Virus record (IMG/VR): IMGVR_UViG_3300034072_000758
Span: 186,001-250,000 of that record
DNA: 64,000 nt
Reading direction: 5' to 3' (one strand)
In this document: positions 1 through 64,000 of the stretch, piece after piece
Layout: each line of letters opens with the position of its first letter
Numbering within the stretch: position 1 is the stretch's first letter
Notes under the pieces: generated by a model
Databases searched by the model: none
Told to the model about the DNA's origin: nothing
What the model saw: the letters and a program-made list of their open reading frames with translations, nothing else
Translations under genes and position numbers: made by a program

Positions 1-224
1 AAAATATCGATATTTGCCCGGTACAGTTTTTCATTAACGAACTTCTTATAATCAAGCTCCTTTTTAGTAATATACTCATGCAGCCAGACAGCCGTATCCC
101 GATCAAGCTCCTTGAACATAAATCACCCGATCAACATAAAGCGCATGGAAAGCATTAGCAGATGGTCCCGCGATGACGGCGCAACCGCTGATCTTCTTAT
201 AACCATCAACCCAACGTGTATCGA

Positions 225-530
225 TCATGCTGTCAGCGATAAGATCATCACCGCTTCCTCTTCGTCTGTGTTTATGTCAACGCGAGAAATAAACATCTTA
301 CCACTACCAAAATGAATGATCAATGTGGGTGTGGTGACTTTTATTATCTCATAATTACCTTTACCCTTTAAGCCAATAATGGTCGCAGTACAGAGATCGT
401 CGCCTATACGAAAATCGATAACTTCTCGTGTTTCTGGTGTCAGCATAATAAGTCCGTACCGTTCGCTCACGCGCCGAACAATTCCATTAGCAATAGGCCA
501 GTAAGCTGGGTTCGAGCGTTCAAGGATCAT
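225..530 (-). CDS. CT-motif family small protein (shared C-terminal acidic-hydrophobic helix)
   Basis: Ends INTDEEEAVMILSLTA; overlaps the upstream ORF. Confidence 0.8.
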   Translation of the reverse strand: MILERSNPAYWPIANGIVRRVSERYGLIMLTPETREVIDFRIGDDLCTATIIGLKGKGNYEIIKVTTPTLIIHFGSGKMFISRVDINTDEEEAVMILSLTA

Positions 531-885
531 GGCGAGTAATTACCGGCACAGCCTTATCGTCGGGCATATGAAGAGTGAATATCATCAGAGCTTCATCAAG
601 AGTATATTGCGAGTCACTAAAGTTCACTAAAAAATCGTTAGAAGATATTTCTTCCAGCAAAGAATACACCGAGATCGCTTCGCATTGTAACTCACGGAAA
701 CGAAGCTTGTTTTCCTTGATGGATACCCGCTCACAAACATAAATTATTTTATATTTACCAATGGTAAAATGAATTTGTGTGCCGGGATGCCAGCCCAATC
801 CAGTCAATGACAGATGGCTGATAGCGTTCGAAATGGTGTCGATGATTCGCGCACCAAGCTCTCTTGGGACTTCAATACCAATCAT
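520..885 (-). CDS. CT-motif family small protein
   Basis: SQYTLDEALMIFTLHMP near the C-terminus; start/stop overlap. Confidence 0.75.
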   Translation of the reverse strand: MIGIEVPRELGARIIDTISNAISHLSLTGLGWHPGTQIHFTIGKYKIIYVCERVSIKENKLRFRELQCEAISVYSLLEEISSNDFLVNFSDSQYTLDEALMIFTLHMPDDKAVPVITRHDP

Positions 886-1247
886 TCGACCACCATCAGT
901 ATAAGCATCATAGCATCATCCCCGTCATCATACGTGGGATGCCTCATTATAAAATATTCTGTAAAGGGGTCGATTCCAGCCGCTTTATTGATCACTCGTA
1001 TCAAGTGAATGTCACCATATTTTATTTCACGCAGAACCCAGCGACCGCGTATTGGTTCTTCTTTAAAGGGGTTATCATCTGGGAAAAATTGAAATGTCGA
1101 AATAAAACGTCCGGTTTCAAGCGTGACTTGCTGGCCATGTTCTTTCGAGCGCATCATGTCCATGCGCGCCTTACCCTCAATCGTAATGTTCTTCCGAACA
1201 TACGAAAGCACCATATCATGATATTCTTCTTCGATGTAGTAGGTCAT
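882..1247 (-). CDS. CT-motif family small protein
   Basis: Ends DDGDDAMMLILMVVE; ATGA overlaps. Confidence 0.8.
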   Translation of the reverse strand: MTYYIEEEYHDMVLSYVRKNITIEGKARMDMMRSKEHGQQVTLETGRFISTFQFFPDDNPFKEEPIRGRWVLREIKYGDIHLIRVINKAAGIDPFTEYFIMRHPTYDDGDDAMMLILMVVE

Positions 1248-1573
1248 TTATATTTCAAAAGGAATGTCGTAAACTCGGTATCAATTTCAGTGGTACGGTC
1301 TTTAGGGTTTCGATGACTCACCTTAACCGAACTGACCTTACTCTTATCCCACTCAAATTCGAAACGCAGGGCCTCATAGAGAACTTCTTTAATGAAACTA
1401 CCAACCGAAGTATTGATCATTGTGATTTCGATGTCGGGGTCAAAATATAGCGTCTCTTCCCCGCGATTCCACTTAGTAGCAACTTCGCTGTCATAATACA
1501 TTTTGTGGAAATAATTGTATATTTCTGCGCTCTTAGGCGAGTTATAACAAAGGGAAACGATAAACTCATTCAT
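1244..1573 (-). CDS. CT-motif family small protein
   Basis: Ends TTEIDTEFTTFLLKYK. Confidence 0.7.
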   Translation of the reverse strand: MNEFIVSLCYNSPKSAEIYNYFHKMYYDSEVATKWNRGEETLYFDPDIEITMINTSVGSFIKEVLYEALRFEFEWDKSKVSSVKVSHRNPKDRTTEIDTEFTTFLLKYK

Positions 1574-1905
1574 CGATAGTCACTCTCTATTTTATCACGC
1601 TTCGTCATTGGTTCTTTTTTCAAACTTACAGAGAAACCCAGATGTGGAAGAATGCTTGCGAAATTTCGGATGGTATCACCGTGAATGGTTACGCGACACT
1701 CATATTCCCCGGAGGCCAGCAAGGATGATGCCACCTTGGGAATAATAAAGGGGGGACATCCAAAACTAAACACCACACCAGCCGCATAGTCGGCCTGTTG
1801 CTTGGTTGGGTATCCTTCACCTATCCACTTAATGCGGATCGGAGTGCCATCTGGATAGCCGTAAGGTTTGGGTAAGCTTAACATGGTAAATTTCGTATCA
1901 CACAT
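1570..1905 (-). CDS. hypothetical protein
   Basis: First gene after the promoter at 1925-1952; ATGA-coupled to the next gene. Confidence 0.7.
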   Translation of the reverse strand: MCDTKFTMLSLPKPYGYPDGTPIRIKWIGEGYPTKQQADYAAGVVFSFGCPPFIIPKVASSLLASGEYECRVTIHGDTIRNFASILPHLGFSVSLKKEPMTKRDKIESDYR

Positions 1906-1924
1906 TTAAGCCATTTAGAAGCCC

Positions 1925-1952
1925 CTACAGCGATATAAATGAATTTAGTCAA
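1925..1952 (-). promoter_or_regulatory. sigma70-like early promoter
   Basis: TTGACT followed about 16 nt later by CTGTAG on the minus strand, upstream of 1905. Confidence 0.5.
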
Positions 1953-2024
1953 CACTTATCGATTATCTTATTAACGCCCGTCCTGAGCCTTGTCTGGGGC
2001 GTAATGACGTGATATGGAAGAGTT

Positions 2025-2396
2025 ATGCCAGACTTATCTTACGACACCATTACATCGTTGCTTGGAAGCGCACAAGGAATGCGCTGGAAGAACGGAGCGT
2101 ATCGCGGCAAGCTTACAAATGGACTCAAAGTCCTAGTGAATACTCTCAATGGTTTTGGCGCGGATACCTCAGCAATGACCTACCATATTACTGATGGGAG
2201 TGGAAGGATTCATATTTGGGGATGCGTCGATAACTATGAAGCAGACATCGAAGGCAAACGCATTTGCTTAGATGAAAAGCTACAGATCACCAAAACGGTT
2301 TTCGAAAGTCCGAAGTTTCAATGTATTGTTAGGTCTGACTTATCACCTGAAAAAACCGATGAGTTTCTGATGAGAGTGATCCTGACATGCGCATAG
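2025..2396 (+). CDS. CT-motif family small protein
   Basis: Ends SPEKTDEFLMRVILTCA. Confidence 0.8.
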   Translation: MPDLSYDTITSLLGSAQGMRWKNGAYRGKLTNGLKVLVNTLNGFGADTSAMTYHITDGSGRIHIWGCVDNYEADIEGKRICLDEKLQITKTVFESPKFQCIVRSDLSPEKTDEFLMRVILTCA

Positions 2397-2716
2397 CTTC
2401 TGATAAACTTCCGCCGATGGAGTTCTTCAAAAACCAAATCGACTACAACCGCGCCTCATTTATCAGGCACACAGACGGGAAGGCATTTGGTTTTTGGGTA
2501 AATGTCTGTGGAGACCACTATGATGTTTGGTGGAAGGAATGGGATCACAATACGGAAATGATGGTGGTAAAAGGTAAACACTTCACTATCACTTACAAAG
2601 CACGTCCCAAAATACGTAGTAAAGATTTGGAAACGCTCGCTGAACTTAAGGTGAAGTATTTCCACCAGAACCGCGCCGAAGACGCCATGACAAATCTTCT
2701 GGTAGCCAGCACTTAA
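2387..2716 (+). CDS. CT-motif family small protein
   Basis: Ends NRAEDAMTNLLVAST. Confidence 0.8.
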   Translation: MRIASDKLPPMEFFKNQIDYNRASFIRHTDGKAFGFWVNVCGDHYDVWWKEWDHNTEMMVVKGKHFTITYKARPKIRSKDLETLAELKVKYFHQNRAEDAMTNLLVAST

Positions 2717-2719
2717 TTG

Positions 2720-2748
2720 TTGACAGCATGTCAATATAGTGACATATC
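2720..2748 (+). promoter_or_regulatory. sigma70-like promoter containing inverted repeat TTGACA-gca-TGTCAA
   Basis: TTGACA 2720-2725, N17, CATATC 2743-2748; ATG 6 nt later. Confidence 0.55.
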
Positions 2749-2754
2749 AGGTTC

Positions 2755-3084
2755 ATGAAGTTTTTCAAAAACGATCACGAAAAGATTATGAGTATCTTGA
2801 ACGGACTTACGGCCAAGTACGAGCCGCAAGACGGTCATATCGTGATGAACGATAACTGGACCCTTTCAACGAAGACCTACGCGGACGGAACGGTCATTAT
2901 CTGGAAAAGACCAAAACCAAGCCGAAGACTCACATCATATACTCTAGCAATCCACCAAATTACGGTGGATGGTGTAAAGTTTCGCTTTGTCGGTAAAGCT
3001 GATCGTTTTCACTATATTGAAGGTCTGGGTCCGATGGTTAGTGATCGGATGATGGATTTGGTGTTATCCTCATGGTCCCAATAA
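2755..3084 (+). CDS. CT-motif family small protein
   Basis: Ends VSDRMMDLVLSSWSQ. Confidence 0.75.
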   Translation: MKFFKNDHEKIMSILNGLTAKYEPQDGHIVMNDNWTLSTKTYADGTVIIWKRPKPSRRLTSYTLAIHQITVDGVKFRFVGKADRFHYIEGLGPMVSDRMMDLVLSSWSQ

Positions 3085-3416
3085 GACCCTTCCTGAATTT
3101 TCTGGCTGCGATCCCCGAATGGAAGTCGGATGGAATCAATATCGGCTATTCGGATGACCGAGTGTATGCCAGCTTAAACTTTACGGCTGGTCTTATGGTG
3201 TTCACCATTAAAGACCGAAACATCGGCCTCGAATATCGAGGCGTATATGAAGGTCATCGTCTCTCCGGGTCTACCGAAACGCCAAGTGGGTCGGTCCTCC
3301 GTCTACGAGATCGACAGGCTTACTTAATAAGAGAAGATAGCCTTGACGACGAACGTATGCGTACCGAGGGTTCGAGCGAAGACGCCATCATGGCTTTTGT
3401 GTTGAAGTATAGCTGA
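3072..3416 (+). CDS. CT-motif family small protein
   Basis: Ends SSEDAIMAFVLKYS. Confidence 0.8.
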   Translation: MVPIRPFLNFLAAIPEWKSDGINIGYSDDRVYASLNFTAGLMVFTIKDRNIGLEYRGVYEGHRLSGSTETPSGSVLRLRDRQAYLIREDSLDDERMRTEGSSEDAIMAFVLKYS

Positions 3417-3964
3417 TGCGCGAACTTTCCAATAAAGAAATTGCGGCATACATTATCCATTGCGTCACCAGCGGCGTTTTGGTTGTTACCGATCTCAACG
3501 ACATGTTCAAGAAATCGTATCATCCCGAAGATGATCCAGAGCAATTCCTGTTGCTCATGGGTATTCGAGTCGCGCCACCCATCGCAAAACACTTCCCAGA
3601 GACGCCCGCAATCCGCGAGACATTCAATGAATCGACCATCGCGTTATTGAAACTAATGTGGGATCGTGACCAGAAATATTTAGACACACGGGATTTCTCA
3701 CAATGGTGGAATGTTCGAGCAAAGGTACTCGGCCTAATATTTGCGTGTGTGCTTGTTAAACATCTGATCGACCCCACAACCAAAGAAGCAATTGAAGAAT
3801 ATCTTTTGACTTTCGCCGCTCCTAAGAATACACTTAATAGCTATGCCACCCGCAAGTCGATAATGGAAGAGATTGATTCGGTTTGGGCTGACGACGATGA
3901 TTTCCGCGTCCGCTACAAGTTGGCTGCGCTGCCATTAGAAGATGATTATGACGACAACGACTAA
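3416..3964 (+). CDS. hypothetical helical protein with CT-motif-like tail
   Basis: TGATG coupling; DDDDFRVRYKLAAL near the C-terminus. Confidence 0.7.
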   Translation: MRELSNKEIAAYIIHCVTSGVLVVTDLNDMFKKSYHPEDDPEQFLLLMGIRVAPPIAKHFPETPAIRETFNESTIALLKLMWDRDQKYLDTRDFSQWWNVRAKVLGLIFACVLVKHLIDPTTKEAIEEYLLTFAAPKNTLNSYATRKSIMEEIDSVWADDDDFRVRYKLAALPLEDDYDDND

Positions 3965-4008
3965 ACTACTTTCCGACGAAGACCGATCAAATTTAAGCTC
4001 CTACACGC

Positions 4009-4416
4009 ATGAACGCCCCCTCATTTGAACAGTTGCTTGCGCTTTACAATCAACTTCGGGAAGATCAATCTTTCACGAGACATAAGCAGCATTGGTTGTT
4101 CAATGAAAAGGGTCATGTTCGATCCAATCTCGCGGGTATTCCTTTCAAGCTTTCGTATCACATCTGTAGACTGGATGCTTACAATACCGATGTGACATTC
4201 ATCCTTGAAAGCCGCGCTCTCAAAATCGTATATAAGGCCGAACAAACTATCCTCACAATCTTGGAGAAATACGACCTCGGTACAAAAGGCTATCCGGTCG
4301 TCGTGGGGAGCGCGGAATACATTCTCAGGCTTCACCATCACCACGTTCGTCTAAAGCGTCGAAACGAGGGTGAAGACGAACTAATGCGACTTATTTTGTC
4401 TTGGCCAGAGGCGTAA
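4009..4416 (+). CDS. CT-motif family small protein
   Basis: Ends EGEDELMRLILSWPEA. Confidence 0.8.
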   Translation: MNAPSFEQLLALYNQLREDQSFTRHKQHWLFNEKGHVRSNLAGIPFKLSYHICRLDAYNTDVTFILESRALKIVYKAEQTILTILEKYDLGTKGYPVVVGSAEYILRLHHHHVRLKRRNEGEDELMRLILSWPEA

Positions 4417-4417
4417 A

Positions 4418-4822
4418 ATGTTTTGGAATGTTTCTGATTTACGTCGCCCAGAAGTATCAAGAATGATGGATCGTATCAACGATCTCATGATGGGTCAGTC
4501 TGCGGTGAAATCGCATAACATATGGACTAGGATCGAGACCTTGCGCGTCGATCTAAGTTTCGGCACCAAAACGAAACTTAAGATCACCGCGTGGCACCTG
4601 TCGCCAATATCCAGCCGGGTACGAGTGGATATTATCGGCCAGAACTTCAAGCTACGCTATGAAGGCTACGATGACCCAATCCTTATTCAAAAAATCGCTA
4701 AGACCGATTTCTATGAGATCAAAATAAAATTCAAGCATACTGTACTGTTTATAGAAGATTTTCTTTGGCTTCGTGGAACAAAAGGCGAAGACGAATATAT
4801 GACGTTCTTGTTGTCTCTATGA
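4418..4822 (+). CDS. CT-motif family small protein
   Basis: Ends KGEDEYMTFLLSL. Confidence 0.8.
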   Translation: MFWNVSDLRRPEVSRMMDRINDLMMGQSAVKSHNIWTRIETLRVDLSFGTKTKLKITAWHLSPISSRVRVDIIGQNFKLRYEGYDDPILIQKIAKTDFYEIKIKFKHTVLFIEDFLWLRGTKGEDEYMTFLLSL

Positions 4823-5134
4823 TAGAGCCAGAAGAAGCATCATGACTGCCTCTTCATGATCGTTATAACCATGATTTTCATCTATAAAGTATTTTAGTTT
4901 TACCCTCTCGACCACGATGTCTTTATATTGAATCCGATCAAGCTCCCAAATATAATCTTCCTCGCCGGGAACGAACCACACCATTTCCCGTGAGGCGACT
5001 ATGTGTCCACCATCTATTTCTTTATAGAAACGACGCACACGATAGTCCAGATTGGGTAAATGTCGCAGTATTGCGGACTGAACCTGTATACCTAAGATGC
5101 TGGGAAGGAGGAGCATCAGACAGACATCAGCCAC
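4817..5134 (-). CDS. CT-motif family small protein
   Basis: Ends NDHEEAVMMLLLALS. Confidence 0.75.
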   Translation of the reverse strand: MADVCLMLLLPSILGIQVQSAILRHLPNLDYRVRRFYKEIDGGHIVASREMVWFVPGEEDYIWELDRIQYKDIVVERVKLKYFIDENHGYNDHEEAVMMLLLALS

Positions 5135-5730
5135 AAACCATCATGGGCGATGTTCGAATCAAACACGGCGAACTCGGTGTCGGGCTTACCCACTTCGAAC
5201 CGGCTACCCAGATCGGCGATCAAATCCGCACACTCATCCAAGAAATCTTCATAGGTTCCTGTCGTAGCCCGCTGAGTGACCATGATCACGAATTTACCAT
5301 TGTCGTATTGCTTGTTGAGGTTCTGAGACAGATGTGCGTAATTCCGCTTGGCGATCTCTTTGATGACCTCAAAATCGGCTTCGTCTGCCAAGACATTGAT
5401 GTGAGTCTCGAAATATTGCCCTGAGAACATCATGAGGCCGTTTTCAGCGCTGGGGGCGCTCTCATACCAAGGAACCGTCTCGATCTTCTCCCTGACCACT
5501 CTGAGGCCCGCTGCGGCCAATGTGTCGGCAATCTCCTTCATGCGAGCGACCACTTGGTTGTAATCGCATGTCATCTTGGAAGAAGTCATCAAGTCCAGCA
5601 TCTTGAGACGACCGGAGATATTGATCAATTCGAGCGGCTTCACCCCAAGAGAATTAGACACGCTCTTGAACACTTCCAAGTCACTATGCGGATCGACGGT
5701 TACGTGAATTTCAAAAGGGTAGTCGGTCAT
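5116..5730 (-). CDS. hypothetical protein with duplicated FExHxxV motif
   Basis: FEIHVTV and FETHINV in the two halves; ends DTEFAVFDSNIAHDGLWL; function unknown. Confidence 0.75.
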   Translation of the reverse strand: MTDYPFEIHVTVDPHSDLEVFKSVSNSLGVKPLELINISGRLKMLDLMTSSKMTCDYNQVVARMKEIADTLAAAGLRVVREKIETVPWYESAPSAENGLMMFSGQYFETHINVLADEADFEVIKEIAKRNYAHLSQNLNKQYDNGKFVIMVTQRATTGTYEDFLDECADLIADLGSRFEVGKPDTEFAVFDSNIAHDGLWLMSV

Positions 5731-6203
5731 GTGGAAAGCCTTAAGCGAATCATGAAGTCATCATATTTCTTTTGATCAGTGGTGAGATAATCAAAAGAAC
5801 TGTAGTTCTCGGCAACGTGAACGAAATGTTCATCGTTATGAACAACGACAGTCTCGTGAAAATCACAATACTCATCTTCGAAATCCGCCGCAAGAACCTT
5901 ATTACCAATCCACCCGTTTAACAGTCCGGGGATTTTGATACCCAAGACAAACGCGCCATAATAATTTGGTATAGTATTTTTGATACGATGATCGATATAG
6001 GCTAAGAAGTAAATCTTCTTGTTACCAAACGCCAGTCGTCTACGTTCAAACTTGGTGTAGGAACTCGACGGTATATTAAAGAGTTTCTTATGACATGCGC
6101 GCGCTGCCAGTCCGTCACTACTGTAAACTGTTCTAAAGTTGACCCGTTCAGCTTGTTCATAAAGCTTGAGCCAGAAGCGCATGTCTAATAATACATGGGT
6201 CAT
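5727..6203 (-). CDS. CT-motif family protein, DxKFW-type N-terminus
   Basis: Starts LLDMRFWLKLY; ends KKYDDFMIRLRLST. Confidence 0.8.
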   Translation of the reverse strand: MTHVLLDMRFWLKLYEQAERVNFRTVYSSDGLAARACHKKLFNIPSSSYTKFERRRLAFGNKKIYFLAYIDHRIKNTIPNYYGAFVLGIKIPGLLNGWIGNKVLAADFEDEYCDFHETVVVHNDEHFVHVAENYSSFDYLTTDQKKYDDFMIRLRLST

Positions 6204-6601
6204 GGTAAATCCAACATAAGTTTCATCAGAAAGTCGTCAGCGTCTTCTTCGCAACGGACGCGCATCTGAATGATGGTGGGGAGCTTGCCTTCTTGCGGTT
6301 CTTCATAATCAAATACAATACTGAACGTATCGCACTTGACCCACTCTGGATAGAAAATCCACTGGTCGCGGACTAACCGACGATGGCGGATGCGAACTTG
6401 AATAGTCTCGTAATGGTAAGACGGAAGCTCGTAAGAAATGTGGAATGGAGCCGCACTAGCCAATCCCGCATTGAGTTGATTTAAGTCGTCATCTATCTTG
6501 ATCGTTCGGGTTACTCCCGCGCGCACCGCCTCAATCGCCTCTTTATCCGAGACGATCTCCCCTTGGGGTTTTGTGAGTTTTTTCCGAAAAAGGTCTATCA
6601 A
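6200..6601 (-). CDS. CT-motif family small protein
   Basis: Ends EEDADDFLMKLMLDLP. Confidence 0.8.
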   Translation of the reverse strand: MIDLFRKKLTKPQGEIVSDKEAIEAVRAGVTRTIKIDDDLNQLNAGLASAAPFHISYELPSYHYETIQVRIRHRRLVRDQWIFYPEWVKCDTFSIVFDYEEPQEGKLPTIIQMRVRCEEDADDFLMKLMLDLP

Positions 6602-6918
6602 GATGTAGCCAGTACAATTCTCATGAGAAAGTCGTCAAAGTCCGCGCGGGTTGACTTACCATGATACATGAAAGACTTGAGCTTGGCACGAATATTTTTC
6701 GCATCGGTTGCGCCACAGACAGCAAAGTTTACCGATACCGATAAATCCATTTTGAAGATACCGGGGGCATGAAAGCTAACGGTATTTGAACGCGAGATAA
6801 TATTAAGAACGATACCGTTCTTTCTAACTACCCTACGTTCTAAATCTCTAATAGAATCAATCTGTTCAGACTTATGAAACAAGTCATACCAGAATTTAGG
6901 ATCGATCTCTTTTTTCAT
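6598..6918 (-). CDS. CT-motif family protein, DPKFW-type N-terminus
   Basis: Starts EIDPKFWYDLF; ends RADFDDFLMRIVLATS. Confidence 0.85.
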   Translation of the reverse strand: MKKEIDPKFWYDLFHKSEQIDSIRDLERRVVRKNGIVLNIISRSNTVSFHAPGIFKMDLSVSVNFAVCGATDAKNIRAKLKSFMYHGKSTRADFDDFLMRIVLATS

Positions 6919-6990
6919 AGGTCCAGAGCATATTTCAACATGTAGTCTTCAAACTTTTCGGTCGTCGCCATACAAATCGTCTGTAATCGA

Positions 6991-7338
6991 TCATTTGGCC
7001 ACCATCATAAGAAAAAGCATCAGATGCTTCTCAACATCAACCATCTTGGTTGGACCAATGAGTTTGATCGCAAACTTGTCCATCGAATCTGGTTGACCGT
7101 CCCGAACATAGAACGAGACCTTCATTTTCGTTGGGAAGTGGAAAACACGCTTCCCCGTCTTCTTGGAATGAAAAACGTTCACCCATTCCGTATTTTGTTT
7201 GAACTTTAAACGGATCAGCGATTTCGATTCTGGCACACCATTCGTATAGAACTGCCAACGACCAGCATATTGCGGTCTTGTTGTAGGACGCGAATTGTCA
7301 AACACCATCCGCCAGAATTTTGGGTCGTGTAAGATCAT
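6991..7338 (-). CDS. CT-motif family protein, DPKFW-type N-terminus
   Basis: Starts LHDPKFWRMVF; ends VEKHLMLFLMMVAK. Confidence 0.8.
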   Translation of the reverse strand: MILHDPKFWRMVFDNSRPTTRPQYAGRWQFYTNGVPESKSLIRLKFKQNTEWVNVFHSKKTGKRVFHFPTKMKVSFYVRDGQPDSMDKFAIKLIGPTKMVDVEKHLMLFLMMVAK

Positions 7339-8309
7339 TGGGACCAGACGACCAAATACCCATCTTGGCGATACACAACCACCATGTTCCGATAGCGTCC
7401 GATCAAATCAAGCAAGCCATCGTCGGACAGAGCGGTAATATCAACATCGGCGAAGCGACGAATATTCTGACCCGCAACGTTCAGGGTAGTAATATCGGGG
7501 ACAGGATTACCCGAAGATACCAAATTGAATTTCTTTGGCGTAAGCTCAATAATATGTTCGCCATTAGCGAACATGTTCTTAGAACCGCGTTTGAATTTGT
7601 AGACGGTGTAATTGATGTAATTAAACAACCCACTGGCAAAATTCTTAGGACGGTTACGAATGAGTTTCGCCAGTTCAGGCGGAACTTTATCTAAGTTCTC
7701 ATGTGAATCGCGGTGGCCGTAATAATACGCACTACCAATAGCATCCAACCAGTTCATATCAAGCTCACCAACACAGGTGTAGCGATTCTTCTGGTAGGAA
7801 ACGATGTCCCCTGCCACAACCTTGGTGACCACCTTGAGCTTGGCGCGTTCCACGATACGAGGATCGTTTTCCTTCACCAGATAGATATTGTTGTTCTGTT
7901 TGGTCAGTATGTATTCACCCAACAGAACACCACCGACAATACCATCATTCAGAAGAATTTCTGCCAGATTGTCGGCATAGATTTCGAATTGAAAGCCTTG
8001 CGGGTGCGTGACCCGGAACGCCTTGTTCGAGGTCATATAGCGCGACACGCTCTTGGTGATCTTATACCCGGCGACGGGCTTATCATTATCAAACTCAAAC
8101 TGTTTGATTTCAGGCTTTTCGTTTTCTTTTTTGTATTGCCAACCCCAACCTTGCGCCCAATTTAATCCGGTATCCTTACGCTTCTCGAAAGCCGCATCAG
8201 TACCAAATGGCGTAATATACGCCAGCGGCACGTCTTCATCAGCATCGCGTTGTTCTTCGGATTGAAGAATCGCATACCACTTCGGATCGTAAGTTAAATC
8301 GACCATCAC
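7335..8309 (-). CDS. hypothetical phage protein
   Basis: 324 aa ORF coupled at both ends; motifs PLAYITPFGTDAAFEKRK and HPQGFQFEI recall conserved large-phage hypotheticals. Confidence 0.75.
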   Translation of the reverse strand: MMVDLTYDPKWYAILQSEEQRDADEDVPLAYITPFGTDAAFEKRKDTGLNWAQGWGWQYKKENEKPEIKQFEFDNDKPVAGYKITKSVSRYMTSNKAFRVTHPQGFQFEIYADNLAEILLNDGIVGGVLLGEYILTKQNNNIYLVKENDPRIVERAKLKVVTKVVAGDIVSYQKNRYTCVGELDMNWLDAIGSAYYYGHRDSHENLDKVPPELAKLIRNRPKNFASGLFNYINYTVYKFKRGSKNMFANGEHIIELTPKKFNLVSSGNPVPDITTLNVAGQNIRRFADVDITALSDDGLLDLIGRYRNMVVVYRQDGYLVVWSQ

Positions 8310-8680
8310 AGACCAGCCTTAGCACCAGCATTCAAAAAATCTCTGAGTAATTTAGAGATCGGTTCATTTCGTGGGACATCCCACACTATACCATCATCCC
8401 AAAGCCAACGGGACATCTTCAACACAAGAGCGTCTACGTTCGACAAATAAGGATATAGGTCAACTCTAAAGTCGCGTGGGACTTGGAAGCTTGATGGATT
8501 CAATTGTACGAAATCGTCAACGATTTTCATCACCTCGGATTTCTTTTCTGTGCTCAAATCATTTACGAATTGAACCTCACGGTCGATCACGATTCTCGCA
8601 AGCCAAAAGAACGGATGGCGATCCACCTCCGTCTTTGAGAGTAATGCGTCTATATCGGCGTCCGTGAGGGTCTGGGTCAT
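8306..8680 (-). CDS. hypothetical protein
   Basis: ATGA-coupled ORF. Confidence 0.7.
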   Translation of the reverse strand: MTQTLTDADIDALLSKTEVDRHPFFWLARIVIDREVQFVNDLSTEKKSEVMKIVDDFVQLNPSSFQVPRDFRVDLYPYLSNVDALVLKMSRWLWDDGIVWDVPRNEPISKLLRDFLNAGAKAGL

Positions 8681-9039
8681 AGGAGTTGATGCGCGATTTC
8701 GGTGAGCGGGAGAGTTCCTTCGAACTGGACCTTCTTCCCGGCCTTTGTGTGAGTCACGGTAACGATATTGTCACCCAGACCCTTGAGCAACACGTCGAGA
8801 ATGGTGTTCTCACCATTCTCGACATCGCTCTGGTATGGGCGGACATGGGCTTCACCCACATGAATCATTTCTTGTTCCCATACAAAAAGGAGAAACATAC
8901 GATACGCACCAAGCTTCTGACCGTCCCACTTACGCAGAATAGCGAACTGTACGTCATCTTCATCGAAGACTTCGGTGCTGATCAACGCATAGACCGTATC
9001 GTCCGTCTCGCTGCGTTTATATGCCTGATAGACTTTCAT
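8677..9039 (-). CDS. hypothetical protein
   Basis: Start moved to MKVYQAY (ATGA overlap with the kptA stop). Confidence 0.65.
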   Translation of the reverse strand: MKVYQAYKRSETDDTVYALISTEVFDEDDVQFAILRKWDGQKLGAYRMFLLFVWEQEMIHVGEAHVRPYQSDVENGENTILDVLLKGLGDNIVTVTHTKAGKKVQFEGTLPLTEIAHQLL

Positions 9040-9608
9040 TGGGGCCTCCCGAACAGAAAATACTTTGTCGGTACGGTGTCTGTCAACCAAACACCATTCT
9101 CGGACAAATAAAATTTATACCCATCCTTGGACATGTGGTAGGCGTCCACGATGATGATATGAAGATTGCCGCCTTGACGCTTACCGACTTTCTCCGCCGT
9201 TTCACGATCCTTGGACAGGTGAACGTGCTGACGAGACATCTTGGAGATCGCCCCGGATGCCAGTATCTTACTTAAATTGTCCGTGGACGTTCCGTGGTAA
9301 AGATAGGCCGGGGGTTCTTTCTCTTCAAGCTTGAGATCGACTTCGATGGAATGCCCTTGGTTGGCGCGCACTCGAATACCTTGCTCGACCCGTTCATAAG
9401 CGAACCTTTGCTTATCGTTCGTTTCTATCACAGAAAGAATATCGTTCACCGTGATACTAGTATCGACTTTAGAGCGCACGGCCTTGAGAAGGTCTGACAT
9501 ACTGACCCAACCGTTTTCATCCAAGGTGATGCCACCCGCCGCCGGATCGTGGCGCAGGATCAGTGACATGAACTTGGAGACTTTTGTTTTTTGTTTTTCG
9601 GTCATCAT
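9036..9608 (-). CDS. kptA: RNA 2'-phosphotransferase (KptA/Tpt1)
   Basis: SLILRH, DKQRF, IRANQGHS, LYHGT, RQHVHLS and SENGVWLT signature motifs. Confidence 0.95.
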   Translation of the reverse strand: MMTEKQKTKVSKFMSLILRHDPAAGGITLDENGWVSMSDLLKAVRSKVDTSITVNDILSVIETNDKQRFAYERVEQGIRVRANQGHSIEVDLKLEEKEPPAYLYHGTSTDNLSKILASGAISKMSRQHVHLSKDRETAEKVGKRQGGNLHIIIVDAYHMSKDGYKFYLSENGVWLTDTVPTKYFLFGRPQ

Positions 9609-9612
9609 GGTC

Positions 9613-10164
9613 TTATATTATTACGGTTGGAGTATTGTTGGATAACGAAGCTATAACTTCGTCATTGATTTTGTGGGCGTGGTGGTCGGCATGTTCCTTT
9701 TTACCGAAGCCACAGGCACTAGACAGTCGAATCCATTTATTATTGGTAGTATTCCACTTCCAACAATCATATGAGAAATCCCAATACTTACGATCCAGCA
9801 TAATACCATCAATCGATATGGTATTATACGTTTCTTTGACAGCCGCATATTGAAGTTGTGTAACCACCATCGGCTTAGACGATTTGTGGTGTGTTACAGA
9901 GAAGGGTGGGGGCGCTTCCCAAGCTTCTCCTTGAATGCGGAAATATGGCTTACCCCACGGCGACATACCATTGATCCACTCGCGCGCTTCTTCCACAGTA
10001 TCAAAGACCAAAAGCCCACCTTCGGGTGACTTGTAGAGGTTAGAAACATCAACCCATCGACCGGGAGCGCTCAAGTCAACAATCTCCGTGTAATCCACGT
10101 TGTTAGGAATTGGTTTCCATGAGGGATTGTCAGACGGAAAGTATCTCTCAACGATAACGGTCAT
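9613..10164 (-). CDS. hypothetical protein
   Basis: 183 aa ORF in the operon. Confidence 0.7.
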   Translation of the reverse strand: MTVIVERYFPSDNPSWKPIPNNVDYTEIVDLSAPGRWVDVSNLYKSPEGGLLVFDTVEEAREWINGMSPWGKPYFRIQGEAWEAPPPFSVTHHKSSKPMVVTQLQYAAVKETYNTISIDGIMLDRKYWDFSYDCWKWNTTNNKWIRLSSACGFGKKEHADHHAHKINDEVIASLSNNTPTVII

Positions 10165-10487
10165 TTAATGCTCCTTGGGCCGAACTTAGCACCAATATTG
10201 TCAACATCAGCATCTAGTAAGACCTTCTCACCGGCTTTACTGATCTTATATACAGAAACATGGCGACTACCTTTTCCAGTTCCGAAACGAACCTTCAAAG
10301 GATTTTCTTCGACCATATCTTTATTTTGGAGACGTTTGATAGCCACGACCACTTGAGCAATAGAAACTTTGCGGCCTTCGACTTCGCTGATGATCTTAGC
10401 AATGTTCGCCGCATACGCTTTATCTTCCAGTGTCTTCACCAGAGCCAACGTGGCGCGCTCAAACTTTTGTAGTTTATCACCGAACAA
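10161..10487 (-). CDS. PadR-like winged-helix regulator
   Basis: AYAANIAKII...QVVVAIKRLQNKDMV...VYKISKAGEKVL; paralogue of 10900-11214; TTG start with AGGAG RBS. Confidence 0.7.
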   Translation of the reverse strand: MFGDKLQKFERATLALVKTLEDKAYAANIAKIISEVEGRKVSIAQVVVAIKRLQNKDMVEENPLKVRFGTGKGSRHVSVYKISKAGEKVLLDADVDNIGAKFGPRSIK

Positions 10488-10488
10488 T

Positions 10489-10521
10489 GAAAAAAATGCT
10501 CCTAAACTTTGTTAGGAGCAT
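10489..10521 (-). terminator. intrinsic terminator whose 3' arm carries the downstream RBS
   Basis: Arms 10496-10505/10512-10521 (ATGCTCCTAA/TTAGGAGCAT), then a T tract on the minus strand. Confidence 0.7.
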
Positions 10522-10549
10522 TCTTATATATTAAGTTAGCGGCTGTCAA
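10521..10549 (-). promoter_or_regulatory. sigma70-like early promoter
   Basis: TTGACA 10549-10544, N17, TAAGAA. Confidence 0.55.
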
Positions 10550-10551
10550 CT

Positions 10552-10890
10552 TTAAAAAACCAACATTCCGTTTACAATTTGAACAGGTATGTATGTAAAC
10601 TCGGTGGCATTGACTGGTTTGATAGCAACATCAACCCATAGTTCATTTGCGGCGATCCGCGCAGGAGTGTTGTTTGTTTCGTCACAGACAACTACATAAT
10701 CTTCGGGAGCGGGAAGACCCGCTTCTTTGACAAAAAGATCGATGAACTCACCGGTAACTTTCGTATTGGATGTGTTCATAAAAATCCGAGAAAGAATATC
10801 GAAACGATCCGGCGCAGGAGTAGCGAACGCCACCGAGGGAACAATAGCGGTCAGTGCGGCAGCACCTATAAAGAATTGACGACGTTTCAT
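10552..10890 (-). CDS. twin-arginine-like signal fused to a tail-sheath C-terminal-like fragment
   Basis: N-term MKRRQFFIGAAALTAIVPSVAFA; C-term DYVVVCDETNNTPARIAANELWVDVAIKP resembles the T4-like sheath C-terminus; AGGAG RBS. Confidence 0.75.
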   Translation of the reverse strand: MKRRQFFIGAAALTAIVPSVAFATPAPDRFDILSRIFMNTSNTKVTGEFIDLFVKEAGLPAPEDYVVVCDETNNTPARIAANELWVDVAIKPVNATEFTYIPVQIVNGMLVF

Positions 10891-10899
10891 AACATACTC

Positions 10900-11214
10900 C
10901 TATTTGGTTGCTAATTTATCCGATTGGATAACCAGACCTTGCCACATACGCAGGGTTTCATCGAAGGATTTACCGCCTTCTTTGGTGACCTTGTAGAATT
11001 TCACCGGGCGACGGCGTGTGTCGATCTGATGAAGCATATGATCGGAGGCTATATACCCCTTCTTCACAAGACGCTGGATTACCACGACCACTTGATCCAA
11101 GCCGACTTCGCGTCCAAGGAACTCCGTCATGAGTCGGGTAATCTGCGCAGGATATGCTTCTCCGTCAAGGAGTGTTATGGTACGCATCACCGCGCATTCA
11201 AAATATTGCATCAT
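10900..11214 (-). CDS. PadR-family transcriptional regulator
   Basis: FECAVMRTI..DGEAYPAQI..QVVVVIQRLVKKGYI..KFYKVTKEG; start moved to the ATG after the AGGAG RBS. Confidence 0.8.
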   Translation of the reverse strand: MMQYFECAVMRTITLLDGEAYPAQITRLMTEFLGREVGLDQVVVVIQRLVKKGYIASDHMLHQIDTRRRPVKFYKVTKEGGKSFDETLRMWQGLVIQSDKLATK

Positions 11215-11224
11215 GGGGTGGCTC

Positions 11225-12079
11225 CTATATGGATCGCATGACGGCGACCATAGCCGCGTCGTCATCTTCTGTAGTCTGAACAAACAACCGAGCAAGTATC
11301 GGGTCTGTCACGTAATGGACGTTCTCTCGAATGATAGATTCGTCGTAACCGTACCCGTGCATGGTGCTGTTATTCCAACAAAACAATTCAACCTTTTGTT
11401 CTCTGCTGAGGACATCGGATAAATGACTCATCATATACAGGCTTTGCCAGCCTATTTCCCGACTACCTGCGACTATCCCCGCCTCGAAGCCTACTTTCAA
11501 AGCATCCATGCTGATATTTGTGAAGTAGCGCAGATTTTGGAAAATATGCGGGGCAAGCGCAATTTGCCCTTCTTCACCGAGTAAATCTTCATACTTCCTG
11601 ATAGTCGGCTCGATGAATTGCTTCTGATAATCCAACATACCCCGAATAGCGAAAATAACCTGATCCCTTGTTGGGTTCTTCACCATCAGAATATAAGAAG
11701 CACTACGCCGCAAATATTCATCATTGACAGCCTCGGTCGGATTTTTAATAAAGGCGTAGCTCTCGGCTTTCTTCTTGACCGCACGAAGCTGTAAATCTTC
11801 CGGCTGATCCTTCATATACCGAATAGCATCCACATCATTGGAAAACGCTGTGCGCTTAACCTGATCGGACGGATTATTGATGTGAGCCAGCATCAACCCA
11901 TTGATGCGGACCAGAGCCAGTCGAATTTTTTCCGCCATAGGCGTGTCGTTATGAAGATCGGCCCAGATTGACCAAATCATTGCGTTAAGGTGATTATCCC
12001 CATACTTATGGATGGGATAGTTGACCTTGAGAATATCCGCTGACATCTTCCTAAGTTCTTCGGTATTAAACATCAACAA
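11225..12079 (-). CDS. helical repeat protein (DUF4116-like I-x-N-P-S/T repeats) with CT-motif tail
   Basis: HINNPSDQV, DQPEDLQLRAV, FIKNPTEAV; ends DDDAAMVAVMRSI. Confidence 0.75.
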   Translation of the reverse strand: MLMFNTEELRKMSADILKVNYPIHKYGDNHLNAMIWSIWADLHNDTPMAEKIRLALVRINGLMLAHINNPSDQVKRTAFSNDVDAIRYMKDQPEDLQLRAVKKKAESYAFIKNPTEAVNDEYLRRSASYILMVKNPTRDQVIFAIRGMLDYQKQFIEPTIRKYEDLLGEEGQIALAPHIFQNLRYFTNISMDALKVGFEAGIVAGSREIGWQSLYMMSHLSDVLSREQKVELFCWNNSTMHGYGYDESIIRENVHYVTDPILARLFVQTTEDDDAAMVAVMRSI

Positions 12080-12951
12080 TTCCTCAGTACAGCAACAAGG
12101 GCTTCGTCCGATTGCGACAGGCCCGCGAATAATTTTGTCAGAGTGACATCCCGAATATAATCCGAGTTTTCGATCAGAATATTCGAGTCATAACCGAAGC
12201 CGAACATGGAGCGATCATATATCTTGAAAAGGTCTACCTTTTGCTCATATGTCAGCTTCGGGGAAACATGCTTGAGATATTCAAAGAACTCTCGCAGATG
12301 AACATAGCTTTCATTCTCGTGAGTTACATGGCGGACATATCGCGTATACGCCAGCGTTAGATCGAACGGCGGATCAACCAGCTTGTCGAAATACCGATAC
12401 CATCTGTTCATGTTCGCCACGAACATCCAAGTCGGAATCAAATGACCAAAGTGCGTAAAGAACCAATCAGTATTTTGGCTGAAACGCTCAATTGCAAGTT
12501 CGATTAATTCCGGCTGAGGATCATCGATGTCCGCCAGATTCTTATAATAGTTTTGTACATGGGCGATCTTCACATCTTCGGACGGATTTATGAAATATCG
12601 ATATAGACCGCGCTTGCGTTGTCTCAGCAACCACAGTTGCTCGTCTTCGTCCTCAACATTCATATACTTCACCAGCCACGGCGTCTTGCGCATGGCGGCA
12701 CGAACAACCGTGCGGGACGGGTTCTTGATATGAAGAAGATTGAAACCGTTGTCGTTGACCAACTTCATTCGAGCTTTAGTGGCAAGAGCTTTACTTGTTT
12801 GGAGGTCAGCCCAGATCGCCCAAATCACAGGAGCATACGGTGTTATACCCAAGGGCCAACCGCGATCCAGTTCCTCATAGGTGAGGGTTTTGATTTGTTC
12901 GAGCTTATACATTAGACCAATTATAGACAGAAAACCAATATATACAAGCAC
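12073..12951 (-). CDS. helical repeat protein (DUF4116-like), paralogue of 11225-12079
   Basis: Shares IWxIWADL; HIKNPSRTV and FINPSEDV repeats; ends SDEALVAVLRNC. Confidence 0.75.
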   Translation of the reverse strand: MLVYIGFLSIIGLMYKLEQIKTLTYEELDRGWPLGITPYAPVIWAIWADLQTSKALATKARMKLVNDNGFNLLHIKNPSRTVVRAAMRKTPWLVKYMNVEDEDEQLWLLRQRKRGLYRYFINPSEDVKIAHVQNYYKNLADIDDPQPELIELAIERFSQNTDWFFTHFGHLIPTWMFVANMNRWYRYFDKLVDPPFDLTLAYTRYVRHVTHENESYVHLREFFEYLKHVSPKLTYEQKVDLFKIYDRSMFGFGYDSNILIENSDYIRDVTLTKLFAGLSQSDEALVAVLRNC

Positions 12952-13346
12952 TAAATGATAGATAATGTCAACAGCATCATTTCTTCATCTAGGTCGGTGT
13001 CTTTGTCAGCTATTTCCAAATGCTGAATATTGATCATGTCTGGACAAATAGAAACAGCGCTCAAAGCTGTGTTTTCTTTTAGAGCGAATGAAACGTAATT
13101 TTTTGGTGTGGGTGTACCATACACCGTCAAAAACAAAATACCACGAATACGGAATTTATCATGACGTATATCAAAATACATTTCACCTTCTTTGTGAAAT
13201 ACACTAACGATATGCTGAACATTTACCTTTTCGTCAACAAATTGCCACGAATGATTAACACGATATGGCTGTTGGTGAGGATTTAATATTTCGTATTTCC
13301 CCTCACCACGCCTGATCATATCTATGATCCAAGAGGGTGAAATCAT
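12951..13346 (-). CDS. CT-motif family small protein
   Basis: Ends DTDLDEEMMLLTLSII. Confidence 0.8.
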   Translation of the reverse strand: MISPSWIIDMIRRGEGKYEILNPHQQPYRVNHSWQFVDEKVNVQHIVSVFHKEGEMYFDIRHDKFRIRGILFLTVYGTPTPKNYVSFALKENTALSAVSICPDMINIQHLEIADKDTDLDEEMMLLTLSII

Positions 13347-13747
13347 TTCGGGGAACTCAACGAAGCAACGATGGTGGGATCAGCCGGGTTCACTGGCTGG
13401 CCTTGGAAGTCCCATACACGCTCACCGTCGCGTTCTGCCATAAGCTCTTGGTCCTTGATACGATCTACGTTGACTATCTCGCTGTTGGACAGTTCGACCA
13501 GATAAGTGTAGGACGGATCGAAAGGCTTGCGCTGATAGTGATGCGTCATGAGAATGATCCGTTCATCAATAAGACGTTGGATCACTTCATGGGGATACAT
13601 TTCCTCGGAGAGAAATCCAGCGATTGCCGCGACATCTGGATCGCTCCCGAAATGTTTCAGGAACGCTTGGCCGAAGCGCAAACCGAGATACAATCCATTT
13701 TGGGTGTAATCCCGGTAAAAGTTTTGGTAATCGCTGGGGTCAATCAT
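13343..13747 (-). CDS. hypothetical protein
   Basis: Coupled ORF containing LRFGQAF. Confidence 0.7.
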   Translation of the reverse strand: MIDPSDYQNFYRDYTQNGLYLGLRFGQAFLKHFGSDPDVAAIAGFLSEEMYPHEVIQRLIDERIILMTHHYQRKPFDPSYTYLVELSNSEIVNVDRIKDQELMAERDGERVWDFQGQPVNPADPTIVASLSSPK

Positions 13748-13748
13748 A

Positions 13749-14684
13749 TCAGGGCTTCCACGATGGGTCGATCATGAGGGTAAGGATGGTATGCGCCTTC
13801 TTCCTCGGCACAGCAAGGGTGTCGGAGGACGATACCAATCCACTCATATAACGGTTGCGGTAAGTGCTGCGTTGCTCGTGAATCGCCTTTGCGGTCGCAA
13901 CGAACTTTTCCTTGATTTGCTTTTCAAGCGTATCGAACGCCTGTTGAACCTTACGGATTTCGCCGCGAAGGTGACTGACATGCTGATTCGCAGCCATATA
14001 GGCATCCGAACCCATCACGACTTCACGTTGACTGGACGCGGTGTCTTGAACCTTCTGTGCGGCGACTTCCAGAGCCTTCTTCTTCTTGAGGAAGTCCCGG
14101 TAATCATTAACCGCATCGAAAAATTCAGAGAAGGACAAGGTGAGTATGGATTGCTTGGCCTTGGCTTGATATTCTGCCACGAAGTCCGCGATCTTTTGCC
14201 GCGCCTCTTCCTCAGTCTTAGCGATTGCTGCGAACTCGTCCTTGCGGATTTCCTGACAGCGCGCCTCAGCAGCAGCCAGCATCCGATGAAGTTTTTCGAG
14301 TTCGACGCTTCGAAAATCCTTCGCTTGGCGGTATTCATCGGTTTGCTGGTAGTACGATGGGTCCAGCAGTTCCATATATTCGTCCAGTTCCTTGCGGATG
14401 ATAGCTTCCCCGGACTCGCGCTGGCGCTTCTGGGTATCCTGATAGACGACGATGGACTTGATCACTTGCTGATAGGTCGGCAAAGCGTATGGCGGAAGAA
14501 GCTGTTCCAGTATCGTCCCATCGACTTGCGAGAAGATAAACGAGAACATGCGAACATTCGTTTCATCCACCTTCAAGGTGAGTGAAGTCATGTTGCGTTG
14601 ATCTCCCACGATGCGCAGGAGGTTGGCCAGAGATCGACCATCCCTGAATGTGATGGCTTCGGCGTTAATGGTAATGCTGGTCAT
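13749..14684 (-). CDS. coiled-coil protein
   Basis: Long E/K/A/Q/R-rich heptad-like stretch. Confidence 0.75.
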   Translation of the reverse strand: MTSITINAEAITFRDGRSLANLLRIVGDQRNMTSLTLKVDETNVRMFSFIFSQVDGTILEQLLPPYALPTYQQVIKSIVVYQDTQKRQRESGEAIIRKELDEYMELLDPSYYQQTDEYRQAKDFRSVELEKLHRMLAAAEARCQEIRKDEFAAIAKTEEEARQKIADFVAEYQAKAKQSILTLSFSEFFDAVNDYRDFLKKKKALEVAAQKVQDTASSQREVVMGSDAYMAANQHVSHLRGEIRKVQQAFDTLEKQIKEKFVATAKAIHEQRSTYRNRYMSGLVSSSDTLAVPRKKAHTILTLMIDPSWKP

Positions 14685-15676
14685 CAGGCTTCCTCAGCTT
14701 CGTATTCCCACGGGTCCATTTTGAAGAAATCGTCGGAGGTAGGGGTATGGTTTGGATTGTGGAACAGGTCGATCAGAAGTTCAGCCATTTTGATTTCCCA
14801 ATCCTGAACAGGATCGACCTTAATGGTTTTTTGATAGCGGGTGATGAAACCTTCCAGTTTCTTTTCACGCGCCGCCGTGTCGATGCGCCACTGAGCTTCG
14901 ATGCGCTTCCCTTCTTCTTGAAGGGCCGCGATCTTTTGCTCGGTATCCTTCTTGAGCAAGGCGCGGGTGCGCTGAATAGAGTTGAGAAGATCGTCGCTCT
15001 TTTCCAGAGCTTCGAGTTCAGCCTTGCGCTGGAAGTACCACTTCTCAGGCGGGCGGCGGATTTGCTCGTAATGGTCCTGATGACCATAATACGTATCAAC
15101 CAGCGCCATAAAGGCTTTGTAGTCAAGGCCGTCGAAATCCACGTCCTTACCGAAATCGTTCATGTTATTGGTGAGGTGGGAGTGAACGTCTTGATATTGC
15201 TTCTTTTGATCACCTTCGAAGTCGCCCCAGATTTCACTCTTGCGAGTGTTGAATTGCTCGTAGAGCGCTTGCTGTTCCTTCGAATGCTCCGAATTGGCGG
15301 CATCAATCTTCGCCTGATGTGCCTTATATTCAGACGAATTGGTCCAGTAAACCGGGAATGTCCGGTACGCGACCTTGGATAGACGAGAAGCGGCATCCTT
15401 GAAGACGCGCTGGCGATCTGCGATCTGCCGTTCAGCACGGCGCATGACGCGCAGCCAGATCGCATTAAAACGCGCTTGCGCATCGTTCGATAGTATACGA
15501 ATGGATTGCTGTCGATCATCGTTCATGGCGAACTTGAGGAAGTTGATGGTCACTTCATCATCTTTCGCCAGAGAGATCAGGCCATTATCGGGGATGTTGT
15601 GCTTCGCACGAAACGTTGGATCATCATACCCATAATATTCCATGTCGAGAAACGTTTGATAGTGTACGAGGGCCAT
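14684..15676 (-). CDS. coiled-coil protein
   Basis: 330 aa, charged and helical; first gene after the promoter at 15709-15737. Confidence 0.75.
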   Translation of the reverse strand: MALVHYQTFLDMEYYGYDDPTFRAKHNIPDNGLISLAKDDEVTINFLKFAMNDDRQQSIRILSNDAQARFNAIWLRVMRRAERQIADRQRVFKDAASRLSKVAYRTFPVYWTNSSEYKAHQAKIDAANSEHSKEQQALYEQFNTRKSEIWGDFEGDQKKQYQDVHSHLTNNMNDFGKDVDFDGLDYKAFMALVDTYYGHQDHYEQIRRPPEKWYFQRKAELEALEKSDDLLNSIQRTRALLKKDTEQKIAALQEEGKRIEAQWRIDTAAREKKLEGFITRYQKTIKVDPVQDWEIKMAELLIDLFHNPNHTPTSDDFFKMDPWEYEAEEA

Positions 15677-15708
15677 ATTTTATCTCCCAAATATATTGAT
15701 ACACTATC

Positions 15709-15737
15709 AACATAACACGCAACAATTATATTGTCAA
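15709..15737 (-). promoter_or_regulatory. sigma70-like early promoter
   Basis: TTGACA-N17-TATGTT. Confidence 0.7.
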
Positions 15738-15742
15738 CGTAT

Positions 15743-16108
15743 CTACTTACTATCCCAATCAACATCTGACGAAAGAAGTTCGCGGACACGACCGAAAACC
15801 TGACCGGAAATCAGGCCGATGTCAGAGGCTTCATAGCGACCCACGAAACGTTCAGCACTCGTCCAGAAGCCTTCCCTGTCGCCACGGGTGCGCTCATGGG
15901 GGTTCTCGTCCCCAAGGCTGGCTCTGAGTTCCCAATGAGCCTTGAAACCATGATGGGTTTCGCCGTCACGCTGAATGGCTACCGCCACGAGGCGTTCGAC
16001 GTTCTTGGGGACAGTCTTAAACTTTACCGGGGTGCGTCCAGCAAGATCATTGAGTCCCTTGGGGCGGCGTTGAAGTTTCACGCTTGTTCTCCGTTTTCTT
16101 GATGTCAA
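15743..16108 (-). CDS. hypothetical phage protein
   Basis: EGFWTSAERFVGRYEA-type motif; function unknown. Confidence 0.65.
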   Translation of the reverse strand: MTSRKRRTSVKLQRRPKGLNDLAGRTPVKFKTVPKNVERLVAVAIQRDGETHHGFKAHWELRASLGDENPHERTRGDREGFWTSAERFVGRYEASDIGLISGQVFGRVRELLSSDVDWDSK

Positions 16109-16538
16109 TCAGGATACACTTCATCTGCCAAGTCAGGGGCAAGAGAAGCTTGGTGTTTTCCGAAAATGGGCGAATTTCGTCAGCCAGTTCGTTGATGTAG
16201 GTTCTGAGCTTTTTCGAATGCGCGTAGCGGATAAGTTCTTGGTTGATCAGTGGCCAGTTTGGTGTGAGGAAGTCTCGGTCGAGGGATTTGATACTGATGG
16301 CCCATTCCAGAGCCGCCATCCCGCCGCGCATGGCTTCATTTAACAAATATTCATGCCAGTCTAGCAGTTTACGTTGGCTTGACTTGCGGAACAAACCCTT
16401 GACCGTGATCGTGTGATCCATGAGTGTCTTGGTCGTAGTTTCCAGTTCGGCAATGTCGAGTTCAACTCTCGCCAAAGTCACAGTCAGTGCGGCACGAAGG
16501 TTCTTGACGCGGAAAGAAACTTGAGTGGTGTCAGCCAT
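16047..16538 (-). CDS. hypothetical protein
   Basis: Likely start MADTTQV. Confidence 0.65.
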   Translation of the reverse strand: MADTTQVSFRVKNLRAALTVTLARVELDIAELETTTKTLMDHTITVKGLFRKSSQRKLLDWHEYLLNEAMRGGMAALEWAISIKSLDRDFLTPNWPLINQELIRYAHSKKLRTYINELADEIRPFSENTKLLLPLTWQMKCILIDIKKTENKRETSTPPQGTQ

Positions 16539-16543
16539 GATGA

Positions 16544-16807
16544 TTACTTTCTGAAAATCCATTTAGCGCCGAATAGCATGGTCGCGCACATGATCGGCAT
16601 AAGGAGGGCGGAGGTATTTTGAGTGAATAGGCCCACCGCTAAAGCGAGCCACAAGACTATCAGTGCCATTATGGCAGCGAAATCAATCTTGTTTTTCCAC
16701 ATTGAAGCGAAGCCGACATCTAACACATGATAGGTCAGGGCAAGCGTTGAAATGCAGGAAAACACCGACAAGAAAACTTGCCCCAGAATGATCCAGTTAA
16801 TTCCCAT
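16544..16807 (-). CDS. small membrane protein
   Basis: Three hydrophobic segments. Confidence 0.7.
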   Translation of the reverse strand: MGINWIILGQVFLSVFSCISTLALTYHVLDVGFASMWKNKIDFAAIMALIVLWLALAVGLFTQNTSALLMPIMCATMLFGAKWIFRK

Positions 16808-17045
16808 CGATCTTCCTCTTTAACTCATTGTATGCGATGTATTGACGAACAAGCATGGCGATGGCCTGAGCCTTCACATCAAAGAGACTGGTAGATTGTG
16901 AATGAAGCGCTTGGATCAGGCTTTCGAAGGCTTCATCTTCGGGCATCGTCCCAGACAACGCACCATCCACGTCGAATTGGATATAATGAGCGATCAATCG
17001 TTCGAACTCGGTGGGTTCTTTCTTATCCACGATTTTCGTCCCCAT
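16797..17045 (-). CDS. hypothetical protein
   Basis: Likely start MGTKIVD. Confidence 0.6.
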   Translation of the reverse strand: MGTKIVDKKEPTEFERLIAHYIQFDVDGALSGTMPEDEAFESLIQALHSQSTSLFDVKAQAIAMLVRQYIAYNELKRKIDGN

Positions 17046-17052
17046 AATGATG

Positions 17053-17412
17053 CTATTCCGAATACTTGAGGATATAGGCCAGCAAGTTGGCTTCCGCTGC
17101 CTTGCGGCCACCAAACCAAGGCAGTTTGATTTTGGGTTTGATACTATTCATTTCCTCGGAAGACATGGTGACGTGTTGGCCACCCTCTTCATGCTTTTTG
17201 CGCTGGATACGATAGTCCAGAACGAACCCATCCCCGACGATCTCGAAGCCGTAGAACCAAGTATCGAACATCTTTTGTGACCAATAGATCAGCAGAAGAC
17301 CGTCCCAACGCAGTTCTTCGCCCTTGACGCCGAAGCCGAAATCAACCTCGTCGGCAACACCTTTTATGCCGAAATTACGAAGCATCTTTTCGAGAGAAGG
17401 TAAATTTTCCAT
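17053..17412 (-). CDS. hypothetical protein
   Basis: Abuts the HD gene. Confidence 0.7.
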   Translation of the reverse strand: MENLPSLEKMLRNFGIKGVADEVDFGFGVKGEELRWDGLLLIYWSQKMFDTWFYGFEIVGDGFVLDYRIQRKKHEEGGQHVTMSSEEMNSIKPKIKLPWFGGRKAAEANLLAYILKYSE

Positions 17413-18033
17413 TTACTTCTCCGATGCTTTGATGAACAGGGTGATCAATTCATGTTGATCCTTGAGGATGCTTTCAAGCGAATAGAACGCATCCATAAAG
17501 ACCGGGTGAAGCCGTCGAGCTTCCTTGAGCATCGGGAGGAAATATACCTGAACTTCTTCGGCATACTTCTTTTGTTTTTCAATAGAGAACTTACCACGGT
17601 TCATGGACTGAAAGTTGTTCTTCCGATCACAACCCTTCACCAGAGCCGTCACCGGGTCGGTGGCAAGCTGGCCGAAGTATGTGGGATAGTCCTTCCAGAG
17701 GTTTTTGTTGAGCCACTGAGCACGACGCCAGTTGTCTTCGCCGAAATTCTGAATGTACCACGATGGAGGCAGAGCTTCGGGATAGTCTTCCGGGGTATCA
17801 TGAAGCAGGGCGCAAATGATCACGTCTTCGAGGATCGAGTCAATCCCCTTGACGGTCATGAGGTGAAGGGCGATTTCGATCTGGTGTTGAAACTCAGGGG
17901 TTTCACCATCCTTACGAAAATCCTTGTGGATTTTGCGGGCCGTTTCCAGAGCTACCAGTGCGCGCGTATAGTTCGCACCGAGAAGGCGGAACTTGAGAGC
18001 GATGTAGAGCTTGGAAAACTTGGTGGCCGACAT
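17413..18033 (-). CDS. HD-domain hydrolase, SpoT/Mesh1-like (p)ppGpp hydrolase family
   Basis: ARKIH..RKDGETPEFQH..ALLHDTPED..VKGCDRKNN. Confidence 0.85.
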   Translation of the reverse strand: MSATKFSKLYIALKFRLLGANYTRALVALETARKIHKDFRKDGETPEFQHQIEIALHLMTVKGIDSILEDVIICALLHDTPEDYPEALPPSWYIQNFGEDNWRRAQWLNKNLWKDYPTYFGQLATDPVTALVKGCDRKNNFQSMNRGKFSIEKQKKYAEEVQVYFLPMLKEARRLHPVFMDAFYSLESILKDQHELITLFIKASEK

Positions 18034-18064
18034 ATTTTATCCCTTCACATGATCTAAGAATACA

Positions 18065-18093
18065 TGTGTAACAGGATTATCCAATATTGTCAA
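18065..18093 (-). promoter_or_regulatory. sigma70-like early promoter
   Basis: TTGACA-N17-TACACA. Confidence 0.55.
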
Positions 18094-18103
18094 CCTATCA
18101 ATA

Positions 18104-18481
18104 TCATTTGGTCAGCAGTATATTACTGATGAACTCTTCGACTTCTTCGACAGACAATGAAGACTTGATGTTCACAAAATGGGACCGAAAAACTGGATAA
18201 CCATTATTATCGTTCGCAAAATAATGTGTATAAAGAATACGTATCCCATCGGCTATTATTAGTGCGGAGAAATGTATTCCACTGTAATTAGGAATCATTG
18301 TTCCTATAACGGTGGATCGCCACTTAAGTCTTATGTCTCGATAGCTGTCTCTAAACTCTACACTTCTACCCGCATATCCTCGCTTGATACTTCCTGTATA
18401 GACACACGAACTTTTGTGGCGAATAACAGCAACGAGGTCATCCCACACACTTTCCGGTAAGGTGTTTTTAATTCTACGCAT
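18104..18481 (-). CDS. CT-motif family small protein
   Basis: Ends SVEEVEEFISNILLTK. Confidence 0.75.
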   Translation of the reverse strand: MRRIKNTLPESVWDDLVAVIRHKSSCVYTGSIKRGYAGRSVEFRDSYRDIRLKWRSTVIGTMIPNYSGIHFSALIIADGIRILYTHYFANDNNGYPVFRSHFVNIKSSLSVEEVEEFISNILLTK

Positions 18482-18938
18482 CTTGAAGCAACGTAGTCAT
18501 GAGAAGTTCTTCAAGTTCTTCGAGAGGAAGGCTCGTTTTAATACTGGCGCGGGGAGGTAAACTCTTAACACGAAAAGACATGAATGGTGTTACGGTTGCA
18601 TTTGGGTAAGACGGATCAGTACCTACTGACCAAATTTTCTCAATTACATATGGTTCATAAACATAAATTTTATATTCTTTAGCCAATATCAAGTGAGTAT
18701 ATCGTAAACCAGTATCCCGACCATCTTGATGCGTTTTCTTATTAGCTCTTGTGCGGACTATTATGCCGTCCAACTCCAATCGCATAATCCGCATACTGCG
18801 CCTCTGATACAGCGAATTTGACCAACTATCTTTCTCGGAATCGGTCATTTGGTTATAAATGCGACGGCTCATGAAGCAGCAAAAATTTTGCCATTTTTGT
18901 GGATCGATGGTACTTAGGGCACGACGCATCACAGACAC
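18474..18938 (-). CDS. CT-motif family small protein
   Basis: Ends LPLEELEELLMTTLLQDA. Confidence 0.8.
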   Translation of the reverse strand: MSVMRRALSTIDPQKWQNFCCFMSRRIYNQMTDSEKDSWSNSLYQRRSMRIMRLELDGIIVRTRANKKTHQDGRDTGLRYTHLILAKEYKIYVYEPYVIEKIWSVGTDPSYPNATVTPFMSFRVKSLPPRASIKTSLPLEELEELLMTTLLQDA

Positions 18939-19282
18939 TCTATCGCCAGATAATCTTCAAGTTCTTCACAGGAGCATCGGAGGCGCAGTCTACCCTTTGG
19001 TATATAATCTTCGCTCGTGAGACGGTGAAGCGGCACAGTCCTGCGACCATGTGGTATGTCACTCAAATCGATATGTATCATCAACGTAAACTTGGCGCAG
19101 ACGATCACAACCCTTCGCGTATCATAGCCGGTAGATTCACGATCCATCACAACCGTGTCTCGGATAGTTATATCCCCTCGTTGCGCCGTGAAATAGGCGC
19201 TGAACTTATGGAACTCAACTTTATCGCGGTCGAACCGTCGCGTTAAAGCTTGGAGCACTTTGAAGGGGATGAAATTCTTCAT
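18929..19282 (-). CDS. CT-motif family small protein
   Basis: Ends CSCEELEDYLAIECL. Confidence 0.7.
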   Translation of the reverse strand: MKNFIPFKVLQALTRRFDRDKVEFHKFSAYFTAQRGDITIRDTVVMDRESTGYDTRRVVIVCAKFTLMIHIDLSDIPHGRRTVPLHRLTSEDYIPKGRLRLRCSCEELEDYLAIECL

Positions 19283-19710
19283 TAGGTAAATATGTAATAC
19301 TTAATAGCACTCGAAAATGTCTTGAAGCCATTAGTATTCTCCACACCATAAACACGGCCACGAATGATGCCAAAGAAAAACAATACACAAAGAGACGTAT
19401 CACTGAGCGTATTCAGCAACGCGGCGTCATTTATGTCGGCTTTGTTTTCATCGTCAGGATTCAACCGTCCACCCTTTTCGATGATTACTCTCACCTGAGC
19501 GCGATCTTCATCATTAAGTGGGGCAACCGGGAAATCCGTGACGACGCCCGTACAGAACTCTTCGAGCGCGGCGGGGTCCGGCGAATATGCAGGGGGCTTC
19601 GGACCCACGCAAAGTCGGTCAACGCCGCTTTCAGGCGACGACTTCGGATTCACGAACAAAGCATTGTAGCGAACGATGGTCTCTTGAATTTTGGTTAGAC
19701 GGTCGGTCAT
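19282..19710 (-). CDS. hypothetical protein
   Basis: Coupled ORF. Confidence 0.7.
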   Translation of the reverse strand: MTDRLTKIQETIVRYNALFVNPKSSPESGVDRLCVGPKPPAYSPDPAALEEFCTGVVTDFPVAPLNDEDRAQVRVIIEKGGRLNPDDENKADINDAALLNTLSDTSLCVLFFFGIIRGRVYGVENTNGFKTFSSAIKYYIFT

Positions 19711-20153
19711 ATGTGATTCCTTCTAAGAAGAGTTGACTTTATCATAAGTTCTTCCAGATCGTCAACGGTATATCTTGGATGAAATTTAATCCAACCGGGG
19801 TGTACTATATCATCTACTTTGAAAAAAATACCCGCGCCAAATACAAAAGGAAATGTAATATTTTCTTCGGGCGTCACATAAAGATGATCAATAAAAAGCG
19901 TCATCGCAAACTTATATGGAATGACCATAGTTAGATGATAGCGCATAGACGAATAGTCATATCGATAATGATCAGCATTATCGAAACCTGAAAATATTTC
20001 TCGAACACGCGGAGCATCAGGCGGGGAACCCGGATGTCTCCCAAAGGTATAGATTCTGGTATTCGGAGTATTGCGGGTTATTTCTGGCCGAATATTATCA
20101 GCCAGCTTATTATATAAATCCACCCAAGCCGATGTTTTATATACGTTCTTCAT
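19707..20153 (-). CDS. CT-motif family small protein
   Basis: Ends YTVDDLEELMIKSTLLRRNHI. Confidence 0.75.
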   Translation of the reverse strand: MKNVYKTSAWVDLYNKLADNIRPEITRNTPNTRIYTFGRHPGSPPDAPRVREIFSGFDNADHYRYDYSSMRYHLTMVIPYKFAMTLFIDHLYVTPEENITFPFVFGAGIFFKVDDIVHPGWIKFHPRYTVDDLEELMIKSTLLRRNHI

Positions 20154-20695
20154 GTGAATGTCAGCTTACGCATCATGAACATATCTTCGATTTGTTCATC
20201 GGTTAGCTCAATACGCGGTTCTTCATAGTTGAGAAAAAGGAAATTATTATCGGGAAGGTCTGATGCTCTACTGACTTCAAAAGTATCGAAACATTTTGGT
20301 AGATATTTGGCCGCGAACTCCCGATCTATCTTGCCATTATGTATTATGGATCGGGGTTTATCCACATTAAACGTTGTCCCGTCCGGTCTGAGGATATTCA
20401 TTACTCCTCGCACTGAAAACAATTTCCCATTGCGCCGAAAGGCTTTGAAACACACCCGTTTCAAATAGATATGCGTTTTATTAAACATAACCAAATGCTT
20501 GACCATGTATACGGACGAGACGCTGAACATCAAGCGATCATCGCCATATTCATCATCCATCCGCATACTAAGCGTATCATTCACGAAATGCGTTTCGATG
20601 TTATCTCGAAAAGGGTGTTGCTGAACAACAACCTCGTTATGGACACCATCAGCGTTGTTGATGAACCACAGCCATGTCTCTACGTCACGAAGCAT
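20150..20695 (-). CDS. CT-motif family protein
   Basis: Ends LTDEQIEDMFMMRKLTFT. Confidence 0.75.
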   Translation of the reverse strand: MLRDVETWLWFINNADGVHNEVVVQQHPFRDNIETHFVNDTLSMRMDDEYGDDRLMFSVSSVYMVKHLVMFNKTHIYLKRVCFKAFRRNGKLFSVRGVMNILRPDGTTFNVDKPRSIIHNGKIDREFAAKYLPKCFDTFEVSRASDLPDNNFLFLNYEEPRIELTDEQIEDMFMMRKLTFT

Positions 20696-20882
20696 TGACC
20701 ACCGGGATTTTATTGGCCTCAGCCATCCCGATTGAATCGTACAGCGAGCGTTGGGCGTCGAGCGCCGTATCCCAGCGCTGAAATTTCAGGTCGTTTTCTT
20801 TTTCGCGGACAGTGTGCCACATAAACACGAAAGAACGCTTTTGAAGCTCGACGTAACCATTGTGCTGAACGATGCGATACAT
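20685..20882 (-). CDS. hypothetical protein
   Basis: Short ORF with a GGGAAA RBS-like leader. Confidence 0.6.
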   Translation of the reverse strand: MYRIVQHNGYVELQKRSFVFMWHTVREKENDLKFQRWDTALDAQRSLYDSIGMAEANKIPVVNAS

Positions 20883-20937
20883 GGTGTTTTCCCTAATGAT
20901 GATTAACCGAATATAAGCGATATAGTTGATAGAGTAA

Positions 20938-20971
20938 ATAAAAAAATACCCGGCTCAAATCAGGCCGGGTA
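20938..20971 (-). terminator. intrinsic terminator after gltX
   Basis: TACCCGGC/GCCGGGTA stem with a T tract on the minus strand. Confidence 0.75.
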
Positions 20972-20975
20972 TATC

Positions 20976-22646
20976 TTATGGCAGCAGCCTACGGAGTGTT
21001 TCATCCCGGCCCAAAATGTACATGACATTGTGGTTTTCCGGCGAGGACTTAGCTCCTGTCAGGGCCACACGTAATGCTGGACCGAAATCCTTCATCTTGA
21101 GGCCCTTCGCTTCAATGAACCCCTTGATAGCAAATTGAAGCGCATCTGGTTCCCAGATGACAAGGCTCAGGGCGTCAGAGAAGCCCGCCAGAGGCGAACT
21201 ATCCGCCACTTCGATACCACGGCTCCAAATGAACTCCATGTCGTTCTTGAGGCTCAGAAGCGTCGAATGCTTACCCTTGAGAACCGACACAGCGCGAACA
21301 ATGCGATCCATGATCTCATTAGTTACACCGGTTGAGCGTTGATCGATCCATTCCACGATCCGTGACTCATCAACCATCTTCATCCACTCAGCATTGATGC
21401 TGTCCAGCTTCTTGAAGTCGAAACGAGCCGGGGAAGATTTCACATCGGTGATGTTGAACTTGGCGATAGCTTCATCCAACGGGAAGACATCTTGTTCACC
21501 GAACGACCAGCTAAGATGGCACAGGTAATTGACCAGACCTTCGGTCAAGTAACCCATTTCGAGATAGTGTGAGACATCCGTAGCGTCACGACGCTTGGAC
21601 ATCTTCTTGCCGTCCGGCCCGTTGATCAGCGGCATGTGAGCGAAGGTGGGGATAGCCCAACCCATGAGCTTGTAGATCATGTATTGCTTGGGAGTATTCC
21701 CCAAGTGATCGTCGCCCCGGATAACATGTGTGACACCCATGTCATGATCGTCCACCGCAACCGCCAGATTGTAGGTCGGGGTTCCATCGGTGCGCAGGAG
21801 AACGATGTCATCCACATGGGATGAATTGAAGGTCACGTCACCTTTGATTTGATCATGGATGATGATCGTTTCATCGTTGGGGACTTTCAGGCGCACGACA
21901 TGCGGAGAACCAACCGGCTCAGGAACGTTGTATTCGTATTCCATGTCGCGGTAGAAAGAGCGGAAACCGGTCCCGGCGTTCTTGGACTTGAGCTTGTCTT
22001 CATCCGTTTCGTCCGGGGTGCTGTAGTCACGATACGCATGACCATTCGCCAGCAGGGTCGCAACAACCGACGCATGACGCTTGGCGTTATCGCTTTGAAG
22101 AACCGGGTCGGCATCGTCGTTGATCCCAAGTCGGGAAAGACCGGAAAAGATCGAGCGAATGGAGTCTTTGGTCGAACGTTCCTTGTCGGTGTCTTCGATA
22201 CGCAGCAGGAACTTACCACCCGTGGCGCGAGCGTACATATAGTTGAACAGCGCCGTTCGCGCCGAACCGATATGAAGATCACCGGTTGGCGATGGTGCGA
22301 AACGAGTCACGACCGGACGGTTATATGGTAGGATGCGAGGCGTCTTGTCCGTATAGCCCAGATCAAGAAGCTTGTTGACGAAATCATCCGGGGATGTGTC
22401 TTCGTCATGAAGACGAGACATAAGATCGAACAGTTCGGGCATTCGCCCGATCATACCCCAGCAATCGTTGAAGATTTGGAACGATGGGGTTATCGAGCCA
22501 CCGATACGCGCCCAATTGACTTCGAACGAACCAGTCAACTCGTCATCCGTATATTCGATAAAAACTTTATCGATTTCATGCTCGGACACGGGCGCACCAG
22601 CGGCCCAATCACAAGCACGATAATGGGTGAACGATTTGACGGCCAT
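20976..22646 (-). CDS. gltX: glutamate-tRNA ligase with an extra N-terminal domain of about 110 aa
   Basis: TRFAPSPTGDLHIG, LRIEDTD, VIRGDDH, KMSKR; C-terminal anticodon domain ALRVALTG..LGRDETLRRL; AGGAG RBS precedes the extension. Confidence 0.95.
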   Translation of the reverse strand: MAVKSFTHYRACDWAAGAPVSEHEIDKVFIEYTDDELTGSFEVNWARIGGSITPSFQIFNDCWGMIGRMPELFDLMSRLHDEDTSPDDFVNKLLDLGYTDKTPRILPYNRPVVTRFAPSPTGDLHIGSARTALFNYMYARATGGKFLLRIEDTDKERSTKDSIRSIFSGLSRLGINDDADPVLQSDNAKRHASVVATLLANGHAYRDYSTPDETDEDKLKSKNAGTGFRSFYRDMEYEYNVPEPVGSPHVVRLKVPNDETIIIHDQIKGDVTFNSSHVDDIVLLRTDGTPTYNLAVAVDDHDMGVTHVIRGDDHLGNTPKQYMIYKLMGWAIPTFAHMPLINGPDGKKMSKRRDATDVSHYLEMGYLTEGLVNYLCHLSWSFGEQDVFPLDEAIAKFNITDVKSSPARFDFKKLDSINAEWMKMVDESRIVEWIDQRSTGVTNEIMDRIVRAVSVLKGKHSTLLSLKNDMEFIWSRGIEVADSSPLAGFSDALSLVIWEPDALQFAIKGFIEAKGLKMKDFGPALRVALTGAKSSPENHNVMYILGRDETLRRLLP

Positions 22647-22673
22647 AAAATATCTCCTAGAGCAATTTTCGGC

Positions 22674-22702
22674 ATTCTAGGATAATATTGTTAGACTGTC
22701 AA
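22674..22702 (-). promoter_or_regulatory. sigma70-like early promoter for gltX
   Basis: TTGACA-N17-TAGAAT. Confidence 0.75.
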
Positions 22703-23412
22703 GTCAATTGCCACGATCCTTTTGAGGTTTGTATCCAATTACCTCTCGCCCTAAATGATTTTACAATCTTATGTAAGTAAAATACATCATTAGCTGAGTT
22801 ATGAAGACGCTTCTTCTTAAACGGTATGTCAAATCGTTTCAACAGAGTAGCCAGCGAGGGGGTGTTTATAACCGGAAACTTCTGATTAGGTAACCGAATA
22901 GAGTATTCAAATCCGTCTTCGATGTCGATCAATTCTTTGATAGGAATATTGTTGTCGGTCAAATATTTCGATTCGATCATCTGGTTAAACACCATAACCA
23001 CTTGGTCTTTCATGATCATCTTGAGAATATGCTTCATAAACTCCAAGGAAGAGTTCTTAAAGATGATAGTGTTATGGAACTCGTTCGTTTTGGATACACC
23101 GGGCTTTTCACGCTCATCGAATATGAAACGATAGACTTTGTTTATTTTGTTTCTACGAACAACACAAACCGAAGCCTCGTGAAACTCGACGTATTCGCCA
23201 TAAATGAAATACTCAGTGTCAAATGTCACGTAGTTATTGATGGCTTCGAGCTTCTTACGGAAGCTTAATTGGCGCTGGGGTAGCTGTTCTATGCGACGTT
23301 CGCGTCGGCGTTGTAGCAGCGCTCTACGGCGATCTTGTAGCTTTCTGATCCGCGCTACCAGAACCGGGTCTTTGCTTTGAGAAAGATCATGAAGTTTTTT
23401 ACCGATATTCAT
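22699..23412 (-). CDS. DEDDh-family 3'-5' exonuclease-like protein
   Basis: VTFDTEY (ExoI) and RLHNSAND (ExoIII) motifs; basic N-terminal helix. Confidence 0.7.
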   Translation of the reverse strand: MNIGKKLHDLSQSKDPVLVARIRKLQDRRRALLQRRRERRIEQLPQRQLSFRKKLEAINNYVTFDTEYFIYGEYVEFHEASVCVVRRNKINKVYRFIFDEREKPGVSKTNEFHNTIIFKNSSLEFMKHILKMIMKDQVVMVFNQMIESKYLTDNNIPIKELIDIEDGFEYSIRLPNQKFPVINTPSLATLLKRFDIPFKKKRLHNSANDVFYLHKIVKSFRARGNWIQTSKGSWQLT

Positions 23413-23840
23413 TTGCTTGCCTGTAATATAATTAGGGCCAAAGCATCATCGGCCTGTTCTCGATTACTATATCGCTTGAGTTCAAACCCATTCCATAGCG
23501 GTTGAGCATTCAATTCCAGCGTATTCTTATCGTTCAAATTCAATGTCACGGACTTATCATTGAATTTGTCAGTGACCCGACGAAACTTCGCACTGATCTT
23601 GAAGTGTTTGGAGACGCGCAGCGTAACAATCGTACCGAAAAAGTATCCATAATGATCTTCACTATTCGGCGTCGTCTCAATGATGATACGAAGCTTCCCT
23701 GCGCAAGTCTCCAACGAACGATGATAAATTATTTTTTGTCGGTAATTGGCGCGGGATATGATCTCTTTCTCGAAGGTTGATTTCGAGATAATGTCAAACC
23801 AGAACTCAACATTTTTCAAAATATTATGGATATGCGTCAT
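23409..23840 (-). CDS. CT-motif family protein, NxxFW N-terminus
   Basis: ILKNVEFWFDII; ends SNREQADDALALIILQASK. Confidence 0.8.
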   Translation of the reverse strand: MTHIHNILKNVEFWFDIISKSTFEKEIISRANYRQKIIYHRSLETCAGKLRIIIETTPNSEDHYGYFFGTIVTLRVSKHFKISAKFRRVTDKFNDKSVTLNLNDKNTLELNAQPLWNGFELKRYSNREQADDALALIILQASK

Positions 23841-24337
23841 GCCGATAACTTTAGTTTTAGCATAAGCAATATATCACCAAAGCTCGTAGCATCAAAATTA
23901 TTTTCGACGTGTTGTACCCAAATAGATGATCCTCGAATATGAACCTTGCTACCAGTCCAAGCAACAAAATGATGCTCAACCGTAGAATTATTAGATTGAT
24001 ATGTACAAAAGCCATCAGCTTCCCATCTAATCAAACATTGATCTGGAACTTTGAAGTCTACTACTATGCTTTGAAGATTAGCATCCTGATATTTTACTTT
24101 ACTGTCTGGATATTTTACTTTACTGTCTGGGAATCTTTTACTATAGTGAATGCAATTTACTTCTATATCAATATCATCATACTTATAAGTATCAGTAACA
24201 AGTAATCCATTTGGTATAGGGGGTTTGGTACGCTCTACAAACTCAGCAGCTTTCAACACGGTTTCCCATAGGCGGATGTCGCGCGCAGCAGCAAGCACGT
24301 TCTCGACCGTATCCCGTGTTTCTTCTTCCTTGGTCAT
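23837..24337 (-). CDS. CT-motif family protein with an internal 7-aa duplication
   Basis: PDSKVKY twice; ends TSFGDILLMLKLKLSA. Confidence 0.75.
   Translation of the reverse strand: MTKEEETRDTVENVLAAARDIRLWETVLKAAEFVERTKPPIPNGLLVTDTYKYDDIDIEVNCIHYSKRFPDSKVKYPDSKVKYQDANLQSIVVDFKVPDQCLIRWEADGFCTYQSNNSTVEHHFVAWTGSKVHIRGSSIWVQHVENNFDATSFGDILLMLKLKLSA
24089..24130. repeat. perfect 21-bp tandem duplication
   Basis: ATATTTTACTTTACTGTCTGG x2. Confidence 0.95.
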
Positions 24338-24729
24338 GATGACAGCAACCCACGCATAAAAATCTCAGAGACATCATCATCACTATATCGTTTGTATTTT
24401 TTAATCTTAAGCGTGGCACATCCTTCCCGAAAAGAATGGGTTAGCTTGTCACCCCTGTCCGTATACTTCAACACGACCAAATGATCTGGTGAGAACGCCA
24501 TGTTGGAGTTGACAAAAACATCCACACGAAAAGAATGATGCTTCTCCATGATCAAATCAAGGATAGCAAACTGCCCGAACGACAAGTAGAACTTTATCCC
24601 TTCATACTTCTTATACACCTCATAAATCATAATACCGGAAAGATTGTTTGACACCATCCTCTCGGTCTCCGCCCGATTGAACAGTGTCTCGAATTGCTTA
24701 ATAGTGAGAAGGTCTATAGCATCAGGCAT
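24334..24729 (-). CDS. CT-motif family small protein
   Basis: Starts MPDAID; ends IKKYKRYSDDDVSEIFMRGLLSS. Confidence 0.8.
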   Translation of the reverse strand: MPDAIDLLTIKQFETLFNRAETERMVSNNLSGIMIYEVYKKYEGIKFYLSFGQFAILDLIMEKHHSFRVDVFVNSNMAFSPDHLVVLKYTDRGDKLTHSFREGCATLKIKKYKRYSDDDVSEIFMRGLLSS

Positions 24730-25111
24730 GGGTCAGCATCACTTTGGTGATAAATTCTAGGAAACGTTCATCGTTATAGTATTTGTATTTCTTTATATCA
24801 ATGGTGTATTCGTTCTTCCAATAAGGCATGATCATTCCACCCACATCCAAAAACCCTCGATTATTCACGAGGTCTGTTGAACTTTCGTATACACGCTGCC
24901 TAAATCGAAGCGTTATCCTAAAAGACTTGGGGCCATAGATAAACGCCTCGTATATCCTGTCTGTCTTACTGTAAGACACATAGAGCTTGATGTTTTCGAT
25001 TTGCTTCCAGCTTTGGATAAACCCCGCGTCATTGTATGTGCGAAGTGGTTCAGCTATCTTGAAAAGGATTTGAAATATTCGATGATCGACCGAATCAATC
25101 GCATCAGCCAT
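24722..25111 (-). CDS. CT-motif family protein, tandem paralogue of 24334-24729
   Basis: Start moved to MADAIDSV; ends IKKYKYYNDERFLEFITKVMLTHA. Confidence 0.8.
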   Translation of the reverse strand: MADAIDSVDHRIFQILFKIAEPLRTYNDAGFIQSWKQIENIKLYVSYSKTDRIYEAFIYGPKSFRITLRFRQRVYESSTDLVNNRGFLDVGGMIMPYWKNEYTIDIKKYKYYNDERFLEFITKVMLTHA

Positions 25112-25499
25112 GACGTAATACCTGTTCCAAAATGTGATCTTCGATGTTGAAATCGTCCACACAAAATTCCAATGTAAAAGACAAGAACGACATTTCATCA
25201 TAGCGAGAAGAGAAAATGGTTTCACCTTTATATGTTAGACTAAACCATTCATTGTCCGCGCGCAAATCAACGTCACTTATGAACCACCTATATTCTATTA
25301 CGTATCTGAAATGAAGGGGTGTCGATACTTCAAACGTTATTACTTCATCCCTCAAAACAAAATCGACATGTAATGAACCTAAGTGTTTCCGTAGACGATA
25401 TAAGCTATTGCGGCCACCTATAGGACCGATTTGAGTGCCATCAATATCGTTTGCGTGAGTAAGAAAGTTGACCAGTTCTTTTAACGAGAGGGGCTTCAT
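25104..25499 (-). CDS. CT-motif family small protein
   Basis: Ends FNIEDHILEQVLRHG. Confidence 0.75.
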   Translation of the reverse strand: MKPLSLKELVNFLTHANDIDGTQIGPIGGRNSLYRLRKHLGSLHVDFVLRDEVITFEVSTPLHFRYVIEYRWFISDVDLRADNEWFSLTYKGETIFSSRYDEMSFLSFTLEFCVDDFNIEDHILEQVLRHG

Positions 25500-25900
25500 G
25501 AGGTTATCAACACCAATCGCATCAAATACTCGTCAATCGCTTCGGGTTTGGCGGTCTTGGGATACTTGACCTTATATTCGACCTTCGACATATCTTCGTC
25601 GTGAATAAAAAAGCCGATCATGTCGTCAACCTGTATGCCGTGCCAGCAATGCGCTTCGTCGCTCTTATGCTTGCGAGTAGTCAGGTGTATACAGAACTCG
25701 ACGGAGAATAGACCGTTGCGCGCAAAAGTGAAGCTACAGTCAATGGCTCCATTTACGTCACCCAAAACATTTAGTGTGATCTTAAGATCGTCCAACTGTC
25801 GGGTATGAATGACGCGATAATCATTCACTCTCCGATGCTTGATGTAGGTGGAGTTTCTGATCAGTTCGGCTACTATACCGGCGTTGTTGAAGACTTGCAT
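25496..25900 (-). CDS. CT-motif family small protein
   Basis: Ends AKPEAIDEYLMRLVLITS. Confidence 0.85.
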   Translation of the reverse strand: MQVFNNAGIVAELIRNSTYIKHRRVNDYRVIHTRQLDDLKITLNVLGDVNGAIDCSFTFARNGLFSVEFCIHLTTRKHKSDEAHCWHGIQVDDMIGFFIHDEDMSKVEYKVKYPKTAKPEAIDEYLMRLVLITS

Positions 25901-26277
25901 TAGAGAACCGTCAGGATAAACGTCATCAAAATTGAATCGGCGTCCTTCACAGGATAATACATTTTATCCCAAACTACCAGTTCCGTTTCAATAAGATTTT
26001 CAGGAATGAATACGCGATCATCTATCTTGATCTCGTCCGCAAAAACATTGTCTAAACCCTTGAAACGTCGATAAGACTCATATGTCATCCGATAAGACTC
26101 ATATGTCATCCGGTACTTGATATAATAACCATTGAACTTAGGCACGGTCAACGTAATGCTGAATTTATCGTTTACTACTGGAACGATCAATAGAGTGAAG
26201 CCATGACCCTCCATCAGCATTTTATTTCTGCGGGTCGTCTTAAGAAGCAATTTCTGTATTGTGGAAATGTTCATCAC
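25900..26277 (-). CDS. CT-motif family protein with an internal 7-aa duplication
   Basis: YRMTYES twice; ends KDADSILMTFILTVL. Confidence 0.8.
   Translation of the reverse strand: MMNISTIQKLLLKTTRRNKMLMEGHGFTLLIVPVVNDKFSITLTVPKFNGYYIKYRMTYESYRMTYESYRRFKGLDNVFADEIKIDDRVFIPENLIETELVVWDKMYYPVKDADSILMTFILTVL
26069..26110. repeat. perfect 21-bp tandem duplication
   Basis: CGATAAGACTCATATGTCATC x2. Confidence 0.95.
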
Positions 26278-26600
26278 GCCATCTTCAATATAAAGTTCAT
26301 GATCGCTTCATCGGTGTTCTTGCCTCGAATTTTACATTCGAGCGGCTTTGAAAAAACACGGACATAACCATCATTCCCATATGGCAAGTCTACAGAATCA
26401 TCATCCAATAATGACGCCCATTCAAATAACATGACGACTTTTGAGCTACCAACCGTCAGAGTTACCGAGTAACACGCTCCATTCTCAGATATGGAGATTT
26501 TATAGCCATCAAAACCCATGACCCACGTGCCAGCGCGGATCGCCGTACAAGAAATAAACTGGCGTTTCAATAGCTTTCGGATGAAGTGTGCGTCGATCAT
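26274..26600 (-). CDS. CT-motif family small protein
   Basis: Ends KNTDEAIMNFILKMA. Confidence 0.85.
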   Translation of the reverse strand: MIDAHFIRKLLKRQFISCTAIRAGTWVMGFDGYKISISENGACYSVTLTVGSSKVVMLFEWASLLDDDSVDLPYGNDGYVRVFSKPLECKIRGKNTDEAIMNFILKMA

Positions 26601-27604
26601 ACCTTGTACAGATCGACGCCGACGCTGGCCAGTTCGCGCACGGCGCTACTGGAAATGTGCTGGAACTCAGCGTCACAAAGAATGTGCTGGACCGGAATGT
26701 CCACACCCATGTCCTTGAGGATGCGCATGTAGGTTTGTTCCGCTGCCAAATCAGCGTTGTTACGGATACCCCGGATCAGAACGAAATCGCAGTCCGGGTC
26801 TTCGGACTTGATGCCGTCGATGATCTCTTTCGCCGATTTGTAGCCCGTCGAACGAACTGTTTGATAGTACCTTTGATACCATACCGGCAAAGGCGCTTGG
26901 TTGGCGTTCTTACCCGGATTAAGAGCCTGAACGATGATCACCTTATCGAGGATCGTTTCAGCCTTCTTGACGATGTGAGCATGACCTTGGTGGAAAGGAT
27001 TGAACGAACCCATGTAGATGCCGATTTTCGGGCGGAAGCCCAACGAAAGTTCTTTGGACAGGCGGATACCTTCGATCAGCTTGTCAGCCATTTCTTGAGT
27101 GACATAATCACCCACAAGCTTGGGAGGAACGCTGGTGGCCGTCTCGAAGAAGGCATCACGCCCGATGACATACTGACTGTATGGGTATTTCTGAAACTCT
27201 CGGAAGATCGAGTGATTGACTGCGTTAAGCTTCTGGCGATCATCGGAGGCAAAGTGCGACCAGTCGATATAGACCATCAGCTTCTGAAGCTCGGTCTTAG
27301 GCTCAAAGGGAGCCTTCGTCGCCATGATCAAACCTTTAATGGTTTCGACCATAAATTCTGGCATACCCCGGATAGGATCGCGGTCACGATGCGCACGATG
27401 GTCCGCGAGCATGACTTCGATGCTGCGTTCCTCATTGTCGCCCGCGCCGGGTTCGTACACGATGTCATGGTATTTGATAGCCAGTTCGAGGCACGAACAG
27501 TCAACAATCGTTAACACCTTCTCGAACGGCTTGGCCATAGCCAGCATATGATCAATGTGTGACTGATTATGATAGTAACGGTGCGGCTCAGAATACTGGT
27601 CCAT
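26597..27604 (-). CDS. HD-like phosphohydrolase fused to a CoaD-like adenylyltransferase
   Basis: N-half YSEPHRYYH..YHDIVY..NEERS; C-half IGIYMGSFNPFHQGH..LIRGIR..HISSSAVREL. Confidence 0.85.
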   Translation of the reverse strand: MDQYSEPHRYYHNQSHIDHMLAMAKPFEKVLTIVDCSCLELAIKYHDIVYEPGAGDNEERSIEVMLADHRAHRDRDPIRGMPEFMVETIKGLIMATKAPFEPKTELQKLMVYIDWSHFASDDRQKLNAVNHSIFREFQKYPYSQYVIGRDAFFETATSVPPKLVGDYVTQEMADKLIEGIRLSKELSLGFRPKIGIYMGSFNPFHQGHAHIVKKAETILDKVIIVQALNPGKNANQAPLPVWYQRYYQTVRSTGYKSAKEIIDGIKSEDPDCDFVLIRGIRNNADLAAEQTYMRILKDMGVDIPVQHILCDAEFQHISSSAVRELASVGVDLYKV

Positions 27605-27623
27605 GAAATCCTCCTGAGAGAGG

Positions 27624-27652
27624 ACAATAATTCACTATCGTCAGCAAGTCAA
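27624..27652 (-). promoter_or_regulatory. sigma70-like early promoter
   Basis: TTGACT-N17-TATTGT followed by a CAGGAGG RBS. Confidence 0.7.
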
Positions 27653-28009
27653 TATTTTAAGGACGGCAATCACGTCCTCAATATCACTCTTCTTTTTGTA
27701 TGTTTTAAAGTAATTTACTTCTGCTGGAAAGTCATAAAGTTGATAGTAAGTTACTTCGTCTATGTGTAATTTAAATAGAGGTTGGTCGGGTTCATGCGAT
27801 TTGAAAGTCCCGGTTATAGATATATTGAAATGACGAGGTAAACGAACGTTTATAAAAACAAAAACACCAACAGTCATAAACGAACATTTAATATCACCAT
27901 ATGGTGTACACAGTGTTTTCACACCGTAACCCTCTCTGATTTTAGTTATAAGTTGGGCGCGCGAAACTACACTTACCCAGAAACCAAAATCTATCGGGAA
28001 CTTAGCCAT
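27641..28009 (-). CDS. CT-motif family protein, DxxFW N-terminus
   Basis: IDFGFWVSVV; ends KSDIEDVIAVLKILTC. Confidence 0.75.
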   Translation of the reverse strand: MAKFPIDFGFWVSVVSRAQLITKIREGYGVKTLCTPYGDIKCSFMTVGVFVFINVRLPRHFNISITGTFKSHEPDQPLFKLHIDEVTYYQLYDFPAEVNYFKTYKKKSDIEDVIAVLKILTC

Positions 28010-28337
28010 TTTTCGTGGTGGCGCTCAACGTAAGGATCGTCAAAATTTCTTCTAGTTCGGCTTCGCTGGAATCCCGGTGAATGCGAGAATATATAACCGT
28101 CATGTCATCGTTATCAAAGGTCACATCGAAGACATTCTTCATCGAGAATGAAGAGGTTTTCTTTTCCTCGGTCAACACCAAAATTCTTTCCGAACGCTCA
28201 TCCGTAGCTGCGATGGTCGTAGAATAAATTTCGGTGGCATTGTTTATAGGATATAATACGGTCTCTATCTCAATCCGGCGCAGATGAAACATACCGAAGA
28301 CGCTTTGCCATAATTCTTTGTTCGAGAAAATATTCAT
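28002..28337 (-). CDS. CT-motif family small protein
   Basis: Ends SSEAELEEILTILTLSATTKNG. Confidence 0.8.
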   Translation of the reverse strand: MNIFSNKELWQSVFGMFHLRRIEIETVLYPINNATEIYSTTIAATDERSERILVLTEEKKTSSFSMKNVFDVTFDNDDMTVIYSRIHRDSSEAELEEILTILTLSATTKNG

Positions 28338-28354
28338 ACAATGTCTCTACCAGA

Positions 28355-28747
28355 TCATTTACAGCGTGTCAAAAGGTATCGAGTGATGAAATCTTCAACT
28401 TCTTCTTCCGGTCGATACAAAATCGGAGAAGGTTTACCTTTGGCGAAAACTGTATAAGTACCGGTAATAATGGCACCAACATCATGGATAAGAAACGGTA
28501 GCTCATATTCTGTTTCTTCGCCGTTATTACTTCTACCTCTAAATCCATTTATGGTTAAGAATGCGTAATCATGAATTAACAAATTAAACGAACGCATTTC
28601 GAGACTAATAGCTATGAACGTAGACGATATTATTGTACCTTCAAACATCGTTGATCCGTTGATAATACCTTTTCCGCGATCTTCGATTTTCTTGGAAGGA
28701 TAAAATACCAAGGTGCTTACTATGGATTTAATCAGTTGTGGTGTCAT
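28355..28747 (-). CDS. CT-motif family small protein
   Basis: Ends RPEEEVEDFITRYLLTRCK. Confidence 0.8.
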   Translation of the reverse strand: MTPQLIKSIVSTLVFYPSKKIEDRGKGIINGSTMFEGTIISSTFIAISLEMRSFNLLIHDYAFLTINGFRGRSNNGEETEYELPFLIHDVGAIITGTYTVFAKGKPSPILYRPEEEVEDFITRYLLTRCK

Positions 28748-29109
28748 GAAAGTTCCAATACGAGAAGGGTCAGTAATTGCTCAAATTCGTCATCAGTTAT
28801 ACCCTTACTGATAACTAATTTCTCAGGAAGCTGATAACCCAAAGTCGCGCCAGTTCCAATGTCCAAATAATTATCGAACACGAAATCTTGAGGAAAAGCA
28901 TGATGCGCAAATATTTCAAATTTGTTAGGAAGCCATAACTCTATGGTCTGTAAATTACCATCTTTCTCTGTATGTATAGCTATTTGTATAGTCCCAGCAC
29001 TAAATTGAAAATGCTTATATGCCACAGACCATTTGGTTGAAGGCACATACGACATCTTGGCTTTGTTGATTAGATTCACCCAAAATTTTGCGTTTTTGAG
29101 GATTTTCAA
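28744..29109 (-). CDS. CT-motif family protein, NxKFW N-terminus
   Basis: ILKNAKFWVNLI; ends ITDDEFEQLLTLLVLELS. Confidence 0.85.
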   Translation of the reverse strand: MKILKNAKFWVNLINKAKMSYVPSTKWSVAYKHFQFSAGTIQIAIHTEKDGNLQTIELWLPNKFEIFAHHAFPQDFVFDNYLDIGTGATLGYQLPEKLVISKGITDDEFEQLLTLLVLELS

Positions 29110-29144
29110 AGGGTGTCTCTAAATATTGATTTCCTGACATTGTA

Positions 29145-29173
29145 ATGTTATCATCCACACCAAGAGGTGTCAA
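29145..29173 (-). promoter_or_regulatory. sigma70-like early promoter
   Basis: TTGACA-N17-TAACAT. Confidence 0.7.
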
Positions 29174-29895
29174 TCATGCGAATTATTTCAAATTATAGAG
29201 ACTACTACGATTTTCCGAACTTCGGCTACGACACCGATAATCGTATAGTTTATGAGCGTACAATCTCGGAAGAGTATATACCAAATGATCAACGCTTCTA
29301 TCCGCCCGAAACCTACAACACCGGCCCGCAGTGGCGTCAACAAGGTCTGAAAAGAAAAGACTTTCATTATGTTGGGGAAGATGAATCCACCGCTCCTAAG
29401 TTTGGCTTCCGTCATTATCTGAGACCACACTTCTTATTCATCTGCGACAAGTGTTATGTCGTATATATATACGATAAAAGCCAGATCGTTGAAGCTTACG
29501 ATCATAACAAGGCTACGGTTATGCGTCCGGTCAAGATACCCACTACCTTCAATGCGTTTGAAGCGACTATCGCTTATCATAAGCAAAGTCATTGGCATTC
29601 ATCCGACATTAGTGCTCGGTTAATCGAAAATATGCCGCCGCTGAACAGCGAGCTTGGCTCCCCGGTCATTTTGGTGAAGGGCGGGCAAAAAGATGATGAC
29701 ACCATGACGATTATCAAGAATCCATCCTTGATGGCGCTGGGTTTCAATCTTATGTCTATCGAAGAGATTTATCAGGAGATCGAAACATTTGTCGGAAAGT
29801 CCAAGGATATTCCGGCTCCGGTTGTTCCAGATAAGGAAAAGGTTGAGGCCAAGGGTTTCGATAAGAAGACCAGCTTTAGGAACCCGGTGAAATGA
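29167..29895 (+). CDS. hypothetical phage protein
   Basis: MRIISNYRDYYD start (ATG probably at 29176); C-term DKEKVEAKGFDKKTSFR. Confidence 0.75.
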   Translation: MSIMRIISNYRDYYDFPNFGYDTDNRIVYERTISEEYIPNDQRFYPPETYNTGPQWRQQGLKRKDFHYVGEDESTAPKFGFRHYLRPHFLFICDKCYVVYIYDKSQIVEAYDHNKATVMRPVKIPTTFNAFEATIAYHKQSHWHSSDISARLIENMPPLNSELGSPVILVKGGQKDDDTMTIIKNPSLMALGFNLMSIEEIYQEIETFVGKSKDIPAPVVPDKEKVEAKGFDKKTSFRNPVK

Positions 29896-29925
29896 TAAAG
29901 GCGGGATTTCTCCCGCCTTCGTTTA
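29896..29925. terminator. bidirectional terminator hairpin
   Basis: AAGGCGGGA/TCCCGCCTT between convergent genes. Confidence 0.75.
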
Positions 29926-30675
29926 TTACATTTTCAGGTTCTTACCGTACTCACGAAGCGTTTTCAAAATGTGAGCACGTGTGCGCTCATTGTCCGGCCA
30001 GTCATGATCTTTCAATTGTTGATCGATCTTCGTGGTTTCTTCCGCCGTCTCTGGATAGACGCGGCGTGTCGCCAAATCGAACTCCATGATCAGTTCTGGA
30101 TTGGTGTGTGGTGCCAGAGCCTTATTGGCTTCTTCCATTACCTTCTCAGATACTTCGGCGCGATCCCCAGCGTGATTTACTGCTACCAAGATGTTCTTCA
30201 TCTTCTTGGCTTCTTCGGACATTTTGTCTTCTTTAGTTTCAACCTTGACCGGCTTATCAGTTTTCTGGAAGAAGTAGTCATCATCAATTGTCAGATCATC
30301 ATCGGAGCCGCGTACCTGCTTCTTGATTTTTTCCAAGTATTCCTCTGCCTTGTCCGGTGGTAAATTCCCAACGTCAACATGATATACTCTTCTTTCCGGG
30401 GCTTTCTTGATACGGTCGATAACGGTTGCGTCATCAGACTTCTTCCCGTGACCGCTCACGAAACGATTAAGTTCATCGGCTTGCTCTACAATTTGTGCGA
30501 TTGTTGGGTATACCGGGGCTTCCTTTAGACCATAATCATATATTCGATCAGTATCGGTCATGAAACAGCCATTTTGGCGGAGGAAGCGATTGTTTAATTC
30601 GTGGTAGTTGCCTTCCAACGATCTTTGCGCCACTGAGATCAACTCAAGACGGATTTCGAATGGTGATTTACTCAT
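29926..30675 (-). CDS. T4-like late hypothetical protein fused to a portal-like fragment
   Basis: N-term SKSPFEIRLEL..YPTIAQIVEQADELNRFVS; internal KAPERRVYHVDVGNLPPDKAEEYL resembles T4-like gp20. Confidence 0.7.
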   Translation of the reverse strand: MSKSPFEIRLELISVAQRSLEGNYHELNNRFLRQNGCFMTDTDRIYDYGLKEAPVYPTIAQIVEQADELNRFVSGHGKKSDDATVIDRIKKAPERRVYHVDVGNLPPDKAEEYLEKIKKQVRGSDDDLTIDDDYFFQKTDKPVKVETKEDKMSEEAKKMKNILVAVNHAGDRAEVSEKVMEEANKALAPHTNPELIMEFDLATRRVYPETAEETTKIDQQLKDHDWPDNERTRAHILKTLREYGKNLKM

Positions 30676-30730
30676 TCTCTTATTTCCTTTTTTTAATAGT
30701 GTGTTTTGTGTGTTGGGTTAAAACCCACTA

Positions 30731-30738
30731 TTATTTAG
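30731..30738 (-). promoter_or_regulatory. T4-like late promoter core
   Basis: TAAATA on the minus strand upstream of 30675. Confidence 0.5.
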
Positions 30739-30748
30739 TATTGATATG

Positions 30749-30776
30749 TTGACAGGCCGATTTATTATGATAATTT
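30749..30776 (+). promoter_or_regulatory. sigma70-like early promoter
   Basis: TTGACA then a TGATAAT-type -10; AGGAG RBS before 30805. Confidence 0.6.
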
Positions 30777-30804
30777 AAAACAAACACTATATAGGAGATA
30801 TAAT

Positions 30805-31125
30805 ATGAGCCGCCAATATTATCCCAAGGGTTCTGTTCAAACCATCGAAGAATTTCTGAACAGCTTTGATGAATACGCAGCGAACGGCGAAGCAGTTCTG
30901 TTTATCGCCAATGGATCGACCGGGGAAATATCCACACTCTTCATTGACAGTTCTATGATCGTAGTTCATGATGACGGCGAATACATTCTCGGTAATTTCT
31001 TGTTCCCGATCCTGAATCTGGCGGAATACAACATCGGTCGCTTCACCGACGAAAGCACTTTCATGTTCCACAACATGCTTCACGCCAAGCAATTTCTGAC
31101 CCAGAAAGTGTCGGGTGTCTATTGA
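30805..31125 (+). CDS. hypothetical protein
   Basis: AGGAG RBS. Confidence 0.75.
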   Translation: MSRQYYPKGSVQTIEEFLNSFDEYAANGEAVLFIANGSTGEISTLFIDSSMIVVHDDGEYILGNFLFPILNLAEYNIGRFTDESTFMFHNMLHAKQFLTQKVSGVY

Positions 31126-31421
31126 TCACCTTCTCCCCTCAGTATCGTCACGACTGTAACCGATGCCGGTTCCTTGGCCATGTCAAGACGCTGTATTGTG
31201 AGTTTGACATGTACATCTGTAACCCGTCTCTGATCGCCCGTCTGAGTGACGAAGAGGGTGATTATCATTCGGGTGATCCCGCAATACTGGCGTCTAACTA
31301 TGACCGCCAGAAGCCGTCTTTTGACCAGAAAAACCCTTTGACCATCGCCTACCATCTTCACAAACAGATGGAAACCGTACTTCCATTATTCGTGCCGGGG
31401 TTCAATGGCTCTCTTCAATAA
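31122..31421 (+). CDS. hypothetical protein with an HDCxxC motif
   Basis: YRHDCNRCRFLG. Confidence 0.7.
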   Translation: MITFSPQYRHDCNRCRFLGHVKTLYCEFDMYICNPSLIARLSDEEGDYHSGDPAILASNYDRQKPSFDQKNPLTIAYHLHKQMETVLPLFVPGFNGSLQ

Positions 31422-31941
31422 CACCAAGGACATCGCCGCATTTCTGAATAAGAGCATCATTCCCGATGTGTCACAGGCGCGCATCACGCAGTTATATAAG
31501 GATGAGATCACGTGGAAATCGGCGGGTTACACAAATATATATCGGCATCTACCGTATAAGGTAGAAGCTTTGTATGGTGGTAAATTTGTGTTCACCCTCA
31601 CTATGCAAAAATCCAACCTGAGACAGGTCGGTAATCTCGGCCACAGTCGAAAAGTTTCCTATGGTATGGCAGCTTTGTCGGCGGAAGTTTTCATTTCTAC
31701 CATCATTATCGAAACCCCTGAATTTAAGGAAACGGTTGAGTTCCTGATCTCCGGGGATTATGATTACGATGTGCCACAGAAAGCTAAAAAGCATCTGATC
31801 AAGATTACACCAATGTACAGCCCCATTATCGGCGCGTGGTGTGTTAGTGGTAATGCTCACCTAATGTCTCACGAGTTCATCCCTCTCGCCAGTGAGCAAG
31901 AGATCGATGAAAAACTTATCATAATGAAGTTGGCCGTATGA
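31405..31941 (+). CDS. CT-motif family protein
   Basis: Ends ASEQEIDEKLIIMKLAV. Confidence 0.8.
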   Translation: MALFNNTKDIAAFLNKSIIPDVSQARITQLYKDEITWKSAGYTNIYRHLPYKVEALYGGKFVFTLTMQKSNLRQVGNLGHSRKVSYGMAALSAEVFISTIIIETPEFKETVEFLISGDYDYDVPQKAKKHLIKITPMYSPIIGAWCVSGNAHLMSHEFIPLASEQEIDEKLIIMKLAV

Positions 31942-32453
31942 AAAAGCTCCCAGCAGACAGTCTCGTTTTCCTGTTCGATAACTGGAAATGGTTTCTCGAA
32001 AACAGCACTCAGCTTTGCGCCGCACCCGACTACGGGCGTCATACGCGCACAGTGGGCTACACCTATAGAACCAAGACACACAGCCTTCTCAGTACGCTGG
32101 TAATCACCCATCAAAACGTCATAGAGAACATCAACGACATTCTGGGTAACCCGGTCGTCAAAGTTACGATCCTGTTCCAACTGTCCGAGGCTGGTCTTAA
32201 GCGCCATCCTGATAAAGGCTATCTGTATTCAGAAGAGTTCATAGTGTTCCGTTACGATCTGTCTGGATGCTTCGACACATCCAAGCCAATGATCGATGTT
32301 ATTGGTGCTCTCAATGACGGCGGGACATACGCAATCCCCATGAACCACCCTTCGCCCGAATATCTTCATAAGACAACCGATGTCTTTGAAATGAAATGGA
32401 GCGAGGATGTTCTGGTCGATTTCATCATGAACCAAAAGTTAACTAAAAATTGA
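31938..32453 (+). CDS. CT-motif family protein
   Basis: Ends WSEDVLVDFIMNQKLTKN. Confidence 0.8.
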   Translation: MKKLPADSLVFLFDNWKWFLENSTQLCAAPDYGRHTRTVGYTYRTKTHSLLSTLVITHQNVIENINDILGNPVVKVTILFQLSEAGLKRHPDKGYLYSEEFIVFRYDLSGCFDTSKPMIDVIGALNDGGTYAIPMNHPSPEYLHKTTDVFEMKWSEDVLVDFIMNQKLTKN

Positions 32454-32485
32454 TTGCTGAGATACCAGTGTGATATACTTTCTGT

Positions 32486-32794
32486 ATGTCATACTTTCAT
32501 TTCAACAATCTCACCCCGGCTGAAAACGAACGCTTGTCCATGCTCATAGAAGAGTTCTGTGAGGCCGGTCAGATTATCGGTAAGATCGGGCGGCACGGAT
32601 ACGAAAGCTATAATCCGTATGATGCTGAACCGGAAACTAATCGCCAGCTTCTTCGCAAAGAAGTTCTTGACGCTTTAGGCGTAATCGCTTTAATGGTCGA
32701 GCGTGGTGATATGGCTGCGTTTTCCGATGAAGAAATCCAAGCCTCCAAGGTCAAACGCGCCTCAAGGTTCACTCACCACCAAAACGAAGAATAA
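32486..32794 (+). CDS. MazG-like nucleotide pyrophosphohydrolase
   Basis: ERLSMLIEEFCEAGQIIGK..RKEVLD (EExxE...EvxD pattern). Confidence 0.7.
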   Translation: MSYFHFNNLTPAENERLSMLIEEFCEAGQIIGKIGRHGYESYNPYDAEPETNRQLLRKEVLDALGVIALMVERGDMAAFSDEEIQASKVKRASRFTHHQNEE

Positions 32795-33195
32795 TGCTCA
32801 CCTACGAAAATGTCATAGACTTACTCGATCATCTTCCGCTTACGAAGCACGAAGGCGAACATGGGTTGTTCTATTATGATTTTATTGATGACGATCTGGC
32901 ATTCGAATCGCATTTCCTCTTTACTAACAAGTCACGAACCGGAATGCAACTCACTTTCGCTTATAGAGGGTTAATGATCCACGGGCGCATAAGTATTTTA
33001 GGCACCGTGAATATAATTAACGTTTCGGCTGAAACCCTGAGCGCGTTCCCAAACAAGTTAATATCGGTCGGTGGGAACGACTATATAGTCAGTCATCCCA
33101 AGAATTTCTGGATCAACATTCAACGTGAGAATGTTCAAGAGGATGAAGTAGACGAACGTTTGATCTCTCTGATGATAAAGTATGGCTCGTGCTAG
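32794..33195 (+). CDS. CT-motif family small protein
   Basis: Ends VQEDEVDERLISLMIKYGSC. Confidence 0.85.
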   Translation: MLTYENVIDLLDHLPLTKHEGEHGLFYYDFIDDDLAFESHFLFTNKSRTGMQLTFAYRGLMIHGRISILGTVNIINVSAETLSAFPNKLISVGGNDYIVSHPKNFWINIQRENVQEDEVDERLISLMIKYGSC

Positions 33196-33572
33196 ACTTC
33201 CAGACCGTATGTAAAATTCTTCATGGCAAACCATACAAGACAAGTATGTCGAGGGACGACGAAATGACATTTCGTCACGATGACCTGAGCATACATGTTA
33301 CCTATCGCGTTTCGATTGGTGGAATGGAAACGATAGGTATTTTCTACGATATAAAATTCCGCGATGTATTTTTCCACGGGCTGATCGCCGAAGCTCCGCT
33401 ATTTCACGAAACCGATGTTCGATATAAAAAAACTAAAGTGACCAAGCTCGCTATAGGTAATCATGACGCATACCCGGTAATAGAAAAAGGATTCTGGTGC
33501 GAAGTCAATCCAGCACTTACACAGGAAGAGGTTGACGAACTGGCGACGGTCATGCTACTTCTGTATTCATGA
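33189..33572 (+). CDS. CT-motif family small protein
   Basis: Ends LTQEEVDELATVMLLLYS. Confidence 0.85.
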   Translation: MLDFQTVCKILHGKPYKTSMSRDDEMTFRHDDLSIHVTYRVSIGGMETIGIFYDIKFRDVFFHGLIAEAPLFHETDVRYKKTKVTKLAIGNHDAYPVIEKGFWCEVNPALTQEEVDELATVMLLLYS

Positions 33573-33904
33573 CATTATCATTTGATACCATTTGTTCTAT
33601 TTTAGACCGAACCGAATTTCATAATAAGAAGTCGAGTATAGGTGGGTTTTTAGTTTCATATGATTGTAAAAGTCTTAACGATCTCTATGTAAAAATCTCA
33701 ACACCTAACACCATCATAAAAATAGAAATGACGTATTCTAAGATTTCACTATATACAGGTGTATGGCGCAAAATAACTTTAGATTATGTGCCAATTATTT
33801 TATATAATCACGATGATTGTGAAGCAAAAGTCCACATAGAAAGTGATCTTCCGCAAGATGAACTTGAGGAAGAAATTTTACTGCTAATTATGAATTATGT
33901 GTAA
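33569..33904 (+). CDS. CT-motif family small protein
   Basis: Ends LPQDELEEEILLLIMNYV. Confidence 0.85.
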   Translation: MTLSFDTICSILDRTEFHNKKSSIGGFLVSYDCKSLNDLYVKISTPNTIIKIEMTYSKISLYTGVWRKITLDYVPIILYNHDDCEAKVHIESDLPQDELEEEILLLIMNYV

Positions 33905-34826
33905 ACAGCGGACCTTGGATGAAAATCTTGCTGTCTTCCTTGTACAACCCTTTATTCATCTGAGCCATCACATCCGGGGTCATATGGCGTCCTCGAACTT
34001 CACGCTTCTGACCATGACCGATGATGTGAACCTCTACAGGAATATCCCCGTAAAGCCTCTTGATGGCGCGCATACGGTTGCGACCTTCATGACCGACAAC
34101 ATGACCTTGTTTTGAGTAATCACCATCAGACCATTCGTCTGGGAATGCTACGAGAAGGAACGGTGCGCCAATAGCTTCACCATCCTCAAGCTTCTTCTCG
34201 ATCTCATAGCTCGTATCGAAACCCCCGGAGAGAGCCAATTCGAGAAAGACACTAGGCTTCATCTTTACACGAATGCCTCGATAATCGATATTGGCATTAT
34301 AGCCGGTTGCGCCAAGTCCATAAACATTATCGTATGTGAGGTCTTCTTCGAGCATATTGACAACTTTGACTTGACGAGCGGGATAGAATGGAACGTACAC
34401 AGTCCCCGGATTATGATTTGTATCATCATAAACCGAAAGCCCATCAAAACCTTTACTGATCAGTAATTTCTTGAATTGGTCGTTATCCGAGACGTAATCA
34501 GCCAAAGATGTGTAGGCATCTTCACTAGCTTCATAATAATCATCAAAGTCTTTTCCGGTCAATTCATTGTATGCCGAAACCAAATCATCTTCTTCGGCTG
34601 GGCGTTCTATTTTCAAATAAGCACAATATATTTTATCGCCAAATTCCTGAGCGGTTCTCTTATTCCCGGTCCACCAACCAGATGCGAATTGATCTATGTT
34701 TTTTCCTGTACCATGATAGCAGAGAAGAGGTTCTTCATTATGATCTACTATTTGACTATTTCCAAACCATGACTTGATGTCATTACCTATGATCTCATCC
34801 AGTTTCATATGATTTTCCAATAGCAT
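33888..34826 (-). CDS. ADP-ribosyltransferase-like (polyvalent-protein type) domain plus ParB-like domain; putative head-internal protein
   Basis: WFGNSQIVD..PLLCYHGT..AYLKIERP..FDGL; linker MLEED; GHEGRNRMRAI; late promoter upstream. Confidence 0.7.
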   Translation of the reverse strand: MLLENHMKLDEIIGNDIKSWFGNSQIVDHNEEPLLCYHGTGKNIDQFASGWWTGNKRTAQEFGDKIYCAYLKIERPAEEDDLVSAYNELTGKDFDDYYEASEDAYTSLADYVSDNDQFKKLLISKGFDGLSVYDDTNHNPGTVYVPFYPARQVKVVNMLEEDLTYDNVYGLGATGYNANIDYRGIRVKMKPSVFLELALSGGFDTSYEIEKKLEDGEAIGAPFLLVAFPDEWSDGDYSKQGHVVGHEGRNRMRAIKRLYGDIPVEVHIIGHGQKREVRGRHMTPDVMAQMNKGLYKEDSKIFIQGPLFTHNS

Positions 34827-34844
34827 TTCAGACAGTTGATAAAC

Positions 34845-34852
34845 TATTTATA
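34845..34852 (-). promoter_or_regulatory. T4-type late promoter
   Basis: Exact TATAAATA on the minus strand. Confidence 0.7.
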
Positions 34853-34869
34853 GTTTATTACCATGAATA

Positions 34870-35440
34870 GTCTTTATCCCCCCACAGTAAGAATACCAGA
34901 ATTTAGGCGCAATTCGCCTATTGTCCGTTTTCTCACTGTAGGGGGATTAGATTACCACTCGGTATAACAATTACGAGGCTGACATGAGGCTTACATGTCG
35001 GATCAAGCGGACTCCCGGTCTCTTGATCGCAACCATCGCTAATCCATGAACATCTGAGAGTAATACACATTGAAGTGAGAAAGGGTTGTTCGACGCAGTG
35101 AGGATAGCTTTCGCCAGTGTCTTTTTCGTCAAGTCCCAATCCTTACAATCAGCGCAGAAGTCGGTTAGGAAGTTAATTTCCAGCAACGCCATCAAATCTT
35201 GTTATTTCGTCTGACCAGATAGCGTTCGGCCATTACGCAATTACTCAGCGCTGGCCGTCTTTTTATGATCCGTTCATATTCTTTCGAATATCGGTGGAAC
35301 CGTGTCAGGGTGGGGTCTTCCCTGTCGATAGCCGTTCGACTGATCTGTCTCATGCGGTGGGTCATGTTCCCCACACAACGTTTCGCCCCGATGTCAAGGG
35401 CATATACATCTGATCAATGGTCACTTGCCACAGTGATACC
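34870..35440 (-). ncRNA. candidate structured non-coding RNA
   Basis: Stem 34877-34893/34930-34946 with an inner hairpin; hairpins 34981-34999, 35001-35028 and 35227-35257; ATATTC-GAAA-GAATAT tetraloop on the minus strand at 35276-35291. Confidence 0.4.
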
Positions 35441-35455
35441 CAAGTATATTTTGAA

Positions 35456-36181
35456 TCAAATTAAAGAGTCAATTTTTAGATTCCTATATTCGGATAGGTT
35501 ATTATACGCTCGTTGTTTCTTTGTTCGTCCATAATTTCTCCAATATTCGAGAAATTCCTCTTCATTTTTGAATATAGGTGTTCCTGATCGAAAATCATTT
35601 ATTGATCCTGTTATACTACCTATATTGGTGGTGTTACCACTACCGGCCTTATCACCGGATATTTCCCATTTTTCTCTGACAAATATTTCTATATTATTGT
35701 ATGGTAGTTCTATATAAGATATATCGTCGGTGCGCCAGCAACATTCGGTATTTACATCGACTCGATTATAAACAAATCCTACTACCAAATGAGATACATA
35801 CTCATTAAAAGGATACAATATATTTTTATTTGGAGTTTTTTCATTCATAAAGCTAGTATAGCTACCTAATGTATATGAAAATTTATCCTTGTTATTTCGT
35901 CTATAGGTAGTCTTTATATCGATTGCTATATGTTTTTTATCTTTGTGGAAGAATGTGAAATCTGGATATTGATTTTGTGTTTCGGCATCTTTGAATATGT
36001 AGTTATAGTCACCTGCTATTTCTTTCAACGTTTCTCGCGTTACCAATTCAAATACAGTTGAAAGCACTTTAGTATCTGTGCCAAGAGGTATTACTGTTCC
36101 ATTTTTTGCGACGAAGCCGCAAATGTTGTAATCGCTTAATCGTTCATTTATGCGGATGGTCAAGTCATGTATTAATGTCAT
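35456..36181 (-). CDS. type II restriction endonuclease, EcoRV family
   Basis: Collinear with EcoRV: PLGTDTKVLSTVFEL, QNQYPDFT, IAIDIKTTY, TLGSYTSF, AGSGNTTNIGSI, EFLEYWRNY. Confidence 0.95.
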   Translation of the reverse strand: MTLIHDLTIRINERLSDYNICGFVAKNGTVIPLGTDTKVLSTVFELVTRETLKEIAGDYNYIFKDAETQNQYPDFTFFHKDKKHIAIDIKTTYRRNNKDKFSYTLGSYTSFMNEKTPNKNILYPFNEYVSHLVVGFVYNRVDVNTECCWRTDDISYIELPYNNIEIFVREKWEISGDKAGSGNTTNIGSITGSINDFRSGTPIFKNEEEFLEYWRNYGRTKKQRAYNNLSEYRNLKIDSLI

Positions 36182-36224
36182 TACTAATATTAATACATGA
36201 TTAAGTATTTTATCAATTTAATAT

Positions 36225-36839
36225 TTAATGAGCCTCGAAATAGCTCTTTATTTGTTCCTTGCTCCAAACAATGTAGAAATTGTGTTCAGGAACAATTACA
36301 CCATCGTAAGCAGTGAACTTCAAACAATTCTTCAAAAACAAAGCTGTATCGTCTCTGTAGAAATCATTACCCAACATATTCAGACCACGCAAATAGCTTT
36401 GACCAACATAACCTTTGATAGCGGCAGTAATGACCTTTTGCTTACCCTCGTATTCCCAATCACCAAAGTTCCAGAGAGTATCTTCCAAGTCCGGCGCATT
36501 CATGATCAGCTTGGTGATAACTGCGACCGGAAGGTTTTTATTGGTATCGCCTCGATCATCAACAATAAGGGGTTTCTTTATAGACAAGAAAGACGGACGA
36601 ACGTTGCCGCTATCATTTTCACCCCCGGTGTACCCACCAGCAGCATCGGGGTCACCCGCGAAATAAATCCCCGCACCATACATGTCGTTACCGGTCCCCA
36701 GCTTATTGTCATCGAAGTCGTGGAACGAATGAGGGGTGCCGTGGAAAACCATCAACGGTGCGCCGTTCTTATCTACGACCTTCGATCCTTTAAACCAAGT
36801 ATCAAACTCATTGGAATATAATTCAAACAATCTCATCAA
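36225..36839 (-). CDS. ADP-ribosyltransferase-like (polyvalent-protein type) protein
   Basis: MRLFEL start; WFKGSKVVDKNGAPLMVFHGT..YGAGIYF..FLSIKKP..YDGVI. Confidence 0.75.
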   Translation of the reverse strand: MMRLFELYSNEFDTWFKGSKVVDKNGAPLMVFHGTPHSFHDFDDNKLGTGNDMYGAGIYFAGDPDAAGGYTGGENDSGNVRPSFLSIKKPLIVDDRGDTNKNLPVAVITKLIMNAPDLEDTLWNFGDWEYEGKQKVITAAIKGYVGQSYLRGLNMLGNDFYRDDTALFLKNCLKFTAYDGVIVPEHNFYIVWSKEQIKSYFEAH

Positions 36840-37528
36840 TCTATCCAGTGATCGTGCTTTGGCATGTTAGGTAATTTTGGGTTGATTTCGTCCGCCTTCT
36901 TTATAGCGATCTCTTTGGATGTGTAAACACCCACGACCACACCTTTGTCCAGCACATACCAATCTCTACCGATATTGACGATACGTGTTCTATTCCATCC
37001 GCTCGGAGAAGAATACGAGCGATCCAATTCATTTTCTTTTTCGAGAGCCTTCTTTTCAGCTTCTTCTCTCGTTTTATACGAATTGAAGTGTATGCCATAG
37101 ATGAACATGGCATACGGAAGATCGCGCCCCGGAAAATGGACGACTTCGATTAAGTGGCGAAGGAAGCGCTTTTTAGGCTTGAATTGAATAACCTGAGCAT
37201 CTTCGTTGAACAGGTCCAGTTGTGTGTCTGGACCACGATGTTTCTTGTAGGCGTCTAAACGTTCCTGAGCATTAACACGTCTTACCCATCGATCTTGTGT
37301 GTTTCGCGCGGCATCCGATTTGGCATCAAGCTCATCTTGAAGCTCGCGCATCTTAGCCAGCGCAGCTTTTTTCTGAGAAGGTGTGCCACGATCTCTCTGA
37401 TGAACCAGTGGCTTCCAATGACTATCATACCAAGAATCCCATTCATCTTGGGCTTGGTCGGCAGCTTTCTTCAAGTCCTCAACAGACGGCTTAGTGGATT
37501 CAAGTAATGGAATAATTCTGAAACGCAT
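36836..37528 (-). CDS. putative head-internal late protein
   Basis: MRFRIIPLLES start; ATAAATA 4 nt upstream of the ATG. Confidence 0.7.
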   Translation of the reverse strand: MRFRIIPLLESTKPSVEDLKKAADQAQDEWDSWYDSHWKPLVHQRDRGTPSQKKAALAKMRELQDELDAKSDAARNTQDRWVRRVNAQERLDAYKKHRGPDTQLDLFNEDAQVIQFKPKKRFLRHLIEVVHFPGRDLPYAMFIYGIHFNSYKTREEAEKKALEKENELDRSYSSPSGWNRTRIVNIGRDWYVLDKGVVVGVYTSKEIAIKKADEINPKLPNMPKHDHWID

Positions 37529-37532
37529 GATG

Positions 37533-37540
37533 TATTTATT
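37533..37540 (-). promoter_or_regulatory. T4-type late promoter
   Basis: AATAAATA-catc-ATG. Confidence 0.65.
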
Positions 37541-39596
37541 TCGCTAAAGACTTAAGGGTGGCCGCATATCCATCGAGCGCCGGGTCAACTTCTTCCTCGT
37601 CTTCCTGCCGATCTCTATCAATATTTTTCATTAACTCTGAAAGGAACTTTGGATCAATATAGAATGGTATATTGAATTTATCGGCATAGGCTTTTGTGTC
37701 AATGATGATTTCGATGACTTTCTTATATGAAATAATTTGACGCCATTGATCACCACGAATTTCGATCTTTTTCACGTAACGATTGAAATTTTTTATGTCG
37801 CCTATGACGAACTCTTCGGACCACGTGAATGATCGTCCGTGTCGATCACCGCGTATGTCTGGGACCATAGCACCCTCTGGGCGGTCTCGATTAGCAAAGA
37901 CACGTTCTCCATCGACCGGGATTATTTTGTGTCTCTGGGCCAACTTGGTGTGATCCATAGTCAAGAGGATAATTGAACCATGATCCAGACGTGGATTTCT
38001 AGTGAAGCTGTTCCCTTTCACGTTTCCTAAACCGGGAATGTTGTGAACCCAACGTGCTTCCATTGTGTTGTTGGAAAAGGTCGCTTCGCCTTTGTGGCTG
38101 TCCATAAAATGATAGAGAGGATAGTCACGACCTTCGGTCAGGGATTCGGTTACAGGCTCGTTCAGGTACATATGAACGGCTTTCACGAACTCCCGCGCGG
38201 CCTTTTTGAAATTGAACATCCCAACTTTGTTGCGTATTTTTTCGAAGAATACCGCTGGGCTGAATTTAAGGTCGAATGCCCCCCATTCGATGATCGTTGG
38301 CTTACCGATACCCAGATATGCTTTGATGGCCGCTGAGAACTCTTCCTTGCGCCTTGTTGCGATCCTCTTGGCAGCTTTTTCATCACCAAACTTCGAAAGG
38401 AAGATATGAGCGTGGGAAATAATCATCGGATAGAACTCTACGTTCTGATTATGGTACTCGTCATCTGTGTCAATTTGTCTAGCATCCTTATCGGCATACT
38501 GTAAATATTGAACAGCGTGAGCCAACTCGTGTTCAATCGTACCACGGAGATTTCTTATTCCTCTGTTGAATACACTCGTAATGTAGTTCGTAATATGACC
38601 CGGCTTATAAAGAATAGAGTCAGTATCGATTGCCCCTTCGTTGAGATCGAATATGTTACTCAGAACAAGATGTATTGTTTTAGTTTTAATGATGTATTGT
38701 CCGCGATAAGTATTCTTCTTTTCTCGATCAACAGTCATCACTAACGTAATTGGATGACCGTTTATTTCTCCGATGTCAGAGTTCTCCCAAAAACCATATG
38801 CGGGTGGGGTGTGGGACAGATCGACATTGGTAATTTTGTATAAGTTGAGAATTTTAGAAAGCTCTTGACGGAAATTGTCGGTTGTCCCTTTGGCTTTATA
38901 CGCTTTGGCGGTCAATATTGAATTGACGTATTCGATATATGATCTAACAGCATAAAGCTCAATGTTCTTCATCAAGTTCTTTGGAACCTTGATGACACCT
39001 TCCGATACGTATTTCTTTGGACGATAAACATAAGACATTCCCCCGGTCTTCTCTAACCAAGGGAACTTACCGAAGAATTTGTCGTTGACAACCTTGTAGA
39101 CTTCGATGCCGATACCTTTTTCGTCGGCAATTTCTTTCAGGAGGTTCATGATCTTTGAACCAAGTCCTGACCCAGCATCCTTTACAAGGATTTCAGATAG
39201 GCCGATCTTATCTTTCAAAAAGGTAGCGTCTAGGAATACGCGCCAGCCATCCCCGCCTAGAATATACCCATCGCCTGAGAAGATCATTTGCGACGTTTCC
39301 CAATCTGGCTCTTTAGCCTGTTTGGAAAAAGTCGCCCCCAATTTATCACGCAAAATCGACGCCAGATACGGTACTAAAAAATGTTGTGGTGGTTTTCCAT
39401 CTTTCTCTTTCCACATATTCCAGATGCGCTCAACACGCTGATAAGTGGCTGTCCCCGGCGTTGATACATGATCAGCAAAGTCCTGTGCGGAAGAGAAACG
39501 CGGGGCCATATCAAAAAGATCATGAGCATCGATACCCGATCTCTTGTAACGAGGCAAAAGGTCTTCTAAGGATTCGGTAAGCTCACTATAACGCAT
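37536..39596 (-). CDS. multidomain polyvalent protein (GNAT-like, zincin HExxH, C-terminal ART-like module)
   Basis: MRYSELTES start; GSGLGSKIM; EHELAHAVQ; YVSEG and LTESLTEG junctions; GRDYPLYH module shared with 39618-40277. Confidence 0.75.
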   Translation of the reverse strand: MRYSELTESLEDLLPRYKRSGIDAHDLFDMAPRFSSAQDFADHVSTPGTATYQRVERIWNMWKEKDGKPPQHFLVPYLASILRDKLGATFSKQAKEPDWETSQMIFSGDGYILGGDGWRVFLDATFLKDKIGLSEILVKDAGSGLGSKIMNLLKEIADEKGIGIEVYKVVNDKFFGKFPWLEKTGGMSYVYRPKKYVSEGVIKVPKNLMKNIELYAVRSYIEYVNSILTAKAYKAKGTTDNFRQELSKILNLYKITNVDLSHTPPAYGFWENSDIGEINGHPITLVMTVDREKKNTYRGQYIIKTKTIHLVLSNIFDLNEGAIDTDSILYKPGHITNYITSVFNRGIRNLRGTIEHELAHAVQYLQYADKDARQIDTDDEYHNQNVEFYPMIISHAHIFLSKFGDEKAAKRIATRRKEEFSAAIKAYLGIGKPTIIEWGAFDLKFSPAVFFEKIRNKVGMFNFKKAAREFVKAVHMYLNEPVTESLTEGRDYPLYHFMDSHKGEATFSNNTMEARWVHNIPGLGNVKGNSFTRNPRLDHGSIILLTMDHTKLAQRHKIIPVDGERVFANRDRPEGAMVPDIRGDRHGRSFTWSEEFVIGDIKNFNRYVKKIEIRGDQWRQIISYKKVIEIIIDTKAYADKFNIPFYIDPKFLSELMKNIDRDRQEDEEEVDPALDGYAATLKSLAK

Positions 39597-39600
39597 CCTT

Positions 39601-39612
39601 TATTTATAAATA
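39601..39612. promoter_or_regulatory. palindromic bidirectional T4-type late promoter
   Basis: TATTTATAAATA gives TATAAATA on both strands, 4-5 nt from the divergent ATGs. Confidence 0.8.
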
Positions 39613-39617
39613 TTGAA

Positions 39618-40277
39618 ATGGATACTTGGGATGAAAGACTTAAAGCTCTGAACGAAGCATTGCTGAACGAAGGACGTGATGCGCCTTTGTTCCATTGGAC
39701 AAGGGAACAATCGTTATTCAATATAATATCAAGTGATTATTTGACGGCTAATCCTAGTAATGTTCCGATGGGCGTTAGCACTTCACGAAATCTGAATACT
39801 ATATTTTTTAACAATAGATTCGCGGTTCTTATTCTTAACCAGTCAAAGTTGGCTCAACGATATAAAATAGTACCTTTATACGGTGATAGCCCGGTTCAGA
39901 TGCGCGCCAATGAGCAAGAGGAACGCATCATTACCGCAAAATTGGATGATGTTCATAAGTACATCACCGCAATTGGTATTGACAGCAGCGTCTTAGCCTA
40001 TGGTTCTAAAGAATTAAGTGATGTTGTGAGTGATAGCTGGCAACTGGTCGGTGTGATGCTTCTGGCAGCATACGCGACCAAGCACCATATCCCCATCGTA
40101 GACAAGAAGTCTATCAGCAAGAATGGCGCTTGGTCTAAAGACATAACGGCAGAAATCAAAGCAGTAGCTAAGAAAATCAAAGCCGTGTGGGACGCAGAAG
40201 AACCGGAAGATCGCACGAGCAATCTTCTGTCAAACTTTAATTATCAGAAGGATATTCTTAGTCCTTCGGATAAGTAA
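39618..40277 (+). CDS. putative head-internal protein, paralogue of the C-terminal module of 37536-39596
   Basis: LLNEGRDAPLFH..STSRN..LNQSKLAQRYKIVP..EQEERI. Confidence 0.75.
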   Translation: MDTWDERLKALNEALLNEGRDAPLFHWTREQSLFNIISSDYLTANPSNVPMGVSTSRNLNTIFFNNRFAVLILNQSKLAQRYKIVPLYGDSPVQMRANEQEERIITAKLDDVHKYITAIGIDSSVLAYGSKELSDVVSDSWQLVGVMLLAAYATKHHIPIVDKKSISKNGAWSKDITAEIKAVAKKIKAVWDAEEPEDRTSNLLSNFNYQKDILSPSDK

Positions 40278-40563
40278 ATCCGAAACCATCGTCGCCCCAG
40301 AACTTCGCATAGAAGTCCCACTGAGCCTTGTCAGTCGTGTCAAGAACCACGACCTTTTCGGTTTCGGCACGAAGAGTCGTGTTGGTCGAAATCATGGCCA
40401 TGTTGCTGGCCTTGTCGCCGCGAATCTCAGCGTAACGATGATTGCCGCCGCGTTCAGCCATACCACGCAGCGCTGCTTGCGCGTCACAGGACGCCCTATC
40501 CAGAATGATGATGTTAAGACCCGGTTTGTTCAGGTCAACGGTAAGATAGTGAAAACCGCTCAT
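40258..40563 (-). CDS. hypothetical protein
   Basis: AGGAG RBS and a promoter upstream. Confidence 0.75.
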   Translation of the reverse strand: MSGFHYLTVDLNKPGLNIIILDRASCDAQAALRGMAERGGNHRYAEIRGDKASNMAMISTNTTLRAETEKVVVLDTTDKAQWDFYAKFWGDDGFGFTYPKD

Positions 40564-40590
40564 ATTTTGTCTCCTATACAGTTTGAGACA

Positions 40591-40618
40591 AGAGTACCAC
40601 GAACAAAGTAATTGTCAA
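40591..40618 (-). promoter_or_regulatory. sigma70-like early promoter
   Basis: TTGACA-N16-TACTCT. Confidence 0.65.
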
Positions 40619-40619
40619 G

Positions 40620-41102
40620 CTACTTTGCGATATACATTTTAAGCCACATCAATTCATCTTCAATATCTGTGAACCGGCCAGTAACACGGAAATCATCTTC
40701 GTCGGCAATGACGCACAATATATGATCTTCACCCGTGGCATCCTTACAAATGAGTAGGTGTTTAATCCGCTCATGGCGTGAATACCATGAATGAAAAGTT
40801 AAGAATATCTTATATTCAAAAGACTTGCTTTTGAAAAGCAATATGGCCTTACTGGTATAGGAAGCATCCTGAACCAGTTTGAACTTATATGTTGTGCCGA
40901 AAATTTCCAACACTCGTTCGCTATGCTGAACACGAACCTTACCATGCTTGGTATCATGGCGGTAAAATTGAGTGTACTTCACTTCCCCGGCGCGCTGATA
41001 CAAATCGAGAATGACATCCATCTTGATGCCATGCTTTTCCAACTTATCTTTGATTTGAAAGTTGTGAGCGTTTGGATTCTTGATCTTCTTTGGCTTTTTC
41101 AT
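40620..41102 (-). CDS. CT-motif family protein
   Basis: Ends RFTDIEDELMWLKMYIAK. Confidence 0.8.
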   Translation of the reverse strand: MKKPKKIKNPNAHNFQIKDKLEKHGIKMDVILDLYQRAGEVKYTQFYRHDTKHGKVRVQHSERVLEIFGTTYKFKLVQDASYTSKAILLFKSKSFEYKIFLTFHSWYSRHERIKHLLICKDATGEDHILCVIADEDDFRVTGRFTDIEDELMWLKMYIAK

Positions 41103-41476
41103 AGGATAGCCATTTTGATAAGTAACTCGTCCTTGATCTGTTCTTCTAAATCATCTTCGACCGTGACTAACAAAGATTCGTAAGGCATGAACTCCGCATC
41201 ACGATCAACATTATCACCAACCACGTCATAGAAGACACGATAAGCATAGCTTGTGTGCTCTGTCTTATACCATACGAAGACGGACAGGTATACTATCCTA
41301 CTGTTTTCTGCGGGTTCATCCGCTATGGTATATTCGATGTCGAAATTAGGCGTAGTGACCGTGAACCCAAAAAGATTTAATTCATCTTTCTTGGTGAATG
41401 TTGGGCTATTCGATAAGGAATTAAACCAACGCCGTTTCCGAAACACTTCATTATAAAGATATTCTTCGAACGTCAT
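41099..41476 (-). CDS. CT-motif family small protein
   Basis: Ends DLEEQIKDELLIKMAIL. Confidence 0.8.
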   Translation of the reverse strand: MTFEEYLYNEVFRKRRWFNSLSNSPTFTKKDELNLFGFTVTTPNFDIEYTIADEPAENSRIVYLSVFVWYKTEHTSYAYRVFYDVVGDNVDRDAEFMPYESLLVTVEDDLEEQIKDELLIKMAIL

Positions 41477-41856
41477 GCCACATACAACGTAAGAATCATC
41501 TTCGCATCCGAAAGCGCTTCGCTATTAAAAGTGTTCTCTACCGCCATGTAATCGATGTAACCAAGACAATCTTGGATGAAGGCGGTATCTTTGGTGAAAT
41601 AGTATTTGGACCGATAGACCATATTCTCTTTGAACAGAGAGATTTCAAAGTGAATGATCTTAAACCCGCGCCGTTTGATAGTCACGATCATAGACAGATC
41701 GGCGTCTGAGAATTTAGAGGTGCTGGACCATTCCGCACCGGGGCCTCGGCTTCGTGCTGCGTCATTCACATCAGACGAGTTTTCCATCTTCTTCGCCATA
41801 TCTAAAGCGATGAAGGTATCGAGCAAAAAATAAGAAAAGGTTGATGAATAATTCAT
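41473..41856 (-). CDS. CT-motif family small protein
   Basis: Ends FNSEALSDAKMILTLYVA. Confidence 0.8.
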   Translation of the reverse strand: MNYSSTFSYFLLDTFIALDMAKKMENSSDVNDAARSRGPGAEWSSTSKFSDADLSMIVTIKRRGFKIIHFEISLFKENMVYRSKYYFTKDTAFIQDCLGYIDYMAVENTFNSEALSDAKMILTLYVA

Positions 41857-42173
41857 TGCCCGAATATGACGATGTTCGTGATAAGGTCTTCCAGAATGTC
41901 TATATCATACTCATAATGAAAATCAACCGCTTTACCACGTAAACCCATGAACATTGTCGGTGGAGAAATTTCATAGGTAATGTAGGCTTTACCATGTGAC
42001 GAATGTATAATCACACAAGTGTATCCATGACCTTTGCTTCTGAGTTCAAGACTAGCGTTTATCTGCGGGAGTTCTAACGTTCCTATTGGATCGGTTATTG
42101 GCCCTGATCTATCAATTGTAAACAGATCAAGATTTTCTCTCACATATTCATAAAGGACTTCTGGGATTGCCAT
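41853..42173 (-). CDS. CT-motif family small protein
   Basis: Ends YDIDILEDLITNIVIFGQ. Confidence 0.8.
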   Translation of the reverse strand: MAIPEVLYEYVRENLDLFTIDRSGPITDPIGTLELPQINASLELRSKGHGYTCVIIHSSHGKAYITYEISPPTMFMGLRGKAVDFHYEYDIDILEDLITNIVIFGQ

Positions 42174-42271
42174 GACTAATAGTTAAACATAGTCCACATA
42201 ATTATGTCAAATACCATCTTGCGTCCCCTCAGACTTTGTTGTAGGGTCGTCAACTAAACCCATGAGGAACC

Positions 42272-43378
42272 ATGACTCCCGAATATCCCGAAGGCTTGAT
42301 TGAAGAGGCTATCGTCCACTTGCTGAACCGCAAGGGCGACAAGCTGTATGGTATCAAAAACCCTACGGACAAGATGATCATGGTCTCCCTGAATGGTAGC
42401 AAGGGGGCGTCGATCAAGCATGTCGAAACTCCGAAGCCGGAACATGCGGTCGAGGCTGTCAGACTCAATTTCGATAACATCAAGCTGATTTACAATTTCT
42501 CAGAAGAGACCAAAGAGGCGTTGCTTTATGAATGGCCGTCGAAGGTCATTCAAGAGCTTGGTGAGCGCGCGTTTACGACAGCGCAATTGGAACGTGCCAT
42601 CAAAATCAATCACGAATGTATCGAGCACATCCATGATGCTTCGGAAGAACTTCAACTGCTGGCACTTAAGTGTAGCCAATATGCTTGGACGAAGTTCCGC
42701 CCTAAAAATGTGACGATCAACGTGAAGCTGGAAATCTTTGCGCGCAATCGCTATGATGCGCTCGAAGAAACTCTTCAAAGACTGCGCACGAACAACGATC
42801 ATTACATCAGCCGTCGCCAGATGCTCGATGTTGATTGTCAGTACGGCGAGCAAATTATGCGTGGCGATAGCCAGTATAAGATGATTCGCTTCATCACGAA
42901 CCCGACTGTTAAACAACAATTGGCGTTCGCTGAACGTTTCTTGAAATACTTGAAGCATGAGCGTCACGACATTTCGAATGTTCGTAAGTTCATTAAAGCT
43001 CGTGCTCTGTGTCTGGAAGTCGCTCAAATGGTCCTTGCTGATTTTCCGCGCGCCTTTGATGATACCGAGTATCTTTCGGCCACCGCCGAAGATATACAAA
43101 TAGCCCGTATTCGAATTTCGCCCTCCGTGATTTCGTATGTGAAGTCACCATCTGAGAAGCTGGTGCGCATCGCGGCTGAGGTCGGTGGTATTAATGCTCT
43201 GATCAGCGTTAATCCAAAATGTATCCCAAGTGATCTTGTGGAAAAGTATTATCTTGATGTTGACGCAAAACTTGCTAGAAAGTTCTATCTAGCGACGGAT
43301 GACGATGACATCAAAATGCATTTGGCTGTCAAGTACAGCATCAAACCTCCCAAAGCGCGCAAAGGAGTCCCAGCGTGA
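42272..43378 (+). CDS. helical repeat protein (DUF4116-like) with CT-motif tail
   Basis: IKNPTDKM, IHDASEELQLLAL, ITNPTVKQQLA, VKSPSEKL; TDDDDIKMHLAVKYS near the end. Confidence 0.75.
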   Translation: MTPEYPEGLIEEAIVHLLNRKGDKLYGIKNPTDKMIMVSLNGSKGASIKHVETPKPEHAVEAVRLNFDNIKLIYNFSEETKEALLYEWPSKVIQELGERAFTTAQLERAIKINHECIEHIHDASEELQLLALKCSQYAWTKFRPKNVTINVKLEIFARNRYDALEETLQRLRTNNDHYISRRQMLDVDCQYGEQIMRGDSQYKMIRFITNPTVKQQLAFAERFLKYLKHERHDISNVRKFIKARALCLEVAQMVLADFPRAFDDTEYLSATAEDIQIARIRISPSVISYVKSPSEKLVRIAAEVGGINALISVNPKCIPSDLVEKYYLDVDAKLARKFYLATDDDDIKMHLAVKYSIKPPKARKGVPA

Positions 43379-45723
43379 GTTCAGCCGACATCAAGGACAT
43401 TCTGCCTGATTATTTCGAAGGCACCAAAGCTTCGGAATGGAAGCGCATGTCCAAGAAAAAAATCGATGGAAATGAAGTGCGCATCTTTGCGAACTCCGTT
43501 CACAATATCGAAGCACTGGTTATCGGCGACGGTGATGAAGTCCGCGAAGTCGGGCCGCTGTCGTTCACGATCATCAATGGGTCTTTGTGCTTCGCCCCCC
43601 TTCGTTCGCGCATCGCCTGTTCAGGCCCCGAAGGCGACAAGCATTACGAGTGGTTGCTTCGCAATCATTATAACATTGACATCGATAGCTTGGGTCTGGA
43701 AGAGAATCAAGAGAACGATTTTTCATTCGATGACGAAGATTTGGTCATTGAATCTCTTGAGGCGGCTGGCGCTGTCTTTACGCCGCATGAAGGCGAAGAG
43801 GACGAAGACGGGGATTTCGATCTTTCGTTCAAATACGACAAAAACGATCCGATCTATTTCTTCATCGGCCTGTATGAAGATGCCCTCGGTATGGTCGAAG
43901 ACGAAGACGGTATGGCGGCTACTCTGTCGATCTGCCCCAAGAGCTATTGGGATGCCAACAAGGCGATCCCTTCCGACCATGTGGTCGATTTCCTCGAAAC
44001 GACACTGAACGTTGATGTCACCGGCTTCGATGAAGTCTGTGAAAACATGATCATCGTCCCACGTCCAGCGGCGGCGGTCAAGCGTCACCTTGAAGCTCGT
44101 GGTCTTGTCTGGTTCCCCGATCTAGCCAAGGCTGGAAGTGGTCGAGAACCCGAAAACCTCGTTCATATCGACGTGAACGAAGAGGGCTATCATGGTCCCG
44201 AAGATGAAGCCCCCAAGGTTCTGGGGCCGTGGGAATCGATGTTGGCCTTTGTGTCGCCCATGACCCGCGAGCAAGTCCTCATGGACGATTACGGCCTTCC
44301 TGTCGAAGACATCGACTACGGCTTCAATGGTTCGACTGACAATGACGCCCGTTCTCAATGGAGCGGATTCGGCCTCCAATTCTATTTGGGTCGGCCAAAC
44401 CGTTCTATGCTGAAAGCGGTCGAGCAACTGTTCTATGACCTGATCGTGGAATACAAGGTCTTGTACCACTACAAGGACGATCTCTACATTTTCGATCACA
44501 ATGAAGCCGCGAAGGTTCTGTCGGATTTCCCGCGCATTGGTCCTCTCCCCCTGCGTGATCTGCTGGTCGAAATGATTACCAAGCGCACCAAAGCGGTTAT
44601 TGAGCCGCGTCTTTGGGCTGACGTGTTGTCGTCTGACATCAAGGTCGAAGGGTTGTTCGAAATTTCGGTCGCGGAAGGTGAACCCGAAACCGCTGATGGT
44701 CTGTTTGCCTTGAAAGAAACAACCGACAAAATGTCGTCGGCTGAACGCGCTGAGTTCTCGAAAGAGTTCCCGGTAGTGATCGGCCCCAAAGATGGCTGGA
44801 AGACCAAGTGTAATGGCGACAAGCTGAAAGAGCTTTTTGCGGACCTTGATGGTATTCTGACTATCAATCATCGGGATTACGCTTCGTATCACATGTTCAG
44901 TGTGAAGCAAGCGAACATCATCTTCACTGATTTCCCGTCCGACCCTGAAACCATCGTCAATCAGGTGTGGGAACTGGTGAATAAGCGTCTGACCGGATCA
45001 TCAGCCTATACCTCCGGGGATATTCAGGGCTTTGCTGAGTTCCTTCGTGAGACCCCGGCTGCTGACTATAAGACCGAACCACAATATCTGGTTCAGCCCC
45101 CAGCCAAAGAACCGGAAATCGATACACAAGGTATCGATGATACCGACGACAATGACGAAGACGAGGACGAAACCCCGATCCCGGCCCCACGCCGCCCATT
45201 CTCGAATGAAGCGCTTGAGCACTTCTGTGAGCATACAGGCACCAAAGAAGTTGACTGGCGGGTTCGTTTCTTGGAAGTCGAAGAAAACCCACGATGGGAT
45301 TCCAAGACTTATCTGTTCCTGTACACATGGATTTGCCCGAACTTCAAACGTCCGAGCATCGAAATCCTGTATTCAGAAACGATTGACGCCAACGGCAACG
45401 TTGATTTCGATTGGCACGAAGTCGGCCCCATGTGCTATGGTGTGATTGAAGTTCCACCGGAGCACCGTAAGAGAGAGAATGCTAAGACGGTCGTAATGTT
45501 TATCACGGCGCGCCAAGTGGCCGAGAATGAACCACCATCGGATCAACACCTCAGTGGTGCTCTCAAGTGGTATTACGGTTTGGATACCGATGGTATCTTC
45601 AAAAATGAGTCTATGGAAAATAGCTTCTGGGTCAACCATCATATCGATGATGTCCGTGAATATTTGGACAGCTTGGGTATGCGCGAGAAACCCGATTTTC
45701 TCAAGGCCGATATGTACTTCTAA
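43375..45723 (+). CDS. large acidic protein with two types of internal repeat
   Basis: 782 aa, D/E-rich; repeats described in findings. Confidence 0.8.
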   Translation: MSSADIKDILPDYFEGTKASEWKRMSKKKIDGNEVRIFANSVHNIEALVIGDGDEVREVGPLSFTIINGSLCFAPLRSRIACSGPEGDKHYEWLLRNHYNIDIDSLGLEENQENDFSFDDEDLVIESLEAAGAVFTPHEGEEDEDGDFDLSFKYDKNDPIYFFIGLYEDALGMVEDEDGMAATLSICPKSYWDANKAIPSDHVVDFLETTLNVDVTGFDEVCENMIIVPRPAAAVKRHLEARGLVWFPDLAKAGSGREPENLVHIDVNEEGYHGPEDEAPKVLGPWESMLAFVSPMTREQVLMDDYGLPVEDIDYGFNGSTDNDARSQWSGFGLQFYLGRPNRSMLKAVEQLFYDLIVEYKVLYHYKDDLYIFDHNEAAKVLSDFPRIGPLPLRDLLVEMITKRTKAVIEPRLWADVLSSDIKVEGLFEISVAEGEPETADGLFALKETTDKMSSAERAEFSKEFPVVIGPKDGWKTKCNGDKLKELFADLDGILTINHRDYASYHMFSVKQANIIFTDFPSDPETIVNQVWELVNKRLTGSSAYTSGDIQGFAEFLRETPAADYKTEPQYLVQPPAKEPEIDTQGIDDTDDNDEDEDETPIPAPRRPFSNEALEHFCEHTGTKEVDWRVRFLEVEENPRWDSKTYLFLYTWICPNFKRPSIEILYSETIDANGNVDFDWHEVGPMCYGVIEVPPEHRKRENAKTVVMFITARQVAENEPPSDQHLSGALKWYYGLDTDGIFKNESMENSFWVNHHIDDVREYLDSLGMREKPDFLKADMYF

Positions 45724-45727
45724 GAAT

Positions 45728-45756
45728 GAAGGCCGGGAATACCCCGGCCTTCTTTT
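45728..45756 (+). terminator. intrinsic terminator
   Basis: GAAGGCCGGG/CCCGGCCTTC followed by TTTT. Confidence 0.8.
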
Positions 45757-45765
45757 GGGTTTATT

Positions 45766-46275
45766 ATGCATATGCTTCTCAACGCCCTGTTTTACGTGCC
45801 GATGACGATTGTAACGATTCTGATTTTGGTATGTGTCGTTTTGTGTGTTGTGCGGATACGATACGTTGAGAACTTTGCTTATATCCACCGCGAGGCATGG
45901 CGACGTAATCAGGAAGACACTAATTTAGACTGGTATAGAGGCGCAGCCAAGCATCTGTGGCTCTTACTCTTTGCTAAGAAGGTTGACGTAGATGTTAGCT
46001 TTCTGAACAAGTATATAACCACCGGGTCGTTGACTAATCTGCGTGAAACGAACGTGGTTTATTTTAAGCACTATTTCGTAAACAGCACAGCTTGTGACTA
46101 TGTGGAAATTCGGACTAACGAATGGTTCCTGACCAAAAGCCCGGTCCTACCCCACATGAGTATGCGGTCTATGCCGCCCGGTGAATGGCATAAGACGGTC
46201 ACTAAAGACTATTTTGTCTATGGTGATGTTGAGCAATTTGAAGAAGACATCATGAAGATGGCTCTGTTCATATGA
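45766..46275 (+). CDS. membrane-anchored CT-motif family protein
   Basis: N-terminal TM helix; ends GDVEQFEEDIMKMALFI. Confidence 0.8.
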   Translation: MHMLLNALFYVPMTIVTILILVCVVLCVVRIRYVENFAYIHREAWRRNQEDTNLDWYRGAAKHLWLLLFAKKVDVDVSFLNKYITTGSLTNLRETNVVYFKHYFVNSTACDYVEIRTNEWFLTKSPVLPHMSMRSMPPGEWHKTVTKDYFVYGDVEQFEEDIMKMALFI

Positions 46276-46796
46276 ACCTGATTGATAAAATTCAAGACGG
46301 TTGGTTCGCTTGGTTTCATGCGAATGATCGCTTCGCTCAATACATGGCTGCGAAGGCGCTCTACGTCACCAATTTCAATCACCCTCGTTTTACATACCCA
46401 CCCTTCCATCGCTGGAAAAATTTCAAAGATCGCCGGGACGAGATCACTTTTGAAAAAGTTTATACAGCGATAAATAAGCGCCCCAAGCGCCCACAATCGA
46501 TTGTGTGTAGAGAAGGTGACACTAAGTCTCTCGGTATCTCTCGGTTTGATGTAACGGATACCGATATAGTCATGGTGACTAATCTTGTAATGATCAAATC
46601 TGAGCTAAAGAAATACGATAAAGGCGACGAAGTACATCTTGCTATGTATTTTGAAAACAATGACTGGAAGTGCTCAATCACCCACACGACGATTGACTAT
46701 CATCGTCCAGTTACTATGTATGATGATCTCATGTTTGTTCAAGGAAATATAGACAAGTTCGAACAGGATATGATAACATTACTCCTTACTACTTGA
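46272..46796 (+). CDS. CT-motif family protein
   Basis: Ends GNIDKFEQDMITLLLTT, similar to its upstream neighbour. Confidence 0.8.
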   Translation: MNLIDKIQDGWFAWFHANDRFAQYMAAKALYVTNFNHPRFTYPPFHRWKNFKDRRDEITFEKVYTAINKRPKRPQSIVCREGDTKSLGISRFDVTDTDIVMVTNLVMIKSELKKYDKGDEVHLAMYFENNDWKCSITHTTIDYHRPVTMYDDLMFVQGNIDKFEQDMITLLLTT

Positions 46797-46807
46797 GGAA
46801 TAAAGTA

Positions 46808-46963
46808 ATGAATATGATCGTGCCTGTTTGCTATAAAATCGATTGGGATAAAGTAGAAACCCTAGAAGACTTGAAGAATATTGTCAAAGCACTTGAAATG
46901 CAGGTCTGGGACAACCATCCTAAGTTCGAAACTCTTAAAGAATATTTGGTTCCTAAGAATTAA
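46808..46963 (+). CDS. small hypothetical protein (51 aa, not in the ORF track)
   Basis: Translated by hand: MNMIVPVCYKIDWDKVETLEDLKNIVKALE...; GAGGA RBS. Confidence 0.6.
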   Translation: MNMIVPVCYKIDWDKVETLEDLKNIVKALEMQVWDNHPKFETLKEYLVPKN

Positions 46964-46965
46964 AA

Positions 46966-46995
46966 TTGACTTAGATACTTGTCATTTTCTATAAT
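46966..46995 (+). promoter_or_regulatory. sigma70-like promoter, probably giving a leaderless mRNA
   Basis: TTGACT-N18-TATAAT; ATG 6 nt later. Confidence 0.7.
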
Positions 46996-47001
46996 AGGCG
47001 A

Positions 47002-47856
47002 ATGACTTCTTCTAAAGACCTTGATAAGTATTACACTAAAGCCCCGGTCGCGCAACAGTGCTACGAATGGATGAAACCCTTCGTATCAGATAACACACTG
47101 TATATTGAGCCTTCGGCTGGGGCTGGTGCTTTTCTTAGCGTGGTCAAACCCGAAGCTGAGATAATTGGTTTCGATCTTGTTCCCGAAGGGTCGGGCATCA
47201 TTCAGTGCGACTACACGCTTACGGACGTTAGATCGTACCTGACGCCAGAACAAAACGCCAAGAACATAGTTTGTATAGGCAACCCACCCTTCGGGAAAAA
47301 GGCGAAGCTGGCTATTAATTTCGTCAATAAGTCTTTGAATGACTTCGGCTTAGTTGGGTTCATCTTACCAATTCAATTTAGAAAATGGTCGGCCCAAAAG
47401 CACATCATCCCAGACGGTCGCCTTATCCTCGATAACACTCTCCCAGAGGATTCGTTCGAGCTTGACGGGAAGACCTATAAGGTTCGATGTTCGTTTCAGC
47501 TATGGTCTTTGGCTCACCCTGAGTACGCCGATCTGCGCATGAGGGGGAAGCCGGAAACGACACACCCGGACTTTGACATGTGGCAATTCAATAGAACCCT
47601 CGAAGCTGAGAAGTTCTTTGATTACGATTGGGACTTCGCTGTCCCTCGTCAAGGGTATCAAGACTATACTTTCAAGGCGACTGATAAGAGTCAGTGCGAC
47701 CGTAAGAAACAATGGATTTTCTTCAAGGCAAAAACAGAAGAGGCTTTGGAGAATTTGCGGAACTTGGATTTCGTTGCTTTGTCATTGAAGAACACCGGCA
47801 TACCGGGCTTCGGTAAGGCTGATGTCGTGGAAATGTATCAAAGTAAATACGAATAA
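47002..47856 (+). CDS. N6-adenine DNA methyltransferase-like protein
   Basis: DKYYT, IEPSAGAGAF (motif I), IGNPPFG (motif IV). Confidence 0.85.
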   Translation: MTSSKDLDKYYTKAPVAQQCYEWMKPFVSDNTLYIEPSAGAGAFLSVVKPEAEIIGFDLVPEGSGIIQCDYTLTDVRSYLTPEQNAKNIVCIGNPPFGKKAKLAINFVNKSLNDFGLVGFILPIQFRKWSAQKHIIPDGRLILDNTLPEDSFELDGKTYKVRCSFQLWSLAHPEYADLRMRGKPETTHPDFDMWQFNRTLEAEKFFDYDWDFAVPRQGYQDYTFKATDKSQCDRKKQWIFFKAKTEEALENLRNLDFVALSLKNTGIPGFGKADVVEMYQSKYE

Positions 47857-47913
47857 AATTGATTCAATCCATTTTGTTGGGATATGGTTAATGAAAGATA
47901 AAGGATCATCTTC

Positions 47914-48564
47914 ATGTTTAACCTAACCTACAAAAAATCCAGAATCCAAGTGTTCTTCTCTCTCGCCAGAGAAATTCGCCTTCCGGTAGGAAGCGGCTCG
48001 AACAGCACCAAGCATGAAGCTATGGTTCATGACTGTCTTAAGAAGGCTGGATATATTGAAAGTAAGAGCACCCTCACCACCAAGCAAAAGAAGGACTACA
48101 AGGCCGGTCTGAGGATTGATTGTCCCGTGGCGGTCGGTGAGTTCGTAGCGCAGCCCTATGGCCCTCAGAACAACCCGGATTTCATTGTCAATGATCCTAC
48201 CCTTGGTCTGATCAGCATCGAAGCCAAAAGCTCTCAGCAAAAGTATCCGACATACAATTCTGGTTACCCGTCCCCGGAAGTTATTTACGTTTTCACATCG
48301 ACACACAAGAGTATCGGCCCAAATCAAACTGTCCTGTTCCTTGGGGCCGACGCCCTAACCCCGGAACAGCGCGAGATCATCAAGATTGCCAATGAAGAAA
48401 TGAAGGAATACGTGGCGAACGTGAATAGCCAACTTCGCGGATTGGGCGATATGCTGATCTACCCCCGCGTTCAGTTACAGGCGTCCAAAAGCAACTACTT
48501 CCGATCTGACTTTGGATCGATTTTCGCTTCGCAATACGGCACTGAAACACGAGCAATCGCCTAA
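47914..48564 (+). CDS. PD-(D/E)xK nuclease, putative restriction endonuclease
   Basis: QPYGPQNNPDFIV..IEAKS..PTYNSG; directly downstream of the MTase. Confidence 0.7.
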   Translation: MFNLTYKKSRIQVFFSLAREIRLPVGSGSNSTKHEAMVHDCLKKAGYIESKSTLTTKQKKDYKAGLRIDCPVAVGEFVAQPYGPQNNPDFIVNDPTLGLISIEAKSSQQKYPTYNSGYPSPEVIYVFTSTHKSIGPNQTVLFLGADALTPEQREIIKIANEEMKEYVANVNSQLRGLGDMLIYPRVQLQASKSNYFRSDFGSIFASQYGTETRAIA

Positions 48565-49019
48565 TGGACCAAGTGGCCTTCGAGAAAATCTTGAATAAAG
48601 TGTTCAACGAAGCTGAGTTCACATACGTCGAGTATGACGATGAACTTGAAGGTCACGGCTTCCACCATCTTATCTTGATGTCGGTAACTAAACCCCTCGT
48701 TCAGAACGCCTACTATAAGCGATTCAAGTACGGCGGCAAACTCATTGAAATAAGGGCGCTCGTGGACGTAAAGAACTCCACGGTCCCCAATCGCACAACT
48801 AAGCTGGCTGAGTTTGTTTTCAAGTTCAACGATCAATACGTCATCACGATGTCGATGACACAAGATTATAAATGGATCGGCGCTGGCTCAGTAACGCCCC
48901 TTAGATACAATCTAGGCGGCGGCGAAATGATCACATACATGGTTCCTAGCGGAATAGTGCTATCGGACGACCGGGTGTTGGACGAGCTTACAGAGGCCGT
49001 TCTATACCTTACTACGTAA
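48564..49019 (+). CDS. CT-motif family protein
   Basis: Ends LSDDRVLDELTEAVLYLTT. Confidence 0.75.
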   Translation: MDQVAFEKILNKVFNEAEFTYVEYDDELEGHGFHHLILMSVTKPLVQNAYYKRFKYGGKLIEIRALVDVKNSTVPNRTTKLAEFVFKFNDQYVITMSMTQDYKWIGAGSVTPLRYNLGGGEMITYMVPSGIVLSDDRVLDELTEAVLYLTT

Positions 49020-49550
49020 TATCTCTGTGGTGAGCATCTGTTCGATCTCTTCGTCGGTATATTCCTGAGAATAGAACACTAGCGTAGATGTTTCTGGTGT
49101 AGGATCGCAATGATAACGACCCGAATTGATCACGAATAGGTCGGCGAGAAGATAATCCAGACGCAGCCGGATAAGAACAGAAAACTCATTTCTGAGCTTG
49201 AGTTGTATTTCGAATGTGTCGGGGTCTTCGTTCTCGTCATAATGAATTATGCCTTTAACAAAAGCATCCCCCACATACATGGTGTAGGATCGCCCTATCA
49301 CGTCCCATCCACCCTCTATATTGTTATCGAGAATGGAGGTGGAGTTTGGTTTAAAGATGGCATAGACCTGATTATAAAAATCTACCCAGAATTTCGGGCG
49401 GACTTCTTTTCGAATAAAGGTCATAGGATAATCCTCATCGGGGATGCTATCGGTATCTAGCGTATCAAGAGATTTACTGTGCGCCAAGTAAATTTGAGCA
49501 CAATTTGTAATTCTTAGAGCCAACAATGGGTCAAAAAATTTTGTCATCAC
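49002..49550 (-). CDS. CT-motif family protein
   Basis: Internal RPKFWVDFY; ends YTDEEIEQMLTTEILRSKV. Confidence 0.8.
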   Translation of the reverse strand: MMTKFFDPLLALRITNCAQIYLAHSKSLDTLDTDSIPDEDYPMTFIRKEVRPKFWVDFYNQVYAIFKPNSTSILDNNIEGGWDVIGRSYTMYVGDAFVKGIIHYDENEDPDTFEIQLKLRNEFSVLIRLRLDYLLADLFVINSGRYHCDPTPETSTLVFYSQEYTDEEIEQMLTTEILRSKV

Positions 49551-49554
49551 ACAC

Positions 49555-49582
49555 CAGATACATTGTTACAAAGAATTGTCAA
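49555..49582 (-). promoter_or_regulatory. sigma70-like early promoter
   Basis: TTGACA-N16-TATCTG. Confidence 0.55.
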
Positions 49583-49644
49583 CAGGTTAATTGAAATGAC
49601 ATGAAAATTATAGTAAATAATGTTGCAACACAACATAGGAAAAA

Positions 49645-49836
49645 ATGAAAATGTCTAAAGCACTAATATTTGCGGTTATCGCAGCAGTCATGGCTTTTAT
49701 TGCCATCGTGTTGACTGGAAAGATTTCTATAGCCTTCATGATCGGCGCACTGTTCTTCTCTGGTCTTTCTCTGGTCTGTCGCTTCCATGACGATGTGACC
49801 AAATCTTATATCCCCGGAATGGATCGTCATTACTAA
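49645..49836 (+). CDS. small membrane protein
   Basis: Two hydrophobic helices. Confidence 0.65.
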   Translation: MKMSKALIFAVIAAVMAFIAIVLTGKISIAFMIGALFFSGLSLVCRFHDDVTKSYIPGMDRHY

Positions 49837-49864
49837 AAAAAGCCGCTTATCTAGCGGCCTTTTT
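49835..49864. terminator. bidirectional terminator
   Basis: A6-GCCGCT/AGCGGC-T tract between convergent genes. Confidence 0.75.
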
Positions 49865-49870
49865 CTTTAC

Positions 49871-50068
49871 CTAATCATCGTGCCTTAGTAAAACAGACAT
49901 GGCGTCATCATGTGTGATACGCTCACCTCGTAACGCTTTTTGTCGAACTCGTTCATAACGAGCATCACTACAGCGCCATAGCCTTGTCATATAATGAAAT
50001 GCGATTATAATACTAGCAATACTGGCCATAAGCAAAATGGCTAGGATGATTTTAATAAAAACAATCAT
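49871..50068 (-). CDS. small membrane protein
   Basis: N-terminal TM helix. Confidence 0.6.
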   Translation of the reverse strand: MIVFIKIILAILLMASIASIIIAFHYMTRLWRCSDARYERVRQKALRGERITHDDAMSVLLRHDD

Positions 50069-50595
50069 GGCTTCACAAATAACCTAAGTGGGTTCAGTAG
50101 ACCGTATGGTCTTTCTGTATTTACTCTCCATTCGACCGGTTCGTAATATCCATGCTCATATAATTCTAAATGAAGCATGGACATCGGACGACCCTTATCC
50201 GTTGTAAGTACCTTGGCAACGTGACCTAATAACTCACCTTCTTCAATCAGTTGTCCGACTTTCTTATCGCTTTGACATAAGAGTTCGCCGTAATTTATGA
50301 CGCCACTATCACCCTGAACCATAATGAACTGCGTGGAACCCCACCAAGGACTATCGGCTTCCGGCCCGGTGAACCAACCCATGTTGACAATCATCCCCGG
50401 CTCAATAGCGTAAACTGGATCGCCTTCTTGAGCGTACAGGTCGATACCTTCGTGAGTATGGAATTTGCGGATGGTTCCGAACGCGCCTACGTGATCACCA
50501 GTCGGTATCTCGACTTCGGTGGCGATGTCGATCTCTTTGAAGCTATCGCTATCAAAGGTGAAGCCGATGAAGATTTTGTCCAGAGGTAAAATCAT
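50065..50595 (-). CDS. M23 (LytM-type) metallopeptidase
   Basis: HEGIDL (HxxxD), VYAIEPG, MLHLEL. Confidence 0.8.
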   Translation of the reverse strand: MILPLDKIFIGFTFDSDSFKEIDIATEVEIPTGDHVGAFGTIRKFHTHEGIDLYAQEGDPVYAIEPGMIVNMGWFTGPEADSPWWGSTQFIMVQGDSGVINYGELLCQSDKKVGQLIEEGELLGHVAKVLTTDKGRPMSMLHLELYEHGYYEPVEWRVNTERPYGLLNPLRLFVKP

Positions 50596-50900
50596 ATCAC
50601 TTGTAGATATATGGCCATCAGATAATTGTCCAGAGTTTCCTCAGACAATCCGGGGTAAGTCGCATATACAAAATCTAAGACACTCCCATTAGCATGGACG
50701 GACAAACCAATATGGAAAACCCCCGGCACCATAAAATCGTATCGGACGGAATTTGGGAAACTTGAAGTGGCTCCACAAATACCAATTTTCTTTGATTCTT
50801 CATTAACAACGAACGGATAATACACCAGATTGAAGCCGTTACCTTTGGACTTAAAAAGGTTTACCCATATTTCTGGTTTGAACTTGCTTTCGAAATTCAT
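50592..50900 (-). CDS. CT-motif family small protein
   Basis: FKPEIWVNLF; ends LSEETLDNYLMAIYLQVI. Confidence 0.85.
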   Translation of the reverse strand: MNFESKFKPEIWVNLFKSKGNGFNLVYYPFVVNEESKKIGICGATSSFPNSVRYDFMVPGVFHIGLSVHANGSVLDFVYATYPGLSEETLDNYLMAIYLQVI

Positions 50901-51244
50901 GGTATCCGATTAGCTAATGCTTTAATGTTCTCGAACTTCGAACCATAATACTCGCGGCATCGCTCATCGGCGCATAGCTTTATATAGTCAACGATCTTGT
51001 CTTTTTTGATCTTGGTGATACCACAATGTCTGATGCTACAGGAGCCAACCCCAGCCGCCCCTTCAACAAAGGGTGTTTGTCGAGCATTAGAAAATAAGCT
51101 GATGCCGTCAATAACGCCTTCTTCATAACTTACGTGTACGGCGACGTTGAGGTCATACGAGCAATCCTCGTAGTAATCTCCCACCTTGATGCGACCGTTA
51201 CCCCAACAAGCCTCGAAGGCTGCTTTAAATTCTTCATCGGTCAT
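50897..51244 (-). CDS. hypothetical protein
   Basis: Coupled ORF with GDYYEDC and CSIRHCG. Confidence 0.7.
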   Translation of the reverse strand: MTDEEFKAAFEACWGNGRIKVGDYYEDCSYDLNVAVHVSYEEGVIDGISLFSNARQTPFVEGAAGVGSCSIRHCGITKIKKDKIVDYIKLCADERCREYYGSKFENIKALANRIP

Positions 51245-51540
51245 AGCTTCAATTTCAATTCGGCAATCGTCTCTTCGTATTCAGCAATACGCTTACGAAT
51301 GGCTTCTTTTGCCAGACGTTCTTCGTCTTTGCGTTTATGCTCGACATACCATTGACGTATATCATCACAAGTAATACCGGCTGAGGCGTCGTCAATCTCG
51401 TCAATTACGCTGACATCAACGCCAATCACAGCGCAGAGCATCGCTTCAAGCTTATTGATTTCATCGGCGTGTTGAGCCTTGAGCTTCGATGTCTCGTCTC
51501 TATGATAATCAGCCGGATCGTAATCGTTTCTACAGCCCAT
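51241..51540 (-). CDS. hypothetical phage protein
   Basis: MGCRND start; LEAMLCAV; C-terminal coiled coil. Confidence 0.7.
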   Translation of the reverse strand: MGCRNDYDPADYHRDETSKLKAQHADEINKLEAMLCAVIGVDVSVIDEIDDASAGITCDDIRQWYVEHKRKDEERLAKEAIRKRIAEYEETIAELKLKL

Positions 51541-51631
51541 GATACATTCTCCAATTTACGGAAAGGTATCATTAACCACGATTTAGGTCAATATATTAGT
51601 GACAGTGTTACGACCATCATCATTAAAATAA

Positions 51632-51656
51632 TAAAGCCGCCTCATGGGCGGCTTTA
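51632..51656. terminator. terminator hairpin downstream of the tRNA
   Basis: TAAAGCCGCC/GGCGGCTTTA. Confidence 0.75.
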
Positions 51657-51659
51657 TAT

Positions 51660-51742
51660 TGGTGGGCTTGGTCGGACTCGAACCGACACTCCGAAGAAAC
51701 AGATTTTGAGTCTGTCGCGTATACCAATTTCGCCACAAGCCC
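51660..51742 (-). tRNA. tRNA-Leu(CAA)
   Basis: GGGCTTG acceptor stem, D loop TTGGTAT, ACAGA-CTCAAAA-TCTGT anticodon arm, variable arm, GGTTCGAGTCC, encoded CCA. Confidence 0.95.
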
Positions 51743-51809
51743 GTAGAAACAATATAAACGAGCCGTCATCCCAACGTCAATTTTAATTTTATCTTTTCCA
51801 CAGTCAGGA

Positions 51810-51837
51810 TTGACAAATAAAATTGTTCGTGTATTGA
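51810..51837 (+). promoter_or_regulatory. sigma70-like early promoter
   Basis: TTGACA-N16-TATTGA followed by a GGAGGG RBS. Confidence 0.65.
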
Positions 51838-51863
51838 TAAAGATTAAATTTGGAGGGATTAAC

Positions 51864-52241
51864 ATGTTTAGAAAAGCGTCACCTGAATTTCCGAAGCTTC
51901 TGGTCTTCAACGAGAAGCATGGCGACCGCCGCTACCTGATCAACTCTAAGGAAGACGCACTGAAAGCCTTCCGTGAGGTGTTCAATCAGCGTCTCAATGA
52001 AGGTTATTGGTATGATGATCAGGACATGATCAAGATCAATACGTATTTCCAGAACGCGCAGAAGAAAGTCGATGCTGGTACTATGCCAGCGGACAACATC
52101 GAATACGCCGTTCTTCAAACCTTTATGAAGTACAGGTCCAGCGGCGAATACGAGAACTTCGAGTTCATCGATTTCGATGTTCCCGAAGAAACCAAGCCTC
52201 TGGAAAATCCGAAGGTCGGACGCGACATCATCACACTCTGA
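51864..52241 (+). CDS. hypothetical protein
   Basis: Start moved to MFRKASPEF after the RBS. Confidence 0.75.
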   Translation: MFRKASPEFPKLLVFNEKHGDRRYLINSKEDALKAFREVFNQRLNEGYWYDDQDMIKINTYFQNAQKKVDAGTMPADNIEYAVLQTFMKYRSSGEYENFEFIDFDVPEETKPLENPKVGRDIITL

Positions 52242-52299
52242 TATTTCTTGAGTTGGGATTAATTTTGTGTTAAAGTTAATCCCTGTTCAGGAGTATGTA

Positions 52300-52689
52300 A
52301 TGATAAGTCGTGATTTTGTGTATTGGCTTCAAGGATTCTTCGAGATTTCAGAAGCCACAGGTGATGTCGATGCCGTCACCCTAACTGCCGCTCAAGCAGA
52401 CATGGTGCGTAAGCATCTGTCGCTGGTTGTGGAATATGAAACCAACCCCACCCTACCATTCGTTCAGTGGTTGATCGGTTTCATGGACGCCGCAAAAACC
52501 CCCGACAAGGCACAGGTCGAGACAATCCGAGCGAAGCTCAACGATGTTTTCAAGCATGTGATCGACCCGCCGATGGGCGATGCCAAGAAGCAAAAGAAGC
52601 TGAATGAAATTCATTCGCCGCATCCATTCCAAGGCCCACAAAAGGGTCAGATCGATACCAATCCGGGGGATTTTGTAGTACGCTGCTGA
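52300..52689 (+). CDS. hypothetical phage protein with an internal duplication
   Basis: FVYWLQGFFE / FVQWLIGFMD; CAGGAG RBS. Confidence 0.8.
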   Translation: MISRDFVYWLQGFFEISEATGDVDAVTLTAAQADMVRKHLSLVVEYETNPTLPFVQWLIGFMDAAKTPDKAQVETIRAKLNDVFKHVIDPPMGDAKKQKKLNEIHSPHPFQGPQKGQIDTNPGDFVVRC

Positions 52690-53048
52690 TGATTGTTCCT
52701 GTCGAAATGATTGTTAAGGCGCTTCTCACTTTGAAGCCGTATATACAGGTGGCGGATTTTCCGCCGCCGAATATGCGTTTTAATAATGCTGGCTTACTGG
52801 AAATCGATCCGACTTGTACTACTATGCGAACAGAGTTAGGTAAGATAGAGGTCGGGTTACGCTATAGTAGCGTCCAAAGCTTTTGGTTCATAGAAGAGAT
52901 AATCTTTTCTGACTATCGTATAAAGCAATCATCGCCATCCCATCATTTTTCTGGTACGGATTTTGTTATTGAATGTGAAACGGGTGAACCCGATCTCGAA
53001 GAAGCATTCTTAAAACTGTATCTTCTATTACCAGCATTGGAACAATAA
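52689..53048 (+). CDS. CT-motif family small protein
   Basis: Ends GEPDLEEAFLKLYLLLPALEQ. Confidence 0.8.
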   Translation: MIVPVEMIVKALLTLKPYIQVADFPPPNMRFNNAGLLEIDPTCTTMRTELGKIEVGLRYSSVQSFWFIEEIIFSDYRIKQSSPSHHFSGTDFVIECETGEPDLEEAFLKLYLLLPALEQ

Positions 53049-53281
53049 TGTTCTCTATTCAAGTCTCCAAATTCGATTACACCAAGGGTCGTTACGCTCC
53101 CGAAAAAACTGTCGCTAAAGACATCAAGACCTATGAAGCCGCTGTAAAACGTGCTAAAAGATATACGGTTGTTCAAGATCATCCGTCGCATGTTCTTATA
53201 ACAGAAGAGGGTACGAGCAATCGCACACGGGTTCCCGTTCATGGCGAACCTACACGCAATTTCTGGCTTCTGGGTGGCTAA
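53048..53281 (+). CDS. hypothetical protein
   Basis: TAATG coupling at both ends. Confidence 0.7.
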   Translation: MFSIQVSKFDYTKGRYAPEKTVAKDIKTYEAAVKRAKRYTVVQDHPSHVLITEEGTSNRTRVPVHGEPTRNFWLLGG

Positions 53282-53598
53282 TGGGTTCCCGCTACAATTA
53301 CGAGAAACAGTCCGGTGCCATTGCTCAAAAATGGAAAGATACCGTCGCTAAATTCACGAATGGTGAGACCGTAAAAGGTATCATCACCGGCATCTATACC
53401 GGTAAATTCGGCGGTAAGAACAACCTGATGCTTCTCGTGTCCGTGGACAATACCTTTTCCGCAATCCTCCAAACTAATGAGCCGTATGATTCTCGCCCTG
53501 ACCTAGCTATGTTTCGAGGTCGGGAGTTTGATTTCACCATCAAAAAAGTTCGTGGGCCGTCCTGCGAATCTCGTCTCGTCCTAGACTTCCCATCATAA
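53281..53598 (+). CDS. S1/OB-fold-like protein
   Basis: GETVKGIITGI..LLVSVD..SAILQ..GREFDFTIKKV pattern. Confidence 0.5.
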   Translation: MGSRYNYEKQSGAIAQKWKDTVAKFTNGETVKGIITGIYTGKFGGKNNLMLLVSVDNTFSAILQTNEPYDSRPDLAMFRGREFDFTIKKVRGPSCESRLVLDFPS

Positions 53599-53607
53599 GG
53601 AACGCAC

Positions 53608-54660
53608 ATGCTCGTAGAACTCAGCCCTGAGCTTAAAGAAGCTCCCATTCGCCAGTCTAGCTTTCACGGCTTGACCAATGATCTGAAACACGCCCTTGGT
53701 GTGAATTACAACGCTTCGATCCATGTTCTCCATACACCTTCGGAAGAAGGCGTAATGTCGGTGTCCGAAGGTTTCCTCAACATCATGAGCAAATCATATT
53801 CGTCGCATTATGCGCTGCGCATTTCTCCGCACGATGTCTGGTTTATCGTTCTGACCGAGATCGCCGCCCTGATCAACAAGAACGCAGAAGCCTGTCGCTC
53901 ACTCTTCACCAAGTCGGCGGAAAATATCGTCATCGCTGTCGAAACGAATGACATCACCAAGATCGATCTGAACAAAGTCGAAGCCCAGCTTCGTGAACTG
54001 GTTCCGGTGGACATCGATCAATTTCTGCCTGAGTTTTCAACCATCACCCCAGCGGCTCGCTACGCCTGTCTCGCAGCCTTCTGTGACGGCGTGAGCCAAT
54101 ACTACAGCTACATGACCTTCTGCTGCGGCCTCAAGGCCATCCACATCGACGGTACGGTCAATGATTGGGCTTTGCTCAACGAACGGGCCGAAGACATGGC
54201 AGTCCTGTTCCAAGGCGTTGGTATCGACATCACGGAATGGATGGGTCGCGTCCAAGCCGTCGCCCTGCGCTTCATTAAGGCGCTCAACGGTGATTCTACT
54301 GATATGATCGACATCTTCTCACAAAAGAATGTCGGTTCCGGTGGTCAGAAAGAAATCAGCGGATGGTTCAAAGACATCTTCCAAAAGCCAGCTTCGCAAC
54401 TCGACCATTTCCCGAATGCTTGGGCGAAGGTCACGTACAAGAACATTGAAACCCAGATGGAGTTTACCGGCATCCACGGTTGCTTCCTGATGAAGCAAGA
54501 CGAAGCTGGGACGGTCTATGGTGATTACGGCGAGATCGTGTGCTACGCTGAACAACTCTCCGACGAAGACCTCAAAGGGTTGGAGTGGAACGAGCGTCAC
54601 CGCAAGACAGGCTTGCTTCAAGGCTACACCCCTGCCCCTGCGCCGGACGACAACGTATAA
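53608..54660 (+). CDS. DUF4419-family protein
   Basis: SYSSHYALRISPHDVWF..FSTIT..MTFCCGLKAIHIDGTVNDW. Confidence 0.75.
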   Translation: MLVELSPELKEAPIRQSSFHGLTNDLKHALGVNYNASIHVLHTPSEEGVMSVSEGFLNIMSKSYSSHYALRISPHDVWFIVLTEIAALINKNAEACRSLFTKSAENIVIAVETNDITKIDLNKVEAQLRELVPVDIDQFLPEFSTITPAARYACLAAFCDGVSQYYSYMTFCCGLKAIHIDGTVNDWALLNERAEDMAVLFQGVGIDITEWMGRVQAVALRFIKALNGDSTDMIDIFSQKNVGSGGQKEISGWFKDIFQKPASQLDHFPNAWAKVTYKNIETQMEFTGIHGCFLMKQDEAGTVYGDYGEIVCYAEQLSDEDLKGLEWNERHRKTGLLQGYTPAPAPDDNV

Positions 54661-55013
54661 TGCTCGAAGGAGTCGAAATATCCGCGCGATTTGCTACCCT
54701 TCTTGATCGTCATTTTCAAGAACGGGATCGGGCAGGGGAAGACCTTCCGTATTGGTCGATCCCCTTGAAGTTCGGATGTTTCGACTTCACCATTGAATAT
54801 TTTCGAAACGAGGGTCGTTTCTATCTCGATAGAGCAACGGACGGCGATCTGATTATCTATTTCGATTATGCTCACGGAATAAATCATCCGATCTATAAAC
54901 AGGTTCCCGACGAAAAGGAACTGATGGTCACGTGCCGTTTCTATACGGATGACAACGACGAAATACTGATCAAGATGGCTTTGGGGATGAGTGAGACTCC
55001 TATGTTCGCCTAA
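54660..55013 (+). CDS. CT-motif family small protein
   Basis: Start moved to MLEGVEI (TAATG overlap); DDNDEILIKMALGM near the end. Confidence 0.75.
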   Translation: MLEGVEISARFATLLDRHFQERDRAGEDLPYWSIPLKFGCFDFTIEYFRNEGRFYLDRATDGDLIIYFDYAHGINHPIYKQVPDEKELMVTCRFYTDDNDEILIKMALGMSETPMFA

Positions 55014-55016
55014 ATA
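55011..55016 (+). promoter_or_regulatory. T4-like late promoter core
   Basis: TAAATA-gggt-ATG. Confidence 0.45.
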
Positions 55017-55020
55017 GGGT

Positions 55021-55368
55021 ATGGACAAAAAGCCTTCCCGAATGAGAATAGAGAAGTGTCGGCGTCTAGCCACACTTATCAATCGAGTGCGTCATCCAGA
55101 ATTTGACATATTTGAGTATTGGGAAACTCCCGATAAAGAACGACAAATCATATACAAAGACTATCTCGAACAGGTAGCTGAACTCCAAACATATTATGAT
55201 GCCAACTTTGTTAAAAGCGAGCTTTGGGATCGAATGTCAGATGAAAAGCGTAAAGCCGAATGGCTTAAAGTCGATGATGTGCTCGACGCCGAACAAATCA
55301 CCTACAAGCATATATTAGGCTTATCTTCGTTTGCTATCAACGCGCTAGTTAATACGGTATTTTACTGA
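55021..55368 (+). CDS. hypothetical protein
   Basis: 115 aa ORF after TAAATA. Confidence 0.65.
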   Translation: MDKKPSRMRIEKCRRLATLINRVRHPEFDIFEYWETPDKERQIIYKDYLEQVAELQTYYDANFVKSELWDRMSDEKRKAEWLKVDDVLDAEQITYKHILGLSSFAINALVNTVFY

Positions 55369-55621
55369 GATATTCTTTCAAATCATCGGGGAACTTTGTT
55401 ACCGGGCATTCCATGTCCTTCCCCATAACATATATACCGTCTACTTTGTAAGCATAACCCACGAAACCGTCACCTTCGACCGACGCTAAAGCTGAGTAAT
55501 CATTATATTTCCAATAATAGGAAACCTCGTTCTCGGCCACGTTCGGGCTAATGTGTGGGCGCAACTTCAATCCCCGCATCGTGCGTTCGAACAAAAAAGC
55601 ATCCATTTCAACCGGGGTCAT
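55349..55621 (-). CDS. hypothetical protein
   Basis: ATGA-coupled ORF. Confidence 0.7.
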   Translation of the reverse strand: MTPVEMDAFLFERTMRGLKLRPHISPNVAENEVSYYWKYNDYSALASVEGDGFVGYAYKVDGIYVMGKDMECPVTKFPDDLKEYLSKIPY

Positions 55622-55959
55622 CTTGCCTTACCTTCGGCTATCAAGGTGGCAATCATCAAGAACTCTTCCAATGACCCCGGTTCTTGCAAAGGACTTTCCG
55701 GGTTAGACCATCTTTGATCGAGGATAGTATATGTAGGATTCGGATTGGTGGTTTCAAAGATACGCATGCATACCTTCAAATGTAGATTACGATCACAAAA
55801 GAAATCCACGACATTATCTTCGATTCTTTGCCCCATACTTTGACAAAAGAATTTGATTAACCATTCATGTCCGGCGTATTCAAGAGTGAAATCCGCATTT
55901 ATAGATGCGAGCTTCCAATATCGTTGAAAGATGCCATTTAACAAATCTGGATTTATCAT
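55618..55959 (-). CDS. CT-motif family small protein
   Basis: Ends PGSLEEFLMIATLIAEGKAR. Confidence 0.8.
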   Translation of the reverse strand: MINPDLLNGIFQRYWKLASINADFTLEYAGHEWLIKFFCQSMGQRIEDNVVDFFCDRNLHLKVCMRIFETTNPNPTYTILDQRWSNPESPLQEPGSLEEFLMIATLIAEGKAR

Positions 55960-56426
55960 TGGAGTAATGCCAGTTTAAATATATAGTCTTCGGCTTTTTC
56001 TTGATCATATATAGCGTAAATATTATTATTGCCGCCCGCCGCCCGTATATCTTCGTTGAAGTGCGTGTGATCATAATCGTCATGTCTCAAAATAAATTTG
56101 TCCTCGGTCGATATTCTGTTTTTCAATCTGAATATGCGTATATGTAAAGCAAATATACCGGGTACATAGAAGCTAAGTCCGGTTCCGCTACCTTTTTCTG
56201 GACAAGAGATATAGGACACTCGTATCCTTAACGCTTTCAAAGGATCATCTTCGTTCTCTATTACAAAATGAAGTTCGGCTCCGCGTCCATACTTATCTCC
56301 CCCGGTACGATGGGAAAATTTGGCGCTTTTAACCAATCGCATCCAGAACATCGCATCATGGAAAATAGGAAGGGTCATATTGACAGCTTGACAACATATG
56401 GATTTATGGTAGATTGATCCTATCAC
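55956..56426 (-). CDS. CT-motif family protein, DxxFW N-terminus
   Basis: FHDAMFWMRLVKSA; ends YDQEKAEDYIFKLALLQ. Confidence 0.8.
   Translation of the reverse strand: MIGSIYHKSICCQAVNMTLPIFHDAMFWMRLVKSAKFSHRTGGDKYGRGAELHFVIENEDDPLKALRIRVSYISCPEKGSGTGLSFYVPGIFALHIRIFRLKNRISTEDKFILRHDDYDHTHFNEDIRAAGGNNNIYAIYDQEKAEDYIFKLALLQ
56388..56415 (+). promoter_or_regulatory. sigma70-like early promoter
   Basis: TTGACA-N16-TAGATT, with a second TTGACA 8 nt upstream. Confidence 0.65.
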
Positions 56427-56451
56427 AAAATATCACGGAAGGTAAATTGAA

Positions 56452-56913
56452 ATGTCTCACTTTATGTCTGCTGAAATCGCTCTGGCTTATATGACTGCTG
56501 GTCGTTCGATTACCACGTTCAAGAGCAACAAGACCGAAAAGCATTTCACTTTCCGCCTGTACGAAAAGAAGATCAAGGGCCTCAAGAAGGGCGACCCCAA
56601 GCCGGACAATCTTCCGATCTTTGTTTCCGCTATGACCGGGCCGAACAACGAAGGCGATTACAGCTACTTCGGTTTCATCGACCCACGTTCGGGTAAGTTC
56701 ACCTTCTCGCACAAATCTTCGAAGCTTTCCAAAGACGAACTGTCCGTCAAGGCGTTTATGTGGGCTTATGAGCGCCTGACCGCTGGACTGCTACCCGCTG
56801 ACATGGCAATCTATCACAATGGCCGTTGTGGTCGTTGCCAACGCCTCCTGACCGTCCCGCACAGCATCGAGACGGGTATCGGCCCTGAATGCCAACGCCA
56901 AATGGGGATATAA
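56452..56913 (+). CDS. DUF6011-family Zn-finger protein
   Basis: GRCGRCQRLLTVPHSIETGIGPEC. Confidence 0.8.
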   Translation: MSHFMSAEIALAYMTAGRSITTFKSNKTEKHFTFRLYEKKIKGLKKGDPKPDNLPIFVSAMTGPNNEGDYSYFGFIDPRSGKFTFSHKSSKLSKDELSVKAFMWAYERLTAGLLPADMAIYHNGRCGRCQRLLTVPHSIETGIGPECQRQMGI

Positions 56914-57746
56914 TGTCTCTCTACATACAATTCATCGAAGCAATCCGTAAGGGGGAGGTCATCAACCGTGTGAAGACCTACCCCGAAGCTTTGCGTAAAG
57001 GGAACTTTGCTGTCCCCAGCTTTGACTTCGGCGATCTTCTGAATATTCGTTCCCCGGAATACGTTCTCGACAAAGACGGGTTGAACTGGTGTGATGCTCT
57101 CGGTGATCCTGCCCGCCCACTGTTACCGAAGCCAACCGAACCGCGCGCCTATATTGCGCACTTCAATGATACCAATTCGCTCGATCAAAAAATGAGCTTC
57201 CACACCGGCCAGTTCGGGGAGGTACTTGAAGTCGCAGACGTGACTTGGATTGTTGTCACCAGTGGTCACTACGCCGAGGGTACGCCATACTGCGATACTT
57301 ACTATTTCATGAACGGTGACTTCTATCAGGTCGAAACCAACTCCGATTTCCCAATGTCGGCTCAGATGGTTCATGGCGCGGCAATGGCAATCCAATGTGA
57401 ATGGCTTCTCCAAAACCGCCAAACAGAATATGTTATGGCAGGATCGCAAGACGACATCACCAAGATCAATCAACGCCAACGCCTTCGTCAGAAACCTCTC
57501 CTACCCCAACCCAAGGTCATCCACCTTAAGCAAACCGTCTATGTCGGCGAAACAGCGGGCAATCGCAAAGGTCAGGGCCTTGGATCGGAACGTTGCCCCC
57601 ATGAGCGCGAGGGACATTGGCGCACGATCAAGAACAAGGATGGCTCGACCCGGCAAGTTCGAGTTCGCAAAACAGTTATTCACGCTGACAGGTTCTCTCA
57701 GGAGGCTCAGGACGTGCTTGCGCATCGTCACCTTGTTCGTCCCTAA
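56889..57746 (+). CDS. hypothetical phage protein with an HxRxGHWR motif
   Basis: RCPHEREGHWRT. Confidence 0.75.
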   Translation: MPTPNGDIMSLYIQFIEAIRKGEVINRVKTYPEALRKGNFAVPSFDFGDLLNIRSPEYVLDKDGLNWCDALGDPARPLLPKPTEPRAYIAHFNDTNSLDQKMSFHTGQFGEVLEVADVTWIVVTSGHYAEGTPYCDTYYFMNGDFYQVETNSDFPMSAQMVHGAAMAIQCEWLLQNRQTEYVMAGSQDDITKINQRQRLRQKPLLPQPKVIHLKQTVYVGETAGNRKGQGLGSERCPHEREGHWRTIKNKDGSTRQVRVRKTVIHADRFSQEAQDVLAHRHLVRP

Positions 57747-57765
57747 GAAATAACAAGGTGCCTCT

Positions 57766-58107
57766 GTGGAGGCTCTGGAAGGCGATATGAGCTATACCTA
57801 TCCAACTCTCAAGCGCATGTTCGAGCTATATACTGACAATAAGGCTGGTTTAGCTTACCAACGCCTTAGTCCAAACATTCACATCTTGCGTTTGATAACT
57901 GATGATTTCTTGCTGACCTATACCGGTCACTACTTCAATAATGTCAAGATGATGGTCACTGCCGAATGTGTTATTCAGCGGGCGGAATGTATACACATCG
58001 ATAACGAACAGATTTATCTTTTTTACGATCCGCCAACCTTCCGAGTGCTCACTACCCAAGAAGAAGCTGAACACACTCTTGTAGAATGGATTATGAAGAA
58101 CCTATGA
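57766..58107 (+). CDS. CT-motif family small protein
   Basis: PTLKRMFELY; ends TTQEEAEHTLVEWIMKNL. Confidence 0.8.
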   Translation: MEALEGDMSYTYPTLKRMFELYTDNKAGLAYQRLSPNIHILRLITDDFLLTYTGHYFNNVKMMVTAECVIQRAECIHIDNEQIYLFYDPPTFRVLTTQEEAEHTLVEWIMKNL

Positions 58108-58472
58108 CTATGAGACCCGAAGACTATCTGGCGAACAAGTGTAATCTTCCCACCATACAAAAAATGTTCGAGCTATACGCTACAGACAAGCGCATGTTTG
58201 ACTTCGAGCATCATGGGGATGATGACAGTGGGTTTTTCAAATTGGTGTTCTCTGTCAATGGAACGTGTTCTCTGATCTATACGGCTCACAGAATCCGTCT
58301 GATCCAGTATATGCAATCCGTATTCGGTAAGAAAACCGAAGGGGTTTCTATAGTAATCGGTAAAAACGTTCATTACGTTTTTCCAGCGCCGCCAAAAATA
58401 GAAATAGATTCTCTTCACACTATCGAACAGGCCGAAGAAGCACTAATGCTTTGGTTATTGACCCTCAACTAG
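58086..58472 (+). CDS. CT-motif family protein, tandem paralogue of 57766-58107
   Basis: PTIQKMFELY; ends HTIEQAEEALMLWLLTLN. Confidence 0.85.
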   Translation: MDYEEPMTMRPEDYLANKCNLPTIQKMFELYATDKRMFDFEHHGDDDSGFFKLVFSVNGTCSLIYTAHRIRLIQYMQSVFGKKTEGVSIVIGKNVHYVFPAPPKIEIDSLHTIEQAEEALMLWLLTLN

Positions 58473-58827
58473 ATTGAAGGGTTAATAACATGATTTCTTC
58501 GTCTATTTTTTCCCGGTCGGCGTCATCTAAGTAAGTGATATAAACCAAGACTTCTTTTTCCAAATCTTGTTTGAAAAAATATTCATTGTTTTTACCAACA
58601 AATAAGCAACAATGCTCAATATACTTAAGAGTATTAGTATTCTTTAGTCTGGCCATGTAGTGTTGATTATCGGACAGTCTTGGGATTTTATATAGTAGAG
58701 TATAGCCATTACCCATATATATCATTCGTACAACTTTTTCATCTATGGTGGGTTCATATATTCGACTATTTTTATTCGCCATAACCCAAGCGACAGACGG
58801 ATACCCTTTGATACGCTTCTTCATCAA
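58465..58827 (-). CDS. CT-motif family small protein
   Basis: Ends DREKIDEEIMLLTLQSS. Confidence 0.85.
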   Translation of the reverse strand: MMKKRIKGYPSVAWVMANKNSRIYEPTIDEKVVRMIYMGNGYTLLYKIPRLSDNQHYMARLKNTNTLKYIEHCCLFVGKNNEYFFKQDLEKEVLVYITYLDDADREKIDEEIMLLTLQSS

Positions 58828-59225
58828 TACAGACCTAAGCCGCCCGTGAATTGATCAACCTTCTCACGGGTATCGGGACCGATGGCGATGGCCGTGTTGG
58901 TAGGAACCCCACCGAACTCAGTAAGGCCCTTGTCGGTGATCAGAGAGGCCAGCAAGCCAGCTTCTTTGGCCCGACGATAGATGTCCAGCATTTCCTCTTC
59001 GGAATTGACGGTCACCGTGATCTTAGTGAAGGCTCCCAAGAGCCAATCTTTCATGCGCTCGTCTAATTCCAAATGAAAATACACCGAGCCGTCCTCACGA
59101 GTGATATACTCACCAGCGCCGAGGATCGCGCCCATAGAAGCGTGAGCACCTTGAGAAATTTCTTTACCCCGGCGCATTTTGAGGTCTTTGCGGATAACGA
59201 TGACTTGTTTAAGCGGCGACGACAT
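58824..59225 (-). CDS. pth2: peptidyl-tRNA hydrolase, Pth2 (archaeal/eukaryal type)
   Basis: KQVIVIRKDLKMRRGKEISQGAHAS, KITV, ITDKGLTE..TAIAIGP. Confidence 0.95.
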   Translation of the reverse strand: MSSPLKQVIVIRKDLKMRRGKEISQGAHASMGAILGAGEYITREDGSVYFHLELDERMKDWLLGAFTKITVTVNSEEEMLDIYRRAKEAGLLASLITDKGLTEFGGVPTNTAIAIGPDTREKVDQFTGGLGLY

Positions 59226-59435
59226 AATCGACCTCGACTGGAATTTGAACCAATAGGTAGGCTTTTAGGATTGTATTGTATGCTAACTCAGCATCTTCCT
59301 TGAGAGTGCTACTGTGGATCAGGTTATCATTCACGAATGTCTCATAGACTTTCGATTCGATACCCGTGATACAATAGAAATCTGTGTTGACCACGGAGCG
59401 GACAACGCGCTTTATCTTGGCAATCATAATGGTAC

Positions 59436-60110
59436 TCAATGGATCGTTAGATCGCCCGACCCGGAGCTTTTCGTGTCGGTCTTGAGCGGCCCACCGTACA
59501 CATCAACGTCACCGGAACCTGACGTGGTGCCACTGAATGACATAGAAGCGTAGCAAGAAATGTCGCCAGAGCCGTGAGACTTAAGAAGAACATGTGCCGC
59601 CTTTAATTCTGAGAGTGATAAATCGCCCGAACCGGACTTTTCGACGTAGAGGGAATTGGTCACACCTTTCAGGGAAATATCCCCCGAACCATCGGCGCGA
59701 ATAGTCAGGTCTTCGTTAGCTACATAGCCGCGAATGTCCCCGGAACCACTTCTAGTGATCTTGCTGAGCGTGTTGCTTTTGATGACAACTTTGATGCCAC
59801 GGTTGGACGTGAACGAACCGTTAATCGACAGAGTGAGAACGCCCATGCTGTTGTATTTTACTTCGATCAGTTCCGCCAAATTCTCTTCAACAGAAAGGAC
59901 CAAAGAGTTTTTAACCGAATGATCGATTTCCAACTGAACGTCGATAATACCTTGAACGTTGATTTCTTTAAGCTTGACGGTGATGATATGTGTCAGGTCT
60001 TTGGAAATAACGTTTCCATTTCCAACAATCCCGAAGCCGTTTCCTACGCCGCCACCAACGAAGTTTCCATTTATGAAAACCCCCGACCCGCTGAAAAACT
60101 TGCTGAACAT
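59436..60110 (-). CDS. DUF2807 (GIN-domain) beta-helical adhesin-like protein
   Basis: Repeated GSGDI/SGSGDV motifs; SVEENLAELIEV. Confidence 0.8.
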   Translation of the reverse strand: MFSKFFSGSGVFINGNFVGGGVGNGFGIVGNGNVISKDLTHIITVKLKEINVQGIIDVQLEIDHSVKNSLVLSVEENLAELIEVKYNSMGVLTLSINGSFTSNRGIKVVIKSNTLSKITRSGSGDIRGYVANEDLTIRADGSGDISLKGVTNSLYVEKSGSGDLSLSELKAAHVLLKSHGSGDISCYASMSFSGTTSGSGDVDVYGGPLKTDTKSSGSGDLTIH

Positions 60111-60132
60111 ATCACGCTCCTGATGAATAAGT

Positions 60133-60196
60133 AACCTACAGTCTCATTGAGGTTATGTCAATTAAAATTGATTAAGAATGTTCTTTATAGTATTGT
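60133..60196. promoter_or_regulatory. divergent sigma70-like promoter pair
   Basis: Minus strand TTGACA-N17-TAGGTT; plus strand TTGATT-N17-TATTGT, with ATG 5 nt later. Confidence 0.65.
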
Positions 60197-60201
60197 TAAG
60201 C

Positions 60202-60717
60202 ATGATTACTAAAAAACGCATGAGTGAAATGTATGAATTGAACCGAACACTGGCTACGTCAATAATGTTCGGTGTTAATGATTTAGAAGATTACTTAGAA
60301 AAGACCGAATTGAGCCTCGAAGCTCAACTATCTATTGTCACTTTCGAGCTTCAATATGTAACGAATTTAAAAAACGTTCATGAAGATGTATTGCGTTATG
60401 TAAACTATGCTTTCCAACGCATGTGTAAAGATGACGTTAAAGCCGGAAATATTAAAAATATTTGGGACTGCGCCTGTTCAATGTTTTGTTACACGGGCAA
60501 CTTTATGGAGGTTCTTTATCCAGATACGCAAAAAATATTACGGGATCACCTCATGAATAATATTGAGCATTTTAAGGAAGAGGAAAAGGCATATACAAAT
60601 AGCTTCGGTACAGTGGGCCTCGATCCCAGCCGCAAATCGGTGATACAAAAAATAGCGAACAATATCTTCGACAATGATGAAGATCGTGTCAAATTCGTGT
60701 TGCTGGTTTCTTCTTAA
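60202..60717 (+). CDS. helical protein with CT-motif tail
   Basis: LSLEAQLSIV..LKNVHEDV repeat-like segment; ends DNDEDRVKFVLLVSS; start moved to MITKK. Confidence 0.7.
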   Translation: MITKKRMSEMYELNRTLATSIMFGVNDLEDYLEKTELSLEAQLSIVTFELQYVTNLKNVHEDVLRYVNYAFQRMCKDDVKAGNIKNIWDCACSMFCYTGNFMEVLYPDTQKILRDHLMNNIEHFKEEEKAYTNSFGTVGLDPSRKSVIQKIANNIFDNDEDRVKFVLLVSS

Positions 60718-61421
60718 TAACGCTTCTTCAATAGCTTGGCAACTTCAAAGAAATTCGAGCCGTCTTTGACAAGCTTCTGTGAATATTTGGCCGGGATCGC
60801 CCACATTTCACGTGGGATAAGATTTCCCCCACCGTGAGCCACATGTGCTCCCAGATCGATGAATGCCAGCTTTTCGCGGTCGTTCATATCTTTGAGGATG
60901 GCTTTACCGGCTCTGGCCCAAGATGAATATTCCCCGTCCCTGACTTTACGAAGTGTACTGGCCGACAGGTTATATCCCGCACGTCGCGTTACTTCTTTGA
61001 CATCCGGGGAGTTGATGATTTCAGGATACTTCTCCTGAACATATTTCTGATCACGATTGAGACAATGGGCGACAAACTCACCTACGCTGTCTTCATCTGG
61101 TTGTATGTCTTGAAGGTCCGAACCGTCGAATACAAAGACATAGCCGATATTCTTTTCCCAGCCCTTTGGAACGGTTGAGCCGAGGAAATCCCCACCAATG
61201 GCGTAGACCGTAGCGTAGCCTACGTTTTGGGCCAGATAGACGCGCCCCGCAACCGGACGCATGTGGGGCTTACTTTCACCGTACTTGACTTCGGTAGCCG
61301 CAGGATCAAGACCCTTCTTCCAGATGGCAAGGGCGGCTTCTTTCGATCCTGTTCCGTGATAATAGCGGACGCCCTTGTGAATATCTAAAGGGGCGGCTTC
61401 CAAGAGTTCTTCATAACGCAT
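60714..61421 (-). CDS. ADP-ribosyltransferase-fold late protein
   Basis: MRYEELLE start; YYHGT..IWKKGL..RVYLA..YATVYA; ATAAATA 5 nt upstream. Confidence 0.7.
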   Translation of the reverse strand: MRYEELLEAAPLDIHKGVRYYHGTGSKEAALAIWKKGLDPAATEVKYGESKPHMRPVAGRVYLAQNVGYATVYAIGGDFLGSTVPKGWEKNIGYVFVFDGSDLQDIQPDEDSVGEFVAHCLNRDQKYVQEKYPEIINSPDVKEVTRRAGYNLSASTLRKVRDGEYSSWARAGKAILKDMNDREKLAFIDLGAHVAHGGGNLIPREMWAIPAKYSQKLVKDGSNFFEVAKLLKKRY

Positions 61422-61426
61422 AAGCG

Positions 61427-61434
61427 TATTTATT
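61427..61434 (-). promoter_or_regulatory. T4-type late promoter
   Basis: AATAAATA-cgctt-ATG. Confidence 0.65.
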
Positions 61435-61756
61435 TACAGGTGTTGGGAACCTGTTCGGTGTTGGTCCCGCTGCCCGATACCATTGAGAGATATTGACAGT
61501 TGGTCACATTGTCAGTAGTCAGGTAAACCACAAAGGGTCCATTGCCGGTTAGTTGCTTCACGGTGACCCGCGTTGTTTCCTGCGATGTGAATACGGCATC
61601 GGCCATAACTTCGGTCTTTTCTTCCGCCGTCATTTCGCGGGCGGGTTCTTCGATGCGTTTACACCCAACCAGCACTGTGCCAACCGCTACCAAAATAGCG
61701 ATTACTGGAAGCGAATGTATCACGCCGATCAGAACGTTTTCTTGAAGCTTGGACAT
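61430..61756 (-). CDS. putative lipoprotein
   Basis: LVGC lipobox; C-term TDNVTNCQY...VPNTCK. Confidence 0.7.
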   Translation of the reverse strand: MSKLQENVLIGVIHSLPVIAILVAVGTVLVGCKRIEEPAREMTAEEKTEVMADAVFTSQETTRVTVKQLTGNGPFVVYLTTDNVTNCQYLSMVSGSGTNTEQVPNTCK

Positions 61757-61761
61757 GCGCG

Positions 61762-62049
61762 TTACTCCTTACAAGTGCCGGGAACAGGCTGGGACGTGAT
61801 GCCTTCTCCCCGCACGAAAAGATAGGTCTGGCAACCGTTGGTCTTATCGGTGGAGATAAAGGCGCGGATTGTGAAACCGTCCTCATACTCGCCGATTTGT
61901 GCGATGACGGCTCGATTGCTGACCGGGGTGGATGCCGCTTCGGCGACGGCGACGTTCCCAACACGGGCCGAGTGAACTGGTGCTTCGGCGGGCTTCGAAC
62001 AACCGATTAGACCGATAGCGAGAATGAGTAGTGCGGTGGTACGAAACAT
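61762..62049 (-). CDS. putative lipoprotein, paralogue of 61430-61756
   Basis: LIGC lipobox; TDKTNGCQTY...VPGTCKE. Confidence 0.8.
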   Translation of the reverse strand: MFRTTALLILAIGLIGCSKPAEAPVHSARVGNVAVAEAASTPVSNRAVIAQIGEYEDGFTIRAFISTDKTNGCQTYLFVRGEGITSQPVPGTCKE

Positions 62050-62068
62050 GATGTGGTCTCCTTTTAAA

Positions 62069-62098
62069 TTGACTGTTCAGTAACAAAGCAAGTATCGT
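62069..62098 (+). promoter_or_regulatory. sigma70-like promoter, probably giving a leaderless mRNA
   Basis: TTGACT-N18-TATCGT; ATG 5 nt later. Confidence 0.6.
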
Positions 62099-62103
62099 GC
62101 CGT

Positions 62104-62481
62104 ATGGAAACTTTTACGCTTGACCTTCTTATCAAACTTATAACGAATGCTCCGAAGAAGTATCGCCGTTCACAACACAATGCTTACACGGCGGAGTTTG
62201 TTTGCGGGACAAAAATTTCCTTTGAGTACAAAGCAAGCTTAAAGTACATGGACTTTCGTTGCTACAAAGCGAGATCATTCAGTATACGTGGTTCCGTGAG
62301 CGCCAACACTAACCCACCACATTCAAATTATTCACAGTCTTTGAGCTTGGTTGGCTACCGCACATTTCCACTTACCCTACATTTTAGACCCTCTTCGTAT
62401 TACTGTCACCTGATCGTCAATGGCAATCAAGAGAAATCCGAAGAAGACTTAGTTAAGTTCCTGTTGGTCAACTGTGGGTAG
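62104..62481 (+). CDS. CT-motif family small protein
   Basis: Ends NQEKSEEDLVKFLLVNCG. Confidence 0.8.
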   Translation: METFTLDLLIKLITNAPKKYRRSQHNAYTAEFVCGTKISFEYKASLKYMDFRCYKARSFSIRGSVSANTNPPHSNYSQSLSLVGYRTFPLTLHFRPSSYYCHLIVNGNQEKSEEDLVKFLLVNCG

Positions 62482-62517
62482 CTTTGTAGAACTTGGGGGC
62501 GATGCTCATGACCCCGA

Positions 62518-62751
62518 TCAGTCCAGAAAGTTGTCGTTGCCATCGCCGATCCAGTCTGGGAGAACCCATTCCAGATGATGCTTGTTGGCGAGTTCGTACA
62601 TGTATTCCAGAGCCGTAGGAATGGTCTCGAAGCCACGACGCGAAGCGACTGAATAATCATTCAGTTCATACGACGAACTGTCATATATTTTACAGATCGA
62701 AAGCTTGGTGTGGTCCCCACCCGGAAAAATGATGTGATACATGACGGACAT
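62518..62751 (-). CDS. hypothetical protein
   Basis: 77 aa ORF in the operon. Confidence 0.7.
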   Translation of the reverse strand: MSVMYHIIFPGGDHTKLSICKIYDSSSYELNDYSVASRRGFETIPTALEYMYELANKHHLEWVLPDWIGDGNDNFLD

Positions 62752-62753
62752 GG

Positions 62754-63053
62754 TTAGGGTTCCTCCACTTCATATTGGCCACGAATGACCTCTCGACTGA
62801 TTTCATTCCAATGGCCACCAAAAAGCCAAGTGCTTGGCTTGGTCAATGACCGTGGGACTTTCACCCATTCGCGCACAATTTTGGTGACGACGACTTGATC
62901 GTCCGAGTGTCTATACAGGGTCCGAGCACAGCCGGGGCAATGCTCGAAACGACTGGCGATGAAGAATCCTGTCAGGAACGTAGACTTGTCTGCCGAATCA
63001 AAACAGTGGCGACATACCGAACAGCGAGCGGTGTAATAGACGTTTAGGCTCAT
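62754..63053 (-). CDS. CxxC...CxxC zinc-ribbon protein
   Basis: CSVC and HCPGC. Confidence 0.7.
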   Translation of the reverse strand: MSLNVYYTARCSVCRHCFDSADKSTFLTGFFIASRFEHCPGCARTLYRHSDDQVVVTKIVREWVKVPRSLTKPSTWLFGGHWNEISREVIRGQYEVEEP

Positions 63054-63370
63054 TGGTTCGGATACTTCGCTGCCAGAATTGCCAGTTGGGCGCGCTCATG
63101 CTTTTCCCGATCAGCAGCGATCTTTTCTTCACGAGCGATGCGTTGCGCCATCTGTTCGTCCGTTTCGGGGACGTAGTGATATATGGACAGCCCGTAACAC
63201 TCGTTAGGGTCATAGCTCCCAGCGATGTCTTCATAGGAGATCATGGCGTTCGGATAGTCGGACTGATACTTTTGGAGATACTTGATCGCATCACCGATGC
63301 TACCGTCAAGATCGCCGGTAATCGTGGTGATGACTTCCTTGACCTTGCCGCGCACACGATTAACAGTCAT
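63050..63370 (-). CDS. hypothetical protein
   Basis: AGGAG RBS and a promoter upstream. Confidence 0.8.
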   Translation of the reverse strand: MTVNRVRGKVKEVITTITGDLDGSIGDAIKYLQKYQSDYPNAMISYEDIAGSYDPNECYGLSIYHYVPETDEQMAQRIAREEKIAADREKHERAQLAILAAKYPNQ

Positions 63371-63401
63371 AATATATCTCCTAGAATATTGATATGCTCA
63401 C

Positions 63402-63429
63402 AACATAACATGAAGCGTGATATTGTCAA
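63402..63429 (-). promoter_or_regulatory. sigma70-like early promoter
   Basis: TTGACA-N16-TATGTT. Confidence 0.7.
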
Positions 63430-63440
63430 GTCATGCCAAG

Positions 63441-63473
63441 AAAAAAGCCCCGGTTATCCGGGGCTTTTATTTT
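63441..63473. terminator. intrinsic terminator hairpin
   Basis: AAAAGCCCCGG/CCGGGGCTTTT. Confidence 0.8.
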
Positions 63474-64000
63474 AGAGTTCGTTTTCGTATTTCGAGAACA
63501 TCTTTTTCGAAATACCGTCGAAGACGACCGCGAGACGATGATACAGCATGTTGTAGAGACGAGTGAGTGGATCATTCAGAACCCACCACAGAGCCGACAC
63601 CGGCCAATAGGCCATCCAAAAAACAACACGACCCTTGTGTTCTTTGATGTTGGGTGGGAAGTCGCCTTCATTGTATTGATAACCAGCCAGACGCTTGAAA
63701 GTTTCCTTGTTGAAAGGCTTACCTTCTTCGGTATAAAGCTTGCGCAAAGCTTCGTACTTGTCACGTTGCTTGAGGCAGTAGAAGAACCACTTGACGATAC
63801 CCCAGAGGATGCCGACGCCGATATAACCGGCGACATAGTAGAGGATGGTCAGTGGATTGTGTGTCACCCATGTGAGCCACTGTTTGTCACCGAAAGCCGC
63901 GAACGCAGCGAAAGTGGCGACCAAAGTAAACAGGGCCATTCCGCTCTTTTCGTTCTCAACGAACGCAATAAGAAGAAGGAAAGGAATGACGGTCGCGGCC
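63472..64000 (-). CDS. multi-pass membrane protein (5' end truncated by the window edge)
   Basis: Frame stays open to 64000; several TM helices, WMAYWP. Confidence 0.7.
   Translation of the reverse strand, partial: AATVIPFLLLIAFVENEKSGMALFTLVATFAAFAAFGDKQWLTWVTHNPLTILYYVAGYIGVGILWGIVKWFFYCLKQRDKYEALRKLYTEEGKPFNKETFKRLAGYQYNEGDFPPNIKEHKGRVVFWMAYWPVSALWWVLNDPLTRLYNMLYHRLAVVFDGISKKMFSKYENEL

Follow-up and report, generated by a model that had tools for sequence, protein, structure and literature searches.

In phage T4, the capsid targeting sequence (CTS), MKTYQEFIAE, undergoes a single gp21 cleavage (PMC8442874); targeting requires residues 4 and 7, whereas processing requires residues 8 and 10 (PMC9026906). 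Polyvalent proteins, whose domains include ART-PolyVal, DdrB-like ParB, GNAT and a possible metallopeptidase, are predicted to enter the cell together with the DNA and to do their work as soon as infection begins (Iyer et al. 2017, PMC5512222). For phiKZ and SPN3US, two accounts describe many different head-packaged proteins that the prohead protease cuts at a short Glu-terminated motif and that are ejected into the host (PMC5694885, PMC7411985). These ejection and inner-body proteins, as described there, resemble the arrangement proposed here in their varied giant-phage head cargo, their Glu-motif processing and their ejection, but the phiKZ-like phages belong to another lineage with another protease family context, their propeptides are long and lack a shared decapeptide, and there is no T4-type late promoter. 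The phiKZ cleavage motif is S/A/G-x-E, not [LI]-x-E. The Rak2-like jumbo phages CBB, GAP32, 121Q and phAPEC6 share with the present genome the predicted late promoter ATAAATA (PMC5259590) and hold homologues of one protein discussed below, the 204-aa ART-PolyVal protein, with bubblegram evidence of internal head proteins in 121Q and phAPEC6. The literature searched describes no CTS-like leader in this group, the CBB homologue has its box ~33 nt upstream and a Shine-Dalgarno sequence, unlike the fused box found here, and a search of CBB virion mass-spectrometry tables did not find CBB_455, a Rak2-like homologue, which counts against the head-loading proposal made below.

The window analysed here, 64,000 nt of an IMG/VR record (IMGVR_UViG_3300034072_000758, positions 186,001 to 250,000), lies in the genome of a T4-related megaphage (517 kb; 516,805 bp with direct terminal repeats). 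The PHROG virion-protein families found in it are presumably those expected in the Rak2-like group. In common with T4, the genome encodes a prohead protease of the gp21 family (Peptidase_S77, E 1.5e-21), a gp23-type capsid protein (E 3.8e-91) and a gp55-type late sigma factor (phrog_12791 6e-76, phrog_234 7e-18), and its portal, scaffold and protease genes follow the T4 gene order. We consider it likely that a set of predicted late genes in this genome carries a T4-type N-terminal leader for capsid targeting and processing, and that the tagged enzymes are packaged, processed and injected. As in the T4 IPI/IPII/IPIII/Alt system, the candidate leader is a short propeptide in which aromatic or hydrophobic residues are followed by [LI]-x-E, it stands on otherwise unrelated proteins including ADP-ribosyltransferases (Alt in T4), and the genes have a late promoter resembling TATAAATA. 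The set differs from that of T4, however, in being predicted from sequence and about five times larger (~25-30 genes against ~5), in having at least two leader classes, the commonest one residue shorter than the T4 CTS, and in fusing the promoter box to the ATG. Its cargo consists mostly of "polyvalent protein" enzymes rather than small basic internal proteins, some of it combines several domains, with relic leaders between them, and its ARTs are of ART-PolyVal type or Tpt1/DarT-like fold instead of belonging to the R-S-E Alt clade.

Five of the tagged genes form a cluster that the initial annotation had read as effector polyproteins with [LI]-x-E leaders, packaged, cut and injected, a reading now partly supported. 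Leaders are present in all five, each having [LI]-x-E within its first 18 residues: the motif starts at positions 2 and 9 in the 312-aa protein (33888-34826, minus strand), at 4 in the 204-aa protein (36225-36839, minus), at 8 in the 230-aa protein (36836-37528, minus), at 6 in the 686-aa protein (37536-39596, minus) and at 11 and 16 in the 219-aa protein (39618-40277, plus). The bare tripeptide is weak evidence by itself, because it occurs in the first 15 residues of 15% of the 754 called proteins genome-wide. The strong signal is the longer leader pattern, 8-19 residues with the core [YFLW]-x-E-[ILFV]-[ILT]-x-E or ...N-L-[VI]-x-E, ending in [LI]-x-E and followed by a small residue. About 20 genes start M-R-Y-x-E-[IL]-[IL]-x-E and five others M-S-N-W-Y-R-N-L-V-N-L-x-E, and 24 of the 25 matches to the leader regular expression in the proteome fall within the first 60 residues. 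A position weight matrix (PWM) trained solely on metagenomic homologues gave 15 matches of >=14 bits among 4378 Met positions and none at that threshold in the reversed-genome control, while the core PWM, applied to 49 T4 proteins, ranked IPIII first, IPII second, gp2 third and Alt fifth. A 10-residue metagenomic leader, M-x-x-F-K-Q-[FY]-L-x-E, has spacing identical to that of the T4 CTS.

Both ART-like modules recognised initially proved to be ART-PolyVal domains above the Pfam cut-off of 31.2 bits. In the 312-aa protein, which comprises two modules, the leader MLLENHMKLDE (alternative start M7, nt 34808, minus) is followed by ART-PolyVal at residues 28-156 (nt 34359-34745, minus; 40.2 bits), the junction M158-LEE161 (nt 34344-34355, minus) and a ParB/Srx-fold domain at residues 166-308 (nt 33903-34331, minus). 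This last domain, earlier called ParB-like, is modelled with pLDDT >90, its best eight VIA matches are all of ParB/Srx fold (Z 5.8-3.5), and an Atlas search indicates ParB_N. The 204-aa protein (MRLFELYSNE..., PF18760, 72.5 bits, E 7.8e-20; leader PWM 12.3 bits) probably starts at the ATG at 36836, giving 203 aa (36225-36836, minus), and has homologues in Rak2-like and Dickeya jumbo phages. From their likely starts, both ART-PolyVal proteins have their sole [LI]-x-E at residues 3-5 and low PWM scores (10-12 bits), which would mean a 5-residue propeptide, below any known from T4, and counts against the proposal. The 230-aa protein begins with the 10-residue candidate leader MRFRIIPLLE|S; its DUF7336/phrog_3002 matches are weak and it has no usable Atlas match.

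The 686-aa protein, a three-module protein with relatives in none of the GenBank phages, opens with MRYSELTE (nt 39573-39596, minus; leader PWM 24 bits). The GNAT-like motif noted earlier is borne out for its N-terminal domain (~residues 70-195, nt 39012-39389, minus) through transitive homology, 12 of 23 homologues matching Acetyltransf_1. In the middle domain, the HELAH string is present (residues 356-360, nt 38517-38531, minus); the zincin call attached to it rests on the string only. Beyond the leader-like junction M476-YLNEPVTESLTE488 (nt 38133-38171, minus) lies the GRDYPLYH domain (residues 489-686, nt 37539-38132, minus), which has more than 150 homologues, mostly free-standing. Its model (pLDDT >90; VIA Z 10.9 to Tpt1, 8.9/8.6 to DarT) identifies the GRDxPLxH module as an additional ART-fold domain of Tpt1/DarT-like type. 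That this module occurs twice agrees with the 219-aa protein, where an 18-residue leader, MDTWDERLKALNEALLNE (nt 39618-39671, plus), precedes a GRDAPLFH ART-fold domain; the protein matches residues 478-655 of the 686-aa protein (BLASTP E 2e-8) and, judged by that alignment, is a divergent paralogue of its C-terminal domain.

The 686-aa protein has nine internal [LI]-x-E sites against ~7 expected, which is not above chance and counts against the proposal. The claim that domain junctions repeat the motif is backed by homologues only at 476-488 of the 686-aa and 158-161 of the 312-aa protein; "YVSEG", also listed, is V-x-E and not T4-type. At exactly these two junctions, the free-standing relatives of both fused domains, including homologues of the 312-aa C-terminal domain, open with a leader. 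The position of the candidate cleavage site is conserved, in support of the proposal: [LI]-x-E stands immediately before GRDAPLYH in 81 of 105 homologues and, among distinct IMG/VR homologues, in 31 of 32, with G, S or A at P1'. LNE|GRD of the 219-aa protein aligns with this junction. Conservation so high, even within tandem arrays such as a 2290-aa metagenomic polyprotein with eight ART copies and [LI]-x-E before each, also counts against the proposal, since the motif might belong to the structure of the domain itself. The products would then be ordinary cytoplasmic late enzymes whose N-terminal likeness reflects a first helix or strand inherited within a few families, as fits [LI]-x-E-G-R-D-A-P-L-Y-H being kept as a single block, the N-termini of the 312-aa and 204-aa proteins being homologous, and the 219-aa leader aligning with the junction inside the 686-aa protein. 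This explanation appears improbable, however: the same leader stands on at least six unrelated folds, two leader classes of 8-20 residues precede one domain (GRDAPLYH) at an identical point, residues 482-484 at the 686-aa junction form a low-confidence linker in the model, and a PWM from the leaders of one family recovers other families here as well as T4 IP proteins.

Four of the five cluster genes had been placed behind ATAAATA promoters, and the boxes were located as follows: 39606-39612 (plus), 5 nt before the 219-aa ATG; 39601-39607 (minus), 4 nt before the 686-aa ATG; 37533-37539 (minus), 4 nt before the 230-aa ATG; and TATAAATA at 34845-34851 (minus), 18 nt upstream of the first 312-aa ATG. 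The first two are divergent and overlap (TATTTATAAATA, 39601-39612) within the 21 bp that separate the 686-aa and 219-aa genes, while the third probably also serves the fifth gene, the 204-aa gene, which is translationally coupled to the 230-aa gene upstream, its ATG at 36836 overlapping that gene's stop codon. Genome-wide, a box lies 4-6 nt before the ATG in all 13 of the best leader genes, compared with 40 of 754 genes overall, and at equal spacing before 46 ORFs; N-terminal [LI]-x-E occurs in 22 of 41 box genes against 100 of 713 others (p 1e-8). The box also stands before virion and tail-fibre genes, which supports late co-regulation. Its spacing suggests that the first cistron is probably translated from a leaderless late mRNA; none of the RNA runs contained this uncultivated phage. 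In all of the best leader genes the box is fused and no Shine-Dalgarno sequence precedes the ATG, which would also fit conserved first codons serving a nucleotide- or translation-level need of leaderless late mRNAs, a downstream box, instead of a protein signal. This idea is largely refuted and retains very little probability: about half of the box-fused genes, among them virion, tail-fibre and adaptor genes, lack the leader, of the 29 IMG/VR homologues that carry an N-terminal leader just 8 show a fused box, several of the others have a purine-rich Shine-Dalgarno-like stretch before the ATG, and conserved leader positions use synonymous codons (CGT/CGC/AGA, TAT/TAC, GAA/GAG).

The cluster is not the special locus it was taken for but five members of a predicted set of about 25-30 tagged genes spread through the genome. 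The domains behind the leader are unrelated, comprising ART-PolyVal, Tpt1/DarT-like ART, GNAT, ParB/Srx, Acb1 (5e-23) and a T7 gp0.7-like kinase (6e-11), with Acb1, the kinase and more GNATs and ARTs lying outside the cluster. A further tagged gene in the window (60714-61421, minus; 235 aa, MRYEELLE-AAPLD...VRYYHGTG, candidate cut after LLE, PWM 17.9 bits) has its box at 61427-61433 (minus), 5 nt before the ATG, and its product has no Pfam or PHROG match. Leaders recur on unrelated enzyme domains in many uncultivated relatives; the box-plus-leader cassette is also present on a related contig of 1.1 Mb, and S77 proteases occur in three of five large contigs with tagged homologues, including the sole contig that is >=90% complete. 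Some metagenomic relatives, like the 2290-aa protein, are true polyvalent proteins, whereas modules here are mostly spread over many small genes that encode one or two domains and have individual late promoters and leaders; these modules lack MuF or portal-domain fusions and are proposed to be released by the head-maturation protease at [LI]-x-E instead of an embedded MPTase.

A tag like that used for head loading in T4, on ~25 predicted late host-modifying enzymes, makes it probable that the phage delivers a preformed set of enzymes along with its DNA. The gp55-type sigma factor would drive transcription from the ATAAATA boxes, the leader would dock the protein in the prohead scaffolding core, and the gp21-family protease, assuming the specificity of T4 gp21, would remove it after Glu and probably also cut relic leaders between the modules of the 686-aa and 312-aa fusions. 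Mature enzymes would remain in the head and enter the next host alongside the DNA, acting ahead of any phage gene expression; the cluster would contribute four ART-fold domains, one GNAT and one ParB/Srx domain, and other loci Acb1, more GNATs and ARTs, and the gp0.7-like kinase. In other phages, ARTs, a kinase and Acb1 take effect as infection begins, but here they are wired late, as is the early-acting Alt in T4 (PMC5512222). A modular leader tied to late promoters would nonetheless suit any late-acting sorting or activation tag, and T4 Alt-family genes adjoin structural genes in the GenBank record, so that the leader might be a real signal that subjects late proteins to controlled cytoplasmic proteolysis or activation, or that sorts them into another assembly such as the baseplate or tail, with enzymes that modify phage or host components late in the same cell, before lysis. 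We regard this as unlikely, if slightly less so than a structural origin of the motif: in pattern and spacing, the leader corresponds specifically to the head-targeting sequence of T4, the prohead protease ORF itself includes MRLDYLTE|G and the acidic core-like protein has a similar N-terminus, the one protease encoded here with a known preference for [LI]-x-E works within proheads, and Acb1, the kinase and the ARTs serve a phage that is beginning an infection, not one that is finishing it. One feature counting against head loading is the likely maturation region of the capsid protein, which has V-x-E and no clear [LI]-x-E.

Between the 312-aa and 204-aa genes lies a 630-bp stretch without an ORF (34827-35455), which the initial annotation left out. 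Its gene list also missed an intact EcoRV-family restriction endonuclease gene mid-cluster (35456-36181, minus; PF09233, 172 bits, 2e-50). The genome has no GATATC sites, and no D12 methylase was found in it. The endonuclease carries no leader and is a neighbour of the tagged set, outside it.

The window covers bases 186001-250000 of a 516,805-bp virus record that has direct terminal repeats and is estimated to be complete. All five genes of the cluster at 33888-40277 stand where the initial annotation had placed them: the minus strand carries the genes for the proteins of 312, 204, 230 and 686 aa, and the plus strand that for the 219-aa protein. Each product carries the tripeptide [LI]-x-E within its first 18 residues. 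Taken by itself, the tripeptide proves little, since it is common, occurring in the first 15 residues of 15% of 754 crudely called genome proteins and at an overall density of 0.01 per position, and since the N-termini of the cluster proteins include two pairs that are homologous to each other. A longer common start, a short N-terminal tag ending in [LI]-x-E and here termed the leader, was first visible among the ART-PolyVal paralogues of the genome. The consensus reads M-R-Y-x-E-[IL]-[IL]-x-E; one variant (M-R-Y-x-E-L-x-E) is a residue shorter, and a second class, M-S-N-W-Y-R-N-L-V-N-L-x-E, heads five more genes. A loose regular expression, M[RK][LYFIMW].[ED][LIVM], matches the called proteome 25 times, and 24 of these 25 matches fall within the first 60 residues. 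Circularity was avoided by training a weight matrix on the leaders of metagenomic homologues only, and this matrix was run over all 4378 Met positions opening at least 60 codons, with the reversed genome as the control; 15 positions reached at least 14 bits, against none in the reversed genome, and the top matches all lie at gene starts. Of the cluster proteins, the one of 686 aa matches the leader strongly, those of 219 and 230 aa plausibly, and the two with ART-PolyVal modules weakly.

Leaders precede proteins that are unrelated to each other, among them ART-PolyVal proteins, the Tpt1/DarT-like domain of ADP-ribosyltransferase (ART) fold, GNATs, the putative ParB/Srx domain, an Acb1 anti-CBASS phosphodiesterase (5e-23) and a T7 gp0.7-like protein kinase (6e-11), as well as many proteins without any family match. 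The Acb1 homologue lies outside the window (genome 10734-11306, plus strand; leader MKFRELLE/P, the slash marking the proposed cleavage point here and below), back to back with a gene for a 439-aa protein beginning MRYFEILNE (genome 9388-10707, minus strand). The 26-bp spacer between them holds overlapping divergent copies of ATAAATA, a late-promoter-like box, a layout shared with the 686-aa and 219-aa genes, whose common 21-bp spacer likewise contains two divergent boxes that overlap (TATTTATAAATA). Further clusters of tagged, presumably late genes are found outside the window at genome positions 255156-264573, 278579-284202 and 494674-515656; these include the second leader class and the gp0.7-like kinase (261059-261847), and most of their genes have no recognisable domain.

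The obvious precedent is the capsid targeting sequence (CTS) of phage T4, MKTYQEFIAE, which is removed by a single gp21 cut (PMC8442874) and alone suffices for loading foreign proteins into heads (PMC8442874; PMC3012670), residues 4 and 7 being the main determinants of targeting and residues 8 and 10 those of processing (PMC9026906). A T4-type leader was defined as a propeptide of approximately 10-19 residues that closes with [LI]-x-E and is hydrophobic or aromatic at the equivalents of CTS positions 4 and 7, and the consensus M-R-Y-x-E-[IL]-[IL]-x-E has this form, differing from the T4 sequence in having one residue fewer before the aromatic position. Some IMG/VR relatives have a 10-residue leader, M-x-x-F-K-Q-[FY]-L-x-E, with the exact spacing of the T4 CTS. 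When a seven-column core matrix derived from the metagenomic leaders was applied to 49 T4 proteins fetched for comparison, IPIII ranked first, IPII second, gp2 third and Alt fifth; Alt starts MELITELFDE and lies behind a TATAAATA promoter. The genome also encodes a prohead protease of the gp21 family (Peptidase_S77, PF03420; 75 bits; genome 323908-324354), adjoined by portal, scaffold and Gp23 capsid protein in a head module of T4 order, and when five large viral contigs carrying tagged homologues were compared, three proved to encode Peptidase_S77, including the sole contig that is at least 90% complete. The protease ORF (genome 323839-324474) contains an internal Met followed by a stretch that scores as a leader, MRLDYLTE/G; either this Met is the true start, or the protease may bear a targeting and self-cleavage site of its own. 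The stretch recalls the N-terminal site noted for gp21 in T4 (PMC9026906). An acidic 317-aa neighbour of the protease starts MRSILEE.

Among GenBank phages, megablast with the region returned no match at the DNA level and tblastn with the 686-aa protein no match, the 219-aa protein had a sole, partial match in Bacillus phage SP-15, and a word-index homologue search with the 219-aa protein recovered only itself. Near-identical DNA occurs in metagenome runs from subsurface and soil, all of them DNA or unknown-type runs stored as contigs. A HMMER scan with the 686-aa protein as the query gave 306 relatives; most of these are free-standing, about 190 aa long, and correspond to either the C-terminal or the N-terminal domain of the query. 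These relatives start with the same leaders, for instance MRYNEIISE/ARDYPLYH, MRLSEILME/GRDAPLYH and MRYREIVTEN, and in 81 of 105 an [LI]-x-E, followed by G, S or A, is placed exactly 8-10 residues ahead of the LYH histidine. The same placement is seen in 31 of 32 distinct IMG/VR loci, with the site at the N-terminus in 29 of the 32 and leaders mostly of 8-10 residues. One relative of the GRDxPLYH protein, on a contig of 1,136,180 bp (GCA_043956695.1) that may be a phage genome of still greater size but also a concatemer or the product of misassembly, belongs to a series of neighbouring genes with an identical box-plus-leader cassette.

From these sequence comparisons we consider it probable that in this phage, as in its uncultivated relatives, a leader of T4 type for targeting and processing serves to load the capsid with a large set of diverse enzymes that modify the host or counter its defences, and that the cluster belongs to this set. 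The logic would be that of T4 Alt and of the polyvalent proteins, functions for the first seconds of infection being encoded as late genes (PMC5512222). A term search of the published CBB virion mass-spectrometry tables gave no sign of CBB_455, an ART-PolyVal homologue. Most of the remaining probability is shared by two alternatives. The first takes the leader as a real signal with another destination than the capsid; against it stands the resemblance of the leader to the T4 CTS in pattern. The second takes the motif as part of the domain fold; in its favour, the motif keeps its place before GRDAPLYH in most relatives, and against it, two leader classes stand ahead of the same GRDxPLYH domain, at the same point.

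At the junctions inside the fusion proteins the initial annotation had seen the leader motif repeated. The stretch leading into the C-terminal ART domain of the 686-aa protein reads M476-YLNEPVTESLTE488/GRDYPLYH; it has a Met and resembles the start of the same protein (MRYSELTESLED), and multi-domain relatives have [LI]-x-E/GRDAPLYH before each internal copy of the domain, eight times in one 2290-aa protein. In the 312-aa protein, M158-LEE161 precedes the ParB/Srx domain, and free-standing or differently fused relatives of this domain begin at that junction (MKIQELLSE, MKIIEALLSE, MRAKEFIIED). The repetition has support from homologues for VTESLTEG and MLEED; YVSEG is not a T4-type site, and internal [LI]-x-E sites in the 686-aa protein are not enriched, nine being seen where about seven are expected by chance. 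Both fusions therefore have the look of tagged genes that were joined end to end and retained the cleavage motif, which would fit cutting by the head protease but also a motif that is a fixed part of the domain. Soil-metagenome contigs contain a variant with a 4-nt deletion exactly at the 686-aa junction (window position 38150), in which the ORF would end at about residue 484 and the ART domain lie in another frame; the deletion may mark a natural allele that is split or truncated, or may have arisen in assembly.

The domains proposed for the cluster proteins stand to different degrees. Both ART-PolyVal modules pass the PF18760 cut-off of 31.2 bits, with 40.2 bits in the 312-aa protein, where this half is modelled with low confidence, and 72.5 bits in the 204-aa protein; genome-wide there are seven matches, five above the cut-off and two below. 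The GRDxPLxH module, reported to occur twice, is a real paralogous pair (686-aa C-terminus and 219-aa protein). It has no family match in Pfam, and its AlphaFold model, built from 144 sequences, reaches pLDDT >90; the best structural matches are all of ADP-ribosyltransferase fold (VIA Z 10.9 for Tpt1, 7yw4; 8.9, 8.6, 7.5 and 7.4 for DarT; then ART toxins), Foldseek gives a probability of 1.0 against 7omw, and the family alignment has invariant R, H, S, R and E-E positions. On the evidence of the model, the module has a Tpt1/DarT-like ADP-ribosyltransferase fold, and the cluster therefore has four ART-fold modules rather than two.

Other assignments held in part. The ParB-like module of the 312-aa protein lies in its C-terminal half, which models well and whose eight best structural matches are all of ParB/Srx fold (among Osa, sulfiredoxin, SerK, SbnI, PadC and ParB-N), but with modest Z scores of 5.8-3.5 and no Pfam match; Atlas leads point to ParB_N, and the search for a GxxRxxA-type box found a conserved GHEGRNRMxA motif. 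For the GNAT-like N-terminus of the 686-aa protein, 12 of 23 homologues match Acetyltransf_1 (best 1.6e-6) and 7 of 23 match Acetyltransf_7 (9e-9), but the domain itself has no Pfam match; its profile matches GNAT structures in the PDB weakly (E 0.22), and where motif A (R/Q-x-x-G-x-G/A) was sought DAGSGLGSKIM is visible. The HExxH motif is present as HELAH at residues 356-360 in a predicted helix, but the zincin itself is not established, the model being of low confidence and the Atlas leads (LPD1, LPD23, ArdC, M78) faint. Only the C-terminal domain of the 686-aa model is confident, the GNAT-like and HExxH regions having pLDDT <50 and giving no fold evidence. The 441-aa HExxH protein of the head module was considered as a paralogue of this region and rejected, as the two show no similarity. 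With GNAT-like, HExxH and ART-fold domains in the 686-aa protein and ART-PolyVal and ParB/Srx domains in the 312-aa protein, both combine at least two disparate domains on one polypeptide, as polyvalent proteins do (Iyer et al. 2017). The 230-aa protein has no informative family or Atlas match.

Leader genes and predicted late promoters are closely associated. Four of the five cluster genes do lie directly behind ATAAATA: the distance from box to ATG is 4-5 nt in the genes for the 686-aa, 219-aa and 230-aa proteins, and 18 nt, counted to the first ATG, in the 312-aa gene. The 204-aa gene starts with an ATG that overlaps the 230-aa stop codon, and the two are therefore probably co-transcribed and translationally coupled. 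Genome-wide, the box occurs 115 times on both strands, which is near the expectation from base composition, and 46 of the 115 copies precede an ATG opening at least 50 codons by 3-6 nt (by 4-5 nt in 45 cases), with no Shine-Dalgarno sequence between; sites of this kind in the window are 39601-39612, 37533-37539 and 61427-61433. The box is present at 13 of the 13 best leader genes compared with 5% of all called genes, and box-fused genes are enriched for an N-terminal [LI]-x-E (odds ratio 7, p 1e-8), those without a leader encoding virion structural proteins, tail fibres and a head-tail adaptor. ATAAATA has been predicted as the late promoter of Rak2-like jumbo phages (PMC5259590). The tagged genes may be expressed late from a gp55-dependent TATAAATA-type promoter: the box, a late sigma factor of gp55 type encoded in the genome, and co-occurrence with structural genes are all seen here. 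The late promoter box of T4 lies at -13 to -6, so that a spacing of 4-5 nt would make transcription start at the A of the ATG or immediately beside it, and many late units would then have a first cistron translated from leaderless mRNA. Other head genes have ordinary Shine-Dalgarno sites. The fused box accompanies only 8 of 29 IMG/VR homologues with an N-terminal leader, several others having purine-rich, Shine-Dalgarno-like stretches, and the conserved leader positions use synonymous codons, both of which argue against the leader being a by-product of leaderless translation.

A system of this type is already known from T4; the literature searched contains no description of this scale, cargo, leader variants, junction relics or promoter-ATG fusion. 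A wider reading, which as a whole we put slightly short of an even chance, is that an uncultivated megaphage clade of the T4 superfamily has expanded T4 capsid targeting into a modular set of injected enzymes. A leader of 8-10 residues behind a late box would suffice for the head loading and injection of any enzyme, pre-made Acb1, directed against CBASS, would be among the cargo together with a gp0.7-like kinase, GNATs and at least ten enzymes of ART fold, the head protease would cut the fusions apart at relic leaders, and the fusion of box and ATG would make the clade an extensive natural source of leaderless gp55-dependent mRNAs. If the tag works as in T4, a sequence rule, a late box followed by an 8-10-residue leader ending in [LI]-x-E, would predict the capsid-borne proteins of uncultivated giant phages, and dozens of 'hypothetical' genes would become a defined group of injected effectors. 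It would further point to the delivery of counter-defence enzymes, Acb1 among them, in pre-made form, and supply natural leaders with which foreign proteins might be brought into large capsids. This would join the T4 CTS experiments of Black and colleagues with the computational prediction of injected polyvalent proteins, the head protease being proposed as the module-releasing enzyme, and the fixed box-ATG spacing poses the question of leaderless translation for late phage mRNAs.

The region contains further features beside the cluster genes. An intact gene for an EcoRV-family restriction endonuclease, absent from the initial annotation, lies inside the cluster at 35456-36181 on the minus strand, between the 204-aa and 312-aa genes; it matches PF09233 over nearly its full length (172 bits, E 2e-50), and the PD...DxK catalytic motifs sought appear as YPDFT and AIDIKTTY. 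The genome has no D12-class methylase and no GATATC site in 517 kb, where about 130 would be expected; GAATTC (144 expected), GGATCC (62), GAGCTC (46) and CTGCAG are each at zero as well. The phage may thus be immune to its own EcoRV-like nuclease through total site avoidance, and the enzyme could serve against host or rival DNA. Between this gene and the 312-aa gene lies a 630-bp stretch (34827-35455) with no ORF of at least 75 aa, only short ORFs of 60-74 aa being listed, and an Rfam scan of 33000-41000, this gap included, gave nothing credible; the stretch could be a decayed gene or a novel RNA. The cluster is flanked by runs of small genes of approximately 100-180 aa, at 30805-33904 on the plus strand and at 40620-42173 on the minus strand. 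These look like paralogous families, and several of them end in similar hydrophobic tails (LMIKYGSC, VMLLLYS, LLLIMNYV, LKMYIAK, LIKMAIL).

Follow-up and report, generated by a model that had tools for sequence, protein, structure and literature searches.

Analysis of the window, a 64,000-nt stretch corresponding to bases 186,001–250,000 of one 516,805-bp virus record, showed that a giant phage carries a family of large structured RNA genes that is real and had not been described before. Four paralogues document it, one of which lies in the window; their expression is untested and their function is unknown. Paralogy of the copies, covariation of their helices, the strand of the RNA, a promoter consensus, the absence of coding potential and the absence of membership in any known family are shown. 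The reading favoured here, with a confidence of about 0.55, is a new class of structured RNA, transcribed on its own and acting in trans; for this reading, transcription, transcript ends, action in trans and function are all inferred. Coordinates below are those of the window unless the genome is named.

The phage record has a 127-bp terminal overlap and a GC content of 45%. Its large terminase is nearest to those of Agrobacterium phage Atu_ph07 and Sinorhizobium phage Phosso, with 52% amino acid identity; relatives of this protein, 52% identical at most, were found in Atu_ph07, Phosso and 25 IMG/VR contigs. The phage is an Atu_ph07-like giant phage, the host of which is probably an alphaproteobacterium. 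The gene of a Ros/MucR transcriptional regulator (genome 88,531–88,992, minus strand, Pfam E 1e-45), located in a GC-rich patch just upstream of the paralogue c3, fits such a host. The terminase large subunit is encoded by a single 532-aa ORF in the present phage and is annotated in two pieces in Atu_ph07 (record 79,548–81,739; the tblastn match is also in two pieces).

Whole-genome self-search revealed that the element of the window is repeated, and a profile of the first two copies, c1 and c2, recovered two more (nhmmer). The copies are located at genome positions ~220,836–221,471 on the minus strand (c1, the copy in the window), 511,747–512,436 on the plus strand (c2), 89,548–90,275 on the plus strand (c3) and 358,094–358,733 on the minus strand (c4), the last three lying outside the window. 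The covariance model R1, built for the 5' domain, found exactly four copies in the genome, with E from 1e-30 to 1e-35, and no others. Copies c1 and c2 are 73% identical, while c3 and c4 are far more diverged and recognisable mainly via short invariant blocks; with identities of about 50–73%, the copies are old. On the RNA strand the invariant blocks are UGAYCAGAUG, AUGACCC-N6-UGAG, AGYCGWAMGG and UAACCGAYNUCUG, and further AUCC(G/U)C, GGGGGAUAAAGAC and GGUAAU; two composite invariant blocks are each found once in every copy and nowhere else in the 517 kb, four occurrences in all. The genes flanking the element are not related from site to site, and no neighbour gene is common to all four loci; therefore, the repeated unit is the element itself. 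Copies c1–c4 are four anciently diverged, dispersed paralogues of a ~600-nt element.

In the window, c1 lies in a 629-bp gap between two minus-strand genes, a gene of an EcoRV-family endonuclease upstream (35456–36181) and a gene of an ART-PolyVal protein downstream (33888–34826). The EcoRV-like protein spans Pfam profile positions 4–239 of 244; the ART gene begins downstream of the element, and its product matches the ART-PolyVal profile from position 1 (residues 28–156). Several observations concern these neighbours themselves. The GC content of the EcoRV-family gene is 30–33%, compared with 45% for the genome, and there was no sign of a methyltransferase gene adjoining it. A related strain (runs X3 and X4) diverges at 35483, so that the gene looks like a strain-specific insertion beside the RNA promoter. 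Of the seven ART-PolyVal matches in the genome, three are no more than ~1.3 kb away from an RNA copy, two of them at c1 (33888–34826 and 36225–36839, both on the minus strand) and one at c3 (genome 91,074–91,517, plus strand); these may be early or anti-defence genes co-located with the RNA genes, or the proximity may be due to chance. On the plus strand, at 32794–33904, three small genes in tandem (133, 127 and 111 aa) resemble one another at their N-termini and seem to make up a local family of paralogues without known function.

When the ORFs of the four copies were compared in six frames, none was conserved. Similarity between copies extends over all frames and both strands, in short nucleotide-level blocks with frame switches and indels. 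The two short ORFs that the first-pass annotation of the region had listed do exist, both on the minus strand (34971–35195 and 35192–35374; 74 and 60 aa), and it is very unlikely that they are real genes and the element is protein-coding. In favour of this explanation, both lie on the RNA strand; against it, they are not kept in c2–c4, have no Pfam match, and belong to a region in which similarity is not restricted to one frame or strand.

All four copies are preceded on the RNA strand by the sequence TTGACT, an 18-nt spacer containing GAWTC, and TAYMMT. At c1, the −35 hexamer TTGACT is at 35467–35472 (minus strand), where it overlaps the last codons of the EcoRV-like ORF, and the −10 hexamer TATACT is at 35443–35448 (minus strand); the consensus scan gave 10 of 12 matches. 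The pattern TTGACT-N18-TA[CT][AC][AC]T occurs six times in 517 kb, four times at RNA copies, and about 0.5 occurrences are expected by chance. The presence of a conserved sigma-70-like promoter of host type before each copy is shown as a consensus, and transcription from it is inferred. In a related strain, similarity stops at 35483, 11 nt upstream of the −35 hexamer, which fits the paralogy boundary. The transcription start of c1 is inferred from the promoter to lie near 35436 and has not been mapped, and the 3' end is inferred to lie near 34838. No intrinsic terminator was called at c1–c4, and no U-tract was present; since there is no recognisable terminator, read-through from c1 and c2 into downstream genes is not excluded.

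Two further observations concern the promoter pattern. Its other two exact instances (genome 232,966 on the plus strand, which is 46966 of the window, and genome 256,999 on the minus strand) appear to precede ordinary genes, judged from the sequence that follows. Furthermore, in c1 and c2 only, the −10 region (35444–35449) can pair with 35402–35407 after the first invariant block, as ATATAC/GTATAT in c1 and with a compensatory change in c2; this pairing conflicts with a transcription start downstream of the −10 hexamer and is unexplained.

One alternative is that the element is a long structured 5' leader acting in cis on the downstream gene, at c1 the ART-PolyVal gene (33888–34826). It is supported by the co-directional arrangement of c1 and c2 with the next gene, by the lack of a called terminator and by the presence of ART-PolyVal genes within 1.3 kb of c1 and c3. 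However, c3 and c4 are convergent with their downstream genes, which argues that the element is not a leader; moreover, the downstream genes are unrelated among the copies, and that of c2 has a separate promoter-like site. The leader explanation is unlikely.

The first-pass annotation, made from the sequence alone, had proposed an undescribed large phage RNA of about 550 nt at 34870–35440 on the basis of a set of inverted repeats, all of which were confirmed at the positions given for them. The claimed stem of about 16 bp was found as a pairing of 34876–34896 with 34927–34947 (21 nt, 86% complementary), and the motif TAGGCG/CGCCTA enclosed by it lies at 34904–34920. The hairpins GACATG/CATGTC (34981–34999), GATCAAG/CTTGATC (35001–35028) and CGGCCA/TGGCCG (35227–35257) also held, as did the minus-strand hairpin ATATTC/GAATAT with a GAAA loop (35276–35291); the minus-strand tetraloop GC-GAAA-GC is present within a UGGC-GAAA-GCUA hairpin. 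The statement that the region is GC-richer than its flanks held as well (44–52% GC in the interval vs 30–38% in the flanks). The proposed extent was slightly narrow, the unit being ~640 bp long including the promoter (~34838–35477). The strand, which had been left open, is the minus strand, and the paralogues and the promoter had not been seen.

The minimum free energy (MFE) of the minus strand is −199 kcal/mol vs −160.4 ± 6.7 kcal/mol for dinucleotide shuffles (z −5.8), and the plus strand gives z −2.8 vs its shuffles. Hairpins keep the same order between the invariant blocks in every copy; their arms differ in sequence, and complementarity is kept. For example, the arms of hairpin Hc are CGGCCA/UGGCCG in c1 vs UGAUCG/CGAUCA in c2, and those of hairpin Hb are AUAUUC/GAAUAU vs CGCUC/GAGCG, AUAUCCUU/AGGGAUAU and GAAC/GUUC in the copies.

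Since MAFFT and a home-made structure-aware aligner failed column-wise on the variable helices of c3 and c4, conservation of pairing was assessed by an arm-swap test, in which the 5' half of a hairpin from one copy was joined to the 3' half from another for 11 homologous hairpins. The native energy sum was −486.7 kcal/mol vs −281 ± 27 kcal/mol for permuted combinations, and none of 20,000 permutations reached the native value. The hairpin windows used in this test were picked from minus-strand folds, which somewhat favours the minus strand. With the 5' domain aligned by the model, 95% of cells are paired vs 23–49% when the partner is slid by 1–3 columns, four of the 15 pairs are changed on both sides, and the covariation score is 0.356 vs 0.132 for shuffles, a value reached in one of 500 shuffles. 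Comparison of c1 and c2 showed 24 doubly changed pairs. Projection of the whole-molecule MFE structure of c1 onto c2 gave 25 double compensatory changes vs 9–17 in slid controls; the excess is only two-fold because wrong long-range pairs and misaligned variable helices dilute the signal. Covariation was assessed on four paralogues of one genome and a few strain variants, without independent lineages. The covariance model R2, built from c1 and c2 only over hairpins Hc, Hd and He, was too specific to recover c3 and c4 and hence provided no independent test.

Two lines of evidence, G-U pairing and natural variants, place the RNA on the minus strand of the window. Reading the helices on the minus strand gives 61 G-U pairs and reading them on the plus strand 24, of which 28 and 8, respectively, belong to the long 3' hairpin, and the native hairpin energy sum is −487 kcal/mol for the minus strand vs −400 kcal/mol for the plus strand. 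Contigs from other public runs hold strains 95–99% identical to the present one. The variant 34998 T>C (X3 and X4), located in hairpin Hi, converts an A-U pair to a G-U pair on the minus-strand RNA, and for the variants 34853 G>A and 34855 T>C, located in the terminal hairpin Ht, pairing is kept only as G-U on the minus strand; all three are changes from Watson–Crick to G-U pairs on the minus strand and broken pairs on the plus strand. At 35314, 5 nt are deleted from a hairpin loop, and insertion of G after 34940 extends the pairing of a C-run with a G-run. Some of this variation may represent paralogue exchange, since one strain contig has, at the c1 locus, an apex resembling that of c2.

The c1 RNA, an inferred transcript of ~600 nt (34838–35437, minus strand), is delimited by homology with c2–c4, the MFE z-score, the arm-swap test and the G-U excess; all of its parts described below are on the minus strand and are listed from the 5' end. 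It begins with hairpin P1 (35419–35440), the sequence of which is different in every copy with pairing kept (native −8.6 vs chimeric −2.3 kcal/mol). It is followed by invariant block 1, UGAYCAGAUG (35407–35416), identified by the four-copy comparison. The first five bases of this block form the long-range helix P-alpha with GRUCA at 35341–35345 (UGAYC with GRUCA), the Y-R pair being U-A, C-G, U-G and C-G across the four copies. The segment GAUG(U) of block 1 likely pairs with the ACAUC loop of hairpin P2, forming a putative pseudoknot, and one U-A to A-U swap was found in this GAUGU/ACAUC helix among the copies. Hairpin P2 (35384–35402) is supported by the arm-swap test, and its loop ends in CAUC in all copies. 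Hairpin P3 (35352–35376) is also supported by the arm-swap test, with two of its five pairs changed on both sides; its loop (35362–35369) is GAACAUGA in three copies and ACGAAUGA in c4. The 3' strand of P-alpha (GAUCA in c1) and the invariant block AGYCGWAMGG, both from the four-copy comparison, occupy 35332–35345.

The central domain (35168–35329) is represented by five hairpins, all present in four copies with different arm sequences and giving strongly diagonal arm-swap matrices: Ha (35300–35329), Hb (35276–35291), Hc (35227–35257), with the conserved loop UGA..AUU, Hd (35185–35226), with the conserved loop RUAAC (native −14.0 vs swapped −4.2 kcal/mol), and He (35168–35181; native −7.9 vs swapped −0.7 kcal/mol). 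The invariant block UAACCGAYNUCUG (35155–35167), which has exactly four occurrences genome-wide, one in each copy, is inferred to close the central domain, probably by pairing with the region around 35337–35347; such a closing helix is present in the MFE structure of c1, yet it is inconsistent across copies.

Downstream of the central domain are located hairpins Hf and Hg (35066–35137), which show compensatory changes between c1 and c2 and the c3 and c4 homologues of which are unresolved. Hf (35083–35137) contains the inner UGGC-GAAA-GCUA tetraloop hairpin, and Hg (35066–35077) adjoins it. The next segment (35001–35045) comprises the sequence GGAU (35042–35045) and hairpin Hh (35001–35028), which covaries in four copies. 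The loop of Hh, (A/G)UCC, could form a second, putative pseudoknot with GGAU, a possibility inferred only from the complementarity of GGAU and AUCC. Hairpin Hi (34981–34999) is supported by the arm-swap test and by the natural variant 34998 T>C.

The long compound 3' hairpin (Hj, Hk and Hl; 34852–34974), supported by G-U bias and the arm-swap test, has 42 bp, including seven G-U pairs on the minus strand vs one on the plus strand; for Hl, the native energy is −42.8 vs −24.9 kcal/mol for chimeras. Its 3' strand, GGGGGAUAAAGAC..GGUAAU (34857–34883), is invariant, and the length of its apex is variable. The RNA ends with the A+U-rich hairpin Ht (34839–34858), which has no U-tract; an equivalent hairpin comes after GGUAAU in every copy. 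Across c1–c4, loops and joining strands are invariant, and helix sequences and the 3' apex are variable. Invariant loops and joining strands combined with drifting helices are typical of RNAs working via a specific three-dimensional fold. The apex itself (34884–34948) is hypervariable, with 65 nt in c1 and 102 unrelated nt instead in c2; the same 102-nt replacement was found in an X3/X4 contig running into the flank of c1, suggesting paralogue exchange or strain-level turnover.

The first-pass annotation had recognised no tmRNA, RNase P or group I/II intron core in the region, and no Rfam family matches the element. The scan of the window at Rfam gathering thresholds yielded one tRNA only, located 16 kb from c1. 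Scans of the c1 region and the c2–c4 loci at E<=10 gave only chance-level matches of 13–22 bits vs thresholds of 37–126; none of the four copies has a match at either level among the families of Rfam 15, which include GOLLD, ROOL, OLE, HEARO, group I/II introns, RNase P, tmRNA and 6S. No similar record was found by DNA comparison with 50,697 phage records (INPHARED) in near and distant modes, and no description of such an RNA was found in the literature searched. The inference of an undescribed large phage RNA is supported by the absence of coding capacity and of an Rfam match, by helix covariation in four paralogues and by the conserved promoter. Neither of two findings that had been named as refuting it, absence of covariation and conservation of the short ORFs at the protein level, was obtained: helices covary among c1–c4, and the ORFs are not kept in the other copies. 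A discrete transcript remains unshown, as no RNA-seq run contains the sequence.

Only near-identical strains were found, in soil, wastewater and two runs of 2025. Scans with patterns of blocks that are invariant throughout c1–c4 gave 0, 2 and 0 hits in IMG/VR, the two lacking nhmmer similarity; 23 hits in JGI metagenomes, all but one without nhmmer similarity; and nine hits in GTDB genomes, just two of them with weak nhmmer scores (E 0.014 and 0.82). The single JGI match with a weak nhmmer score (L017) reads as coding sequence and has none of the other blocks, and the better of the two GTDB matches (L046) lies in coding sequence; both were rejected. Model R1 found nothing in Atu_ph07, Phosso and five of the larger IMG/VR relatives. 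Motif hits in Phosso and Atu_ph07 were rejected as having no nhmmer signal, the exact Phosso hit being inside an annotated coding gene. The ART flank protein has no relative in IMG/VR. The record that holds the window is excluded from these searches, which also used strict patterns; absence means that no close family member was present there, not that the element is unique.

Another unlikely explanation is a mobile-element relic, in which a selfish element with a ribozyme, such as a self-splicing intron without an ORF, spread to four sites between genes. In its favour, the element is multi-copy and dispersed and has a size typical of ORF-less introns; it also has GNRA tetraloops and putative pseudoknots, like the ORF-less group I/II introns of phages, which likewise may have multiple copies per genome, and its 3' hairpin apex seems to have been exchanged between copies or strains. 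Against it, the genes on either side are complete and show no relation between sites, and the promoter is at the same position in each copy; unlike an intron, the element has its own promoter in front of it and complete genes on both sides. No group I/II model scores in any copy, even at E<=10, and neither a domain V nor a P7 core was found by covariance-model scan. The genome gave no match to a reverse transcriptase or TnpB profile, the age of the copies (about 50–73% identity) does not correspond to recent insertions, and none was found in the other genomes searched. A self-splicing intron in particular was rejected, the EcoRV-like and ART genes being complete, with no exon context and no match to a catalytic-core model. 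Also rejected was the guide or template RNA of a partner enzyme encoded alongside (such as the omega-RNA of TnpB or the ncRNA of a retron or DRT): no match to RVT_1 or the TnpB zinc ribbon was found genome-wide, and no neighbour is common to the four loci; the IscB and IS110 families were outside the scope of this search.

The main rival, considered possible, is that each copy is a replication origin with a primer RNA. In this scheme, the structured transcript would form a persistent RNA–DNA hybrid at the 3' G-run and the A+T-rich stretch and would prime leading-strand synthesis. ColE1 RNA II (about 550 nt) and the R-loop transcripts of T4 ori(uvsY) and ori(34) are representatives of such a primer or R-loop origin layout. 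The element resembles them in having a promoter and a non-coding transcript, here inferred, of ~0.55–0.6 kb, a folded RNA and a G-run near an A+T-rich stretch, and it resembles the T4 origins in occupying several dispersed sites per phage genome. In favour of the origin explanation, the copies are 131, 137, 154 and 95 kb apart on the circular map (the probability of a minimum gap at least as large as observed is 0.019, and that of a maximum gap at most as large is 0.007). Copies c4 and c2 are at GC-skew upshifts (97th–100th percentile), and each of the four is located at a change of gene orientation from minus to plus (72nd–98th percentile). The invariant block GGGGG(G)A near the 3' end is followed by sequence with 68–80% A+T vs a genome mean of 55%, and the promoter is of the host type, early.

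Against the origin explanation, there is no skew step at c1 and c3, so the skew signal is present at only two of the four sites; phage skew follows the direction of transcription, and the spacing test is post hoc, since the pattern had been noticed first. Over 600 nt, the invariant loops together with two putative pseudoknots exceed the needs of known primer RNAs, the structure being conserved far more deeply than in ColE1 or T4; unlike them, the element has no conserved antisense regulator RNA, and there is no biochemical evidence for it. The element is also absent from the nearest relatives, Atu_ph07 and Phosso.

The preferred reading remains that of an independently transcribed, trans-acting structured RNA. 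According to it, the interval 34838–35477 (minus strand) would be a self-contained gene for a non-coding RNA of ~600 nt, and the host-type promoter of each copy would probably provide early synthesis by host RNA polymerase. The RNA is predicted to fold into four parts: a three-way domain with a pseudoknot at the 5' end, a central domain of five hairpins that two invariant strands close, a further hairpin region with a second pseudoknot, and a long compound hairpin at the 3' end. Its core would be composed of invariant loops and joining strands, with helix sequences and the 3' apex free to vary. It is inferred to be neither a message nor a leader and to work in trans in its folded form, whether as a scaffold, as a component of an RNP or in an RNA-only assembly like those of GOLLD/ROOL. 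Against this reading, there is no expression evidence, no RNA run containing the sequence; the even spacing of the copies is left unexplained; and the function itself is a guess by analogy.

Large, intricately folded RNAs of unknown function are rare, GOLLD, ROOL and OLE being the main examples. GOLLD and ROOL are large ornate RNAs of phages and prophages, for which RNA-only multimers were shown by cryo-EM (10.1101/2024.12.08.627333). The element is similar to them in size (~600–800 nt), in being phage-encoded, in its many helices, putative pseudoknots and conserved loops, and in having no ORF, no dedicated partner gene and no known function. It differs in matching neither their models nor any other Rfam model, in not being located next to tRNA genes, in its four diverged paralogues within one genome, every one of them with a promoter of its own, and in its occurrence in an Atu_ph07-like giant phage, probably of an alphaproteobacterium. 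The pRNA of phage phi29 is likewise a phage structural RNA with an early host-type promoter, acting as RNA and not as a message; however, it is ~174 nt long, single-copy and of an unrelated fold, and there is no evidence of a packaging role for the element. A bolder reading, possible but not favoured, is that of a new class of large phage RNA, in which the four evenly spaced copies with their promoters would either be the replication origins of the genome, each making a primer or R-loop RNA of elaborate fold, or give paralogous RNAs that assemble together into a hetero-oligomeric particle like those of ROOL/GOLLD.

RNAs of the GOLLD, ROOL and OLE type were recently found to build unexpected RNA-only architectures, and the element would add to them a class from giant phages, the non-coding content of which is almost unexplored. 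The presence of four old paralogues in one genome is unusual and supplies an internal covariation and natural variant set for structure work. If the even spacing of the copies reflects origins, no origin system of a megaphage would have been defined by sequence before this one, which would also exemplify a highly structured primer RNA that is not from a plasmid.

What the first reader, a model, noticed from the sequence alone, without database searches (positions are those of the whole stretch)
35456..36181. Orphan EcoRV-family endonuclease and apparent absence of GATATC from the window
Seen: a full-length EcoRV homologue retaining the PD..DIK catalytic motif and the GSGNTTNIG recognition loop. 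It has no adjacent Dam-type (DPPY) methylase; the only MTase in the window is an NPPF-type enzyme 11 kb away. My manual scan of every ATATC occurrence found no GATATC, whereas about 15-20 would be expected in 64 kb at an eyeballed 43-46% GC; near-misses such as GATATT, GATATG and AATATC are abundant. The gene is AT-rich and sits inside the late head-protein cluster. Inference: the phage has purged the site and uses an active REase against host DNA or co-infecting elements, possibly late-expressed or packaged in the virion.
Basis: partly seen in the sequence, partly recalled or inferred. Interest (0 to 1): 0.8.

Follow-up and report, generated by a model that had tools for sequence, protein, structure and literature searches.

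The report
Lone EcoRV nuclease in site-free phage
A 517-kb uncultured phage carries an intact EcoRV-type DNA-cutting enzyme with no protective methylase, and is safe from it because its own genome has been swept clean of the GATATC target (and of 28 other restriction sites), so the enzyme can only cut other DNA such as the host's or a rival phage's.

Summary
ORF 35456-36181 (-) is a full-length EcoRV orthologue (E 2e-67 to the crystal-structure sequence; model TM 0.91). It keeps every catalytic and recognition residue. GATATC occurs 0 times in the window (24 expected) and 0 times in 140.7 kb of the parent 516,805-bp contig (about 55 expected). Synonymous codon choice removes it: GAT-ATC is expected 43 times and seen 0 times.

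No M.EcoRV-type methylase was found in 133 kb or by a motif scan of the whole contig. By contrast, 71 of 78 bacterial homologues have one within 4 kb.

Two corrections. First, the purge is not specific to EcoRV: 29 of 64 palindromic hexamers, plus CCWGG, RGATCY and others, are absent. Second, the gene is not in a head-protein cluster. It lies between two ART-PolyVal genes in an auxiliary region.

The gene is AT-rich and fast-evolving, yet it has been scrubbed of the phage's forbidden sites (P = 0.015). That argues for long residence under selection.

Best reading: a methylase-free restriction enzyme made safe by site avoidance and aimed at host or competitor DNA. Expression timing and packaging are untested.

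Side finding: the 629-bp "spacer" beside the gene is a two-copy, apparently structured non-coding element.

The parts
35456..36181 (-). Solitary EcoRV-family type IIP restriction endonuclease gene (241 aa), an AT-rich island (GC 0.326)
   Evidence: full-length EcoRV homologue. It keeps 41 of 41 columns invariant in the other 119 homologues. Model TM 0.91 to EcoRV. PADLOC REase_II 7e-69.
36182..36224 (-). 43-bp AT-rich gap between the upstream ART gene and the endonuclease start. Contains a weak sigma-70-like match (36216-36187) and no Shine-Dalgarno core.
   Evidence: Only about 24% of the phage's genes have an SD-like core, so its absence here is not unusual.
34827..35455 (-). 629-bp non-coding element in the position where homologues carry the convergent methylase. 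It is not a methylase remnant. A second diverged copy lies at contig positions ~511,768-512,448. Includes a long hairpin at 34878-34945.
   Evidence: no methylase similarity; second copy; fold z -5.2; consensus fold z -7.6; 24 compensatory pairs against 13.9 +/- 3.6 in shuffles. No Rfam family.
36225..36839 (-). ART-PolyVal ADP-ribosyltransferase-like gene immediately upstream, same strand
   Evidence: PF18760 at E 7.8e-20. Homologues occur in jumbo Dickeya and Erwinia phages.
33888..34826 (-). Second ART-PolyVal gene (312 aa, with an unassigned C-terminal half) downstream, same strand
   Evidence: PF18760 at E 7.3e-10. N-terminal similarity to the upstream ART protein.
47002..47856 (+). The only type II DNA methyltransferase in the window. 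It is a gamma-class N6-adenine type, not the D12/alpha class of M.EcoRV, and its specificity is unknown.
1..64000 (.). GATATC-free genome background: 0 sites here and 0 in 140.7 kb of the contig. The same 29 palindromic hexamers are absent throughout.

Best explanation
The gene encodes an active, GATATC-specific, EcoRV-type homodimeric endonuclease that the phage keeps without any methylase. Self-protection comes from the genome having no GATATC at all.

The site was most likely already lost as part of an extreme, genome-wide purge of restriction sites driven by host restriction systems. That purge let the phage capture a bare endonuclease ORF from a bacterial or conjugative-element EcoRV-type R-M pair. 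Once resident, the enzyme itself makes any new GATATC in the phage lethal, which fixes the absence.

In an infected cell the enzyme can cut only unmethylated GATATC-bearing DNA: the host chromosome, plasmids, or co-infecting phages. This gives host shut-off and nucleotide salvage, competitor exclusion, or both.

Shown: identity, intact functional residues, fold, lack of sites, lack of a cognate methylase in the sequence read, and adaptation of the gene to the phage's site-avoidance regime.

Inferred: enzymatic activity, specificity, target, timing, and the order of events.
For: Identity and integrity:
- E 2.3e-67 to EcoRV over the full length; PF09233; model TM 0.91.
- Keeps E45, D74, D88/K90, Q69-N70 and the identical GSGNTTNIGS loop.
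- Keeps 41 of 41 columns invariant in the other 119 homologues and 65 of 68 columns conserved at 95% or more. The only changes are conservative: Y31I, E65D, V164I.

Site absence by selection:
- 0 GATATC in 132,868 contiguous bp (34-52 expected) and 0 in a further 7.8 kb from the far end of the contig.
- Across 158 Asp-Ile dipeptides, GAT-ATC is expected 43.4 times and seen 0 times, while GAC-ATC is seen 49 times against 26 expected.

No cognate methylase:
- tblastn and a D12-methylase profile HMM on the six-frame translation of 123 kb find nothing (best E 0.5-0.7).
- A motif scan of IMG/VR with an M.EcoRV-subfamily alignment finds 7 loci, none on this contig.

Departure from the family norm:
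- 71 of 78 informative bacterial loci have the methylase within 4 kb.
- So do all 5 contexts looked at individually.

Long residence under selection:
- The gene contains 0 of 71 forbidden hexamers. Synonymous shuffles average 3.8 (P of zero = 0.015). Bacterial homologue genes carry 4 and 11.

Context:
- The gene is flanked by ART-PolyVal genes, a domain class tied to early conflict with the host (PMC5512222).

Precedents:
- Chlorovirus endonucleases degrade host DNA, and marseillevirus R-M excludes rival viruses (PMC7253447).
- PacI is protected by site absence (PMC3488263).
Against: - No biochemical or expression data.
- The host is unknown, so it is not known whether host DNA carries unmethylated GATATC.
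- Only 27% of the contig was read base by base. The whole-contig methylase test relies on two conserved peptide motifs and would miss a divergent enzyme.
- The gene has foreign composition (GC 0.326) and the longest terminal branch in the family tree (1.06 against a median of 0.16). That is also compatible with relaxed constraint.
- GATATC is only one of 29 purged palindromes, so its absence needs no link to the enzyme.
- No close relatives of the phage exist in the databases, so the order of events cannot be reconstructed.
Confidence: 0.6

Rival explanations
1. Tolerated passenger. The endonuclease ORF was picked up by chance and persists only because it is harmless in a site-free genome. It gives the phage no benefit and may be on the way to decay.
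For: AT-rich island confined to the ORF. Longest branch in the family tree. Unique among 2.9 million IMG/VR contigs and 50,697 phage records as a methylase-less copy.
Against: All invariant residues are retained despite the long branch. The gene has been cleared of the phage's forbidden hexamers (P = 0.015), which takes time under selection. The ORF is intact and tightly packed behind the upstream gene.
Confidence: 0.17
2. Split R-M system. A cognate methyltransferase exists elsewhere on the 517-kb genome, or the gamma-class enzyme at 47002-47856 is the partner, and the pair works as an ordinary phage-borne R-M system.
For: 73% of the contig was not read. Separated R-M systems are documented in bacteria (PMC3488263). 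A type II methyltransferase of unknown specificity lies 10.8 kb away.
Against: With no GATATC in the phage DNA there is nothing for a partner to protect. No D12 homologue was found in 133 kb, and none on the contig by motif scan. The nearby methyltransferase belongs to a different class from every partner seen in 71 bacterial loci.
Confidence: 0.07
3. Selfish, homing-like element. The endonuclease cuts GATATC-bearing genomes of related phages during co-infection and spreads itself and its flanks through recombinational repair, as free-standing homing endonucleases of T4-type phages do.
For: AT-rich free-standing nuclease ORF inserted between two paralogous genes. The phage lacks the target site.
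Against: No relatives of the phage are known, with or without the gene. EcoRV cuts thousands of sites rather than one homing site. There is no empty-site allele: the apparent assembly branch near the gene is explained by a 31-nt repeat.
Confidence: 0.08
4. Inactive or re-purposed protein, for example a GATATC-binding protein or an enzyme with changed specificity.
For: Long branch. E65D and two other changes at highly conserved positions. No experimental data.
Against: The catalytic triad, Q-loop and recognition loop are identical to those of active EcoRV. The fold is preserved. A binding-only protein would have no sites to bind in its own genome.
Confidence: 0.06

Closest known systems
EcoRV restriction-modification system (R.EcoRV with M.EcoRV, type IIP, GAT^ATC)
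   Same: The endonuclease is an orthologue: about 45-50% identity over the full length, the same catalytic residues and recognition loop, and the same fold.
   Different: The D12-class methylase partner is missing. It is convergent and adjacent in 71 of 78 bacterial loci. The carrier is a 517-kb phage rather than a plasmid, ICE or chromosome.
PacI of Pseudomonas alcaligenes, a solitary restriction enzyme protected because the host genome lacks its site (as discussed in PMC3488263)
   Same: Methylase-free restriction enzyme. Self-protection comes from absence of the recognition site in the carrier genome.
   Different: PacI is an HNH enzyme with an 8-bp all-A/T site in a GC-rich bacterium, so the site is rare by composition. 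Here a 6-bp site expected about 200 times per genome has been removed by selection, and the carrier is a virus.
Chlorovirus and marseillevirus R-M systems (PMC7253447)
   Same: Virus-encoded type II endonucleases of bacterial origin, used offensively to degrade host DNA (chloroviruses, packaged in virions) or to exclude co-infecting viruses (marseilleviruses, endonuclease expressed early).
   Different: Those viruses protect themselves with a cognate methyltransferase encoded next to the endonuclease. This phage uses site avoidance instead. Those hosts are eukaryotes.
Solitary REases catalogued in phage genomes (Oliveira et al. 2014, PMC4176335)
   Same: Belongs to this rare class: 12 solitary REases in 831 phages, about 2-fold over-represented relative to chromosomes.
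   Different: That survey gave counts only. No example was tied to complete loss of the cognate site, to retention of all functional residues, or to a mechanism.
Phage nucleases that spare phage DNA by a self-mark, such as T4 EndoII/EndoIV with hydroxymethylcytosine DNA (own knowledge, not tested here)
   Same: A phage nuclease that degrades host DNA while the phage genome is intrinsically resistant.
   Different: In T4 the discrimination rests on base modification. Here it rests on sequence content (absence of the site).

Membership tests
EcoRV endonuclease family (Pfam PF09233) | Full-length match to the family profile and to EcoRV itself | tested here: met
   PF09233 at E 2e-50, profile positions 4-239 of 244. 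EcoRV chains at E 2.3e-67.
EcoRV endonuclease family (Pfam PF09233) | PD-(D/E)XK catalytic residues (EcoRV E45, D74, D90, K92) | tested here: met
   E45, D74, D88 and K90 align with them and are invariant in 120 homologues.
EcoRV endonuclease family (Pfam PF09233) | Recognition (R) loop GSGNTTN and Q-loop QN that read GATATC | tested here: met
   The loop is identical to EcoRV residues 182-188. Q69 and N70 are kept.
EcoRV endonuclease family (Pfam PF09233) | EcoRV fold | tested here: met
   Model pLDDT 90.2. TM 0.91 and rmsd 2.1 A to 1b97. The next fold family (SwaI) scores TM 0.52.
EcoRV endonuclease family (Pfam PF09233) | Mg2+-dependent blunt cleavage at GAT^ATC by a homodimer | not testable with these tools
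   Needs purified protein.
Complete type II R-M system of EcoRV type | Adjacent (usually convergent) D12-class N6-adenine methyltransferase | tested here: not met
   A 629-bp non-coding element occupies that position. No D12 similarity in 133 kb. None on the contig by motif scan.
Solitary REase protected by site absence (PacI-like situation) | No cognate methylase in the carrier genome | tested here: inconclusive
   Met for 27% of the contig by profile search, and for the whole contig only by a two-motif scan.
Solitary REase protected by site absence (PacI-like situation) | Recognition site absent from the carrier genome | tested here: met
   0 GATATC in 140,665 bp from two distant parts of the contig, against about 55 expected. 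The remaining 73% was not read.
Virus-encoded offensive restriction enzyme (chlorovirus/marseillevirus type) | Degrades host or competitor DNA during infection; early expression or virion packaging | not testable with these tools
   Only contextual hints: flanking ART-PolyVal genes (PMC5512222).

The most novel reading that the evidence does not exclude
Site avoidance is used as an immunity mechanism in its own right. A huge phage that has erased dozens of restriction sites from its genome can arm itself with methylase-free restriction enzymes, because 'self' is simply DNA without sites. It would use them to destroy host DNA or to exclude rival phages and plasmids. The EcoRV gene would be the first recognisable member of such an arsenal, and the unread three quarters of the genome may hold more, matched to other purged sites.
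Probability: 0.4. Interest if true: 0.72.

Novelty: new variant of a known kind. Interest (0 to 1): 0.57.

Why it matters
Solitary restriction endonucleases are known to be over-represented in phages (PMC4176335), but nobody has explained how a phage tolerates one or what it is for.

This locus is a clean, testable case. The enzyme is an orthologue of one of the best-understood restriction enzymes. The carrier genome has no target sites. Both the phage's codon usage and the gene's own sequence show signs of selection.

If the enzyme is active, it shows that site avoidance does more than evade host restriction. It also lets a virus turn a restriction enzyme against its host or its competitors without paying for a methylase.

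The extreme purge is also a useful data point on how far restriction pressure can shape a very large phage genome. The 29 absent palindromic hexamers would together be expected about 805 times in 133 kb.

Tried and rejected
1. Methylase remnant in the 629-bp stretch downstream of the gene. Rejected: sensitive tblastn with four cognate methylases and a profile HMM gave only non-collinear noise. The stretch is instead a two-copy non-coding element.
2. A variant allele lacking the gene, suggested by two Logan contigs ending at the same point 330 bp from the gene. Rejected: the break is explained by a 31-nt perfect repeat with the second copy of that element. The Logan contigs are 100% identical to the JGI contig.
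3. Relatives of the phage, to order site loss against gene gain. None found: no megablast match, no tblastn match for the 782-aa protein, and no homologue of the 686-aa neighbour in 5.8 billion proteins.
4. 'The purge is a general trait of huge phages.' Rejected: of six other genomes of 469-735 kb, only LR756511 shows a comparable purge, and it keeps GATATC.
5. ORF 12073-12951 (DPPF) and ORF 62104-62481 (NPPH) as methyltransferases. Rejected: no family match.
6. Single-sequence structure prediction of ORF 47002-47856 failed (pLDDT 34). The atlas and PADLOC results were used instead.
7. Literature search for the sample or contig identifiers found nothing.
8. A metagenome-collection scan for the junction 29-mer found nothing, not even the source contig. 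That collection evidently lacks this sample.

Full report
**What is there.** The window is positions 186,001-250,000 of a single 516,805-bp metagenomic contig. That contig is JGI 3300034072 Ga0310127_000012, also filed as IMGVR_UViG_3300034072_000758. Independent Logan assemblies of run SRR10854512 are 100% identical over the overlaps.

ORF 35456-36181 on the minus strand encodes 241 residues. The evidence that it is an EcoRV orthologue:
- It aligns with EcoRV crystal-structure sequences over residues 2-234 at E 2.3e-67.
- It matches Pfam PF09233 at E 2e-50.
- It matches the PADLOC type II REase model at 7e-69.
- An AlphaFold model built on 30 homologues has mean pLDDT 90. It superposes on EcoRV at TM 0.91 and 2.1 A, and the next fold family (SwaI) reaches only TM 0.52.

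Mapping through the alignment, EcoRV E45, D74, D90 and K92 correspond to E45, D74, D88 and K90. The Q-loop QN and the recognition loop GSGNTTNIGS are identical. The roles of these residues are established knowledge of EcoRV, not tested here.

Against 119 homologues, the phage protein keeps all 41 columns that are invariant in the others. It also keeps 65 of the 68 columns conserved at 95% or more, and the exceptions are conservative: Y31I, E65D and V164I.

**The site count.**
- GATATC is absent from the window, against 24.4 +/- 4.9 in dinucleotide-preserving shuffles and 17-29 under Markov models.
- I walked outward along the contig to 132,868 contiguous bases. The count stays at 0 against 34 (maximal-order Markov) to 52 (first-order) expected.
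- A further 7.8 kb from the far end of the contig also has none.
- In all, 27% of the genome was read, with about 55 sites expected.

The loss is achieved through synonymous choices. Among 158 Asp-Ile dipeptides, GAT-ATC is expected 43.4 times and occurs 0 times, while GAC-ATC occurs 49 times against 26 expected. The two other reading frames add 11 expected sites and none observed. This is selection, not base composition.

**The purge is global.** GATATC is one of 29 palindromic hexamers out of 64 that are completely absent. Their summed expectation in 133 kb is about 805. The same 29 are also absent from the distant 7.8-kb sample, where 46 occurrences would be expected.

Also absent or nearly absent:
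- CCWGG: 0 against 144
- RGATCY: 0 against 154
- CYCGRG: 0 against 89
- GRGCYC: 0 against 72
- CTGGAG: 0 against 40
- CTGAAG: 1 against 56
- TGCA: 45 against 529

GATC, TCGA, GGCC and CCGG sit at expectation. This selective pattern is the classical signature of restriction avoidance (PMC6286503).

It is not a general property of very large phages. I sampled six other genomes of 469-735 kb. Only LR756511 shows a similar purge, with 23-26 hexamers absent in each of two 50-kb samples and 17-21 of them shared with this phage. LR756511 still keeps GATATC at expectation (10 and 13 against 12). None of the six has zero GATATC. So GATATC belongs to this phage's particular avoided set, but its absence does not by itself need the endonuclease as a cause.

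**Orphan status.**
- Every homologue context I inspected individually has a convergent D12-class (DPPY) methylase overlapping the 3' end of the endonuclease gene. This includes the two closest relatives, which sit on conjugative-element-like contigs.
- In a survey of species-representative genomes, 195 carry a homologue. Of the best 80, 71 of 78 informative loci have the methylase within 4 kb, and the seven exceptions are the most divergent members.
- In the phage, tblastn with four such methylases and a profile HMM on the six-frame translation find nothing in 103-123 kb (best E 0.5-0.7).
- A motif scan of all IMG/VR with the M.EcoRV-subfamily alignment returns seven loci, none on this contig.
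- The only type II methyltransferase among the 125 window ORFs is ORF 47002-47856. It is a gamma-class N6-adenine enzyme (motif I then NPPF; PADLOC 1.4e-52; Eco57I/N6_Mtase-like by the atlas).
- Among 2.9 million IMG/VR contigs, only two others carry an EcoRV homologue by this search. Both have the methylase and normal GATATC counts.
- Among 50,697 phage records, only a haloarchaeal virus has a distant homologue, at 29% identity.

**History of the gene.**
- The nearest homologues are only 50-54% identical and are bacterial or from conjugative elements.
- The phage copy has the longest terminal branch of 120 sequences: 1.06 against a median of 0.16.
- Its GC is 0.326, against 0.447 +/- 0.048 for the phage's genes. 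The low-GC island coincides with the ORF, and the flanking 629 bp has GC 0.453.
- Yet the gene contains none of the 71 hexamers that are absent from the rest of the 123 kb. Synonymous re-codings that keep its own codon usage carry 3.8 on average (P of zero = 0.015), and two bacterial homologue genes carry 4 and 11.
- The gene has therefore been shaped by the phage's own selective regime while keeping every functional residue. This argues for long residence and function rather than a recent dead passenger.

A complete R-M pair followed by methylase loss cannot be excluded, but no remnant is visible. Acquiring an active endonuclease into a genome carrying about 200 sites would be lethal. The most parsimonious order is therefore that site loss came first (inference).

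**Context.**
- Pfam and PHROG scans of all 125 ORFs find no capsid, scaffold, protease or terminase family.
- The gene lies 43 bp behind an ART-PolyVal gene (36225-36839) and upstream of a second one (33888-34826), all on the minus strand.
- The surrounding region is rich in translation and NAD/ADP-ribose genes: GluRS, ArgRS, two further aaRS, Pth2, Tpt1/KptA, an NMNAT-like protein, NADAR, NUDIX and a tRNA-Leu.
- ART domains of the polyvalent-protein class are proposed to act early in the conflict with the host. The T4 Alt ART is packaged and injected (PMC5512222). A role in host take-over is therefore plausible.
- Packaging or late expression of the endonuclease remains speculation.

**Mechanism proposed.** The enzyme cannot act on its own genome, so it can only cut foreign, unmethylated, GATATC-bearing DNA in the infected cell. 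Bacterial loci around homologues carry 0.17 sites per kb, which would be hundreds of cuts per chromosome. Viral precedents exist: chlorovirus endonucleases degrade host DNA, and marseillevirus R-M excludes competitors (PMC7253447). In both, a methylase protects the virus. Protection by site absence is known for PacI in a bacterium (PMC3488263). Solitary REases were counted in phages (12 in 831 genomes, about 2-fold over-represented) but left unexplained (PMC4176335). This locus joins these threads, which is why I rate it a new variant of a known kind.

**Side finding.** The 629 bp downstream of the gene (34827-35455) is not junk.
- It folds well below its shuffles (z -5.2).
- It has a second, 78%-identical copy about 290 kb away, at contig positions ~511,768-512,448.
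- The two copies share blocks of perfect identity separated by variable stretches. The indels are not multiples of three, so it is not coding.
- A consensus fold has 114 pairs, 24 of them kept through changes on both sides.
- Against column-shuffled alignments, the energy is z -7.6. Compensatory pairs number 24 against 13.9 +/- 3.6, and 1 of 200 shuffles reaches 24.
- The strand is undecided, and two sequences are a thin basis.
- No Rfam family matches.
- In both loci the element lies directly 5' of a gene on the same strand.

**Limits.**
- 73% of the contig was not read.
- The host and habitat are unknown.
- No close relatives exist.
- Nothing about expression or activity is known.

Noticed in passing
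window 1-64000 and contig positions 146,914-279,781 and 509,009-516,805: Extreme, selective purge of restriction sites. 29 of 64 palindromic hexamers are absent (about 805 occurrences expected in 133 kb). CCWGG, RGATCY, CYCGRG, GRGCYC and CTGGAG are at 0, and TGCA is at 9% of expectation. GATC, TCGA, GGCC and CCGG are normal.
   Followed up: yes
window 34827-35455 (-); second copy at L114:2760-3440 (+) = contig ~511,768-512,448: Two-copy, ~600-700-nt non-coding element with perfectly conserved blocks and compensatory helix changes (24 pairs against 13.9 +/- 3.6 in shuffles; consensus fold z -7.6). No Rfam match. In both loci it lies just 5' of a same-strand gene. Candidate structured RNA or leader.
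   Followed up: partly
L018 and L112 (LR756511.1, 500,001-550,000 and 100,001-150,000): An unrelated 595-kb uncultured phage lacks 23-26 palindromic hexamers per 50 kb, 17-21 of them shared with this phage. It keeps GATATC, GAATTC, CCWGG and TGCA. Five other huge phages show little purge.
   Followed up: partly
window 20976-22646, 51660-51742, 9036-9608; L008:2328-4043; L009:8772-10004; L020:7319-8734: Dense set of translation genes: GluRS, ArgRS, a class II aaRS (tRNA-synt_2b), a class I aaRS (tRNA-synt_1), Pth2, Tpt1/KptA and tRNA-Leu(CAA).
   Followed up: no
window 29926-30675 (-): A 249-aa ORF whose residues 81-122 match the T4 gp20 portal family (E 1e-13) and portals of cyanophages, Vibrio phage nt-1 and huge phages. 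It is far too short to be a portal. It may be a portal-derived module.
   Followed up: partly
window 37536-39596 (-): A 686-aa protein with no homologue other than itself among 5.8 billion proteins, and no Pfam or PHROG match. The 782-aa neighbour also has no match in phage genomes.
   Followed up: partly
window 33888-36839; 26597-27604; L009:15920-16483; L008:4724-5209: NAD/ADP-ribose theme around the endonuclease: two ART-PolyVal genes, an NMNAT-like/phosphohydrolase fusion, NADAR, NUDIX and the NAD-dependent Tpt1.
   Followed up: no
window (ORF not located): One window ORF matches PADLOC AbiEi models (E 1e-32 and 4.5e-27). It is none of the ten ORFs tested.
   Followed up: no
L021, L024, L025, L026, L027 (IMG/VR contigs): Five viral contigs carry an M.EcoRV-subfamily methylase but were not among the contigs found with the endonuclease. 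This is the usual defensive orphan-methylase situation, the mirror image of this locus.
   Followed up: no
contig-wide gene starts (212 ORFs in 123 kb): Only about 24% of the genes have a Shine-Dalgarno-like core upstream, and GAGGAG is itself depleted (3 against 45). This hints at a host with weak SD usage, or at avoidance of a GAGGAG-type site.
   Followed up: no
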